From: Anthoceros angustus
Taxonomy: Eukaryota; Plantae; Anthocerotophyta
Length of the DNA: 64,000 nt
NCBI GenBank assembly: GCA_010909165.1
Contig: MU008200.1
Span: forward strand, 124,001-188,000
Direction of reading: 5' to 3'
A program made the translations under genes and the position numbers. Below are positions 1 through 64,000 of the stretch, one piece after another; the stretch's first letter is position 1; every line of letters starts with the position of its first letter. Under the pieces are notes generated by a model that saw nothing but the letters and a program-made list of their open reading frames with translations, searched no databases and was not told where the DNA came from.

Positions 1-785
1 AGGAAGGTCTTTCGGCCCTTAGGCCTTATATGACATCGGAGGAATACAAACGGTGGGAAGCTTTCTGGGTGGACCAACAAGAGATTGTTGTTATTGTTCG
101 AACAACATTGGGCTCGTCTTCAAAGATCCTTGGAAGTGGTATTCGAGGTCCAAAGTAAAAGTAATGCCAGTGGAAGAAGGTCATGTTCATTGCCCAAATT
201 TTGACAGACACGCTATGCACCATTTTGATTAGTGCGTACACTCCTCAGCCAGAGGTGAAGATATTGAGTGAAGTTCAGGACTTCAGGTCATATGTTTGGC
301 CAATCGGGCAAGGGCAAGGTGGACACGCATACAAGGCGGCGGTGAAACAATTAAACAACCTGTCTCACCAGCAGCAATTCAAAATTACGAGAGAAGCCAA
401 AGGTGACCGTGGGTTTGTTACTGTCATCAGGAGCAAGCAATATTCTACATCAGCCCATTGGGAGACAGAGGCGGGTTGGAGTTTTAACATTTGTGCCTTT
501 GGACACAATGGCGACTCCATAGCCCCTCGGTCAAGGGATAGAAAAGGAAAGTTAAGCCTTATCACCTACCGATGGTGTGGCTCATTTGAAGGAAGGTCTT
601 TCGGCCCTTAGGCCTTATATGACATCGGAGGAATACAAACGGTGGGAAGCTTTCTGGGTGGACCAACAAGAGATTGTTGTTATTGTTCAGAACAACATTG
701 GGCTCGTCCTTCAGCATCCTTGGAAGTGGTATTCGAGGTCCAAAGTAAAAGTAACAGCCCACAGGGAAGAAGGTCATGTTCATTG
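1..785 (+). repeat. Direct repeat inside gag: ~190 bp at 1 and again at 590
   Basis: aggaaggtctttcggcccttagg...gaagaaggtcatgttcattgc occurs at 1-~192 and 590-~785 (offset 589). Confidence 0.85.
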
Positions 786-3700
786 CAGTTCCAGCCGACA
801 GGGACACGCACAACAGACCATTTTGGATTGGGAAGGTCCCTCAACAACGCTTCCTGTAATAAAGCTTCATCAGGAAGGCGCAGAGGGGATGCGCTATAGT
901 TCACGACCAGTTTCACCAGGACCGTGGAGGCCGGATCCTTCACAACGTCCAATGTCTGCTCGTGGATGTTGTTTTAACTGGAATGCCGGTCACTATGCGA
1001 TGATCGAACCTCGGCGGTAGGCTATGTGCCCTTCGCTGTATGCAAAGAATTGGGGCACAAAGTGGGAGATCCAAGGTGCCTGTGAGTGTTACGTACTGTG
1101 CCTATACGGCCAGGAGTCAGAATCACCGAACCAGCAACGGAGACAATCCCCATCAACACGGAGACGGCCATCGCGGTAGCTAACACGCCGGTGTTGACGG
1201 TGGAGGCGGAAGAAGAAGAAGAACCACAAGAGGCTTTGCAGGTCTACTCAGGGATTGTGGAAGAAGGATATGCAGGAGAAGTAAGTGATGGAGAAGATCC
1301 CTTGGTGGCTAGGGTCACCACACGATCCGAAAGGCGAGAGAAGGAACGAAGGGTAGACCGACGGAAGGAGAAGACAGACAAGAAGAAGAGGAAGGTGCGC
1401 GAGGATTCACCTTGGCCACCTGAGACGAGACAAGGGACACCTGATCCGGTGTTGGAGGAGAATGACTGGACGAAGGAGAGTCCAGAGGTTACGAGGCGAG
1501 AGGAGGCTGAACCACTCGCGGAGGGAGGTGGAGACCCTACGTTTCCACCAGACATCAGCAAGGAAGTTGCTGTGATGTTGGAAGATGAACTGAGGAGGCT
1601 GACTCAGCGACCGAAAAGGGTCTCTTTTGCTGAATCTGCAGTGAGTGACCCGGTGGAAGACAAGAAGCAGGCGCAAGGAGAGGCGCCGAGTGAGGAACAA
1701 CCAAGAGAGGGCGTTGTTGCGCCACTCGCTAGTAGTGAGACCGCAAGAGGGGTTCTAGCATCAAAGATTTCTAGCTTTGCTGATGCGCTACTTGATCAAG
1801 AGTTTGTAGTGAGCTTGAGACAGCTCTTGGCGGTGAGTCCAAGATCGAGGAAGATCGTGAAGGAGGCGATACGGGGATACCAGAGCCACTAGAGGTAAGG
1901 AGCATGCAAGTGGAAGTTAACGCGTGGAGCTGGTTGATTGTGGAGCCCCGAGATTGAGATTGAGATAGCGGGGTGTTTAGTGCCGATGTCCCTTTGGACA
2001 CGGGATCTGGAGTGAATTTGATGACCAAGAGACAAAGACATCGACTTGGGTTTACGAATTCATCCCATTCGTGTCTTCACGAATGGCGGACTGCACCAAG
2101 AGAAAGCCTTTGGGGTGCCGCAGAACATCCCCACGGTGATTGGAGGTATTACCTTCAATCGACCTACATTGTGATGAGACCGATTCTGGACTTGGGGTAC
2201 AAGGTACTTCTTGGGAGGCCGTGGTCAGATGGGACAGGCATCTTTGATTTTGGGAGGCGTGGAGTTACTTGTGTCGAGCTTTCATAGGGTTAGTCGGCTA
2301 TTACAGGAGATTCACAAAGATTTTCTAGCTTTCGTATCGTGGAGCAGATCACCTTACGAAGGGGAGACCGAGTCTCCACGAGATACACTTCGTGAGCACG
2401 GGCAGAGTTCGTCCGGAGTAATTTGGCTTACCAAGGACCAGCCAAAGCAGTCGATATGGTGTATGGGGGACAGGGGATCCCATGTTTTCATCTTGACGTC
2501 GGAGGAAGAAGATTTTGCGGGAGGATGAGGAGCACCGAGAGGGTGCCGCCTTTTGAAGGGTCACGCCACGATCACGACTTTCCGGAGGAAGGATCAGCAC
2601 GAGTGTGGGCGTGAGCCGAAGGAGTTTATGTAGACCACGCGATGGAGGACATGGAGTTGAAGCCGCAAAAGTGTGAAAGTTTCCAAGTATCTCACCGGAG
2701 CAAGAGGAGTTGAAGGCCTTACTAAGGAAGTACATAGATGTATTTGCCTTTAAGGTCACTGATATGACTGGGATTCCTGAAGAGCTAGGAATCCATCGCA
2801 TTGACCTCAAGGAGGGAAGCACGCCAGTTCGAGTGAAGCAGTACCGTCTCAATCCCAAGTACTCCATGGTTGTGAAGGACCAATTGGACCAGTACTTAGA
2901 GGCGGGGTGATTTATCCGGTTCTCACCAGCGAATGGGTGGCGCCCATCGTGGTGGTTCCCAAGAAGCAACAAGGCAAGGTTCGTGTTTGTCAAGATTTCA
3001 GGAGGCTCAACGAAGCAACGAAGAAGGACCACCATCCACTACCCTTCATGGATAGCGTTTTGGACACGGTGGCGGGTCATGAAATGTACAGCTTCCTAGA
3101 TGGCTATTCTGGTTACAATCAAATCACGCTACGCAAGGAGGATCAAGACAAGACCACTTTCACCACGGATTGGGGGACGTTTGCCTACGCCAAGCTTCCA
3201 TTCGGACTGCAATGCCCCTGCAACTTTCCAACGAGTGGTAAACAGTATCTTTAGAGATTTTCTTCGCAAGTTCATGGAAGTGTTTCTTGACGATTTTGTG
3301 TCTTTGGGAGGCAACACTCACATTGGGAACATCCGGGCGGTGTTTTCAACGCGTGAGACCAACCTAAAACTTCACCAGGAAGTGTTTTTCGGGATGACGG
3401 AGGGATTCTCCTCGCTCATCGAAGTTTCAAAGACGAGGACTCCAAGTGGACATGGAGAAAGTCAAGGTGATCACAGAGATGGATGCACCTCAGACAGTCA
3501 GACAGGTCAGAGCTTTCATAGGGTTAGTCGGCTATTACAGGAGATTCATCAAAGATTTTGCCAAGAAGGCAGCCGTCCTAACCCAGCTCACGAAGAAGGA
3601 TGTAGCATTTGAGTGGACAACGGAAAGAGGAATCATTTCAGCAACTAAAGAGGAGTTTGGTGGAGACACCCACCTTGAGACCACCAAATTGGGAGCAGCC

Positions 3701-5653
3701 ATTTCATGTGTACGTGGATGCAGATGCGCTTGGGGCTATTCGAGCCGAAGGACTAAGAGAAGAGGGATCATCCTATCTTCTACGCGGCAGCATTGATCGA
3801 CGCGAGAGAAATTACTCTACGATCGAGAGGGAGGCGTTGGGAATCATCTACGCATGCAAGAAGTTTCGCCACTACCTCTTGGCCTGCAAGGTAACCTTCC
3901 ACGTTGATCATTTTGCGCTGAAGTACCTAGTGAACAAGCCGGATTTGTCGGGAAGAATTGCTCGATGGATTCTTTTGCTGCAAGAGTTTGATTTTGATGT
4001 TGAGACGCGAGCGGGTAAGAGACACATCAACGCGGATTTCATCTCGAGGTTGAGAACAACTGGAAAGGTCCGGGAGACGGACGATAGGTTTCCTGACGAG
4101 GAGTTGGTCGCGACAGTCCGACCAGAGGATGAAGAGGAAGTTCGATCGACTTTGTTGGGCCGATTCGCACCAAGATGGTAGAGGCGAGGCGACAAGGAAG
4201 GATGACTGGAGGACGTGCCATGAGTCCTCAACCAAGATCGTGAAGGCGCAGAGGAAGTTCGATCGACTTCGGTGGACAATCGGAGAGACGCCTAACGACG
4301 AGATAGCGGCAATGCGAGAATCGTGGAGGACGTGCCATGAGTCCTCAACCAAGATCGCAAGGAGCCGTGGCTCCACAAGGCGCAACGCCGCTGTTTCAAG
4401 GGATAGAGAAGGGCGACGTGCAAGGCGCTTGCTAATGGAGAAGTTCAAGATTCCGGAGTTAGGAATCATGCCCAATGGATTGAGTAGGGAAGGACGAGCT
4501 TTTTCTTCATAAGGTAGCCTCATCGCTTGAGGAATGGAATCTTGTACAAGATGGGGGCGGATGAGAAGATACGAAGGTGTCTGGAGCCTCGAGAGGCAGT
4601 TTTGGTGATTGAGGCTTTACATGCGGAGGAGGCAGGAGGTCATTACTCTGTACAGGTCACGATTAAGAAGATTTTGGATACAGACTTTTGGTGGACTACC
4701 ATGCAACGTGATGTTTGGGATTCTATTAGGAGATGCAACGCATGTCAGCGTGTAGGGAGGCCGACACTGTCCACACAGAGGCCACTGACCTACATTCTGC
4801 CACTCGCTCCTTTTGAGAAGTGGGGGATCGACTTTGTTGGGCCGATTCGCCCACCTACCGTGGACTCAAGCAATACATATTGGTGGCCACCGACATCGCA
4901 CCAAGATGGTAGAGGCGAGGCGACAAGGAAGGATGACGCCCGGCAGTAAAATTTTGTTTGAGAACATCATCACAGTATGGTTGTCCCTTGAGTTGGTGAG
5001 TGACCGAGGAACTCACTTCTTGAACATCCATTGAGTCGTTGACCAGCTACTTCAACATACGACACCGCAAGACAACGCCTTACAACCCAAGGCAAATGGC
5101 CTCACGAGAAGACCAACGGATTGGGTACCATTTTGACTAAGGTGATCACACATGTATGATCGACACGAAGCTTCATTCAACACTTTGGGCATATCGGACA
5201 GCTGAGAAGGTAACCACGAAACGAACGCCCTACTATCTGACCTACGGGATGTCACCAGTGTTACCAATTGAGTTTGAGATTCCAACACATCGAATCATGG
5301 AGGACGTAAGGATGACTGTGGAGGACAGTCAAACAGCGCGATTGGAGGCTTTCGCGACTTATGAGGAGGACCGAGAAGAGGCACTTGAGGAGACCTACAA
5401 GATCCAAGAACAACGGAAGCATCGACATGACGGGAAGCTTCGAAAGAGAGAAGTGATTGTGGCTGGAGATTTGGTGTTGCTGTATGACAGCCGATACTTA
5501 GATTTTCCAGGAAAGTTGAGATTGAGGTGGATGGGACCCTACAAGGTTGAGGAGGTGTATGAGAATGGGTCTGTCCAGCTGCGAGTCTTGGATGGAGACC
5601 TCCTGCCAACGCGAGTGAATGGCTGGAAGGTCAAGAAGTATTTTCAGCCTTGA
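1..5653 (+). pseudogene. gag-pol of Gypsy element 1, frameshifted
   Basis: Degenerate CCHC knuckles at ~960-1085; protease LDTGSGVN (~1990) and LLGRPW; RT VRVCQDFRRLN, FLDGYSGYNQI, VFLDDF (2710-3330); RNase H HVYVDA, ERNYSTIEREAL, ARWILLLQEFDF (3609-4060); integrase GGHYS...RCNACQ, WGIDFVGP, SDRGTHF (4527-5653). Confidence 0.92.
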
Positions 5654-5679
5654 GTCCTGTTGTTTGCAGGGACGCAAAC

Positions 5680-5694
5680 AAGTGGGAAGGGGGG
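5680..5694 (+). other. Polypurine tract of Gypsy element 1
   Basis: aagtgggaagggggg 27 bp after the integrase stop and 2 nt before TGTGG. Confidence 0.85.
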
Positions 5695-6419
5695 CATGTG
5701 GAACGCCAAATTTTGGGTCCACGGTTGGAAGAGGGGCGGATGCCTCTTAGTTTTGTTCATATTAGTTAGGTTTTATTTTTCTTTTTTTTCTTTTTCTCAC
5801 CAATGTAACAAGACGGAAGACAAAGAACAAGGAGTGGCAAGTGGAGAAGCAAGGACAGATTTACCCCCGAATCGACGGATGTAAAGGAGGAAAACAGATT
5901 CAAAACGGGTCCAACGGATGTAAAGGACGGAGGTCCGGAGGTCCGGAAAGTTTACGCGAGAGGAAGGTTCGCGGAAGGCCGAACCTGCCAAGAAGGAGGG
6001 CTGGTGCCGGGCCTAGTGGCGGCGGCGCCAGGTCACGCCCCAGTTCAGACAGTCCGGACATGCAGCGGGAGTAAAGTCCTTACTCCAGCTGGAAGACGCG
6101 CGCGCGAGAAGGGTCTTCGCGAGTTGCGGACAGGCGCGCAATTTCCAGACGGTCGAGCGAGCTTGGAGGTGGTGCGCGAGCTGACAGACAGGCGCGCGAA
6201 AGGAGGAAGAGGCGCAACAGCACCAAGGAGGGAGCGCATGCATGCATATATAGAGAAATCGTCCTTGGCGCTCGGAGGAAGAAATCAGGCGCTGTCCTTG
6301 GCCTTCGGTGGTTGAGGAATTCCAAACGTCCGCTGAAAGGGAAAAGGTCCTTGGCCTTCGGACAGGGGAAATTTCGTCCTTGGCCTTTGGGGTGTGGAAA
6401 ATCCTTCCTCACCCTATAT

Positions 6420-7259
6420 ATGTAAGTAGAGGGGAGGCTGAGGCAGCTCAAGCCAAGAATGAAGAACTGGAGGCCAAACTCAAGGAGCTGGAGGGAGGAC
6501 AGCCACATGGAGTAAGGAGCGTGAGGAGCTCATGAAGCAAGCAGGAGGCGACCAGCGGTGGAAGGAAGAGGTAGCCCACCGGAGAAAATGATGCATCGCA
6601 TGCCGGTCGTCAGAAGCAACGCCAGCTGATTATGCATGGCAACAAGGGATACCGGAGGCATGGAAGAGAGATGCCGAGAATGTCACTTTACGCCTGCTTG
6701 AGTGAGGTGGCTTGAGAGGGATGCGTTGCAGTAAGATAGCCTCGGAGAGTGGCCGAGGAATTTGATGAGATTTGTTTGAAGGGCCGGAGATGCAGTCCAC
6801 TTACATGCTAGGGTCAACAAGTTCGCCAAGGAGATGCGTTCCTTGTTGACAAGGAAGTTGTTGGGTCCCCACGATGACGATGTGAAGATTTTGGAAGAAT
6901 TGCGACCCTCAACTTCGGAGATTCAGGACTTGGAGAGTGAAATGGATGCAGAAGGCTCAATGTGGGAGGAGCCAATGGAAGAGGAAGAGATTTCCAGCAG
7001 TAGAGTTGGTGGGGTGTCTGCACAGATGAGCCGCACCAACACCCAACCGCCTGGAGGTAATTGCGCGCAGATGTATTACAGAGGCCAAGGCCTCTACAAG
7101 AGCGCCTGCAAGAGGGGTGGCGCCCACCGCCTCAACAACATCGCCGAGACAGTGTGGAGGTTCCCGACGACGAGTGAAGAGATCCTGACAGGGACACCCA
7201 AGCCAAGAGGAGGAAGGCGGTGGTTGGGCACAGCCATGCCAACACCCAAGAAGAAGTAG
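6420..7259 (+). pseudogene. Coiled-coil ORF remnant located inside the LTR
   Basis: EAEAAQAKNEELEAKLKELEG and RKLLGPHDDDVK; LGPHDDD is shared with the ORF at 54613-54882. Confidence 0.65.
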
Positions 7260-7794
7260 GCAAATAGTTGGTAGGGAGTGAATGGGTCATTAAGACCCCT
7301 AGGGGTTAGTGGGATTGTTAGGAGGTAGGTTAAGAACCTTTAAGAGGCCACCTACTTAAAACCGTAAGCAACCCCACCTACCCCACCGAGTTAATTAATG
7401 CTAGGGTTTGGGGGAGCTCCTATAAGAGGGGGAGGAGCTCCCATAATAAAATGTCATGCCTTGCTCTCCTGACTGTGTGTGCTTGTCTTGCTACACAAGC
7501 GTGCGTGCCGACCGTGTGAGGGTGCATGGTGTCTGGTAGGGTCTTGAGGTGCGGTGACCAGGGTGAGGGCGGGGCCCAAACCTTTCTTTCTGGAGGTAGC
7601 AGCTGGGTAGCGTTGAGGTGAGGGCGGCATTGTGGTTGCGAACGCATGGCTGATCGAAGGAAGACCCCTAGCAAAATCCAAAGACGCGGACGCCACTTGC
7701 CAAATGTCCGCCTAGGTCCGTGAGGGCAATGCCCTATGATCTGAGGCAGTTGCTGGGAGGCCAGGAGGGCGCCCAGGGCTGATAGTTAGCTAGG

Positions 7795-8030
7795 AAGAGT
7801 GGAAGAGGTAGATTAGAGAAGAGAGGAGAAGAGAGGAGAAAAGAGAGAAAAGAGAAAAGAAAAGAGAGAGCGAGAGAGCGAGAGAGTGAGAGCGAGAGAG
7901 GACGAGAGAGGAGCTAGAGAGGATAGGGAGCAAGAGAGGAGAAGGAAGGAGCAAGAGAGAAAAGAGAAAAAGACAAAAAGAGAAGAGAGGAGGACGAAAC
8001 CTAGAAAAGAGAGGGAAGGTGGAATTTCAA
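7795..8030 (+). repeat. AG-rich low-complexity tract in the LTR
   Basis: Runs of agagaagagaggagaag, gagagagc and agaaaag. Confidence 0.9.
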
Positions 8031-8289
8031 GGGTCAGGATAAGAGCTTGAGGGGCGGCCCCAAATTTGTCATGAGAAGGGTCTTAGGGAGTGTAGGAGGC
8101 TGGTGGGAGGATTGCCCATCAGACGGTGATTTGGGTCCCAAGGTCGCCCTATGATGGCGGTGCCTCTCGACGTGGTCCAGGCAGTCATCGCGCGAGGGTA
8201 GTGTGACTTACCGAGGTGGGTCACCGCAAGGCGGTAGGAGGCGGTTAGTCGGTCCGGCGCTGTGCGGGAGTCGAGAGTCGAGAGAGGTC

Positions 8290-8728
8290 GGTCGGGGCGC
8301 ACCTCCATCCAGGTGCGGGAAGGGCTCCCCACTCCTTCGTGGGAGCAGAAACCCTCACTGCAAGCGGTGGATGGCCGGTGAGGGTTCCGGGGTCCGGGAA
8401 CCTCCCACCACAGGTCGGAGTCGAGAGGTCAATGAGGGCGCACCCTCCATCCGTGCGGGAAGGGCTCCCCACTCCTTGATGGGAATGAAACCCTCTTTAC
8501 GAACCGGCAAGCTGGGATAAGTGTGGCCATCTGGTGAGGGTTCCGGGGTCCCGGAACCTCCCACCAGAGGTCGGTAGAGTCGGAGGTCAATCGTGAGAGG
8601 CGCACCCTCCGCTCCGCGGGAAGGGCTCCCCACTCCTTCGTGGAATGAAACCCTCATGCTGAGCGGTGGGATAAGTGTGGCCGCTACAGGGCTGAGGGTT
8701 CCGGGGGTCCCGGGAACCTCCCACCACA
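8290..8728 (+). repeat. ~140-160 bp tandem repeat, 3 copies, at the LTR 3' end
   Basis: gggaagggctccc(c)actcctt at ~8317, ~8457, ~8618, each followed by gagggttccggg(g)gtcc...aacctcccacca. Confidence 0.88.
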
Positions 8729-9820
8729 AGGTGCCAAACAATTGTGGTAGGACCTCAAGGATGCTGGTTACAAAGATGATAATTTGGATGTTAAGATTTT
8801 GATTTGATGTCTTTGCAAGTTTTGATTGTCCTCCCATTTGAACTCTGTTTTTTGGATTTGCCATAGGAGCCATAATACTGGCATTGGAGTGCAAGCAAGT
8901 GGACGATGACGGCTGGTTTTTGGACAATTTGGTGCCTAGATTGAAGCCCGGGTTAAGTGAGGATCTTTCTCCTCTGTAGTTCTTATAGAAGTTCTTTCAA
9001 GTCTGTTTGTGTAAAGTATGTCGTCGTAAAGTGCGTTGTACCCACACCGAGATGTCTCAAACTTAGATGTTGTAATTCGTTTTGCAACTGGGATATTGTA
9101 AATGGTTTTGTAAAACTGGTCGTTGTAAAGTGCGTTGTGGGATATTGTAAATGGTTTTGTAGAACTGGTCGTTGTAAAGTGCGTTGTACCCACACCGAGA
9201 CGTCTCAAACTTAGATGTTATCATTCCTTTTGCAATTGGGATATTGTAGATGGTTTTGTAAAACTGGTCGTTGTAAAGTGCGATGTACCCACACCGAGAC
9301 GTCTCAAATTTAGATGTTGTAACTCCTTTTGCAATTGGGATATTGTGAATGGTTTTGTAAAACTAGTCGTCGTAAAGTGCGTTGTATCCACACCGAGACG
9401 TCTCAAACTTAGATGTTGTAACTCCTTTTGCAATTGGGATATTGTAAATGGTTTTGTAAAAGGCGTTGTAAATAGGTGACATGGCAAGGGTTGCTGACTA
9501 GGCGCCACAATGGGCACCACATCATCACATGGTGATGTGGCGATGAGGGCCATGTCATCAAATCATGCCATGTCATCACCTGATGACGTGGCAATGAAGG
9601 GCCATGTGGCAACAACATGTCATGTCATCACTTGGTGATGTGGCGGTGATGTGGCGCCATATAACCACTTTAATGACATGGCGCTGGAACTGGCCATGTC
9701 AGCAATTTTACAATGTCATGAAGCCCTCGGTTTACAACGGCGTTGTTGCGTCGTTTTACAACGCCGCGTTGTAACACCCGTCGTAAAAACCGTTGGAAAA
9801 ACCCTCATTTTCTTGTAGTG
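8729..9820. mobile_element. CACTA (En/Spm) DNA transposon terminus, apparently the host of Gypsy element 1
   Basis: Ends ttttcttgtagtg (reverse complement CACTACAAGAAAA) at 9820, preceded by dense subterminal motifs cgttgtaaa/ttacaacg in both orientations. The partner TIR is not in the window. Confidence 0.8.
9020..9475. repeat. 99-bp tandem repeat (~4.5 copies), CACTA subterminal array
   Basis: ccacaccgaga anchors at 9041, 9189, 9288, 9387 (period 99; one extra 49-bp partial unit). Confidence 0.92.
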
Positions 9821-9899
9821 CTACCCCTTTAGGCTACCTACCTGCTTTACTACGGGGTCATTTTGAACTGTTTCTTTTCCCCTCGGTATCCTCTATGCC

Positions 9900-10851
9900 T
9901 ACCTAACAGTTCCCTATAATTCCAGCTTCAAAAGGAACAAAAAGAATGCCGGCATATCTCCCCTAATCAATTCTCAACTAAAAGAGTTCGGACCTGTTCC
10001 GAAATGAATGAACTTGATCCAGTGGCCCAAACTTTTGCGTTCCACAATTTGACCTTGGTGATGGAGTTAGTACGCTCATTATGTCGACTGCTTCATATAG
10101 TTGCTAGAGGTTCTTCCAAGCTGCAATTGCAGCTGCATCTTCAGCCCTCGTAACATGGTGAGCTGTGCTGCTATGTAAACCAGATAGGATTGCATTACGT
10201 GCCTTTTTGTCTGTCTTAGCCCAAGCTGTCATATCTGCTGCTGATGTTGCGTTTGGGCCGGATTGTGTGGGCTTGGCATAGTTGCCGTCAACAACCATCC
10301 ATAGGTCATTGTCCTCCAGAATGCCATGCATTCTCATAGCCTATATGTCGTATTCTATTCCTCAAAATCTATCACGCTCTTTATAGTCAATTTCAATTGT
10401 ATGATTAATTGTTGTGCTTGTTGTGGTAGATGTACCAGCTGATCTAGATGCTGCCATGTTGACAAGTAGTGTGGTTGTCGTAATTTTTATATGTCTATAA
10501 TATATATTAGGAGGTGACCACATTCAGGAGGGCTTTATGTCTTAATCAGTCAGATTCAGCACCTGAAATATTGCTGGCTATAGCAGAGTTGGTCAGCACA
10601 TCTTTAACATACAAAAAGTTAGGTAAGGAGTCACCTACAGCTTTTGGTTTTTTCATTTTGCCATTGCATCTGCATTGTCCACGACCAAGTCTGTGGACAG
10701 GTGCCTGAACAGGACTTCTAGGGCGCCGGTGGCTGAAGGTTGGGAACTTATGAGTGAAATTCCCTCCCCTCCTACCACCGTGCCTTGGTATTATGCTGAC
10801 ATTTAAAATTGCCTATACATTGAGGTTACAAATGTTGTGGCTCTGATACCA
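9900..10851 (-). mobile_element. Ty1/Copia 5' fragment (PBS plus gag N-terminus)
   Basis: tRNAi-Met PBS tggtatcagagcc on - strand (10839-10851); ORF 10104-10337 GILEDNDLWMVVDG...WAKTDKKARNAILSGL resembles Copia gag N-terminus/UBN2. Confidence 0.8.
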
Positions 10852-11520
10852 TGGCAATACATAAGAGCGGAAGCAATAGTGCATAAGAGCAAAAGAACTT
10901 AAGCAAGTGCAAAGTGTCAAAACTGAGAGACATATAAAGTAGTTTAAAAACTGAATCTAGTGTTTGTTCATATATGCGGTGGGGTACTCTAAGTTATTCT
11001 TAAGAAATAATATGTTCAAACGTGCCTTAAATATGACACCCTCTACATTGCAAGCCTTGAGTTGAGAGAGCTGTGGAGAGCCTAGGTAGTGGGTTTGTCA
11101 TTGAATCGAGGGCAGTAATCAATTGAGCGTAGATAGTCATACTAAGTATTCTGGGAATAAAGTCAAACTCAAGTGTATATTCTGAGAATAAAGCCGGACT
11201 CAAGTATGTATTCTGGGAATAAAGCCATACTCAGATGTATATTCAGGAAATAAAACCATACTCAAATACGTATTCAGGAATAAAGCCAGACTATGTGTGT
11301 ATTCTGGAAATAAAGAACAGAAATATGGTCTGGGAGTCATCAGTTAACGAACGGTGGACTACTTGGAGCCTAGTATTATTTGGAGTCTAGTATTACGGCG
11401 TTAAGCAAGTCTCTGTGTGGATGAATTGGCGAGGTCCTGAAAAGCACTTACCACTTCTTACTGGCTGCGAGTGAGGGGCGTTACTTATAGTATAGTCAAA
11501 AGCGCGCGCTTATCTATTCA
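10852..11520 (-). repeat. Putative 5' LTR of the Copia fragment, containing ~31-bp repeats x6 (11146-11315)
   Basis: CA end (plus-strand tg at 10852) abuts the PBS; repeats tattc(t/a)g(g/a)aataaa.c...actc. The far boundary (~11520, ctattca) is only a guess. Confidence 0.55.
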
Positions 11521-11959
11521 AACCATCCGCAGCCGCCGCCTGCTTTTGTGCTTGTCTCCCTTTGTCAGAAAGTCGAGTACACCAGTCTCGTACCGTAACG
11601 TAGCTTCAACGTCGGCACTTACGCACTTTTAGGCGTTGGAGTCAGCACCAGAAACAGAGTGGTGCCCCGAAGCCACACCCACACTATTACGACTCACCTT
11701 GTCGCCGACTCACTCGCCCTTCGTTTTTCCACAGACGGGAAAGTTTGCCTAGTTGTATGCTCACGTCATAGATCTAGCAGATGGAAAGGGTAGAGCAGCA
11801 TGCCTTTCATTCACTCTCGCTTCAATCTCAGCCATGTTCAGAAGAAAACTGACTGGATTTACTTCGCAGCTCCCAGAGATGTCCGTACCTGCTTTTGGTA
11901 GTCTGCACTCTTCAGGATCAAGTCGATACGCCACAAGGGGTCTGGTAGGAGGGAGCAGA

Positions 11960-14578
11960 ATGATATTCGTCCTAGCATTATTTGGTCTTCTTTCCATTCA
12001 GTTGCAGCTCCGAGCTGGCGGAGCGCAACATACCTATCCACCACCCACCGCCATCGACATGGACCATGCTAGCCTCAAGGCATTTCTTATGAATCAAACA
12101 TTGGATGTGGAGCAGGTGGCTAATCCCTGTAACTGGTCTGTGTGGGTGCAGTGTAAGTATGTCCCAAAAACGAATGGAGAGAGGAGGATTCGGAAACTTA
12201 CCATATCTGGAGCCCGGCTCAATGGGAGCATCCCAGCGGGCACTATCGGCAATCTTAAGGCGCTTGAGTACCTTAACCTCTCTCACAATTCTCTGCTGGG
12301 TACGATTCCGGAGGATCTGTGGGGCCTTCCGAACCTGAGTTCCTTGGACCTTGCAGAAAATAGGTTGGTCGGTAGTCTTTCTCCTCTTGTAGGGAAAGCG
12401 TGGTCTCTTCGCACTCTTGATCTCTCAGCCAATATGTTGAATGGACCCATTCCTTTGGAGATAGGTTATCTATCAGATCTTCAGCATCTAAACGTTGGAA
12501 GAAATCCACTGGGAGGCTTTATACCTCCAGAGCTCTTCAATTGCACAAGGCTGAAGAACTTGGATTTATCGGAAGCAAACCTCCAAGGTCCAATTCCTCG
12601 TGCTCTTGGGGACCTATTTTCTCTTCGTGATGTCAACCTGTCTGGTAATTCACTGACGGGCCCGGTTCCAGATATGTCAAGACTTCAAAGGCTGACATCG
12701 TTCTCAGTGTCAAGTAATGTTCTATCTGGAGGATTGCCGACAAACGTGTCTGGTAGTTTAAGGACCCTAGATCTCAGTGCGAATGGCTTTGAGGATGTGA
12801 TCTCTAACCTCCCACATAGCTGGCTTTTGCTTGAGTACCTTGATCTGTCATTTAATCCTGGTCTGGGTGCTGGCGGGTTCCCTTTGAATCTAGGAAGCCT
12901 TTCAGCTCTTAGATATCTTAGCATTTCATGGAGTAGCTTTTCTGCAGGTACTTTCCCTGCAATCTTTGAGCTTCTGAACCTGACATACCTGGACTTGGCG
13001 TCATGTAATCTTGTTGGGAATTTGCCTGCTGACCTGGATAAATTAACGAACCTTGGAGCTTTGAATCTCTCAGAGAACAATCTATCAGGTGTCATCCCTA
13101 TCCAGTTGGGCAGTTTGTCACAGCTTACAAGTCTTGATCTCTCACACAATAGTCTATGTGGATCTATTCCCTCGCAACTTGCTAACTTGACTTTGCTAAC
13201 CAACGTCGACCTGTCTTTTAACAACCTAAGTGGACCCATTCTTCAACAATGGACAAGGTTTGATGACTCTTCGTTTGAAGGCAATCCTTTGCTCTGCAGT
13301 GGAAGGTGTCAGAGGGGTACTGCAGGTGCTCCTACTTTTTCTGGGGAGCCTGAAAGTCTGCTTCCACCAGCTTCACACCGTAGGCACCGTGTGAAAGCAG
13401 GAATTCTTGTGGGTATTGTTGTTGGCAGTCTTGCTTCTATTGTTGTGATGTTTGCTCTTCTGTGTTGGCATAGAAGAGCATTAAACAAGGCTACCGCATC
13501 AGGCTTGGTAGTCAGTCCTGAAGTTTCAACAATCTCTGAGCGTCATCTCCCAGCTCGGGATCCATTTTCTGTTGACTCAGGATCTTGGGTGACGGCAGTG
13601 AAGGACCCGAGCGCTGTCCCTGTGACATTTTTGGAGAAACCGCTCTTGAGGTTTACCCTTGCTGATCTTTATGCGGCTACCTCTACTTTTAGCAAGGACA
13701 CGCAAATATCAGAGGGGAGACATGGACCTGTGTACAAAGGGATTCTGGCAAACGGTGTCCTTGTGGCCATCAGGGTTCTATCTGACGGGGGATTCCATTC
13801 AGAGCAAGAAGCAGCTGCCCAGCTGGAAACGCTGGGCAGAGTAAGGCACACAAATTTGGTGCCCCTAGTTGGATATTGTGTGGTAGGCAAGCAGAGGCTA
13901 CTAATATATGATTTCATAGTGAATGGAGATCTACATAGGCGACTGCATGACCTGCCCGAGGGGATATCCAACATCGAGGACTGGAGCATGGATACTTGGG
14001 AGCAATTGGAGGGAGATGCCTGTGGGGATACCTTTGAGTGGCATTTAAGACACAAAATTGCTCTTGGTCTGGCTAGAGCCTTGGCATTCCTGCACCATGC
14101 ATGCTCGCCTCACATAATTCACTGTGCAGTCAACTGCTGCAACGTCCTGCTGGACTGCAATCATGAGCCCTATCTTGCAGATTGTGGACTTCTCAGTTTG
14201 AGGACTGCAGGAGACCGCAGTTTTTGTGCTACCCAAAGTACTCCTGGGTATATCCCACCTGAGTACGCACAAACTTCTGAACCAAGTACAAGAGGAGATG
14301 TGTACAGCTTTGGGGTCGTTTTGCTAGAACTTGTTACAGGTAGACGGCCAACTGGACTTGTCTCCTACGACAGCTGTGAAGGGAATCTGGTCGGCTGGGT
14401 GCGATCTCTGATTCGTGAAAATCAAGGATATAGGGCTTTGGATCCTAAGGTTACGCGCGCCGGACCACTGCCAGAAATGCTGGAGGCGTTGAGAATTGGT
14501 TACCTGTGCACCGCGGATGTACCATCCAAGAGGCCCTCAATGCATCAGGTGGTCAGGCTTTTGAAAGATATCCAGTGA
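11960..14578 (+). CDS. LRR receptor-like kinase, At2g24230/At5g58150-like; single exon; probable pseudokinase
   Basis: Signal peptide MIFVLALFGLLSIQLQLRAGG from ATG 11960 (ORF track starts at a TTG, 11753); about a dozen plant LRRs (LxxLxLSxNxLxGxIP); TM segment AGILVGIVVGSLASIVVMFALLCW; juxtamembrane SWVTAVKDPSAVPVTFLEKPLLRFTLADL recognised from At2g24230; kinase fold to the stop. Confidence 0.93.
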   Translation: MIFVLALFGLLSIQLQLRAGGAQHTYPPPTAIDMDHASLKAFLMNQTLDVEQVANPCNWSVWVQCKYVPKTNGERRIRKLTISGARLNGSIPAGTIGNLKALEYLNLSHNSLLGTIPEDLWGLPNLSSLDLAENRLVGSLSPLVGKAWSLRTLDLSANMLNGPIPLEIGYLSDLQHLNVGRNPLGGFIPPELFNCTRLKNLDLSEANLQGPIPRALGDLFSLRDVNLSGNSLTGPVPDMSRLQRLTSFSVSSNVLSGGLPTNVSGSLRTLDLSANGFEDVISNLPHSWLLLEYLDLSFNPGLGAGGFPLNLGSLSALRYLSISWSSFSAGTFPAIFELLNLTYLDLASCNLVGNLPADLDKLTNLGALNLSENNLSGVIPIQLGSLSQLTSLDLSHNSLCGSIPSQLANLTLLTNVDLSFNNLSGPILQQWTRFDDSSFEGNPLLCSGRCQRGTAGAPTFSGEPESLLPPASHRRHRVKAGILVGIVVGSLASIVVMFALLCWHRRALNKATASGLVVSPEVSTISERHLPARDPFSVDSGSWVTAVKDPSAVPVTFLEKPLLRFTLADLYAATSTFSKDTQISEGRHGPVYKGILANGVLVAIRVLSDGGFHSEQEAAAQLETLGRVRHTNLVPLVGYCVVGKQRLLIYDFIVNGDLHRRLHDLPEGISNIEDWSMDTWEQLEGDACGDTFEWHLRHKIALGLARALAFLHHACSPHIIHCAVNCCNVLLDCNHEPYLADCGLLSLRTAGDRSFCATQSTPGYIPPEYAQTSEPSTRGDVYSFGVVLLELVTGRRPTGLVSYDSCEGNLVGWVRSLIRENQGYRALDPKVTRAGPLPEMLEALRIGYLCTADVPSKRPSMHQVVRLLKDIQ

Positions 14579-15836
14579 GATGTTTCCAAGTGTCTTGGGA
14601 GTACCTAATAAGAGAAACATTTCTAACGTTTCAACGTGTGGTTATCTTGGATGACGGTGGTCTTGCCGGTATAATGTGGTGCACTCCTTCTGTTCTAACA
14701 TCAGCCTAAAGCACATCATGCTTCGCTACTGCCCAGCGCATCAGCATGCGGGTTGTCCCGTCTTCAAGGATGTTCGGTTCGTCCGAAGACCCGCAAGTGG
14801 TGCAGGAACGTATACTTACAGTCCACTAGAAAATGTGTACATGCCTGGAGTGGTGGACCTAATGTAGACACTTACATATCACCAAAGTAGAACTGCAATC
14901 AATCGTGGTGCAATCAATCCGCTGTAAAACAAATCAATCAAAACTGTCCGTGCCGCCATGCTGTCAGTGTCCCCACAGCCAGGAGCCGAGGATGAATGCC
15001 TTTACTTATTTGCTCCTATGGCGGTGCAACTGATTTTAAGTCGGGAAATTTGAATTTATTTCGCGAGCAACCTGATCTTGTGTGCATGCTGTGGTGGAGA
15101 AGCTTTGCAACCTCATTGCCCGTTGTCAATCATACCTCGGCCTACGTTTCTGTGAGCCTGAGTGGCATGAGGATTGGGGCCAGGGGCCAGCTATGTAGGA
15201 CGTAGAATGTTCGCTAGTGTTATGCACCAGCTACTTCCAGCAGCAGCTCAACAGCTTTCACAAACCACGGTTCCAATGACAGCTGGAATAGCAGCAGAGC
15301 ATTTTGACAAACTGGTCAGATCTGGTACTGGGCCGCTGAAGCGATCACAGGAGCTTTTCCGGCACAGCGCGACAGCTACCTTCGCGTTCATCACTTTTGG
15401 GCTTTCACAGCGAGACTGTTTGCTTCCGGGCGGAAGGGCGGGCTCGTCTTTTCACTTTTCCATATTACCGTGGCCTTCGAGGAAAGAATTATGTGATTGG
15501 TAAAATGGAAATATATAAAATTGACCTCCCATTTTCCGACCGTTTCCATCGCTCTTCAAATAAAGGTCCTGGTCTCCAAGTTTGCACTACTGCGCGTAGC
15601 AGAGCGAGTCGAGGGATCCAGCTTTTCGGGTGCACCAGCAGTGGGTAGATACCGCCCTATATAGACCGTACCGAGTGTTACAGCCAAGTTCGAGCTGGAA
15701 ACCGTGTATGTTGTGTGTGTTTCAGTCTCAAGGCGCCCATCCGCGGAGGGCCCCTCGTGGTGATCGTCCCCGTGCAACTAGCTCGCCCATGCTTTTTCTT
15801 GCACTAGACAGTCATTGATTGCTCAGTCTTGTTGAA

Positions 15837-18800
15837 ATGTCGGAAGATGAGAAGATTCTCAAGGAAGCCAAGAAGTTGTCATGGGAGGATAGGCTGGGAC
15901 ACAAAAATTGGAAAGTTAGGAACGATGCCAACATTGATCTTGCCGCTTTGTGCGAGACCATTCTCGATCCGAAAGACCCCCGATTGAAAGAGTTTGGTGA
16001 GTGCCAGGCTTTCCACCGTCGGCGCCCTAACATGTCCTGACATCTATTGGTGAATAATACTCTGATTATCGGTTGTGGCATTCCTGCAAACTCATCCTAG
16101 CTTGCGGTGCAGGACCCTTGTTCAAGAAAGCCGTGTCAGACTCAAATGCCCCTGCGCAGGAGAAGGCTCTGGATGCAGTCATTGCATATCTCAAAGCTGC
16201 TGATGTTGATGCTGCCAGGCATGATACTCTTACAACCCTTTGCCCGAGATTGATTGCAGCTTTGTTGGAGTGACTTCCTGGAGCAAAATTGGAGGTTCTG
16301 AATTTGTTTAATGCACATTTCTTGTTGATTTCCTTCCCCACATCTTGGTGAGCTGTGGGTTTACTTCTCTCGTATATCACTTGATGTAAGGATCCTAAGC
16401 CACCGATCCGCTTGCAGGTATGCGAAGGAAATATGTGATGCCATTGTGGGGAAGTGTCTCACTGGCCGTCCTAAGACAATTGAGAAGGCACAGGCTGTCT
16501 TTTTGCTGTGGGTTGAACTGGAGGCTGCAGATATTTTTCTGGTAACTATTGTAATATTCGTGCATGTATTCTAACATCTCATCTTCCCGATTACATGGGA
16601 CACCTTGCGTTCATTGCAATATGCAGAACACCAGATCCTATTGTTAATAGATATTTTGAATTGGCCTAGTGGTGGTCTTTGACCTTATATCTGGGCTATT
16701 TAACGTGAATCAGTTGCTAGTTTTGTTGCTGATCTGTTTGGGCTTGATGTTGCAGGATGCTATGGAGAAAGCTGTAAAGAACAAGGTTGCAAAAGCTGTT
16801 GTACCAGCCATTGATGCGATGTATCAGGCTATTAGGTATTGAGCACATCTTTGTGCTCTTGAGTCTTGTCAAGTATGTCCCTGGCTTGTCCAGGTTTGTG
16901 AATCTTATAGAGCCAGCTTTCTGGTTGTGGTTTAATGCTTCTCCCCCCTTGTATAACTTTCTGCTTGCACTCTTGTTCACAGTTTGTTTGGCACAAAAGT
17001 TGTTCCTCCGAAGAAAATCTTGAAGATGCTTCCAGACCTTTTCGATCATCAAGATCAAAATGTTAGAGCCTGTGCCAAGGGATTGACAATTGAGATGTGC
17101 CGCTGGATTGGCAAGGACATAGTGAAGTCAATCTTGTTTGAGAAAATGAGGGACACGATGGTATGTTCTGCATATGTGGGTTGTGTTCATCGCTCCTCTC
17201 TGCTGTCTGGTTTTAAACATACATATGGTACGAACTACATATCTGGCCGAGATGCCTGTATGTGCTTTTGAAGCTGTTCTTGTTGAACTCTGTAGAAAAA
17301 GGAGCTGGAAGCTGAGGTGGATGCAGTCACTGGAGTTTCCAAGCCTTCACGGAAGATTAGGTCAGTGAGCTGCAAATTCCAAGAGCGTATGTCTGGGCAT
17401 TTTCGGTGAGATGGGATTTTTTCATATGTTGAACTGTCTCCTGCACTAGGTCAGAGCAGGAGAAGGAACTTGAACTAGAGCCTGTTGTTGAGTGTCCACA
17501 AGCCGGACACATAGATGATTCACCTATTGGGGGTATGGTCTCATCCGTATTCTTGCAGCCTGGTTGCCTCATATCACGTGGGATTCACATTATGCTCCTT
17601 ATGCATCGTTTTTTGTGCCAGGCTCGCCAAATGTTGACGAGTATGAGCTTGTCGATCCTGTGGATATTTTGACACAACTGGGCAAGTCCACCTTCTGGGA
17701 AGGAGTAGTAAGTAGTGTGGTTATTGTAGTCCAAATGAAAGTTTTGTGCATGAAGCTGGGAAGCTTGTTGTATGATAGCTACAGTCCATTATTGGATGAG
17801 TATTCTGACTGGTTTGCAATACCTTCGTGGTATGCCATACTGTGAAGCCAGACCTGCCATCTAATTTCTGCTGTAATTTACGTTTCAGAAAGCCTCAAAG
17901 TGGTCTGAGCGGCGTGATGCTGTTGGGGAACTAACCAAGCTTGCCTCAGTGAAAAGGCTTGGAGCTGGTGACTATGCTGAAGTTTGTCGGACTTTGAAAA
18001 AAGTGTGTGAATTATTTTCTTTAGTATCTCAAAGAGAATTACTTTCAGTTGGAGGCTTTGACGTCTCCAGCTGTGCTTGATGGGCTTGTAGATCTTTGTG
18101 GTTTGTCATCTGCTATGTCAAAATCTTACTAATTTTGACGCAGCTGTCTGTATGTAACATGGGCACAAATGAACAATACAAGTTGACTGGAGTTGTTTGG
18201 GTTTGTCTCAGCTTATTATGGATGTGAACATAGCTGTCGCTGTGGAAGCAGTTCAAGCAGCTGGCAATTTGGCAAGGGGACTCCGCAAGGACTTCGCGAG
18301 TGGTGCAAGGCTGTTGCTTCCCCTTTTGCTGGTACTATACCCCCCCTGTATAGCTGTTTCCTTCAGGTAAGATCCGGCAATATTACATTGCTAATCTTTG
18401 TAATATTTGTATCAGGATAAGCTGAAAGAGAAGAAGCAAGTGATGGTTGATGCTCTGTCCCAAACACTTCAAGCATTGCACAAAGGCGGTTGCATACAGC
18501 TATTGGACATTGTTGAAGGTACTCACATCCTTATTGGTAGTTTAATTTCTTGGCTGGTTTCAACTCTTGCATACTGAGTGATTCTGGTCGGCATGTACTG
18601 GCAGAGATAAGGTCACTATTGATTGACAGCATTATACAGAAGCAAGTGGATTGATGTATTGATGCATCTGGCCTGATGACATGTGCAGAGGTGAAGGTTG
18701 CAACAAAGAATAAAGTGCCCTCTGTGAGGTCACTGTGTCTGACTTGGCTTACGTTCTGCATAGAAACAAGCAGCAAGGCTCTTGTGTTAAAGCTGCACAA

Positions 18801-21800
18801 GGACTATGTGCCTATTCTGATGGAGGTTAGCAATGCCCTCCTGGCCAAAAGATGATTTCTCTTTTCTGTGCAGGTGTAGCTGTATGCCGTGGTGTCCATA
18901 TGCATATGTCACTAATTCTGTGTTGATAATGAGGGATCTTTTTGTAGTGCCTTACGGATGGGACACCTGAAGTTCGTGATGCAGCTTTTTCTGCCCTTGC
19001 TGCTGTTGCAAAGGTAAGAAGGTGAACATTATTGTAGAATGTTTGAAGGGATCCAGGGGCGGATGAGAATGGTTGTTTTCTCTTTCTTGGTTGGGAAATC
19101 CATGGGCTATAGTAGAAAGGATGTGTTTGTCCTTGTGAAGGCTTTGACCCTGTAAATCTTAACAGTCAGTAGGAATGCGACCCTTGGAGAGATCTCTGGA
19201 AAAACTTGATGAAGTACGGAGAAAAAAACTCATAGAAATGATTGGTTCAAATGAAGGAGGTGCTCCCTCCACCTCAGGTGCAGGTACCCGTCACTGATGG
19301 TTCAGCTTGTTTTCTTTGAAGCTGATTCTTACTTCTTACTGCTGCTGTTTTCACTTTTGTACACATGCAACGGACAGTGTCTGCCAGAGTTGGATCTGCC
19401 AATCCAGGGGCTTCTGATGAGGTGGATATTGTGGGGTGACCATTCTGTGCCAGTGTTGAAATACTGTAGAGTAAGCTAATTGGAGCTGTGGCAGGCTGTG
19501 GGTGCTGTGCCAAAGAAGTCGGCTGCAAGCCTACTGACGGGGAAAAAGTTGGCTTCTGGTACTGCAGCAAGTGTAAGCCTGCTATTCCTTCTATTCCTCC
19601 CAAATCCATGCTAACCTGTTGATAGACATCTGCTTCATCTCACAAGTCTCTCTTCCTTTTAATAGAGCACAAAGAGGAGTGCACCAGTCAGGCCCAGCAC
19701 CGCAAAGAAATCAGATGTTGTAGGAAAACATCTTCCAGCAGCTGAGCCGCTCGAGGATCTTGAGGTATGGTTCGCAAAAGAGCCTCATAACAGAAGCTGA
19801 TGATGGCTGGGGATTCTTTTGAGGTTTCTGTGCCTGGGTATCTGCTGTTCGGGTTATCCATCCATTGCATGAAATGGAACCTTGGGCGTGTGACAGCCCG
19901 GTTGCATAAGCTTAGAAGAAATTGAAGCCCGAGTGGGAAGTCTCCTGGAGATGGATGTGCTTTTGAAGTTGAAGAGTTCAAACTGGAAAGAAAGGCTGGA
20001 AGGTGAATCGGCAATATTACAAGTTTTTGTGGTTCTAATTTTGCTTCTTGGTTGCATAAGCCCGGTTGCGTAGGCCTTCTTGGTTGCACAACACTGATTC
20101 AGTGTTGTGCTGTGTAGCAATTACTGTCTTCAAGGCAATGGTGGAAGGTCTAGATGATGTACAGCAACATGCTGAATTACTTATTCGGCTCATTTGCTTG
20201 TTGCCCGGCTGGTCTGAGAAGAATGTCCAGGTCATCTTCAAATTTGTGCTGAAGCTTGAAACTTTGTAGCTGTGTTTTTATGTAGATTCTAATCTGTGGC
20301 AATGTACTCTAACTGGTTTCCTTTTGGCTCTCTCTGGGTTCATTGGTTCGCAATTCAGTTTTCAAGTTCATCAGGGTAAACTGAAGTCTTGGAAGTTTGG
20401 CAAAATTATTATGTCCTCACAGCAGTACTGTTGTTCTTGTGGGTTGCAGGTCCAGCAAAAAGCAATTGAAATCATCACACATATCGCTCAAAACTCGCTT
20501 TTTTCAAAGCGCTGCGTAGTTCTGTGCGTTGCAGGTGGGTGTATACTTAGGATTTGGTCCCCAAGGAGGTCGGCGGGCTCAAATGCTTGTCGGGCATCCT
20601 GGCGTAGTCAATAACATATCAAGCTGCCAAGATGTTGCAGGAGTGGCTGAGAGGGTCTGTGATGTGAAGACTCGGCTGCAAGCTACGAAGTGCCTGACAG
20701 TGTTTTGTGAATCTGTTGGCCCTCAATTTGTGTTTGACAGGGTATGTTAGTAATATTTCACTTCTGCTCTTATGTCTCATTTTTGTAGTGCTTTTCATAG
20801 CTTTCCTGCACCTTTTGTTGTTGTGTCTGTCATTTGCTTTACACGCTTTCCTTGCTCCTGTGTACAGTTGTTTAAAATCATCAAGGACCATAAGAATCCC
20901 AAAGTGCTCAGTGAGTGCGTGTTATGGCTGGTCAGTGCAGTCGATGACTTTGGAGTTGCACAAATCAAGCTTAAGGTCTGCATGAAGTCCTACTTTGGGA
21001 TTTTTATCAGATATGAGGTAGAGAGAGTGTGCTCATAGGGTTGAAGAACATCCAGTGACTGCTACTCTATGGGTGGCAATGACCTCCTCTGAACACAATG
21101 AAATAGTGTTGAAGAGGTTGCTGTGGGAAGTTAGTTCCCGCTTATTCCTTAACTGCTTATTCCCTAACCTGTTTGTTTCCCAGGACTTGATAGACTTCTG
21201 TAAGGATGTTGGTCTGCAGTCAAGTGCTGCTGCAAGCAGAAATGCGACTGTCAAGCTGATTGGCATCCTGCACAAATTCGTTGGTCCAGGTACGCCACAC
21301 GAAAGTGGTAGTCTCAGTTGACATCTGTCTCGGCTTTCTTCCCATGCTGATTCTGTGCTAATATTACAAACAGATATAAAAGTCTTCCTGTCCGACGTGA
21401 AACCTGCTCTTCAAAGTGCTTTGGACACTGAATACGAGAAGAACCCGTACGAGGTATATTTTCTCTGTTCCCCGTTCTTGTAATTGTGCCTTTGATGGTA
21501 TAGTCTGCAGTTCAGGGTTTGCTGCTAGGGCCCCACTGACTTGGATAATGGCAGGGGCCTGTATCGGCTCCAAGGAGGGCTGTTCGAGCCCTGGATCCTG
21601 ATGTTGTGTCTGCTGGAGGTGGAAGTGATAGTCTGCCTCGGGAAGACATCAGCGGAAAGCTGACTGCTAGTTTGTTGAAGAATCTTAGCTGTCCAGAGTG
21701 GAAAGTAAGCTACCTCAAAAGCCTTTTCTCCGCTGTGCTGCAGATGCATGCTTGCCAGCACTATTGGACCTATTTTGGCTTCCATTCCCTTTTGTGAGTT

Positions 21801-24800
21801 GTGCTGTACTTTGAGAACAGAAGTACATTCTAAGTCTTGATGTTGGCCTTTTCTTAAGGTTCGTCAAGAGTCAATAGAGGCCATCAATAGAATCATTGAG
21901 GAGTCTCATAGAAGGATTCAAGTGACTGGGACAGGTATGGTTTGTTCTAAATTATGACAGAATGCTGGCTACCCTTTATTTCACTCGATAAATTGAAGTC
22001 TTGTGATGTTTGCGAAATAGTGTAGCAGGCCAGCAATTTTCTGAGGTTCCTGAGCTAGGTGGAATAAAATTCATTTTTTGTTTTCATACCAGGTGAATTG
22101 TTTGGAGCGCTTAAAGCTCGATTGAGTGATTCCAACAAGAATCTGATCATCATGTCTCTGTCAACTATTGGGAGCCTAGCATCAGCCATGGGGCCTGCGA
22201 TTGAAAAGAGTAGTAAGGTTCGCTCACTCACAACATTGGGTCTACTTAGTGCTAGTGGTTAATGTCTTAGCTTACTATTTTTGGTGTCCCTTCTGTGCAG
22301 GGTATCCTCTCTGATGTCCTAAAATGTCTTTCTGACAACAAAAAGTTGGTACGAGAAGCTGTTGTGAAGACCCTTGACATGTGGATCATGATAGTGTCAC
22401 TGGATAAGATGGTATGTAGGTCGTTCTGTTTCCCCTGTTGAGAGATGATTTTCTATGGAGCTCTAGCAGCTGAAATTTTCTTTGTTACAGCTTCCATGTC
22501 TCATGCCCACTATCACGGATTCCAAAGTATGTGCGGATGGGAGGAGGGATCTGTATGACTGGCTGACAAGGCAAATCGCAAAACCAGCTAATCAGCTTGA
22601 TTTGATTCAGTTGGTAAAACCAATCTCTCAAGGGCTGCAGGTAGTTATCTGTCTGTTTTGAATTTCTCCTGTAACTTCCTCATGCCTTCTTGTTGCTTAT
22701 CCTCATCTGCCTTTTTTTTCATCAGGACAAGTCTGCAGACGTGCGTAGGGCAGCTGAAGCATGCCTTATTCAGATGCTTACCACAAGTGGGGCTGACATG
22801 GTAGGCCTTGTGAATGGATGTTTCTCTCTCCTATGTGTTGGAAGTGGACCTTGTTGTGAGACACTTTTTGAGACGCTGCAGGTTGCAAAGATCAGTAGGG
22901 AGCTGCAAGGAACAGCTCTAGCAGCAGTGCAGCCAATCTTAGAACGATATAAATCTCCAGGTATTGCCGTTCATGTCCCCATCTTGCACCATGAGAAGTC
23001 CTTTCTACTGAACAGTGCATCAACATTCCAGCTGCTGCTGAGGAAGCATCCCAGACTCTGAAGGGAGGGAAGGGCCTTGTCAACAAGTCTGGAAAGCAGG
23101 TTTCAATTGCCACCGGAGATCGGCCACCTAGCAGAGGAGGTCCTGCAGGACCATTACGAGCTTCATCAGTGAGTACATTTTACGGGAGTATGCAGATCTG
23201 TTTAATGACCTGGTTGCGTAGGCTTATAAACTTTTTTACTTCTCAGAAAACACCATCCCTAAAGGTTTCCAGGCAAGCATCAGCAGGAGCAGCTCAAGAT
23301 GCTGCTGTTCTAGGACAGTCATTGTTCCATGTAAAGGACTCTAATAAGGTGAGGTGGCTGTTCTGTCACAGTTTGTGTGTTGAGATGCTCTCACGTCATT
23401 TGCTATTCAATAGGTTTGGCATGTTGAAACAACTTCAGCTCTAAATTCTCTTGAGTCTACTTACATTAAAACTTTACTTTTAGGAGGACCGAGAAAGGTT
23501 AATCCCACGCAAGACAAAGTTTGAAGAGCTTAGACCTGATCAAATACAGGACCTTGAGGTAAATACAGTCTAGAGGTCACGACATGATTAAGCATTACAA
23601 TGATGACAGACCACAGACATTTGGCTATTCAAAAACTTTTTTTGTAAAGTTTCTGTTTCGAATATTGAATTTGACGTCCAGTGGCGGATGCGGTGCAGAA
23701 TGACATGACTAAGCATTTCCGAGAAGACTTACATCAAAAACTTTTGAGTCCAGATTTTAAGAAGCAGGTGGATGGTCTTGAGCTGCTTCAGAAGGTGGGT
23801 CCTCCCAGAAATTTTCATGAACTCTGGGTTCACCATTAAAGGTTATGTTCCCATAGCACGCGATTTGGAACAAGCTTGCTTTCTCCATCTTCCACTCCGT
23901 TGTCACGGTAATGGCGGCATCTTTTGGGTTGAGTAGGCAATTGCTTCACATATCAAGGAGATCACAGAAGTTATTGATATCCTTCTGCGCTGGGCAGTTC
24001 TACGGTTTTGCGAGTCAAATACTACCTGCCTTCTGAAGGTGTGTCCTGCTGTTGTACCACAAAGGCAGTCTGATTAGGTAGATTTGGCAAGATTCCATCT
24101 TGTTATGCAGGTAAGCTTGTGTTCAACAGGTTTTGGAGCTGCTTCCGGAGTTGGTGGAAGCGTTGAAGAATGAAGGATACACCTTGACTGAGTATGAATC
24201 AAGTGTGCTCCTTCCTTGCTTAGTTGAGAAGGTATGTACTGCCTTCTTGACACTGGAGAGTGGCTGCCATGTGTCGCCTCGGACATGTCTGGTTCTCCAG
24301 GCAGTGATTGTTTGGTTGCTTCTCAGGCTGGCCACAACATTGAAAAGGTTCGGGAGAGGATGAGAGAGCTTATGAAGACCCTTTGCTGTATCTATCCTGC
24401 TTCAAAAGTCTTTATGTTTGTGACTGAAGGGCTGCGCTCAAAAAATAATAGAACCAGAATAGAATGTGTTGATCACATCGGTGACATGATTGAGCGCTAT
24501 GGAATTGAGGTAAGCAACGGTTGTCACTTTAGACCCCACATGTTGTGGGAGCAAGGTGCTTGGTAACCATCTTCAAGTCTTTTTGGTGGCAGATTTGTGG
24601 TACCACAAAGGTTTTGCAAACAATAGCAGCTCTGACAACTGAGAGAGACAGTGAGATACGGAAAGCTGCTCTGCAAACCTTAGCTGTGACATACAAAATT
24701 TTGGGTATGCCGGTCAAGTCATGGCTCGAGGTTCTGCTTTTGTTACTCAACTTGCTGTGTGCTTAACCTATGGTTGAAGAGCTGACACTGTCTAAAAAAT

Positions 24801-27800
24801 CAATTCACTGCATGTCAGCAAGTTGTCTGATAGTGCCATGTTTAAGTATTGTGATATCTGAGCTGTTCGGAACAGTAGATTGCATGCTCAGTTTGGCCTT
24901 GATGTTCTGTGAAGGGGAGGACATCTGGAAATACGTGGGGAAAGTGTCAGATGCGCAGAAGAGTATTCTTGATGACAAGTTCAAGTGGAAGGTACTAGTG
25001 ACGGGTTTAATTTTGTGATTTCTTTGAAGTTCCTATTTAGTGCGCTTGATTTTTACTCAGGAAGATTCACCTGCTGTGTTTGCAGGCCAGAGAGATGATC
25101 AAGCGCAAAGAAGGAAAGCCTGGGGAAGTCCGAGCTGCTATGAGACGATCAGTTCGAGAGAATGGGTACGCTTTTGCACTATCTGTGATGATTCTAAACT
25201 CAAGGAACTTCCACTAATCTCGTGAAGGGTGAGATGGTGGGAGGGTTGGTTGTGACAAGGTACATGGTTGTACTGTTTTTTTCTGTTTAGACGGTAACCT
25301 ACAGCAGCTTAAGAGGTTTCTAAGACGACCTGTCATTCTGACCTACTTGCATGTATTGTGTAAGCTTTTTGTGTGGCTCTGATGATTTTCTGAAGTTTCA
25401 AGCTCATATTTCTTGCATGGCAGATTAGAGACAGCTGAGCCGAGTGGTGAAGGGTGTAGACCCTTGACTGCACCACCAGTGCTTCCAAGGTGATAATGTG
25501 TTCATCTTTTATCTGGTTGAAACCCCTCACAGAGGGAGTTTAGCGCTTGAGTCTGTTTCTGATGTGTGCAGTGTACGAGTTGGTTCTGGGCTCCTCCACT
25601 CTTCTGTGGATGTGGTGCTCATTCAACATTCCAGTGTGCAGCTTAGTCCACCTCCAGGTGGACCAGGAGATTGGAATGAAGCTCTAGACATGATTGAGTT
25701 TGGGACAACAGCAGAGCAGGTCTAGGATTCTCTGAACTTATATCATTTCCAAATGCTTAGAGGATGACTGTACGCATTTTTGTTTAACTCCACACTGCAG
25801 TTGGGTCCAACATTTGCCTGTTGTGCAGTTTGTGGAGGGCATGAAGCTGGTCTGCCATGAACTTGGACAGGCTGTAGGTGATTCAGAAAGCAAAGCCCTT
25901 GATGACCTTGGAAAAGATGCAGATCGTCTCGTGGCAAACTTAACACTCAAAGTGAGTATATACAAATTGTGGTTGTCAATCGAACAGAAGCTGAATTAGT
26001 CTGACTTTTGTTTTTCAAAATGGTGACAAGGTGACGGTTACCTTCAAGTTGGGGCTGGCTGGCGAGTCATCAAGGTCGTGCAAATATGTCCTTAATACAC
26101 TGATGCAGGTATCTCATTCTTGGCCCCAGTCCAATTTGGTACACCAAGTGAGTCCATGGGCAAAAATGTTACCAGTTTAACCCTAATGAAGCCTATGTTG
26201 TAGACTTTTCAAGTTAAGAAACTTGCCTATGACGTCAAAGAGCCAACGCTGCACAATCTCATTAAGGAGCTATTGCTCTGGCTTCTGGACGAGAGGGTCC
26301 CGCTCATGGATGATGGCAGCCAACTGCTGAAGGCACTGAATGTTCTCATGTTAAAAATATTGGTATACACCATTTGTCCTTGACCAGCAAAGACAGACGT
26401 ATTTCGTGTTGAGGGTTTTGAGATAGTGATGGCGTATGAATAGTCAGTGCATAACCGGAGTCTTGTGACAGGAAAACGCCAACCGAACATCAGCTTTCAT
26501 GGTGTTAATATATCTTCTTCGCCCATTTGACCCAACAAGAGCTCCTTGTTCCTCAGCTGAGGAAGCAATGCTCTTGAGAGGTCAAAAGTTTTCAGATTTG
26601 GTTGTAAAGTGCCTCATAAAGCTCACCAAGGTATGGATTGCAGGATGTGATTTGTGACTCATAAGGTTCATTGGATGAAGTGGCTTTGGAAGTTGCTTCA
26701 TGCTGTATTATGCTATCTTTCAGGTGCTTGGGTCAACTATATATGAAGTGGACCTTGATAGACTACTACAGAGTATTCACGAGTACCTTCAGGAGCTAGG
26801 TTTAGAAGAGATTCGGAGGAGGTATATCATCATGAAACATGTAGTGGGAAAAAAAACAACTCTTTCACATTGTGCCATGATGATTCCGTCCATTCAGTCT
26901 CCTGTCTGTGGTATTTCAGAGCGGGAGCGGATGACAAACCGCTGAGGATGGTGAAGACCGTTTTACACGAGCTTGTTAAGCTTCGTGGGACAGCAATAAA
27001 AGGACATCTTTCCATGGTCCCAATCGACCTCGAACCACAACCTATCATTCTTGCCTACATTGATCTTAATCTCCAGGTATTGTGCAACCCTCATTTGTCA
27101 GCTGCCAAACTGGTTCATCTCAAATCAGATCTGCAGATAGTTGTGCAGGTGTATTGCACTGCAGTCTATGAGTACTCTGGTTCCTATTCTCTGTCCTGTG
27201 CAACCAGACTCTAGCAGCAGCTAGGATGCTTACTCCATCTGCGGGAACAGGTCAAGCACATTGGACTGACCCAACGTCTAATGGTCCACCAACTCCTGCT
27301 AACCAATCAGCTGAAGCGCAACTGAAAGTAAGCTAGCGAGCAACTGATCCAGTTAGCTACCTTCGAACTCTGGAGCATTGTTTTTACAACATTGGTTTAG
27401 TCTGAAATACTTCAAGGTGCTTCATTCAAATGCTTAGATTTTGATTCATGCATGTGCTTAGACTTCTGATTTTCGAGTTTGGGACGAACATGGGCACAAA
27501 TAACTGGGAACTTCTATGGGTGCAAAACATAAGCATCATGAGCACAAGTTGTCCATCTTTGTGGACTCCGTCACGGAGTGTTCCTTCATACATGAAGATG
27601 GCAGTGGTGCTTGTAGGATAGGATGTCTCTGAAGAGTAGATAGCCCCATGAACCATGAACTAAGTTTGCAAACATGTGCTGAGTTGCTTTGTTGAACCTG
27701 AGCTGGAATTCCTGCAGCAAGAACTTGCAGCTGTTTTCAAGAAAATTGGAGACAAACAGACTTCAGCAATAGGGTTGTATGAGCTGTATCGAATCACACA

Positions 27801-28736
27801 GCTGTATCCTCAGGTCGGATACTGCAGGGCTATGTTTCTTCCAGTTTATATGCTTATTTGACCTTGAATGTTCTGTAGTAGTGCTTGGGTGGTTTGATTG
27901 TCTTAGCACTTTGTACAGGTGGATATCTTTGCTCAGCTGCAAAATGCAAGTGAAGCGTTTCGGGCATATATAAGGGATGGTCTGGAACAGGTATGGTACA
28001 TTGTGAGAGGCACTGAGAATGTGCATGAATCCTGCGGGCCTTCGACTATCTCCATGCTCTTAATCTCCCCTGATTGAGGTACTTTTTGTGGACAGATGGG
28101 AAAAAATGCAACTGGCCGAACTCCAGTTAGTATAGCATTCGTGTCTCCACCCCCTGTTTCACCCCCAACCCATGGGTTTCCTAAGACAGCGCCTGCTTCT
28201 CCAAGCAATTCTAGGCTGCACCCGTTTGGACTGGAGTTCATAAGTAACAATAATGTTGTGGGTAACTATCGAGAAGAATTGGAGGTGAAGAAGGGTGCAA
28301 GTGTAAGGGGCTTCAGTGGGCGTCACGAGGATGTTGCCTCTGAGGCAGATGGTATGTTATGACTGCATGGTTGGTATATACGAAGGTTTGACCACAGTAG
28401 GGCCTGCCATGGCTTATCTTTGGTGATGCAGGCACTGCAGACGGGCAAGCGGGTGGTCCAGCCCACGGACATGCTGGCACACTGGATGCGATCAGAGAGA
28501 GAATGAAAAACATCCAAGCTGCTGCTGCGGGTACCACAACCAGGGGTTTTGTGAGCACGAATGGTACCTCAGATGCCCGCAGTTTTCTTGAGCAAGTAAT
28601 GGAAGGTCCTGGAGTAGAAGGAGGTCGGACTGGGAGTGCACCAGCCATGGATGAGAAAGCTCTATCTGGGCTGCAGGAGCGAATGGCCAGGCTGAAAAGC
28701 TCTTCTGTGGAGTCCCTCAATCCTGGCTGGGTTTGA
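15837..28736 (+). CDS. MOR1: MICROTUBULE ORGANIZATION 1 (XMAP215/TOG-domain microtubule polymerase), many short introns
   Basis: Exons spell MSEDEKILKEAKKLSWEDRLGHKNWKVRNDAN, DSNAPAQEKALDA, FGTKVVPPKKILKMLPDLFDHQDQNVR, LRSKNNRTRIECVD, PQPIILAYIDLNL, ending LSGLQERMARLKSSSVESLNPGWV*. Introns are mostly GT-AG and ~80-200 bp. Individual exon borders not all listed. Confidence 0.97.
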
Positions 28737-29174
28737 GGTTGAACCCTAGGGACGATGCACAGTTTCTGGTTCCCCTTTCCAACGGTGCTTGCTATGCTTG
28801 CAGCAGGAACAACGTTGAATGCCGTGTTGTCCCCTTAGAAAATTTGCTTTTAGAGTAACGCTTCATGGTTGCGTTTGTTCTGGAGCTCATCAATACTCAC
28901 GATTTCTTCACTTTGTAATTTCCAACTCTCTGAGTGTATTTGCTACTACAATCGCATTGTGAATATTGGGACGTCAAAGTAATGATTTTTTAGACATTAC
29001 ACGTGAAGGGATAGGCCTAAATATCCGTTGGACTCGCGATCGCTTTACTTTTTAATCTTCAACTCCGGGGAGTGTATTTGCTACCATACTAATGGCATTA
29101 GTGAAATAAAGATAAAAAGGTGAAAAGATAAAAGAGCTGAAAAGCTAAGTTAGTAGCTCTGCCCTGTCAAGAAG

Positions 29175-29594
29175 ATGGATGTGTTGCATACTTCATGCAA
29201 TCTCCTGTTAAGTGCTTTCAGTGAAGCTGCCATGCACTGCACTACCATGAGTGAGGATGATAAGCTGCATCGCTTCATGTCTGGTTTGAAAGATTGGGCT
29301 TCTAATAGAATTGAGTTGTATAGTCTAACTACATTGGCAGAGGCCATTACAATAACAGATGCCATTCCAGACACTTTCATTCTACTACATCCAACTCCTC
29401 CAAAAGATTTCGAGGTCGGTATGCCCAGATTAGAGGAAGATCTAGTAGTGCCGGCAACAGAGCTGCCAAGGACACTGGCGAAAATGGAATTGCAAGAGGC
29501 AATTCAAGAGGAAATTTCCGCAAAAGAAATCGAGGAGTGCGCAGAGGCCGTGGAGCTAAGAGAACAGGGTCCTCGAAAAGGAGTCTGCTACTGA
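29175..29594 (+). pseudogene. Ty3/Gypsy gag fragment
   Basis: MSEDDKLHRFMSGLKDWASNRIELYSLTTLAEAITITD resembles the retrotransposon gag C-terminal motif (DKLF.FM.GL..WA..EL). Confidence 0.6.
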
Positions 29595-31684
29595 ACCGGG
29601 ACATGATGCAAATGAATGCCCGAACAAATGAATGTCCAAGACACCTGGAAGAACTTGATAAAGTACTTCCATTATCTTTTTCTTCCAGTCTTCTGACTTC
29701 TCTCCATATGGGCCTGCTGTGCTCTCAGGCGGCGCTCTCACTTCCTCTTCTTCTGACGATGATGAATCTTCAGGCGGTTGAGGCAGATGATCGGCAGAAG
29801 ATTGCTGCTTCTTCAGCCTCTCCTTACGCTTCTGATTGACCATCTAGTTTTTGCCACCTGAGTCTGTTCACATGTTTCAAGGCATCCATGGTCAGTGCAA
29901 AGTTTTGTCTGTTAAGTTGTCTGCACATTACAGGTCAGATGAAGCATACAGCTTAAATCAAATTGTGAACTGACAAGTAATTGATGTAAGGGTTAGTATT
30001 TTTTAACTAACAAGTACTAGTGCAAATTCTATTTTGTTATTTTTGAAGTCACCTTCTTTGTATTTACCTTGTGAAGATGCTTCAGGCACTATCCACTCTT
30101 CCCACGATGCATCCAGTGAGTGTAGGTTTTGGATGTCCTGCTCTAGGCGGACAATCCTTCTTCTCATTACCCCCTGGATCCTTTCTCTGTCCTCCTCAAT
30201 GTGTCTCTGGTTATATCTCACATCTAGATGACGGTTAGGATCAACACGCATCAGACCTGTACGGAGTTTCTCCATTGGCCAAGTATCTGGAGGTGACCTA
30301 GGAGGATAAATTGGGATGGGGGGCAGCATACTCAAAGTTGGCACGGGTCTGGAGCTTGATGCTGATGGAGCTTGAGAGCCTGTGACTTCATGAGGAACAT
30401 CTTCCCTTTCTATGTGAGAATACACACGCAATGGTCAACTGCAGGCACTTCTTTCTGGCATGTCTTATAAAAAATAGGATATGAAGTAGAGATATAGGGT
30501 CTACAATTTCTTCTACAGGGCTATATTTCCTATCCACAAGCCTGCTGCGCCTATCTCGACTTAAGGGCGCTTCTCTTCTTCAGCTTCAATGGATCATGGG
30601 AGCAACACAAGGATTAAGAAACAATGGCACAAGTTTGAGTGGTGAGGCGCACTGCTGCTTTCTTCCCGCCTCCTATCACCGGTGATGAGTCAGCTGCGAT
30701 TCTGGCCAGCGAGGCGGCTCGGATATCTCAGGCTGCAAATTGGTGTTTTGGAGATGGGCATACACATATGCAGGTGGTCCGTCCCTCCTGTGCCCACCGC
30801 CGTGGGCGCTTCCGACAGACTCTACCGCTTGTTGGTGCTGGGCAAGGTTTCCCCTTGGAGCGCGACCTCCCATGGTCATCCGCGCCGTGTGCGCCCGTCC
30901 TCCCTCCATTGTTCTGGCCAGATTCCCTCCGTGTCGAGCTGCTGGCTTTGCCCCCGTCCGCTTGTTTTTTGAGTCCATTGCTGGTGTTTTGTGGTTGCCG
31001 TGGGATACGGCAATCACGGGGTGAAGGCGTATGGGCATTAATGCCCAACAACCCCCATTACCCCCACATGTGCATGCGAAAGAGCATGCCCATGGGTACA
31101 TAACGGCCTATTTACTCATATTTATCCGTATTATATACCATTAATTACTGTGAGTTCAGTGGTGAATAAATAATTACCTACTTAGGTTAAATAAGAGTGT
31201 TAGAATGTGAGAGGTTGTTATTAACGTACCAATTATTATTTAGTTATCTAATATCTAGGTTAATGGTGAATGGTCACACCTGCTCACATGAAGTACTTAA
31301 GACAATTTTGTATTCAACTTTTAATTAATTGCTTTTGCAATTCGATGAGCTTCCGCTCACAAAGTTTCACATGGGAGTCCAACCTTTGATGGAATCTGAT
31401 CTTGTGCTCCCTAAATTGGTCGTCTTGTTTGCAGCTTTGAATCGTCTTCAATATCCTTGTCTATCAAGTCTTATAGAATCCATGGTAAATTGACAAAGGA
31501 TTTGATGCACAAATAGTACATCATAGAAATATAAGGTTCAACATGATGCAAATGATGCAATTGCTGCCGAAAGTCAAATCTCTTTGATGCATGTGGCAAT
31601 TTGATAAGCTAGTATAGAATATGCATCAAAGGATTGAAACCCTCGTAGGTAGAAAGTAATATGTTCAAACATAAAGAGCAAAGT

Positions 31685-31950
31685 GCTCTGATACCATGAT
31701 GAAAATCATACGCTTGCTCCAAGTGTTTTTAGCATTCATTATAATGAACAATAGCAAGTGTTTATATAGCATAGGTGATTATAGGTTGTTGTAACCGATA
31801 TAACCAATATAATAACTAACTACTTAAGTAACTACCTAAGAAACTACTTCTAGCTCTAAGAATTAATTAATCATTAATTCTAGGGATTTATCTGAGCCCT
31901 GACGAATGATGCTCTAAGTAAATATATATTTTCTCATTTTTTTTCCAGTC
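31685..31950 (-). mobile_element. LTR retrotransposon remnant: PBS plus short LTR
   Basis: tggtatcagagc (tRNAi-Met PBS) on - strand at 31685-31696, adjacent to a CA end (plus-strand tg at 31697); AT-rich LTR-like sequence follows. Far boundary uncertain. Confidence 0.6.
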
Positions 31951-32844
31951 ACAGCACTTCATCCTTTACATCCATCCTATTCTCTTGCAGTCTCCGTAGC
32001 AATTCCGTTGTCTTCCTTAGTGGACCGAGGAGACTGGCCTCATCACCCTCGTCTATTTGGGTTGCCGTCTCTGCCCTCATCCTCGTCTTGGGTCTACTCC
32101 AGCAGAGCTCCACATTTACATTGATTGCCCATCCCTTCAATTGGGCACAAGCTCCCACAGTATGGCGCTCATCCCACTCTCCTTCATCTGCCCCTGCGAT
32201 AGTGCTTTCTGCATCCCAAGCTGACCTCATGTCCTGCTTACGTCGCTTCTTCCGTCCCCTTGTGTCTGCCCTGGATGTTTTCTCGAATACCTGAGCCCAC
32301 TTCTAGTCTTCACGATCACGAGTGACAGCAGCACAGTTGCCAGCTTTATTGCTAGATGGGACGCCATTGCACTACAAGCCGGTCATTGCACTCGAGTGGA
32401 GTTATTGGCGTCAAGAGGAGTGTAAGGGGCCTGCTACGCGTGACCGCTTCGTATTGGGTTGTTTAATTAAGCTCGTGTCGCTTAAGGGGGTTGTTAGATT
32501 ATTTAATCAACACTTGGCTTAACCTAGACTAGGGTTAGTTATGGTTATGTGAAAGGTTGCATAGATGGGTATTTGGGAGGTATTAAATCATACAATTTTG
32601 TTCAATCATTATTCTAATTAATTGCTCTTTCCCGTGAGTCTGCCCTTTGGTCCCCCATTAAACAATCAAGCAGGCCAGGCCGTATTCTGAAAAGGGGAAT
32701 AAAGAAGGAAGTTATGTACATCATACATAATACAGTAGACAAAACCGGCAGGAAACCAGCATAGGAGCGACAACTGGCCTGCTACATCAGGTACATATAA
32801 TTTGGACCAAAATATCGAACTGTTGCGAAGAGTTTTTTGGTGGA

Positions 32845-35800
32845 ATGGTTGCGAACAGTTAATGTCAAATGCTTTTGGAGTCTAGGTCTCAACAACGGAC
32901 TGTGTGTGGTCGGGATGGCAGAGATGCCGCGGGATGCCATCTATTCCTCTTGCCAAATGGATCGCGGTCGTGTCCTGGTTAGCTCTTTCCGTCCTTGCCT
33001 TATTTTCACTCCATCCTTCTTGTCGGAGTTTGGTGAGGTTTACTTTTCCAGGGCCATAGTTCTGGAATCTTGGTACTACAGAATTGTCAGGCTGACCCAG
33101 CATTTTGCATGGCAGGATGTATTCTCAGAAGCAATTTCTAAGCCTGTTCCCACGTCAACAATTGCTGTACCAGCTATGCAAGAGGCGATGAGGCCACAGG
33201 TTTGATCTTTAGGTTTGCCAATCATTTATGGGGCAGACCATGTTCAAACTCTCCTCAGCACGTATATGTCGTTTTCATGTGTAATCGAGCTGCTGGATGA
33301 TGGCGTTCTCCAGAAGCAAACGGTTCTGGTTCAGGACGAGAATCAGTTACTTGAAAACGGTCTGAGAACTCTGTTGGAAGATCTTGTGGTGAGGTGCTTT
33401 CGGCTCGCAATCATCTTCCTTTGACCTCATACTTGTCGTCTTTGTTTTTTGGTAACTTAGCCGATGATCCCTCTCGCATATGCAGGATGCTGCAGTACGA
33501 GCTGGTGAGCCGGTGATGGGTTACGGCAGATGCATTGGCTCAGGCGACGATGGACGTGGATCGATCACTCGGCTCTTAGGTGACAACTTTTTATGCGTCA
33601 TTTCTTCTTGGGATGACTACTAGCTGTTGCTAACTGTGTTACTATGCCACTGACCCTGGTGGTGCCACACTCTGCAGACGTTGTGCTACATCTCTGTGAG
33701 AAAGGTCATGTGGAAGGAGGTATGGTGTTCCAGCTATTGGAGGATTTGACTGAGGTCTCAACTATCAAAGACTGCAAAGAGATTTTTGGATATATTGAAA
33801 GCAAGCAGGAGACTCTTGGCAAGGTATCCTAATAACTTTGATCTTCATGTGTCAGCAAGACTTGGCTTTGCTTGATCAGCTTGAACTCCATGGATGTCTT
33901 GTATCTGTAGGCGGAACTCTTTGGACGAGGCAAACTCGTGATGTTAAGAACCTGCAACCAGCTTCTCAGGCGCCTTTCAAAGGTTTGTCATATTGCTGTC
34001 TGGTCTGCTGAGCTGAGACTTGTGGTCAGTAATACCTGCTCTGTGCTGTGCTATGCAGGCAAACGATGTTGTATTTTGTGGGCGTATTCTTATGTTTTTG
34101 GCTCATTTTTTCCCCCTCTCGGAGCGGTCTGGTAAGGAGGACTTATTGAATGGCATCATAAGATTTTGCTTTTGGTACCTCTGTTCACCAACAGGGTGAA
34201 TGTTCCAGCTGTGAACATCAAGGGGGTCTTCAACACTTCAAACGAGACCAAGTATGAAAAGGAGCTGCCTACTGATGGTGAGAGAATCTTGCATATGGGT
34301 TTGTAGTTGGGATTCAACGCCCCAGAATGGAACTATCTGACCACTTGTCTGCACTGTTGTCCAGGGTTGCTCGTTGATTTGAACTTCTATAAGACGTTCT
34401 GGAGCCTTCAGGTAATTCTGGGTTTGTTGTCGGAAATCAACTCAATTGTTATGAAATTCTGGGCATGACTTCAAGCATGCTCTTTAAGGTTGCAGGAGCA
34501 CTTCTCCAACCCTGCCCCTTTGATTCAACACCCGACAAGGTGGCTGGCTTTTTCATCAAGTCTTACTGTGAGTTAACTTCTAGTCTTGTGTCACTTGTCC
34601 AGAAACTGAAGCCTTTTTCCTGGCTGTAGGTTAAGAAGCTTGTGTGGCAATTTGTTTGTATTTTGGTCCACTGGGGGCCTCCTTAGTTTCTTCTATTCAA
34701 ATATTCAGAAATCTCGCCTGTCACCAGATGGGAAAGGATAGAAGTGCACAGCTAGCATGAGTTGGTCAATGCACCTTTAGGGCTGTGGGAAGTTAGGATG
34801 GAACTAGTGGGATTTCTTTCCTCTTAAGGTAGTGGATGGCAGCAAAATGTTTGCAACAACTGAGCCAGTTACTTTCTTATCATTTCAAAACTCTTTGCAA
34901 CACGACAGACTGTTCTGGACACTTTTGAAACTCTTCCACTCGTGGACAATGAAGAAAGCTCCAGCCACCTAAACACGGCCGATGATGCGACCTTCAATAT
35001 CAAGTACCTCACCAGCAGTAATCTAATGAGCTTAGAGGCCAGTAGTCATGCTCAAAACCGATGGTTTGATCTATCATACTGTCTTGCCTACTTCCTAGCT
35101 CCATGTTGGTTTACCCTTAACTCATCTCTTGGCTCACTTCCGTTGTCTCTAACAGCTCAAAGATCCAGGTTTCAGGCGGCATGTACTTGTGCAGTGCCTC
35201 ATCATCTTTGACTTCTTGCAGGTCCCATTCTACTCTTGGCAAGTGTGTTTGTTCATGATTTGCATGCATGAGTACCTGCATGGTGACATCCATGTGCTTC
35301 CATCCAGTTGGTAAATAGGGTGATTCGTGATAGGTCACGAGGTTAGTGATCTCATTGCTTGAGCACCTTGTAAGCCTTCCAAGTTGTAACCAATGGTTTG
35401 ATGTTCTGGCTGTACAGTCCCCGGGCAAAACTGAAAAGGAGAGTGCCAAAGAAAGTTTGGTATGCTTGCTTTCTCTTAAGATACATAAGTCTTGTTTTGG
35501 CTTTTTCTTTTGGGAGACTTCAGGTTTCCCAAGAAAATTTTGTTGTTGGTAAGTGGTAGTTGCCTTCGTAGAGGAATGAAGTGAAAGCACATGAAGATCG
35601 AGTGAGGAAGTTACTAGAGAGTACACCAGCCAAGGGAACAGAGTTTCTCGCCAGTGTGGAACATATTCTTGAACGCGAACGGAATTGGGTAAGTCTCTCA
35701 ACATCCAAGATTTGGGGTATGTGTCCAACAACATGTTTGAGGTTGCACAGTTTGCTTTCATTTCAAAGCTCATGTACTGTGACTGAGTGGGAGATTGTGG

Positions 35801-37236
35801 CATTGGTTGTAGGTTTGGTGGAAGAGGGATGGGTGTCCTGCTTTCGAGAAAGTGACTCCAGATCAAAAAGTACCAGCAGATGCTAGCAAGAGGCGGTATG
35901 TTCGGAACTTCCAGAGAAGTTGTGTAGCAATGTCAGGCAGACTTTGTCATTCCTGAAGATACAGGCTGGTTGCATGTTGGGTAGTGAGGTCTTTCTTGGA
36001 GGAAGGCTGAAATGTTTTGGATCGCATCAGCAGGCCTAGATGGAGGCTTGGGAATAAGGAGCTTTCGCAACTTTGGAAGTGGTCTGAACAGAACCCGGTA
36101 ATAATTCAATCTTTTGCCTTTAAATCTTCCATAAATAGCCGTTTCTTGTTTCTTAGCAAACCGTGCCCTCTGAAGTTGCTAGAGGTGGTGACAGAATGCA
36201 CTGACAGATGTTCAACGGGTGAGAGTTCCTCATGTTTCTGAATACTGGAAACCTCTTGCCGAAGAAGTAAGTGATGGGACCTTGTCCGTCTGTTTCTGTT
36301 CTTTTTTTAAGTCTTGATTTGTTAGTACATACCCAATTTATTTCTGCACGGGATGTCCTGGTAGCTTGATCCTGCAGCAGGCATTGAACCAGAGTACAGC
36401 CGGAAGCAGAATCGGGTGGGTGCTCTTCGCCTCTTTCTGGGTTACTGTGCTAAAATATAAAGTAAATCAGGGGTGGTATTGTCATTTTGCACAAGTTTTG
36501 TGAGAAGTTTTCTCACCTGCATCGATACTTTGGTGAAACAGGTCTACTGCTGGAAAGGGTTGAGGTTTTCATGCCGTCAAGATCTTGAAGGGTTTTCGAG
36601 GGTACGTATGCTCCTGTGTCCCGGGTTATGTAACGGATGTTCCTGAGTTGCGGTATGTGGAAATATTATGATAGCAGTGTCTGTAGGGCAGTCCAGCTAA
36701 GAAAACCCGGGATAGCAGTTCACAGATCATGGGATAGAATCGGTCATTCCGCCAGAGTTGTTGCCTGTGGAAGTGCGAGCGAAATTTCATGGTAAGAACC
36801 AAGAGAGGTTAAAGCAGAAAGGTGTGAAGAAGGATGAGGATGTTGGGCACGCAGTTCCTCAATCAGAGTTGCTGGTAATCATCCCTATTCTCACTCTTGG
36901 TTGTCAGCTGTGTTTCCGGAGTGATGGGGCTGAAATTCTGTGTCACATCAATGACAGATCACTGAAAAGATGCCCTTGGGTGAAGCCGGTAGTCAAGCTC
37001 CAGAAGGGGGTCCTGGGGACATGGATGCCGCGACACAGCCTTCGATTCTCAGCAGGCTGAACTTAGGATCAGGCAAACGCTTGGCTTCAGAAGCAGATGA
37101 TGCAGTTGTAATTAACACTGCAACCGTGTCCCTGGAGAAAGGTCTGATAGAGGCCCGTGACTTCAAGAAGGTGTCCCCCGACTTGAAGTCTCCTGATGAA
37201 GGCGGAAGGAAACGTGCCCGCCCCGACAGTACGTGA
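32845..37236 (+). CDS. THO1: THO complex subunit 1 (HPR1/THOC1), multi-exon
   Basis: Exons spell DVFSEAISKP, KQTVLVQDENQLLENGLRTLLEDLV, LCEKGHVEGGMVFQLLEDLTE, GKLVMLRTCNQLLRRLSK, FNIKYLTS, RWRLGNKELSQLW, VYCWKGLRF. Start is inferred as a lone ATG exon at 32845 spliced to 33116; the 3' end is taken from the stop at 37236. Confidence 0.93.
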
Positions 37237-37448
37237 AGGCCATTTTTCATATCCGAACTCTAGAGTGCCGAAGTTACTCAATTAGTCCTTCGCATACACT
37301 TTTTGGTGCATGGTCCTGGAATATTGCAACCGCATAGGCAATACCACAAGTACTGAATGAATTCTGGAGCTTCGCTTTCATAATCTATATATGAGTATTA
37401 TAATAGTTTCCTTGCCTAAGCTTCCATGTACCAACGATGCAAAATATA

Positions 37449-37555
37449 TATGTCACCAGAGCGAGCAAAGACTGCCACTCTTGTCCTCCAGCAAGGAACC
37501 TTATGTCACCAGAGCGAGCAAAGACTTGCCACTCTTGTCCTCCATTAACGAACCT
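37449..37555. repeat. ~53-bp tandem duplication
   Basis: tatgtcaccagagcgagcaaagact(t)gccactcttgtcctcca at 37449 and 37502. Confidence 0.9.
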
Positions 37556-38390
37556 TGAGCAAGAGATGATGCAGCCAACATTTCCTAACTTGGTATAGAC
37601 ATAACAAGATTAGCACACATCTCCCCATGTGGCCCGTAGAGCTCCTATTTTGGCAGTAGCATCATCTACAAGGAAAGTGCTTGGCTAGCAAAGTGGACAG
37701 TGTTGCTGCATATGCAATCGAAATGCATGTAACCACGCTAGAATACCTCCAAGTCTTCCACTGTCAGCGATAATCCAAGCAGCTGGAACCCCGTTATAGT
37801 AAGTATCAAACACCAACAAGGTGTACAAGTGGAATTTCTACTTATTGGTGCCAAAAGTGGCATCAATAGAGATAACACTATTGTGACCAAATTGGAGCAT
37901 CGTGGATCTCTGAAAAGAAGTTTGCACCCCCTAGGTGAAAGAGCCTAAATAAGAATGATACTAAATAATGTCCTTGTGAGCTTCTATCCACATTCGGACA
38001 CTTATCTCATCGTTCCGATGGTATTGGTAAAAGCCTTTGGTAACTGTAGATGCGATGTTATCAATGTTATGTGGTTGAAGGAAGTCATCACGGCTGGGTT
38101 CATAGCCACAAACTTGTGCTTTCAAACCCAGGTACCTTTTAAACATGCTCCAAATAGGTCTATCTTCTAGTGGCCCCTGCGAAAAGTCTGTGTCAGACCC
38201 ATGAACGTATCTCAATGCTTAAATGAGCAGCAAACCTTGCATGTGGGTTTGCATTGTACTAGAAGCTATAATAGACTTGCTTGGAGTTGTCGACATGCTG
38301 GTTATAGACAATAAACACTGCAACAAGATTGTAGGTATTTAGAGCATCGTGCTATCAACAACGTTCACGCACCCACGCACATGAACATTA
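37540..38390 (-). pseudogene. Mutator-like (MULE) transposase relic, At1g60560-type
   Basis: Minus strand reads IVYNQHVD, ARFAAHLSIEIRSWV, SIDATFGTNK*KFHLYTLLVFDTYYNGVPAAWII, STFLVDDATAKIGAL, LILLCLYQVRKCW; several in-frame stops. Confidence 0.78.
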
Positions 38391-38514
38391 GTGTTCATAA
38401 AGAAGAAGAACCGCATGAAATAGTCTCAAGCAGTTGTAACGGTAAAGTAACCTAATACTAACACATAACCTAAGATATTAAGCTAATGTATATAAGTATA
38501 TGTACTGTACTTTT

Positions 38515-38530
38515 CCAACACTCCCACTTA
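38515..38530 (-). other. Possible PPT-LTR junction (Copia style)
   Basis: Minus strand taagtgggag|tgttgg, similar to tgagtggag|tgttga at 62436-62450. Confidence 0.45.
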
Positions 38531-38689
38531 TTATGTATATCTTAATTGGATAATTTACACGGCTACCACACTAAAACCCTGAACCCTCAGAATCATTGCT
38601 ATCGAAGAACATGGGTTACTCCTCAAACGCCCAAGTAGCTCTCACATGCATACAACAGCCTACTACCATGAATCACGCGACGAGGTAAG

Positions 38690-39980
38690 AATTCATATAA
38701 GCACTTCCTCGACAAACAACCAAGCAAAACATATCTAATACGCAGATATATAGGTGCAACCAATAACAACAGTGAGTAGCTCGACATCGTGGCACAAACA
38801 CACTCTCCCCACGAAACGCAAATTCTCGCACATCGCCTTGAGTCATAGCTATTGTAGAGGACAAGCATGATCGAGCATCGCCGAAGGGTCTATATATATT
38901 GCTTGCATCGCAGAGAGTAAGATATCTCACGGTATAAAAGAGGCCGAAAATATCTAAGAATACACTATGATATGCAAGGAATATGCCAAAGCATATTACT
39001 TGAGCTTATCCACTTAGCTATTGCTAACCATGTTTAATTAACACTAATCAATGCTTAATTACATAAGCACTTAGATTAATTAACACTAATCAATGCTTAA
39101 AGATAAGTAAGCATTAATTAACACTAATTACATACTTAAAGATAAATAATTATATTAATTAACACTAATTACATACTTAAAGATAAGTAATTAGATTAAT
39201 TAATGCTAATCAAACACTAAACCCAAAGTGCAAAGATTAGTATCACACGGCATTGCCGCAGGTAAGCACTTGAATTCATATAAGCACTTCCTCGACAAAC
39301 AACCAAGCAAAACATATCTAATACGCAGATATATAGGTGCAAACCAATAACAACAGGAGGGAGTAGCTCGCACATCGTGGCACAAACACACTCTCCCCAC
39401 GAGAACAACATGCAAATTCCTCGCACATCGCTCTCGGAGTCATAGCTTTGCATTGCATATGTAGAGGACAAGCTATGATCTGAGCTTGTCCTCAGTGGAA
39501 GGGTCTATATATACTAGCCCTTGGCATCGGCATAATCCTAAGATATCCTATTGGCATTAGCATATGCCGGAAATATCCTAAGAATACACTATGATATGCA
39601 AGGAATATGCCAAAGCATATTACTTGAGTTTATCCACTTAGCTATTACTAACCATGTTTAATTAACATAATCAATGCTTAATTACATAAGCACCTTAGAT
39701 TAATTAACACTAATTGCATACTTAAAGATAAGTAATTACATTATTAACACTAATTACATACTTAAAGATAAATAATTATATTAATTAACACTAATTACAT
39801 ACTTAAAGATAAGCAATTAGATTAATTAATGCTAATCAAACACTAAACCCAAAGTGCAAAGATTAGTATCACACGGCATGACAGCTGTCGCACAAGGTAA
39901 GCACTTGAATTCATATAAGCACTTCCTCGACAAACAACCAAGCAAAACATATCTAATATGCAAATATATAGGTGCAAACC
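38690..39980. repeat. ~580-635 bp imperfect tandem repeat (2 full + 1 partial) with internal AT-rich ~30-bp repeats
   Basis: gaattcatataagcacttcctcgacaaacaaccaagcaaaacatatctaat at ~38690, ~39272, ~39907; taattaacactaatt...cttaaagataa arrays at 39050-39205 and 39660-39835. Confidence 0.88.
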
Positions 39981-40519
39981 AATCCCCCCTGATAATGTGA
40001 AACTCCAAGTCAAAACATTATCATTAGTAGGACTACACACGACGCACCTCATGTAGTGCATTGTGGACAAAACCAATCTCCTTCGGAATGTCGAGGTTAT
40101 GAACCTTGTCCATGAGTGGAGGCTTGTCTTGATCCTTATGGCCCATGTGGACTACTCTCCCCACCGGTTGCTCGCCATTTTCTTCTTGCCCATCGAGCCT
40201 CGGCCTCCGCGAACACTGTTCATTCTTGATTAGTTCTATGTGGAACTTCCCTTTGGTGTACTTCCCCATCTCCGCAAGCGTGAAAGCAAACACATGTCGC
40301 GATGCCTCCAACAACTCCTTTAGCTGACGCCGTTGATTGCTCTTCAACTCGACGCCTGTTAACCACTCATGTGGCTGTGGCTCAGATGGCTTGCACGCTT
40401 CCTCTACGTGCTCACTCTCCTTGCCCTCCAAACTCGCCTTCTCCTGTTGAGATGCGAGTGCTGGAATGTCCTTCACCCACCGAACCCGCTGCTTCAACCC
40501 CGCCTTCTTCTAGTTTCGA

Positions 40520-41460
40520 AGTTGGTAAGCGACTCCAGCGCTAAACAACCAGGTCATCATGTTCATGTCAAATGCTTGCCCAAGCAATCGACACACTTCC
40601 TGGCCACTCCCTGTCTTCGTGGCTCCGATCAAATCCATGGCCAACTCCTCTGTGGTTGGCTCTCCCAAGGCCTCGCCATGTCCGTCACCACAACGCCGGG
40701 CCATGGTTCCAAGGCGTAAGACTTGGACTTGGACACAAAGGTTGGCCAAGCCGCCATGGGGTGTCCAGCGTGTTCACAGTGAAGAAGTGCGCTTGTCGCC
40801 TTGATGACTTGTTGGGCATGCCTTCCCGATGCTAGCACATCCTTGACAACATGATTAGGTCGCTTGGTGAGCGACCTCGCACACTTCAAATGTTCCAAGG
40901 GAGCAAGGTTAGTCCACATGGACCTCAACCTATGAGCCCTCGAACCAAATTGAGTGCATCCAATAGAAGCTCCCGACCCAACACTCGGATCGTGGCAAAG
41001 TCCTCCGAACTTGCTTCTTCACGCTCATGCATGCCGGCACATTCTCCAACATGTATCCACAAGGCCTTTCTTGCCCTTTCTCGATCAAGCGCAAGATCCT
41101 CATCAGTCATAGAACAATGCTGCGTGGATCCTTCGACCTTGACCCTTGCCTCGCAGAGGATAGTCCTTGACACTCCCAACTGCGATGACAAGGTCCACCG
41201 CTGCCCAAGACAACTCAAATGGGACAACCCTATCATGCGAACATCCATCGGCAGCGCCCGGTAACCCTTCACCGACTCCCACGCCAGGTTAGGTACTCCC
41301 CATCAAGTCTCTACGCCCGTGACACAATCCTTGCTTTTGGATCCGGGTCACAATGCACGATCTTCGCACTTTGATGCCACACTTTAGCACCGCCTGCCGG
41401 TAATCGATGCCTCCAAAGAGTTCCACGAGCACTATGCCATCTTCCGAGGTCGCCATGTGA
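40520..41460 (-). pseudogene. C5-cytosine DNA methyltransferase domain (DNMT3-like), copy A
   Basis: Motif I IVLVELFGG (~41409-41435), IV DLVIA(G)WECQG (Cys codon 41170-41172), VI GYMLENVP (~41040), VIII AHRLRSMWTNL (~40915-40950), X CRLLGQAFDMNMMTWLF (~40545-40595); 1-bp indels split the frame. Confidence 0.88.
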
Positions 41461-42289
41461 TGACCGGGTGTTTAGGTCACAAACAGTGCTCAACCCCGCT
41501 CATAGGACACCGGGTCCTCTTGCACCATCCTCCACAGCCTTTTGCACGGCTCATTGCTGCAGCCACCAGCTGTCCAGTGACTTGAAGAACCTCCTCCGAG
41601 GGTGGTTGCAACCCTAGCTTGTTTTCCTCCTCCTCGCCGAAATCCTCCATCGTCGGGGTTGTTGTTAGACACACGCCAAGAGGTTCAAGCACGTATGGCG
41701 TGTCCTTCACTACGGCGCCAAACATCGGGTAGACGCTGCTGGCAATGAGGTTCTCATGATCCTTGCCATGCAGAGGGATGCGGGCAATCCGCTCATCGCT
41801 TTTTGCTCCAGCTTCTCCTGGTCGATAGTAGACTGCCTCCGCCCACAAATCCACTATGACTCTAGGTTTGTACAATCGTTTGGTTTGAATGAAACCTTCA
41901 GCTTGTACCTTGTCACCCCAACACATGCTCCGTGGTCCACCGCGGTCCGGATCTTCCACTTGGTTTCCTTCAACCTTTCTTGGTGGAGACCCAACGCTTC
42001 CTTCACTCTTCTTCCAACGATCACCGGTGCTCCGTGTCAATCAACACCCTCCTTGGTGCGAATCCATTGATTTCAATGTGCCTCTCCGATTGTTGACCAA
42101 AGCCACCCCCACTCGTGCAGCATTCCGCTTCTCCACAGAGATGCTTGGTTCGGAGGTCAGCAATGACATCATTGCTACCTGCTGTGGCAAATCTTGGACA
42201 CTTGCTTTGTCTTCAAGGGTTGTCAACATCCGCCGAGTCAAACCCCTGACTTCCTTCACGCTCAACCCCGCCTTCGTTTCGTTGGTAAG

Positions 42290-43230
42290 CGACGCTAAAC
42301 AACCGTGTCATCATGTTCACGCCAAATGCTTGCCCAAGCAATCGACACTCCTTCCTGGCCACTCCCTGTCTTCGTGGCTCCGATCAAATCCCATGGCCAA
42401 CTCCTCTCTGTGGCTGTTGGCTCTCCCAAGGCCTCGCCATGTCTTCCACCACAACGCCGGGCCATGGTTCCCAAGGCGTAAGACTTGGACTTGGACACAA
42501 AGGTTGGCCAAGCCGCCATGGGGTGTCCAGCGTGTTCACAGGAAGTGCCTTGTCGCCTTGATGACTTGTTGGGCATGCCTTCCGATGCTAGCACATCCTT
42601 GACAACATGATTAGGTCGCTTGGTGAACGACCAAGACACTTCAAATGTTCCAAGGAGCAAGGTTAGTCCACATGGACCTCAACCTATGAGCCCTCGAACC
42701 AAATTGAGTGCATCCAATAGAAGCTCCCGACCCAACACTCCTGGATCGTGGCAAAGTCCTCCGAACTTGCTTCTTCACGCTCATGCATGCCGGCACATTC
42801 TCCAACATGTATCCACAAGGCCTTTCTTGCCCTTTCTCGATCAAGCGCAAGATCCTCATCAGTCATAGAACAATGCCGCTCGTGGATCCTTCGACCTTGA
42901 CCCTTGCCTCGCAGAGGATAGTCCTCGACACTCCAACCCGCGATGACAAGGTCCACCGCTGCCCAAGACAACTCAAATGGGACAACCCTATCATGCGAAC
43001 ATCCATCGGCAGCGCCTCGTAACCCTTCACCGACTCCCACGCCAGGTTAGGTACTCCCCATCAAGTCTCACGCTCGGACACAATCCTTGCTTTTGGATCC
43101 GGATCACAATGCACGTATCTTCGTACTTTGACGCCACACTTCAGCACTGCTTCCAAGCCGGTACTGATGCCTCCAAAGAGTTCCACAAGCACTATGCCAT
43201 CTTCCCGAGGTCGCCACGTGATCACCTGGG
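42290..43230 (-). pseudogene. C5-cytosine DNA methyltransferase domain (DNMT3-like), copy B
   Basis: GIVLVELFGGISTGLEAVLKCGVKVRRYVHCDPD (ORF 43061-43306), DLVIAGW(E)C (Cys codon 42928-42930), PCGYMLENVP and AHRLRSMWTNL (ORF 42641-42859), ELAMGFDRS (ORF 42317-42511). Confidence 0.88.
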
Positions 43231-44572
43231 TGTTTAGATCACAAACAGGCTCAACCCTGCTCATAGGACACTGGGCCTCTTGCACCATCCTCCACAGCTT
43301 TTGCACGGCTCATTGCTGCAGTCACCAGCTCCGTCCAGCTAACTTGAAGAACCTCCTATGAGGGTGGTTGCAACCCTAGCTTATCTTCCTCCTCCTCGTC
43401 GAAATCCTCCATCGCCGCGGTTGTTAGACACACGCCAAGAGGTTCAAGCACGATGGCGGTCCTTCACTACGGCGCCAAACACGGGTAGACGCTGGCAATG
43501 AGGTTCTCATGATCCTTGCCATGCAACCGCAGAGGGATGCGGGCAATCCGTTCATCAGTTTTGCTCCAGCTTCTCTAGCCTGGTCGATAGTAGACTGTCT
43601 CCGTCCACAAATCCACTATGACTCTAGGTTTGTACAACTGTTCTTGGTTTGAATGAAACCTTCAGCTTGTACCTTGTCACTCCCAACACATGCTCCGTGG
43701 TCCCAGCTGCGGTCTGGATCTTCCACTTGGTTTCCTTCAACCTTTCTTGGTGGAGACCCAACGCTTCCTTCACTCTTCTTCCAACGATCACCTACCCGGC
43801 TCTGTCAATCAACACCTCCTTGGTGCGAATCCATTGATTTCAATGTGCCTCCCGATTGTTGACCAAAGCCACTCCCACTGCGGCAAGATTCCGCTTCTCC
43901 ACAGAGATGCATTGGTTCGGAGGTCAAGAATGACATCATTGCTACCGTGGCAAATCTTGGACACTTGCTTCGCCTTCAAGGGTTGTCAACATCCGCCGAG
44001 TCAAACCCCTCGACTTCCTTCACGCCAACCCCATGTCTTGTAGGCTGAAACATGGCATCTCCGAAGCTTTTGTGCCATCGCCTCACAAGAATCTGCATGG
44101 GTTTCTCCACATCGCCCACTGACTTTGATGTTGCTCGCTTGCTCTGCTGGCAATGACTCAAATGACTTTGGCATCTTGGCATAGGTTCAGGAAGAGGATC
44201 TCGAAGCTTCCTTCCGTGTCTTCCGCATTGCAAGTGTCAAGACGTCCTCTTCTTCCTCTGAACTATCTTCCCTCGTTGTTGCCAGAGGTTTCTTCCCCTT
44301 GCCCTTGGATCTGGTCACAGTCACCATGTATCCAAGCTTATGCTCATCTTCTTCGTCCTCTGATGATGAACTGCTGCTCTTCTTGATCTTCGCCTTCTGC
44401 ACCAACTTCTCCAGCTTTGCGAGGTGTGCCACGTAGCTGTCCATCGTCTTCTTTGATACCTGAACAGTAGGCACAGAAGGCTTGTGGTGAAGTGGTGCCA
44501 GTGGTGGTGCATCGCGATAGCCGGGACTCTTTGCTTCCATAAACTCTGAGCCCGCGTCACAGGTCAGGAAGC

Positions 44573-46260
44573 ATGGCCCCTAAGAAGACCACTTCGGTGG
44601 CCATTGAGGCCATTACCACTGTCCAGTGGCCCAACATGGGCCACTGGAGAGTGAAGGCGGGTTCTTTGGTGGCTACATCACTGTCCTTCATGGACAAAAA
44701 GTGACAAAAGCTTAGCCGCTGGTTCGGGAGTGCAGGCACATGAGGGAGAAGGCCAGGGAAGGCAACGAGAACCAACCCCGCACTGGAATATTCTTCCATG
44801 TCTGTTTATGAGAGGCTCAAGAGGAATGTGGTGGAATAATCATTGATCCTTTCAGAAGCCATCTCCCAAAAGTCGCAGGAGGCACAAGTCGCCATTGCTC
44901 CCACATTGTCTAGGGTGGAGAATGGTCAGTCACCAACAAGTTAGACCCGAAATGGCCGGATTAGCCATGGATCCTGTGGCTCACCACTAAGAAGCTAGAG
45001 CACATTGTCGACCATTTTCTTGTCTTTCTATGAGGTGGTGAGAGGGTCCAAGATAGATTGGGCCAGGATGTTCTATGACACAAGATGTGTGGAGAGGGAC
45101 CACTTGACCCTACCATCACCCAGCCCTCCGCTATCTCCTTCTTAATCCACGTTTTCGACCATGCCAAGTTGCTGGAGGGGATGGAGATGGTCTCACCTTT
45201 CCATGCCGGAGGCCGTGTTTGAAAGAAGGAAGCCCAAAGAGGAGTCGAGGAAGAGGCCATCTCCTGGCACCGGGAGTGAAGATGAGAAGTCCAAGTGTCC
45301 ATGAAGAGGAATGTGGCGCTGCTAAGGTAGCATCACCATGGCTAACAAAGCAACTGGAGTTGCTAAGGCCCCAACAGCACCAAGAGGGGCCGAGAGCAAC
45401 AGGGGACTCCAACCACCTAGAGCCACAAGAGCACGACGGGAGCTCACCGGATGTAAGACAAGGAAAGGCTGGCAGGGCCAGGAGCCTGTGGGCCGGGAAA
45501 CCACAGTCATCAGGAGGAATCACCCAACCTTGGGCACGGCCGAGCTGATCCGAGAAAGTGACCACTGCTCAAGGTGACCTCAAGTATACCCCAAGTGGTG
45601 GGGAGAGCCGGGCCATACAGATAGGAAGGAGGGAACCCATCCCCAAGAAGGTTTGGGGACCTAACATCACCCTACAAGAGCCGGTCTCGCTATGGCACGC
45701 ACTAGGTGAGATGGAGGACCGATAGCTCGTCCTCTTTGTTAGGTTTACAAAGCAAAGGTGGGGAGCAGCTAAAGGAGCTCCAGGAGATGAAGAAGGAGAA
45801 GGAGGTCTTGGAGGGACGCCTAGGTAGCTTGGAAGTGGAAATAGGAAGGTCCGAGAGTTGCAGAAGACCAAGGATCAGAAACCTCATGGCTCGCCTCTGA
45901 CGTAACACCATAGGAGAGCGCAGAATGTCATCAGATGCACAAGTTCAGCCGAAACTCGGATGCCTCACGGGCGCCACAAGAAGGAGAGGGACGAGGCAAG
46001 GAAAGGTCGGAAGGAGGCCAAGAGGGCTGGATTGCAAGGAGAGCCACCGTGGAAGATGCGAGCTCCCATGGAAGAATCTGTCGAGTTAGCAATGAGGAGG
46101 TTGCAAGCAACCCGCCACTAAGGAAGCAACAACCTGCACTGCTTAAGGGAGCAACAGCTCCAAGACCGCTACAACAAGGAAGAAGGGGCAATGTAAGACT
46201 GTGAGGAGGACAAAAAGCTGTGGGGAGCGGGTAAGCACCGCCTAAGAAGTCTAACTTCCC
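44573..46260 (+). pseudogene. Divergent homologue of the LTR-borne accessory ORF
   Basis: Begins MAPKKTTS; FYEVVRGSKIDWARMFYD...FLIHVFDHAKLL (~45030-45170) parallels ISRGAKPDWGTIMYE...YLVHLWETEGLL; coiled coil KEVLEGRLG parallels EKVLEGKLS at ~54020. Confidence 0.6.
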
Positions 46261-46519
46261 AATGGTGCATTAGATTGAGGGATGCTTATCAAGATAACCA
46301 TGTGCCTGGATTCTCCTTGGCTGGAGAGAAGATTGTCTCCCTGAAAGTTTATGTGGTTGTGGGCACAGGGGGGACATGGAGGTACGTGATCCATGCCTTG
46401 ACGGGCACTGGATCCTACCTATGGGTTGGACTCTTATGGAGGAGACTTTCAGCCGACCCATCCAGGATTCAAGAGCTCACCGAGGAGGAGTACCAGGCTA
46501 TGCTGCGAGCACAAGAGAG

Positions 46520-47762
46520 GCAAGGGGAAGGAACCACCTGCCAAGGGTTCCTCCTCAAGAGGAGGAAGGGGAAAGAAGGCGGCAGCGGAGGTTGCGCCGC
46601 CAGGAGGGGGTGAAGTCGAGATGCCCCAATTCACTTGTTTTGCGGGGCAACTCAATCCCCGCGATTTGGTGGATTTCCGGCAGTGGGCGGAGGAAGATAA
46701 CATCCAATTGGGATGGGTGTATGGCCGCCAATGGGCCTACACCAATTTGGAATTGATTGAGGAGTGTTACATCAACCTCCATCAATCGGAAGCAGCCTGC
46801 CACAGCCGGAGAGATGCCGGACCGATCTGCTGCGGGACATCCCGAGCATCTGTGTGTATGGAAGGCCGGAGGAGGAGAGCTCAGGAATCGCTCTCCTCGA
46901 GAGGACGAATGGAGGGAAGAGGATCTCCCTCACCGAAATTCCGCAGGAGGTCCTAGACATGATGGATGGAGGGGTGAAGGCCCACGCCAAGAATGGCTAG
47001 AAGACGGATAGCATCAAGGAGCTAAAGTGGAGACTCTTTGCCAAAATTGTGTTGGGGTTGGTGAACTATCAACGGACTTCCTATTTCAGCACCAACTTCC
47101 TCCAATTTTTGTGGAAGATCTCTCGAGGAGCCAAGCCGGATTGGGGCACCATCATGTATGAGGCCTACATCCATCACAGGGAGAAGCTCCTTAGGCCGAA
47201 TTCCGTGGATCAAGAGGGGCCAAGGCCATGCTACCTCAGCACCTATTTGGTGCACTTGTGGGAGACGGAGGGGCTCTTGACCAGCAAAGAGCTTGAGGAT
47301 GCTTGGCATCCTTTTGAAGTCATTCACCTCCAGCCAAGCTTAGAGAGGCCCCTACCCTTTGCATTGAGGAGGACCATGGGAGGACAGACCTCCACAAGCA
47401 CTCTAGGACCCAGGATTGAGGAAGTGGAGGCAACAAGGTTGCCGGAGTGGGAGGCCTTTCCCCCACAAGAGCAAGGAGGAGGAGAAGAGCAAGACCTGGC
47501 CAAGGAGGGCCAAGTGGTAGTTTATGAGAGAAGAACTACCGCTCCAAGGGTGGGGGGAGTCCCCACCATTGCATGGGTGCCTAGGGAAGAGGCACCTGCA
47601 GCCTACCCGGGGGAGGCAGCCATCGAGGCAGGCAGACTCACTGTGGTAGGCCACCACCACTGTAGGTGGCGATTTGTGGCCAGATCCGCAAGGGTGGTGG
47701 AAAGCAAGGGGGGAGCCTTGTGGTCTCCTTGGAGGGAGTTCCCAAGGTCAAGAGGAAGGGGG
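46520..47762 (+). pseudogene. Accessory ORF copy (N-terminal half)
   Basis: MPQFTCFAGQLNPRDLVDFRQWAEEDNIQLGWVYGRQWAYTNLELIEECY and LVNYQRTSYFSTNFLQFLWKISRGAKPDWG, near-identical to 51000 and 52565. Confidence 0.75.
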
Positions 47763-47763
47763 T

Positions 47764-48860
47764 TGTGAAGCCGGGGAGGCTGTCCATTCTCTTACTCATT
47801 CTCTTCAGTTTGTCTAGTACTCACCTTGTGTTTGAGTTTTCAGGGTGTTGGAGGTCGTGTGTGAGGGGAAGACAAGGCGGGGAGCCTATGTGTGTGGAAG
47901 AGAGCTGAAGGGGAAGTTGAAGTGAGTTGGAGACCTGTGGGCTTGTGTGTTTGGAACTGAAGGTGAACTGTGAGAGAAGTGGAGAATGCTGGACATGGAG
48001 AGTTGCTGATTGGCTGTTTGAGAGGAGTAAGAAGGACTGGAGAAGTCTGTAAGTGATGTTTGTGTTGCTGAAGAAGAGAGCTGTGAGTGGAGGTTAAGGA
48101 CCCCGTGAGTGGATGAGACGGAATGATTGCGGGAGGTAGCTGAACAAGTATTTTGAGGGTTGGTGAAGTACTGTAAGGGCCTGGATGAGAACCTTGTAAG
48201 GACTGGAGAGGTACTGTGAGCTGTGAAAGTGGAGATTGAATGGGGCAGTGAGGTGTGAGAACAAGGAGGGTTGAAGGGAGTTGCTGGGGAAACTTGGAGA
48301 GTGTGGGGAGGACTGTGAGAGGCACCTCAAGGGGCTGTGAGAGCCTGGAGAGGTTTGCATGGAGCCGAGAGAGTGAGCTGAAGGGCTGGAGGAGAGGAAA
48401 GGAGGCCTGAAGAAGTGCTACAAGAGTAAGGGGGTAGTTTGTGTGAGCGGCAACCCTGATTGGTGGATCTGACTTTGTGGGTAGATGAGAGAGAGAGAGG
48501 GGCCAGCCTTATCCGCTTGGATCTCCACGTGGGATCCACCCTTCTATTAATAGTCAGACCTGATCCCAAGGTGGACCCCACTCTGCTAAAAATAGAGAGT
48601 GGTTGCTAAGATAGCGACCGGGGCTGTCCGTTGCTAAGGTAGCAACACGGTCGGGCGTGGCTAAGATAGCCACAGGTCTGAGTGTTGTAGCCTGGTCTGT
48701 AACTACTAGATGTTTGGTGTGTCTGTGTTTGGGTGGATTGGCTATGATTTGGTTGTCTTGACACGAAATCACTCCCTTGGGTACGAATCTCAAGTCTACA
48801 ACGATAAAGAGGGTAAATGTGGCCTCTTTGTGACCACTTGGTTTAGAAAATCACCCCACA
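47764..48860. repeat. TG...CA-bounded ~1.1 kb LTR-like segment
   Basis: Starts tgtgaagcc, ends aaatcaccccaca; non-coding and strand-biased; last 46 bp repeated at 63434-63479. No matching TSD. Confidence 0.55.
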
Positions 48861-49874
48861 GTGGGTGAAGGACATTCCAGCACTCGCATCTCAACTGGAG
48901 AAGGCGAGTTTGGAGGGCAAGGAGAGCGAGCACGTAGAGGAAGCGTGCAAGCCATCTGAGCCACAGCCACATGAGTGGTTAACAGCCGAGTTGAAGAGCA
49001 AATCAACGGCCGCCTAAAGGAGTTGTTGGAGGCATCGCGACATGTGTTTGCTTTCACGCTATGGAGATGGGGAAGTACACCAAAGGGAAGTTCCACATAG
49101 AATCGACTACGGATGAACCAAAGGTTCAGAGGAGGCATGTGCTCGCAAGGCCGAGTGGATTTGGTTGAGAATCAATGCCAAGAGCTTCTCAAGCTAGGGC
49201 TGATTCGACGATCTAACTCGCAGACGCACCGCGACAAGCTTCCAAAAAGAAGGATGAGAATGGATTGTGGACGGAGAGGAGAATGTGTGGTGACTATCGC
49301 CTTTGAATGAGCGAATCCCACATGACCACTATCCCATGCCGATGGTCAAGAGATCTTTGACACCATTGGGTCTGCCAAGTTCTTCTCAACATTGGACTTG
49401 AGGCTAGGGTTTCACCAAGTGGAGATTGCCGAAGAAGACAAGAAGAAAACGGCGTTCTGGGGCAGAGATTGCTTGTACGAGTGGAACTACATGCTATTTG
49501 GGTTGAAGACATCGCCAACGCAGTTTTAAAGATACATGGACAATGAGCTCAAGGACTTGCCTTTCACCAAGTGCTACATTGATGATGTCATCGTCTTCAG
49601 CAATACCTTTGAGGAGCATCTACAACATCTTCGAGTAGTCTTTGCTAGACTGGCTGCCTGTGGGTTGAAGGCCCATCCAGGGAACTGTCAATTTGGAGAG
49701 GACAAGGTGTTGTACTTGGGTCATTGGATCACGCCTGACGGGATCTCGCCGCATGCCACCAAGGTGGAGGCAATCGCCAGATTCCTGCCAAACGACATCT
49801 CGAGGTTGAGGGCATTCTTGGGGTCGGCAGGTTACTACAGGAAGTTCATTCCGCGGATGAGCAGGATTGCGCGG
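48861..49874 (+). pseudogene. RT of the DNMT-Gypsy family (linker + RT)
   Basis: 48861-49100 matches the sequence directly downstream of DNMT copy A (40480-40230, reverse complement); RRMCGDY, DLRLGFHQV, TKCYIDDVIV, RAFLGSAGYYRKFIPRMSRIAR. Confidence 0.88.
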
Positions 49875-52800
49875 TGTGGAATGCAAAAGTTTGGGCAACC
49901 ATCCCAAACTAGCTTGAGGAAGAGCGACTTGAATTTTTTTTGGCTGAAAACGATTGGAGAGGGACATGTTGGGAATTTTCAGAAACTTGAGCCACCGGAG
50001 TCAGAGGGGTATTGGTGGGGAAGCAAAGAGGATATCCGGGAGAAGAAATGGGTCAAAACGACCCCGTGCAAAGGCGGGGCACCGAAGTAGGGCAGACTAA
50101 CCCGTAGGGTCGCCACACTCACGCCGAGGTCGAGCTAAGAGCATACCACGAGGGTGGTCACCTACCGTAGTCGACAAGATCTCGAGAAAAGAAATTAATA
50201 TAGGGGGATATCCACTATATATGCTCACCAATAGGGAATAGATAAATAGAAATAAATAATTGAAACATATTTAGAGGTAGAAAATGGCGGTGTAGGTAAT
50301 TTAGGAGGATTAGGTATTTTAGATTAGGTATTTTAGATGAACCAAATCTAGGGCGAGCCCAAGTGGCAGCAATCCAAGGAGTGCGCTTTGGCAACACCAA
50401 CTTCGCTCAAGGGGCGTCCACTTCACGAAGGACTGAGACTGGAGCTGGAACGCAAGAGGAGAGGAGAGGAAGTCGCCATCGCCGCCAACACCGCCGCACG
50501 AAAGCCGAGGAAGGAGCGGCCAAGCTGAAGAAGGAGAGGAAACCCTAGCTGGAGCGAGGAGGAGAAGAGGAAGGCGCCAAGCGCCCTGGAGTGTTGCGGA
50601 GTTTTTCGAGCTCTGGGAAGTTGGGAGGAGCGCACAAGGCCGGGGTGTTGGAAGGAGCCTCAAGGTGGAGGCGCACCGGGGTACCCAAAGGGCGAGGTTG
50701 AAGAAATTAAAGGCGAGAAGGAGCGCGATTCCAAGGGCGCCGCTTGGGAAGGAAAATCGAGGAAATTGGCACGAGGGAGCCAAGCCTAACGGATTGCTGT
50801 GGGGTTTGCACCTGCAAGGAGGAGGAGTGTTTGAGAGAAGTACACCAAATTGGAGAAGTAATTTTCCTTGAAGCACTTGAGAAAAGAAGGCGCCATGCCT
50901 CGAAGGAAAGGCAAGGGAAGGAGCCACTGCCAAGGGTTCCTCCTCGAGGAGGAAAGGAAAGAAGGCAGAGGCCGCGCCGCTGTGAGGGGTGAGGTCGAGA
51001 TGCCCCAATTCACTTGCTTTGCAGCTCAACCCCGGATTTGGTGATTTGGCGTGAGGAGGAGAACATCCACTGATGGGTGTATACGCCAATGGGCCTACAC
51101 TAATTTGGAATTGATTGAGGAGTGTTACATCAACCTCCATCAATCAAGCGCCTGCCCGGAGAGGAATGCTGAACGGATCCCGCTACCGGGAGCATTCGAC
51201 AAGTGTATGGAAGGACGGAGGAGGAGAGCTCAGAATTGCTCTCTCGAGAGGACAAATGGAGGGAAGAGGAGCCCTCCGACATTCCCAGAGTTCCTCGACA
51301 TGATGGATGAGGAGGAGGAAGGCCCACGCCAAGAATGGCTGGAAGACCGAGAGCATCAAGGAGTCAAGTGGAGGCTCTTCAAAGATTGTGTTGGTGAAAT
51401 TACCAACGACTTTATTTCAAAGACCAACTTCCTCCAATTTTTGTGGAAGATTTCATGGGAGCCAAGCCGATTGGGGCATGTATGATGAGGCCTACATCCA
51501 CCACGAGAAGCTCCTCAAGCCAAATTGTGGATGAGGAAGGCCAAGCTTACCTTAGCACCTATTTGGTGCATTTATGGGAAACCGAGGACTCTCACAAGCA
51601 AGGAGCTTGAAGATGCATGGCATCCTTTGAGGTCATCCATCTCCAATTTGAGAAAGGCCTTTGCCTTGAGGAAGACGGGAGGTCGACCTCCACAAGCACA
51701 TGACCAAGGGCGGAGGAAGTAGAGGCAACAGGTTGCCGTGAGTGGGAGGCCTTTCCACAAGAGCAAGGGAAGGAGAGGCAAGACCGGCCGAGGAGGGGAT
51801 GGTAGTCTATGAGAGAAGGACCACTGTGAGGGGTGACCCAAGGTGGGGGAGTCCCCACCATCTTTTGTGCCTAGAGAGGCACCCTCGGCCCCACCCCGAG
51901 GGGAGCCCACCCAAGGGTGGGCATCACTGGTAGGCCACCACTACCATGGTAGAGGCCACCGGGGGAGCCCCACTGGTAGGCAGCACCCCACGCCCAGTGC
52001 CCACAAGGGGAAGGAGAAGGAAAGGAGGCGCGAAGGCGCCTGCCGCCCACCCGCTTGGGAGAGCGGGGCGATGGAGGGGACCCACGCCACCGATGGCCCA
52101 AGTGAGGGAGCTGGAGATTTCCAGAAGAAGGAGGGGTGGAATTAGGACCCCTAGGAGAATTGGGTGCTTGTGAAGCACTCACCATGTGGATTTGAAGGGG
52201 CTAGGGACAGCACCTCCTTGTGGGCATGCCAAGAGGAAGTCAAGGCCCAAGAGATGACGAGGGAGAGCAGGACCAAATGGCAATTGGAGGCCATGGAGTC
52301 CGAGAAGGCAGCCAAGTTGGAAAAGGTCAGGAGAAGCTCCAGCCGACCTGTGGATGGGGCGAGAAGGTCCTGAGGGAAGGTTGTCAAAGAAGAAAGAGCC
52401 ATCCGCAACCACCCAACGGACTCATGGAGGCAAATAGGGAGGAGCATTTTGCCCAATTAGAGCAAGAGAGGAAGGGCAAGGGAAGGAGCCACTAAGGGTT
52501 CCTCCTCAAGAGGAGGAAAGGAAAGAAGCGGCGGCGGAGGTTGCGCCCGGGAGGGGTGAGTCGAGATGCCCCAATTTCGTGCTTTGCTGAGGCAGCTCAA
52601 TCCCCGCGACTTGGTCGATTTCCAATGGGCGTGAGGAGGATAACATCCATCAATTGGGATGGGTGTATGGCCGCCAATGGGCCTACACCAATTTGGAATT
52701 GATTGAGAGTGTTACAACCTCCATCAATCAGCGCCTTGCCACCTTGCAGGAGAGGAATGCTCGGGTGATCCAGCCTGGGCCGGTCCGCATTCGACAAGTG

Positions 52801-55800
52801 TATGGAAGGCCGGAGGAGGAGAGCCTCGTGGATTGTTCTTCGAGAGGACAAATGGAGGGAAGAGGATTGCCCTCGAGATTCCGCAGGTCCCTCGACATGA
52901 TGGACGGAGTGAAGGCCCACGCCAAGAATGGTGGAAAAGCGGATAGCATCAAGGAGCTGAAGTGAGGCTCTTTGCAAAATTGTGTTGGGGTTGGTGAACT
53001 ATCAACGGACCTCTTATTTCCACCAATTTTTGTGGAAGATTTCGAGGAGCCAAGCCGGATTGGGGGAATCATGTATGAGGCCTACATACACCACAGGGAG
53101 AAGCTCCTTAGGCCAAATTCGGTGGACGAGGAAGGGCCAAGGCCCTGTTATCTTAGCACCTATTTGGTGCATTTATGGGAAACGGAGGGACTCCTCACCA
53201 GCAAGGAGCTGGAGGATGCTTGGCATCCTTCGGAGGTAATCCGGATACCTCCAGCCCAATTTAGAGCGGCCTTTGCCTTTCGCCTTGAGGAAGACCATGG
53301 GAGGCCAGACCTCCACAAGCACACCAGGACCAAGGGCGGAGGAAGTAGAGGCAACGAGGTTGCCGGAGTGGGAGGCCTTTCCCCCACAAGAGCGAGGGGA
53401 AGGAGAGGGAGGGCCGAGGAGGGCCGGATGGTAGTCTATGAGAGGAGGACCACGGGGTAGGGTGACGACCCCAATGGTGGGAGGAGTCCCATCGTGGGTG
53501 CCTAGAGAAGAGGCACCGCAGCCTACCCCGAGGCAGCCTACCGATGGGTGAGGCAGTGGTGGCGATCAGCCTACCACGGTAGGTAGGCGCAGCTACCGCT
53601 GGGGATCGCCATGTAGGCACACCCGCTGGGCGAGCCACGGTAGGGAGGAGGAAGGAAGGGGCAGGCGAGGCGGCCGGCCTCACCCGCGCTTAGGGAAGGC
53701 GGATGGTAAGGGACCACCAGCCCGCTGGTATGGGCGAGGGGAGCTAGAGATTTCCAGCAAGAGGAGGCTGGGCGGGGGGCCCCTAGGAGACTTGCTTGTG
53801 CTTGTGAGCACTCACCATGTAGATTTGAAGGGGCTAGGGAATTAACAGCCACCCTATGGGCATGCCAGAGGAAGTCCCAATAAGGCCCAAGAGATGACAG
53901 AGCGGAGAGCAGGGACCAAGTGGCAATTGGAGGCCATGGAGTCCGACGAGAAGGCAGCCAAGTTGGAGAAGGCTGTGGAGAAACTCCAGCGCGACCTTGT
54001 GGATCAGCGGCACGCGGAGAAGGTCCTGGAGGGGAAGTTGTCCCAAACGGAGGAAAGAGCAGTCCGGGCAACCACCCAAAGGGACTCATGGAGGCAAAAG
54101 GCGGAGGAGCATTTTGCCCACCTAGAGCAGAGAGGAAGAGCGTGAGGCTCTAGGAAGGAGAAGCGCGTCCAAAGTGGACAGAGCAGTGATGGCTACCAAG
54201 CCATCAAGATCCGGACATGGAAGAGGAAGAGGGACCCTTAATGGAAGAGAAGCGAGCTGGAGCAACCAAGAATAGAGCCGGAGCGAGAAGCTTGGCAAGC
54301 GAGAAGGAGGGGCTTGCCAAGCAATAGCAGAGGAACAAAGGAGGTTCCAGAGGAGGAGCACCACAAGAAGGTGGTGCATGGATGCTGGTAAGGAAGAGGA
54401 GATTTTGTGATTATGCCCTTCGTGCAAAATTGGCCAACCAAAAGGAAGCAAGGAGGAGAATGACCTCCATGTCAAGGTGGGGAATTGACCACCTCAAGAG
54501 ATGCCTACAAGGGTAGGTGTGAGGATGGAGAGTGGCCCACTGAGATTGATGATCTCCAAATGCAAGATTACAGCTTGGGGCTCACCTCCACAACAGATTT
54601 TGAAGGCCAACAATGAAGTCACGCTTGGCCAAGAGGAGGACATTGGGTCCTCATGATGATGATAAGGAGCGCAAGTGCAGCCGTGAGGCCTCCGATTTTG
54701 ATGAGGCCATCAAACATGGACTCCGAGGAATCGAGGAGGAGATGGAGGCACCGCGCCAAAGGTGGAAGATGGCGCAGAGCAAGGAGGGGGGACAGCCCGG
54801 GGTCACCTACCAGGTGACCACCACCGGTAGTCCGCCAGACCACCAGACGCCACGCACGGTAGTCCGCCAGATCACCGGGTAGGGCTGTGCCGCGGCGGAG
54901 CTGGAGTCGGGCCGCGAGGCCCGGGCCGAATGAAGGAGCCGGGGTCCAGTATACCCTGGAGAGAGGGAGGTGGGAGACAACCCCACCGAGGAGACAAGGA
55001 CCACCGCCGAGGAAGGGGAGGGGTGAGAAGTTCTCACCCCATAAGGGAGGAACCCGCTGTGAGAGGAGACCAACGCAAAAGGGCCCGAGAGTTAGAAGCA
55101 TCACATTGGGGAAGAAGATTTGAAGATGCTCCATGATAGGTATGGACAAACCAAACAGAGGAAAGGAGCAAAGAGATTCCAACCTCAATCACCGAAGGAG
55201 AAGGAAGGAGAAGGGGACCGACTACCATGGTAGTCACACCCCGTAGTCCGCTGATACCGCGGTAGGTGCGGGCGAGCGCCACCAGTGGCGAGGCGGAGAA
55301 AAGGGCCTAGGTGAGGGGGCGCGATGATGGAGATGAGAGGCGCCACGCCCTGGAGATGGAGGAAGGGGCAGATTGTACTTGCCCCACACATTAGGAAGGT
55401 GACAAGACTGGGAAGGGGCAGAGCAAAAGGAGGGCGAGGGAGCCAATCCAAGGACTTAAGATGGTCACCTAAGCATCCTTTAAGGATGAACTGTGAAGTT
55501 GCTAGAATAGAATTTACCAAGGATGCATAATAGATTTAGGTGCCGTATTAAATGTCATGTAGGAAATAATAGAATATTGGAAAAGGTGACCGCAGAGGGT
55601 CACCTAAGGGAGGTTGTATGGTGGAAGGCCTCCTATAAGAGGAGGAGGATTTCACAAAGTAAAGTATCATGTCTTGCGCCCACCCCCGAGTCCTTTTGTA
55701 AAGGAATTTCGTGCCGTGAGCCAACGCAGCTAGAGAGGAAGTCGCGTGGTCTGAGTGTTGGTGGAGGACTTGCTCGCAAGTGCCTAAACGAGTTGCTCTT

Positions 55801-56430
55801 GTGAATGGTTGCTGGAAATTGCTTTGCTTTTGGGTGTGTGGCAATGCCCAGAACTCGGCTTGAGGTAGACCACAGTGAAAGACTCGGAGGTTCTGGTGTC
55901 AAACTCATAGCAACCGCCCAAGGAAGAACTTGCGGTGGAGGCCGACCCTGTGCCAGCCGAAGGGCGAGTGAGAAGCCCGAATCGAGGTTAGAATAGGAGG
56001 AAGAGGATGAGAAGATGAGTAGAGGATTAGAGGTGTAGGTGTTAGTGGAAGGCCACGCAGAGCCTAAGGGACTAATCCCAACTAAGTAAAAGAGCGCCCC
56101 GAGTGGAGAAGAGTGGTCTTAGAAGTAGGGACAAAATTATGTGTGGACTGGGGTCCCGCCCGTGATAGGCTCGCTAAGGCGTGACCCGCAATTGTGTTGT
56201 CGCTGTAGGTCGAGGATTGGTGATTTTTCGAGCAAAGGCAAGTGCAACACAGAAGAGGGAGAGTAGAGGGCGCCTTGCTTGTTTAGAAGGCTGAGAAGGT
56301 GTGTCTCAGTAGCGATTGGTTATCACAAGGCCTCGAAGCCACACAAGTCTCATGGGACGAAACCCAACGACGCTTAATGGGATAAGTGGCCGCCAGAGGG
56401 GGAAGCCTAAGTCCCGGTTTCGCCACCACA
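49875..56430 (+). mobile_element. Solo-LTR-like insertion (6.6 kb) carrying the accessory ORF with an internal ~1.6 kb tandem duplication
   Basis: Starts TGTGGAATGCAAAAGTTTGGG, ends gggataagtggccgc...cgccaccaca; interrupts RMSRIAR|RPLNDLLKK; flanks cgcgg/ctcga (3/5 match); TATA-like ctataagagg at ~55632; no gag/pol inside. Confidence 0.75.
50560..55140 (+). pseudogene. Accessory ORF within the LTR (copies 50913-52467 and 52468-54140, C-terminus to ~55140)
   Basis: Repeated blocks QWAYTNLELIE, FLQFLWKIS, RPCYLSTYLVHLWETEGLL, KWQLEAMES.KAAKLEK, then LGPHDDD. Confidence 0.72.
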
Positions 56431-58868
56431 CTCGACCATTGAATGACCTGTTGAAGAAGTTGGTGACTTGTCGTTGGACTCAAGAGGAGGAGTCGGCTTT
56501 CATGGAGTTGAAGGGTAGACTCATGAGCTCGCCAATTCTTGGTCATCCAGACTTCAGTAAGCCATTCGTACTCTATACTGATTGGAGCAAGTATGACATA
56601 GGGGTAGTCTTGGCGCAGATCAATGACAAAGAAGAGGGAGCCATATCTGTTTAGTACACCAAGCACGCGATTCTATGTAAACTGTCATATTTCATGACAG
56701 AAGTTTGCTTATGTCTCAAGCTGACCATTCAGGCTTCAAGTTCAAGTCTCAGATAATCCGAAGGCATTCGTGAGAATGCCGAGGCGAGCCTGGCAACCGA
56801 AGACATGCGATAGCTTGTTAAGGCGGCGCGCAAGGCAGGCTTTCATCTAGTTCTAATTTTGGATTTAGTTCTAGATGAAGAATCTAGTTCAGATGAAAAT
56901 CTAATCTTAAGATCAAAATAAAATGAAGATTTAGTCTAAAATATCAAGACTAAGTATCAGGCAAGCTTCGCGTTCTGTTACGAGGCCGAAAGGCTAATCT
57001 CAGGCAGGGCGGCGGTTATCAAGCAAGCTAAGCTTGGTTCATAGTTTTGGAGCAAACATGCAGTATTAAGCACGCGCAGCTTGGTTAGGGTCGCATCACT
57101 TATCCAGGAAAGACATCCGCCTTTAGCTAAATGTCGCGCTTTAGTCATGAGCGAAGCTACTCTAACTTTTGGCTGCAGCTAGCTTCAACAACGAAACATC
57201 ATATGAACCATTATATGAATCATCGTATAAATATCAGACATAAGGCTTTCTAAGAATTGCCATAAACCATAGGGCACTACTTGAAGTCTTGATTGTCTCA
57301 GCTTTGATGTCAAATGTAGCGTCTGGATTTACTTTGCAAGTGGCTAACTCGGACTTAGGATGGTGTTCTCTCGGTCTATATGGAAACAAAAATCTACGTA
57401 CCATGAACAAACTTGTTACGTTCTTCCAGAATATATCAAGGGGGGGCCTCCTTGGCACTGTAGTCTTGCCGTGCCACCTGAAGGATAACCATGCGTGTAT
57501 AGCCCTAGTAGGGCTATAGGTTAATTCTAGCCGACGGGATGCTTCTACCTCACTGCGCCTTCCCGTGATAGGCGATAAGTACAAAAAGGATAGCCAAGAA
57601 AGGCCCGTGGGACCAAAACCCAACGCATTTAAGCGACAAAGGGATAAGTGTGGCCGCTAGAGGGGGAAGCTCTTAAGTCCCGGTTTTCGCCACCACACTC
57701 ACCATTGAATGACCTGAAGAAGCAGGACTTGTCGTTGGACCCAAGAGGAGGAGCTTTCATGGAGTTGAAGGGTAGACTCATGAGCTCGCCACCTTGGTCA
57801 TCCAGATTTCAAGAAGCCATTCGATTTATAATCGATTGGAGCAAGTATGACATAGGGGTAGTCTTCAGATCAATGACAAAGAAGAGGGAGTATCCGCTTA
57901 GTACACCAAGCACGCGGTTCTGTGTAAACTGTCATATTTCATGAAGTTCGCTTCTGTCTCAAGCTGACCATTCAGGCTTCAAGTTCAAGTCTCAGATAAT
58001 CCGAAGGCATTCGTGAGAATGCTGAGGCGAGCCTACGGCAACCGAAGACATGCGATAGCTTGTTAAGGCGCGCAAGGCAGGCTTTCATCTAGTTCTAATT
58101 TTGGATTTAGTTCTAGATGAAGAATCTAGTTCCAGATGAAAATCTAATCTTAAGATCAAAATAAAAATGAAGATTTAGTCTAAAATATCAAGACTAAGTA
58201 TCAGGCAAGCTTCACGTTCTGTTACGAGGCCGAAAGGCTAATCTCAGGCAGGGCGGCGGTTATCAAGCAAGCTAAGCTTGGTTCATAGTTTTGGAGCAAA
58301 CATGCAGTATTAAGCACGCGCAGCTTGGATAGGGTCGCATCACTTATCCAGGAAAGACATCCGCCTTTAGCTAAATGTCGCGCTTTAGTCATGAGCGAAG
58401 CTACTCTAACTTTTGGCTGCAGCTAGCTTCAACAACGAAACATCATATGAACCATTATATGAATCATCGTATAAATATCAGACATAAGGCTTTCTAAGAA
58501 TTGCCATAAACCATAGGGCACTACTTGAAGTCTTGATTGTCTCAGCTTTGATGTCAAATGTAGTGTGTGGATTTACTTTGCAAGTGGCTAACTCGAACTT
58601 AGGATGGTGTTCTCTCGGTCTACATCTAAACAAAAATCTACATACCATGAACAAACCTTTGTTACGTTCTCCTAGAATATATCAAGGGGCAGGGGCCTCC
58701 CTTGGCTTTGTAGTCTTGCCGTGCCACCTGAAGGATAAACATGCGTGTATAGCCCTAGTAGGGCTATAGGTTATTCTAGCCGATGGGATGCTTCTACCTC
58801 ACTGCGCCTTCCCGTTGATAGGCGAGATACGAAGTACAAAAAAGGATAGGCCAAGAAAGGCCCGTGGG
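56357..58868 (+). repeat. ~1.26 kb tandem duplication: LTR end + RT-connection/RNase H fragment + non-coding DNA
   Basis: PLNDLLKK...PILGHPDFSKPFVLYTDWSKYDIGVVL at 56435-56650 and again at 57700-57890; the following ~950 bp is also duplicated (e.g. 56750 vs 58000). Confidence 0.9.
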
Positions 58869-58869
58869 G

Positions 58870-61800
58870 GGATAGTGTCAGGAACTGAGCAACGCCCTAT
58901 AGAAGTGGAGCGACAATCCAAGTGGGACGAGAATGCAGCCAAAGCTTTTGCAACCATTTGCTTCAATTTTGGAAGATGCACAACTAATGCACGTGACTTC
59001 TTGTCAGACTGCAAGGAAGCTTAGCAAAAGCTGGAGGCGCTGTATGAGAACAAGAGCCTTGTGAACCGCTTGTTTTTGAGGAGAAGGTTCTTTACTCTTC
59101 AAATGGGTGAGAATGACAGTGTCATTGAGCATGTAGATAAAGTGAGGAGTTTGTCACAACAATTAGCAGCTATTGGAGCCCCTGTGTCAGATGATGACTT
59201 GGTGATGACTCTTCTTGCAAGTCTTCAAGAGTCATACAACAACTTGATCGTGGCTTTGGAGTCAAGAATAGAGACTTTGACTTTTGAGATTCTTGTGAGC
59301 AGACTCACATGAAGAGACAAAAAGAAGAGAAAAGGGGAAGATATATGAGGAATCAGCTTTTGTGGCCAAAAAGTCTCAGGAAGAACAATCAAGTTCCATC
59401 AAGCTAGGGGAAGTTCCTTCTCAATCTGTAGGAGGACATAGAAGGTCCAACATAACTTGCAACTACTGTGGCAAGGTTGGACACATTGCGAGGAACTATT
59501 TCAAGAAGCAAAGGGATGAGAAAGCAAAACCTCAAAGCAATTGTGCTGAAGACTTTGATGAGGCCTTTGTGAGTACACATCACCACTCAAATGAAGCTGA
59601 CAGGTGGTATATCGATTCAAGAGCTTTGGAGCATATGACCAATAGGCGTGAATGTTTTCACTCTTTCAAACCTACTCCTGCAACTAACATTTATTTGGGT
59701 GATAATTCAGCTCAAAAATGTGAGGGAGAAGGAGTTGTATTTCTAACCATGACCACTCCTAAAGGGCCTATTTTTGGGATGTTAAAGAAGGTCCTCTATG
59801 TGCCAGGCCCGAGCAAAAACCTCTTCTCCGTTAGCGGCTACCTCTCAAGGGTTGAGAGTGAGATTGAGGAAGCTGGAGTGACCTTCACGAATGCAAAAGA
59901 AGAAGTGAGAGCACAAGGAGTGAAGGTTGGAAGATGTATTGTTTAAGTGGAGTACTTGTGGTGCCAAGCTCAAGAATGGAGGCAAATGTGGTACAAGAGC
60001 ACAACAACAAGCTACTATTGTGGCACCAAAGATTGGGACATCTTGGAGTTCAAAACATCAAGCTCATGGAGAAGAAAAAGATGGTAAGAGGACTTGAGCT
60101 TGGAGAGGAGGAAGATATAAGTATTTATAGAGGTTGCATGAGGGGAAAGCAACATCGATTTCCATTTCCAAAGGGAGGAAGAAGAGCTAACCATGTGCTA
60201 GATTTGATTCACTCATACCGTGGCCCCATGAAGACCACATCTCTAGAGGGGCCAAGTATTTCCTCACTTTCACAGATGACAAGTCAAGGTATACCAAGGT
60301 TTACTTCCTCAAATCCAAGGATGCTTGTTTTATCAAGTTCAAGGAGTATAAAGCACTTATGGAGAATCAAATTGGTAGAAAGATAAAAGTTTTAAGGAGT
60401 GACAATGGAGGTGAGTATATGTCCAAGGATTTTGAAACTTTTTGCAAGGAGCACGGAATCATGCAACAATTTTCGGCCCCTTACACTCCTCAGCAAAATG
60501 GAGTTGCGGAAAGGAAAAATAGAACTTTGGTAGAATGTGCTAGGAGCATGCTTCATCATCAACAATTGGGCTATGAGTTTTGGGGGGAAGCCATTGCAAC
60601 TGCTACCTACTGACTAATAGAAGTGCAAGTGCATCACTAGAGGATATGACACGGAGGAATGCGTTAGGAGGAAGCCTTCTATTGCTCACTTGCATGTGTT
60701 TGGGTGTAGAGCCTTTGCACATAAACCCAAAGAAGTCAGGAGCAAGCTCGAAGGGAAGGCATTGGAGTGCATTTTTGTGAGCTATGATATTGATAGAAAG
60801 GCCTATAGATTGTATGACAGCGCATCATCATAAGTAGAGATGTGGTTTTTGATGAGGCGGAGATTATAGATAGCGAGAAATTTCCTATTGTTGATGCTCA
60901 TGAGGTTGTGATACCTCAAGAACCAATTGGAAAAGACGTCATTCCGTTTGATGGGAATGAAATGATCCTAGCGAGGGAAACAATGAGGAAGAACCCTTGA
61001 GAGAAGAAATTCTTCCTCCGATGAGATATCCAACAAGGGAGCGTCGTCCACCAAGAGATTGAAGAGAAGGACCATAGTTTGCATCCATTGCTATGGAATA
61101 TGGGAGGGAACCAAGAACGATAGCTAAAGCACTACAAGGAAAAGATGCAAAGCTATGGATGATGAGATGAAGTCGTTGAAGAAGAATGACACTTGGGTGT
61201 TAACCTCCTTGCTTGCAAGAAGGAATGCTATTCGGAGCAAATGGGTGTTTAGAGTCAAGAGAAATTCTAGTGGTCAGATTGAGAGATATAAGGCAAGATT
61301 GGTGGTGAAAGGATATAGCCAAGAACAAGGCATCGACTACAATGAGACTTTTGCTCTAGTGGCCAAATTTGTGTCAATAAGGACTTTACTTGCAGTGGGA
61401 GCAATTGATGATTTGGAGATTCATCAAATGGATGTAAAAACTGCATTTCTCAATGGAGACTTAGAGAGGACATTCATATAGCGTGGATGACCTCATTTTG
61501 TTGAGCGCATCTATAGATGCCATCAATGAGGTAAAGGAGATGTTGTCAAAACAATTTGAAATTAAGGACTTGGGAAAGCTCAACTATTGCCTTGGGATTC
61601 AAGTGGTTAGAGAGAGGGTGAGGAGAATAATCAAGCTTGGACAACAGAAGTACATTGAGGAACTCTTGGATCGTTTTGGAATGACTGATTGCAGGCCAAT
61701 TGCAACACCTCTCTGTTTAGATATGAGGCTTAGCAAAGACCAATGTCCTACAAGCAATCACGAGGAGGAGGAGATGAAGAACATTCTCATGACAAGCAGG

Positions 61801-62423
61801 CAGTTTGATGTTTGCCATGGTTGCAACTCCCAGATCTTGGGAAAGCTCTAGGTGTTGTGAGCCAATATATGCAAAACTCGAAAGCCACATTGGACAAAGA
61901 AGAGGATAATGAGGTACTTGAAAGGCACACATGACATGTACCTTGAGTTTTCATGTTCAAATGAAGGACACGTACCGCTTGGATATTGTGACTGGATTGG
62001 GGAGCGATCTTGATGATCGGAGGTCCACAACCGGATATGTTTTATCCTAGGAGGTGCCATCGTTGAATAGCAAAAGCAACCAAATGTTGCAATGTCTACG
62101 GAGGCGAGTACATGGCATCCACACAAGCTAGAAAGGAAGCCATTTGGTTGAGAAGGTTCATGGAAGAAATTGGGTATCAACAAGTGCAGCCAATTGTTCT
62201 TCAAAGTGACAACCAGGGAAGCTTGGCATTGATCAAGAACCCTGTGCACCACTCAAGGACAAAGCATATTGATATCCAACATCACTTTGTTCGTGAAAGG
62301 GTGAAATCGTTGGAGGTTACATTTGAGTATTGCAAAACGGAAGATATGGCTGCAGATTTCTTGACCAAGGCTTTGAGCAAGTTCAAGTTTGAGAAGTGTA
62401 GAGAGCTAATTGGATTAAGGTAA
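58870..62423 (+). pseudogene. Ty1/Copia gag-pol, 5'-truncated, with stops, frameshifts and an RT deletion
   Basis: UBN2 gag NRLFLRRRFFTLQM, knuckle CNYCGKVGHI, protease WYIDS, LWHQRLGH, integrase LRSDNGGEY/PQQNGVAERKNRTL, RT ARLVVKGYSQ/MDVKTAFLNG joined directly to VDD (~61480), RNase H RTKHIDIQHHFVRE. Confidence 0.93.
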
Positions 62424-62435
62424 ACTCAGGTGTGC

Positions 62436-62620
62436 TGAGTGGAGTGTTGAGGATGCAGCTTACTAAGTTTGTTAACATGGATATGATTATGTGTAAAAGA
62501 TGTAGGTGATTGAGCTTACTATAAGTACATAGAAGTGGGTAAATGGAAAACATATACCCCGTATTGAGTAGGAAACGTGAGTGACACTTTTTAAGGTTCA
62601 AAAAGGGGGTGAGACCAACT
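62436..62620 (+). repeat. Copia PPT and start of 3' LTR
   Basis: tgagtggag (62436-62444) followed by TGTTGAGG at 62445; LTR end not determined. Confidence 0.7.
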
Positions 62621-63479
62621 AGTTATAGTAGGTTCAGCTCCATGACTATTGTCTTTGTCTTGTTTGCTCAAAGTTGCTCTTTATTTGTGTTTTAAGGCCT
62701 CGTTTAGGTGGTCTTAGTTTTGCAATTCTGAACACTTGCTTTCTTGACACTTCTGACCCTCTTGAAGCATGGCTAGCTTCCAATCTCAACAAATCGTACC
62801 TGCTCTCTTGCTCTATGTCGGACCAGCAGCTCCTCTTCCTCATCACTGTCAAGCACGGTTTTGACCCTGGGAAGTTGTGTCCGTTCAATCCATCCACATA
62901 GTACTATTTTTCGACAAATTGGGCCCTCAAAAAGTCTCGCACATTGTCGTTGAGCCTGCAGGTACCAACATTCTGATGTTGGTTTATCCCACTCCAGAAC
63001 TCCTATGCGCAGACAAGCAAACAACCTATAGAAGGCTCTAGAATAGCCTATGGCAAAATGTCCCCGCCTCCCATGCAAATGAGGTGGACCTTTAAACTCG
63101 CAAGTCGAGTTTCTCTTCTTCAGAAGCCGTAAATCCTTCCTTAGGCCAATGATAAAAAACCTGATGCATAAAGAGATGGTGTTTTAGCTTGCGAAATGCT
63201 CCTTCAGAGTACCCGGTCCATACAAAAGTCTGCCTACTCATACCTCTGCCTGCGAGCTCAAAAACGTCCCGGTGATCATATGGAAAGCTTTCGATGTTGC
63301 AAGTCTCATGATGAGACTCCACATACAACAAAAAGCCTTGCAATGCCAAAAAGGTTTCGGGACGTTTAGGTTTGCCAGGTTAGTATTTTCGCACAAAGGA
63401 GTCTTCCACTTGTCTTCCCATGGCCTATCGGGAAAATGTGGCCTCTTTGTGACCACTTGGTTTAGAAAATCACCCCACA

Positions 63480-64000
63480 AAGGGTGAAGGATATTCCAGA
63501 CTGCATCTCAACTGGAGAAGGCGAGTTTGGAGGGCAAGGAGAGCGAGCACGAGAGGCAAGCCATCCGAGCCACAGCCACATGAGTGGTTAACAGCCGAGT
63601 TGAAGAGCAAATCAACGCCAGCTAAAGGAGTTGTTGGAGGCATCGCGACATGTGTTTGCTTTCACGCTATGGAGATGGGGAAGTACACCAAAGGGAAGTT
63701 CCATAGAATCGACTACCGGATGAACCAAAGGTTCAGAGGAGGCATGTGCTCGCAAGGCTGAGTGGATTTGGTTGAGAATCAATGCCAAGAGCTTCTCAAG
63801 CTAGGGCTGATTCGACGATCTAACTCGCAGACTAAATGCTGGCTGTTGCTTCCAAAAAGAAGGATGAAAATGGATTGTGGACGGAGAGGAGAATGTGTGG
63901 TGACTATCGGCCTTTGAATGAGCGAATCCCACATGACCACTATCCCATGCCGATGGTCGAAGAGATCTTTGACACCATTGGGTCTGCCAAGTTCTTCTCA
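63480..64000 (+). pseudogene. Third copy of DNMT-Gypsy linker + RT N-terminus (runs off the window)
   Basis: Near-identical to 48861-49390; KKKDENGLWTERRMCGDYRPLNERIPHDHYPMPMVEEIFD. Confidence 0.88.

What the first reader, a model, noticed from the sequence alone, without database searches (positions are those of the whole stretch)
40200..44560. Ty3/Gypsy retrotransposon encoding a DNMT3-like cytosine methyltransferase inside Pol, between protease and RT
Seen: on the - strand a retroviral-type protease (VLIDT(G)) is followed by C5-MTase motifs in canonical order: I (IVLVELFGGISTG, SAM binding), IV (DLVIAGWECQG consensus), VI (YMLENVP), VIII (AHRLRSMWTNL, cf. DNMT3A AHRARYFWGNL), IX (ELAMGF) and X (CRLLGQAFDMNMMTWLF, cf. 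DNMT3A QRLLGRSWSVPVIRHLF). The RT N-terminus follows with no gene boundary. Known: to my recollection, retrotransposon-borne DNMTs were described in Symbiodinium and the charophyte Klebsormidium (de Mendoza et al. 2018); they are not a standard land-plant Gypsy domain, and angiosperms lack DNMT3. Inference: the polyprotein delivers its own methyltransferase with the RT, and could methylate new cDNA or insertion sites. Its position among land-plant-type genes suggests the system extends beyond the algae.
Basis: partly seen in the sequence, partly recalled or inferred. Interest (0 to 1): 0.93.

Follow-up and report, generated by a model that had tools for sequence, protein, structure and literature searches.

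The report
Broken Gypsy retrotransposon carrying DNMT3 methylase
This is a broken copy of a repeated Gypsy-type jumping gene, likely in a hornwort-like land plant, that encodes a DNMT3-like DNA-methylase domain between its protease and reverse transcriptase, a design already described in a green alga, and the enzyme would likely methylate the element's own new DNA copies.

Summary
On the minus strand lie gag remnant, protease, DNMT3-like domain (twice, through a 1.77-kb tandem duplication), about 50 codons of RT, a deletion of RT core/RNase H/integrase, a likely PHD tail and B-A-B-A-B terminal repeats. Each methyltransferase copy aligns over the whole family profile (234 and 226 bits; controls at most 22), with 15 and 9 breaks. 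Relatives match DNMT3 best. The segment is not unique to this locus: short-read contigs of two organisms cover it far deeper than a neighbouring host gene. Intact PR-DNMT-RT-RH-IN(-PHD) relatives exist (P0159, L001, Closterium fragments), with DIRS-like split repeats and 4-bp target duplications. The window shares their repeat-junction motif. This fits KnitGypsy-Dnmt3 (de Mendoza 2018); I found no paper reporting it in land plants. The host is likely a non-seed land plant (inferred). Enzyme activity and role are untested. This scan noted the same kind of element before, in this genome and others. New member of a known kind; interest 0.5.

The parts
43910..44600 (-). 5'-truncated gag/linker remnant; no 5' repeat in the window; 5' edge approximate
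   Evidence: tblastn and frameshift-aware match to P0269 from 44073; run X2 depth drops to 0 beyond 44756; the 3' repeats have no copy elsewhere in the window
43550..43905 (-). Aspartic protease, copy A, broken; lacks about 26 residues that relatives have, including the D-x-L-L-G motif
   Evidence: 67.1 bits to a protease profile of 16 relatives over 43905-43639; gap against P0269; loose contig ends at 43637 in runs X1 and X3 carry other letters that read as that motif (read by eye)
42273..43222 (-). DNMT3-like C5 cytosine methyltransferase domain, copy A, 15 frame breaks
   Evidence: 233.7 bits, profile positions 1-338; read-through P0001 hits DNMT3A/B/C first in the PDB
41780..42184 (-). Aspartic protease, copy B, broken, same internal deletion as copy A
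   Evidence: 78.1 bits over 42184-41878
40522..41459 (-). DNMT3-like methyltransferase domain, copy B, 9 breaks; motif IV W-E-C-Q-G, VI ENVP, VIII R-x-H-R-x-R and X readable
   Evidence: 225.5 bits, profile positions 2-337; 148 of 395 identical to P0159 through to the RT start
40510..40512 (-). In-frame TAG between methyltransferase and linker; conserved stop or decay of a CAG codon, unresolved
   Evidence: it is followed by AAG, not by the CAR seen in relatives with a conserved stop
40190..40509 (-). Linker and first ~50 profile positions of RT, in frame with motif X; an internal deletion follows
   Evidence: 42.3 bits, RT profile 1-50, no breaks; 94% alike to the RT copy at 48861-49102
40052..40084 (-). 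Likely last 11 residues of a C-terminal PHD finger (W-x-C-x2-C, then stop); weak
   Evidence: 26.0 bits vs best 21.1 of 100 shuffles; 19.7 vs 19.3 with a second profile; same position as the PHD of relatives
38689..39983 (-). 3' split direct repeats in the order B-A-B-A-B (B about 80-100 nt, A about 500-540 nt), with the conserved B|A junction at 39890-39875
   Evidence: self-BLAST, repeat family D5, junction motif shared with relatives
40494..44032 (.). 1.77-kb tandem duplication (copies A and B) with short microhomology at the join; real or assembly artefact, unresolved
   Evidence: 56 substitutions and 51 gaps, 32 of them single bases
48811..49900 (+). Sister fragment of the same family: linker, whole RT, start of RNase H region; no methyltransferase upstream
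   Evidence: 330 bits to the RT profile, 6 breaks; RVT_1 E 6e-8 and 1e-9; groups with methyltransferase-before-RT elements, support 97
63430..64000 (+). Second sister fragment (linker and RT start), 94% alike to 48811-49388, cut by the window end

Best explanation
This is a dead, 5'-truncated, internally deleted and partly duplicated copy of a multicopy Ty3/Gypsy retrotransposon that encodes a DNMT3-like methyltransferase domain between protease and RT, likely of the streptophyte Gypsy-Dnmt3 kind and likely in a hornwort-like land plant, whose intact members would likely package the enzyme and methylate their own cDNA before insertion. Shown: domain order and homology; repetitiveness in two organisms; intact relatives with the order Gag-PR-DNMT-RT-RH-IN-PHD; purifying selection on the domain in relatives; split repeats A-coding-B-A-B with TG...CA ends and 4-bp target duplications in relatives. 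Inferred: the enzyme is made with Gag-PR (in one ORF with RT, or ahead of a leaky stop, depending on subfamily), so it enters the particle, is released by the protease and meets fresh cDNA. It would methylate that cDNA de novo, so the copy arrives marked like host heterochromatin, is less likely to be seen as foreign DNA and is likely self-silenced. The DDE integrase inserts the outer ends; the internal B|A junction likely serves as the template that regenerates those ends. Odds: identity 0.9, land-plant host 0.85 (hornwort 0.65), catalytically active in intact copies 0.75, own cDNA as main target 0.5.
For: Profile alignment 234/226 bits vs controls at most 22. 323 relatives at E<=0.001; PF00145 in 17 of 27 scanned. 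The relatives' profile hits DNMT3A at 1.7e-21, before DRM2 (5.8e-9) and M.HhaI (2.3e-9). The model of relative P0131 (pLDDT 90.4) matches DNMT3B/3A first. P0159 is an unbroken 2188-aa zf-CCHC-PR-DNMT-RT-RH-IN; P0255, P0231, P0226 and P0284 are Closterium. In the 165-row methyltransferase tree the window sits in a 36-row clade (99) holding all 24 'before-RT' rows; the sister RT groups with all 8 such rows (97). Of 80 metagenome loci, 26 show PR-MT-RT-RH-IN-PHD and none has the methyltransferase after RNase H of the same element. dN/dS of the domain is 0.11-0.18 in 6 pairs of diverged or intact relatives. Summed contig depth on the element is 186-1220 (X1) and 650-5492 (X2), against about 10 and 9 on the host gene. 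Split repeats, junction and target duplications. Host: the LRR kinase at 11753-14578 sits 100/100 with Marchantia, Physcomitrium and angiosperm orthologues, and no alga is named among the 120 best hits listed. De novo CG methylation was shown for Symbiodinium DIRS-Dnmt3 (PMC5890265).
Against: No activity data for this family; KnitGypsy-Dnmt3 gave no methylation in yeast (inconclusive per its authors). Motif IV is W-E-C, not the P-C known from DNMT3A and bacterial enzymes (recalled), although this is common in the family (GWECQ 55 of 111 matches; 62 of 79 loci). The window copies lie on a long branch with no supported nearest sister, and raw identity to after-RH proteins (39%) is close to that to before-RT ones (up to 42%). 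Both RT-bearing sister fragments in the window lack the methyltransferase upstream, so PR-DNMT-RT-RH-IN contiguity is not seen in this genome. Contig depth is not a copy number (tool note). No hornwort, Klebsormidium or host DNMT3 sequence was in any tree. The metagenome scan was seeded with before-RT proteins, so the uniform order there is partly by design. dN/dS among young decayed copies is higher (0.09-0.48, 5 pairs).
Confidence: 0.7

Rival explanations
1. Same element, but the domain acts on host chromatin at or near the insertion site, or genome-wide in trans, rather than on cDNA in the particle; the PHD finger on the integrase would guide the complex to silent chromatin.
For: PHD finger at the integrase C-terminus in 31 of 80 loci (Pfam PHD in L001); moss DNMT3b acts de novo in heterochromatin (PMC6453930 passages).
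Against: The domain sits beside Gag-PR, and in 10 of 61 loci ahead of a stop that separates it from the integrase ORF, which fits a particle role better than delivery with integrase. K. nitens has an ordinary plant-like methylome.
Confidence: 0.15
2. The domain is kept for a non-catalytic or weakly catalytic role (binding cDNA, RNA or SAM; shielding DNA), and the E-C motif marks loss of normal activity.
For: No activity of the Klebsormidium domain in yeast; P replaced by E before the catalytic Cys in most loci.
Against: Catalytic Cys, ENV and R-x-H-R-x-R motifs and the SAM-binding motif I are all kept; human DNMT3B also failed in that assay; P-C forms occur in the same clade.
Confidence: 0.1
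3. A host DNMT3 fragment captured by chance at this one locus, or a chimeric mis-assembly of unrelated pieces.
For: The assembly is indel-rich (12 gaps in 2810 nt against run X1 even in a host gene); the duplication may be an artefact.
Against: No introns; colinear with intact elements from protease to RT; high depth in two organisms; tree position among retrotransposon enzymes; shared repeat junction.
Confidence: 0.02
4. The element is real, but the host is not a land plant (for example a zygnematophyte alga), so there is no range extension.
For: The nearest named relatives are Closterium and Spirogloea; no named land plant is among the 46 hits; the host kinase is only 51-53% identical to its moss, liverwort and angiosperm orthologues over the kinase region.
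Against: That kinase's orthologue clade holds only land plants or unnamed records, though Closterium and Spirogloea proteins are in the same collection. Related elements in other records lie beside PPR-E-DYW and NAC genes (L004, L038), typical of land plants (established knowledge).
Confidence: 0.1

Closest known systems
KnitGypsy-Dnmt3 of Klebsormidium nitens (de Mendoza et al. 2018, PMC5890265; I read sections 9 and 11 whole and passages elsewhere; searched 3 supplement files; figures not seen). Called 'streptophytes (Gypsy-DNMT3)' in bioRxiv 10.64898/2026.05.21.726589 (passages)
   Same: Intronless, non-permuted Dnmt3-like domain in the coding region of a Gypsy element; DIRS-like repeat order A-coding-B-A-B; purifying selection on the domain (Ka/Ks under 0.2).
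   Different: Host likely a land plant; this copy is dead. The domain order in K. nitens is given only in Fig. 4c, which I could not see, and no K. nitens sequence was available, so common descent is untested.
Chlorophyte Gypsy elements with the order RT-RH-DNMT-IN-PHD (named hits: Haematococcus lacustris, Chlamydomonas eustigma)
   Same: Homologous DNMT3-like domain with the same W-[E/P]-C-Q motif; C-terminal PHD.
   Different: The domain lies after RNase H; they form the other side of both the methyltransferase and the RT trees. I found no paper describing them.
SymbioDIRS-Dnmt3 of Symbiodinium (PMC5890265, passages)
   Same: Dnmt3 in Pol; split repeats; shown to methylate CG de novo in yeast, the model for the mechanism proposed here.
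   Different: DIRS element with tyrosine recombinase; independent capture according to the authors. Relatives here have a DDE integrase and 4-bp target duplications.
Host DNMT3 of non-flowering plants, e.g. Physcomitrium PpDNMT3a/b (PMC6453930, passages)
   Same: DNMT3-type catalytic domain in canonical motif order.
   Different: Host enzymes carry a C-terminal DUF3444; here the domain is flanked by protease and RT. No host DNMT3 was in my trees.
EpiLTRs of Cymbomonas and Euglena (bioRxiv 10.64898/2026.05.21.726589, passages)
   Same: LTR retrotransposons with a cytosine methyltransferase and a chromatin-reader domain.
   Different: Their DNMT is sister to DNMT4, comes with a DAM domain and a chromodomain; a separate acquisition according to the authors.

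Membership tests
C5 cytosine methyltransferase, DNMT3 type | Motifs I-X in canonical (non-permuted) order over a full domain | tested here: met
   Full-length profile alignment of both copies
C5 cytosine methyltransferase, DNMT3 type | Closer to DNMT3 than to DRM, DNMT1, DNMT2 or bacterial enzymes | tested here: met
   By similarity and fold only; no tree with host DNMT3 was possible
C5 cytosine methyltransferase, DNMT3 type | Pfam PF00145 match | tested here: inconclusive
   0 of 11 broken window pieces; 17 of 27 relatives, P0159 E 5.9e-12; L001 E 1.8e-13
C5 cytosine methyltransferase, DNMT3 type | Catalytic Pro-Cys motif IV | tested here: inconclusive
   Cys present in copy B, but preceded by Glu; E-C is the commoner form in the family
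C5 cytosine methyltransferase, DNMT3 type | Methyl transfer to DNA cytosine | not testable with these tools
   Needs an assay
Ty3/Gypsy retrotransposon | Order PR-RT-RH-IN with DDE integrase | tested here: met
   In relatives; at this locus only PR and the RT start remain
Ty3/Gypsy retrotransposon | TG...CA ends and target-site duplication | tested here: met
   Relatives only: exact 4-bp duplication in 6 of 8 loci (4 distinct insertions), 3 of 4 bases in L043, L057 mis-anchored; not testable on this truncated copy
Ty3/Gypsy retrotransposon | Two plain LTRs flanking the coding region | tested here: not met
   Relatives have split repeats A-coding-B-A-B; the window has B-A-B-A-B at the 3' end only
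KnitGypsy-Dnmt3 / streptophyte Gypsy-DNMT3 | Intronless Dnmt3 inside the coding region of a Gypsy element | tested here: met
KnitGypsy-Dnmt3 / streptophyte Gypsy-DNMT3 | DNMT in the same ORF as RT and RNase H | tested here: inconclusive
   Same frame but a TAG at 40510-40512 here; one ORF in P0159 and an open linker in 14 of 61 loci; a stop followed by CAR in 10 of 61
KnitGypsy-Dnmt3 / streptophyte Gypsy-DNMT3 | DIRS-like repeat order A-coding-B-A-B | tested here: met
   Complete in L004, L011, L067, L074, L075 of 25 loci examined; the window keeps the 3' part and the junction motif; its 5' A is lost
KnitGypsy-Dnmt3 / streptophyte Gypsy-DNMT3 | [quoted passage not shown] | tested here: met
   Relatives only: 0.11-0.18 in 6 pairs, 0.09-0.48 in 5 pairs of decayed young copies; not measurable on copies A and B
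KnitGypsy-Dnmt3 / streptophyte Gypsy-DNMT3 | One clade with the K. nitens elements | not testable with these tools
   No K. nitens sequence came back named or 44
DIRS (tyrosine-recombinase) retrotransposon | Tyrosine recombinase instead of DDE integrase | tested here: not met
   Relatives carry rve and Integrase_H2C2 and no recombinase hit

The most novel reading that the evidence does not exclude
Gypsy-Dnmt3 is not a Klebsormidium oddity but an old lineage across green plants, from one DNMT3 capture, that split into a chlorophyte layout (RT-RH-DNMT-IN-PHD) and a streptophyte layout (Gag-PR-DNMT-RT-RH-IN-PHD). It stays abundant in bryophyte genomes, packs an active de novo methyltransferase into its particles, and replicates by a hybrid route: DIRS-like split repeats whose internal junction rebuilds TG...CA ends for a DDE integrase. 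Land plants would then host a transposon-borne de novo methylation pathway independent of RdDM.
Probability: 0.35. Interest if true: 0.75.

Novelty: new member of a known kind. Interest (0 to 1): 0.5.

Why it matters
Retrotransposons that carry their host's silencing enzyme have been described from two algal lineages, and what the enzyme does for the element is open (PMC5890265 discussion). A repeated family in a land plant, with intact relatives and two domain layouts across green algae and plants, moves that question into genetically workable bryophytes. It also warns that counts of DNMT3 genes in such genomes may include transposon copies. The split repeats with a DDE integrase and target duplications pose a separate, testable question about how the ends are regenerated. 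This particular copy is dead and adds range, not function.

Tried and rejected
No whole genome is held, so the genome-wide search for full-length copies could not be run. Pfam on 24 window pieces: no PF00145 or protease hit, RVT_1 only at 49326-50090. Word-indexed search with P0001 among longer proteins: 0 of 901 candidates. Exact look-up of the host kinase: not in the collection. Sequencing runs: no RNA holder listed. X3, a guessed RNA run, has a few element contigs at depth 2.5-5.6, which may be DNA, so no claim on expression. The reads did not settle the TAG or the duplication join, because the tables are cut and no listed piece bridges them. Alignment A2 was too diverse for a locus scan; viral contigs were not scanned. 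No clear Gag or zinc-knuckle match for 44250-46500. Kinase queries found nothing in the loci's flanks. Pfam on 16 other window ORFs gave one weak THO1 hit. Atlas: a Streptophyta-dominated PF00145 cluster tied at 0.96 with phage methylase clusters, and only phylum-level taxa for the kinase; neither names the host. Literature: no paper held all of hornwort, DNMT3, retrotransposon, Gypsy and methyltransferase; 'KnitGypsy' occurs in 1 paper; Gypsy-DNMT terms occur in 2. Searches gave listings with no report of land-plant elements (listings only, apart from passages of PMC10952607, PMC11982613, PMC12344493 and PMC7027989). The Anthoceros methyltransferase table (PMC10952607 Table S3) gave no hits for DNMT3, DRM, CMT or MET1 in the 5 held files, so it was not seen. 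Subscription papers, repeat databases and bioRxiv supplements were not searchable and may mention such elements. Rejected: plain LTRs; DIRS membership; a DRM-type permuted enzyme; nested insertion of a host gene.
Full report
1. What is in the window. The minus strand from about 44600 to 38690 holds one retrotransposon wreck. None of the 11 single-frame methyltransferase pieces matches Pfam PF00145. A single-frame read-through with X at two stops (P0001) hits the PDB weakly but specifically: 29 of 30 sequences at E<=10 are DNMT3A/B/C, best E 0.0024.

2. The domain is real. phmmer with P0001 over 1.84 billion representatives gave 323 proteins at E<=0.001 and listed 150. From these and later hits I built a profile of 126 full domains and aligned the window DNA to it, allowing frameshifts and writing X at each break. 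Copy A scores 233.7 bits (43222-42273, 15 breaks) and copy B 225.5 bits (41459-40522, 9 breaks); six shuffles and three other stretches score 13.5-22.0. The profile contains no window sequence, but its members were found with P0001. A profile of 28 short relatives hits DNMT3A at 1.7e-21, DRM2 at 5.8e-9 and M.HhaI at 2.3e-9. An AlphaFold model of the partial relative P0131 (210 aa, pLDDT 90.4) matches DNMT3B/3A first (E 7e-12). Motif IV reads W-E-C-Q in copy B. This differs from the usual Pro-Cys (recalled) but is the commoner form in the family (55 of 111 matches; 62 of 79 loci).

3. Two layouts among relatives. Of the 150 listed hits, 65 are methyltransferase alone, 78 place it after RT/RNase H or just before integrase, and 7 place it after protease or Gag or before RT. 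Named members of the first layout are chlorophytes (Haematococcus, Chlamydomonas eustigma); named members of the second are Closterium. A methyltransferase-only fragment comes from Spirogloea. No named land plant was returned. P0159 is an unbroken 2188-aa zinc knuckle-protease-DNMT-RT-RNase H-integrase protein; copy B is colinear with it from motif I to the RT start (148 of 395 identical). In a FastTree of 165 domains (those covering at least 170 profile positions, of 188) the window lies in a 36-row clade (99) with all 24 before-RT rows, 9 lone rows and 1 long-branched after-RH row. In a 34-row IQ-TREE run it stays on the before-RT side of the 98/97 split but on a long branch with no supported sister. 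The sister RT fragment at 48811, which shares about 250 nt at 94% with copy B, groups with all 8 before-RT RTs (97, 62 rows). Layout and both trees agree.

4. Anatomy from intact relatives. A metagenome scan seeded with seven protease-DNMT proteins found 508 relatives among 604 matched stretches and kept 80 loci; several are the same insertion in different assemblies. Twenty-six show PR-DNMT-RT-RH-IN-PHD, and none puts the domain after RNase H of the same element (partly by design of the query). L001 has two open frames, Gag-PR-DNMT (1369 aa) and RT-RH-IN-PHD (1047 aa), separated by one in-frame stop. Among 61 loci with both the domain end and the RT start, 14 have an open in-frame linker and 10 have TAG or TAA followed by CAR at an equivalent place; the rest are decayed. 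The window's TAG at 40510-40512 is followed by AAG and lies close to the domain end, so it may be a decayed CAG; unresolved. Of 25 loci checked for repeats, L004, L011, L067, L074 and L075 show A-coding-B-A-B in full. The B|A junction reads ...GACA, two bases, TGTCA...; a loose pattern finds it in 21 of 28 loci, two of them probably by chance. The window has the same motif once on the minus strand, at 39890, 168 nt after a likely PHD tail. Exact 4-bp target duplications flank the outer ends in 6 of 8 loci tested (4 distinct insertions; L043 3 of 4; L057 mis-anchored). The window's 3' end is B-A-B-A-B, one unit more than the relatives, and its 5' A is lost. dN/dS (simple counting method) of the domain is 0.11-0.18 in six pairs of diverged or intact relatives and 0.09-0.48 in five pairs of young decayed copies.

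5. Not unique to this locus. Contigs of two DNA runs, organisms A and B, were laid on 32600-44600. The host gene has depth about 10 (X1) and 9 (X2); the element has 186-1220 and 650-5492; the terminal repeats have 3840-6659 and 15441-27596. X2 has no cover on 44756-46710 but covers the RT fragment about as deeply as the methyltransferase. Summed contig depth is no copy number, but the contrast and the thousands of contigs laid show a repeated family in both organisms. X1 matches the host gene with 2 substitutions and 12 gaps in 2810 nt, so it is likely the same species and the assembly carries indel errors; X2 has 109 substitutions in 1812 nt, likely a related species. Many of the frame breaks may thus be sequencing errors. 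Copies A and B differ by 56 substitutions and 51 gaps, too many gaps for natural divergence, so the duplication could be real or an artefact. The truncation and the protease deletion shared by A and B look like real damage.

6. Host. The intronless LRR kinase at 11753-14578 has Physcomitrium (39%) and Marchantia (41%) as best hits, and no alga is named among the 120 listed of 782. It falls in a 100/100 clade with moss, liverwort and angiosperm orthologues, about equally far from each (51-53% in the kinase region). Window GC is 0.48 and 11 introns have a median of 118 nt, compatible with Anthoceros angustus (GC 49.6%, mean intron 173 nt; PMC7027989 passage) but also, from recall, with Selaginella. 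A non-seed land plant is likely and a hornwort is my best guess; neither is shown. Related elements in other records lie beside PPR-E-DYW and NAC genes (L004, L038), so a second land-plant host is likely.

7. How it likely works. Shown: structure, repetitiveness, constraint on the domain in relatives, integrase-type ends. Inferred: the domain is translated with Gag-PR, packaged, cut free, and methylates the new cDNA, as proposed for SymbioDIRS-Dnmt3, whose domain does methylate CG in yeast (PMC5890265). The Klebsormidium domain was inactive in the same assay, which the authors call inconclusive. The internal B|A junction looks like a join of two integrase ends and likely templates their regeneration; the extra A-B unit here and the much deeper cover of the repeats fit slippage or solo units. 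Rivals are action on host chromatin, a non-catalytic role, and an algal host.

8. What is known. KnitGypsy-Dnmt3 has an intronless Dnmt3 in Gypsy Pol, DIRS-like repeats and Ka/Ks under 0.2. Later papers cite it as 'streptophytes' without naming land plants in the passages I saw. My searches found no report from land plants or chlorophytes, within the limits of an open-access library. Earlier notes of this scan report the same kind of element 17 times in at least 4 genomes, including other pieces of this genome (none near this locus). They gave me the split-repeat and conserved-stop leads, which I tested above; they are not counted as support.

9. Verdict. Real feature, dead copy, new member of a known kind, with a likely range extension to land plants. 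Interest 0.5.

Noticed in passing
P0123, P0183, P0237, P0304 and others: A large set of Gypsy polyproteins with the order RT-RH-DNMT-IN-PHD; named members are the chlorophytes Haematococcus lacustris and Chlamydomonas eustigma. I found no paper on them.
   Followed up: partly
L001:5083-5085, also L002, L003, L005, L013, L018, L019, L032, L048, L050: A subfamily has an in-frame TAG/TAA followed by CAR between Gag-PR-DNMT and RT-RH-IN-PHD, resembling a read-through signal (recalled); it forms one clade in the RT tree.
   Followed up: partly
window 48811-48860 and 63430-63480: Both RT sister fragments start at the same point with the same ~50 nt that copy B lacks, so one derives from the other or both from a deleted subfamily.
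   Followed up: partly
window 46512-47660, 50904-52477, 52469-54141: Three diverged copies (77-80%) of another repeat with an unassigned ORF (47001-47768, no Pfam hit); deep cover in run X1, none in X2.
   Followed up: no
window ~1000-5653 (+): A separate broken Ty3/Gypsy pol (RT, RNase H, integrase) without methyltransferase; its RT is distant (34% at best) from the DNMT family.
   Followed up: partly
window ~59000-62420 (+): A broken Ty1/Copia gag-pol by eye (integrase before RT); not scanned.
   Followed up: no
window 56376-58868, 1-786, 9004-9484: Further tandem duplications with many small gaps (28 gaps in 1236 nt at 56.4-58.9 kb); the window is rich in them, which may reflect the assembly.
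   Followed up: partly
window 11753-14578 (+): Intronless LRR receptor kinase of the At2g24230 type, used as host marker.
   Followed up: yes
window ~32600-37400 (+): Multi-exon host gene, spliced at 11 listed joints in run X3, weak THO1 hit. The multi-exon gene at ~15000-28800 looks MOR1-like (recalled, not tested).
   Followed up: partly
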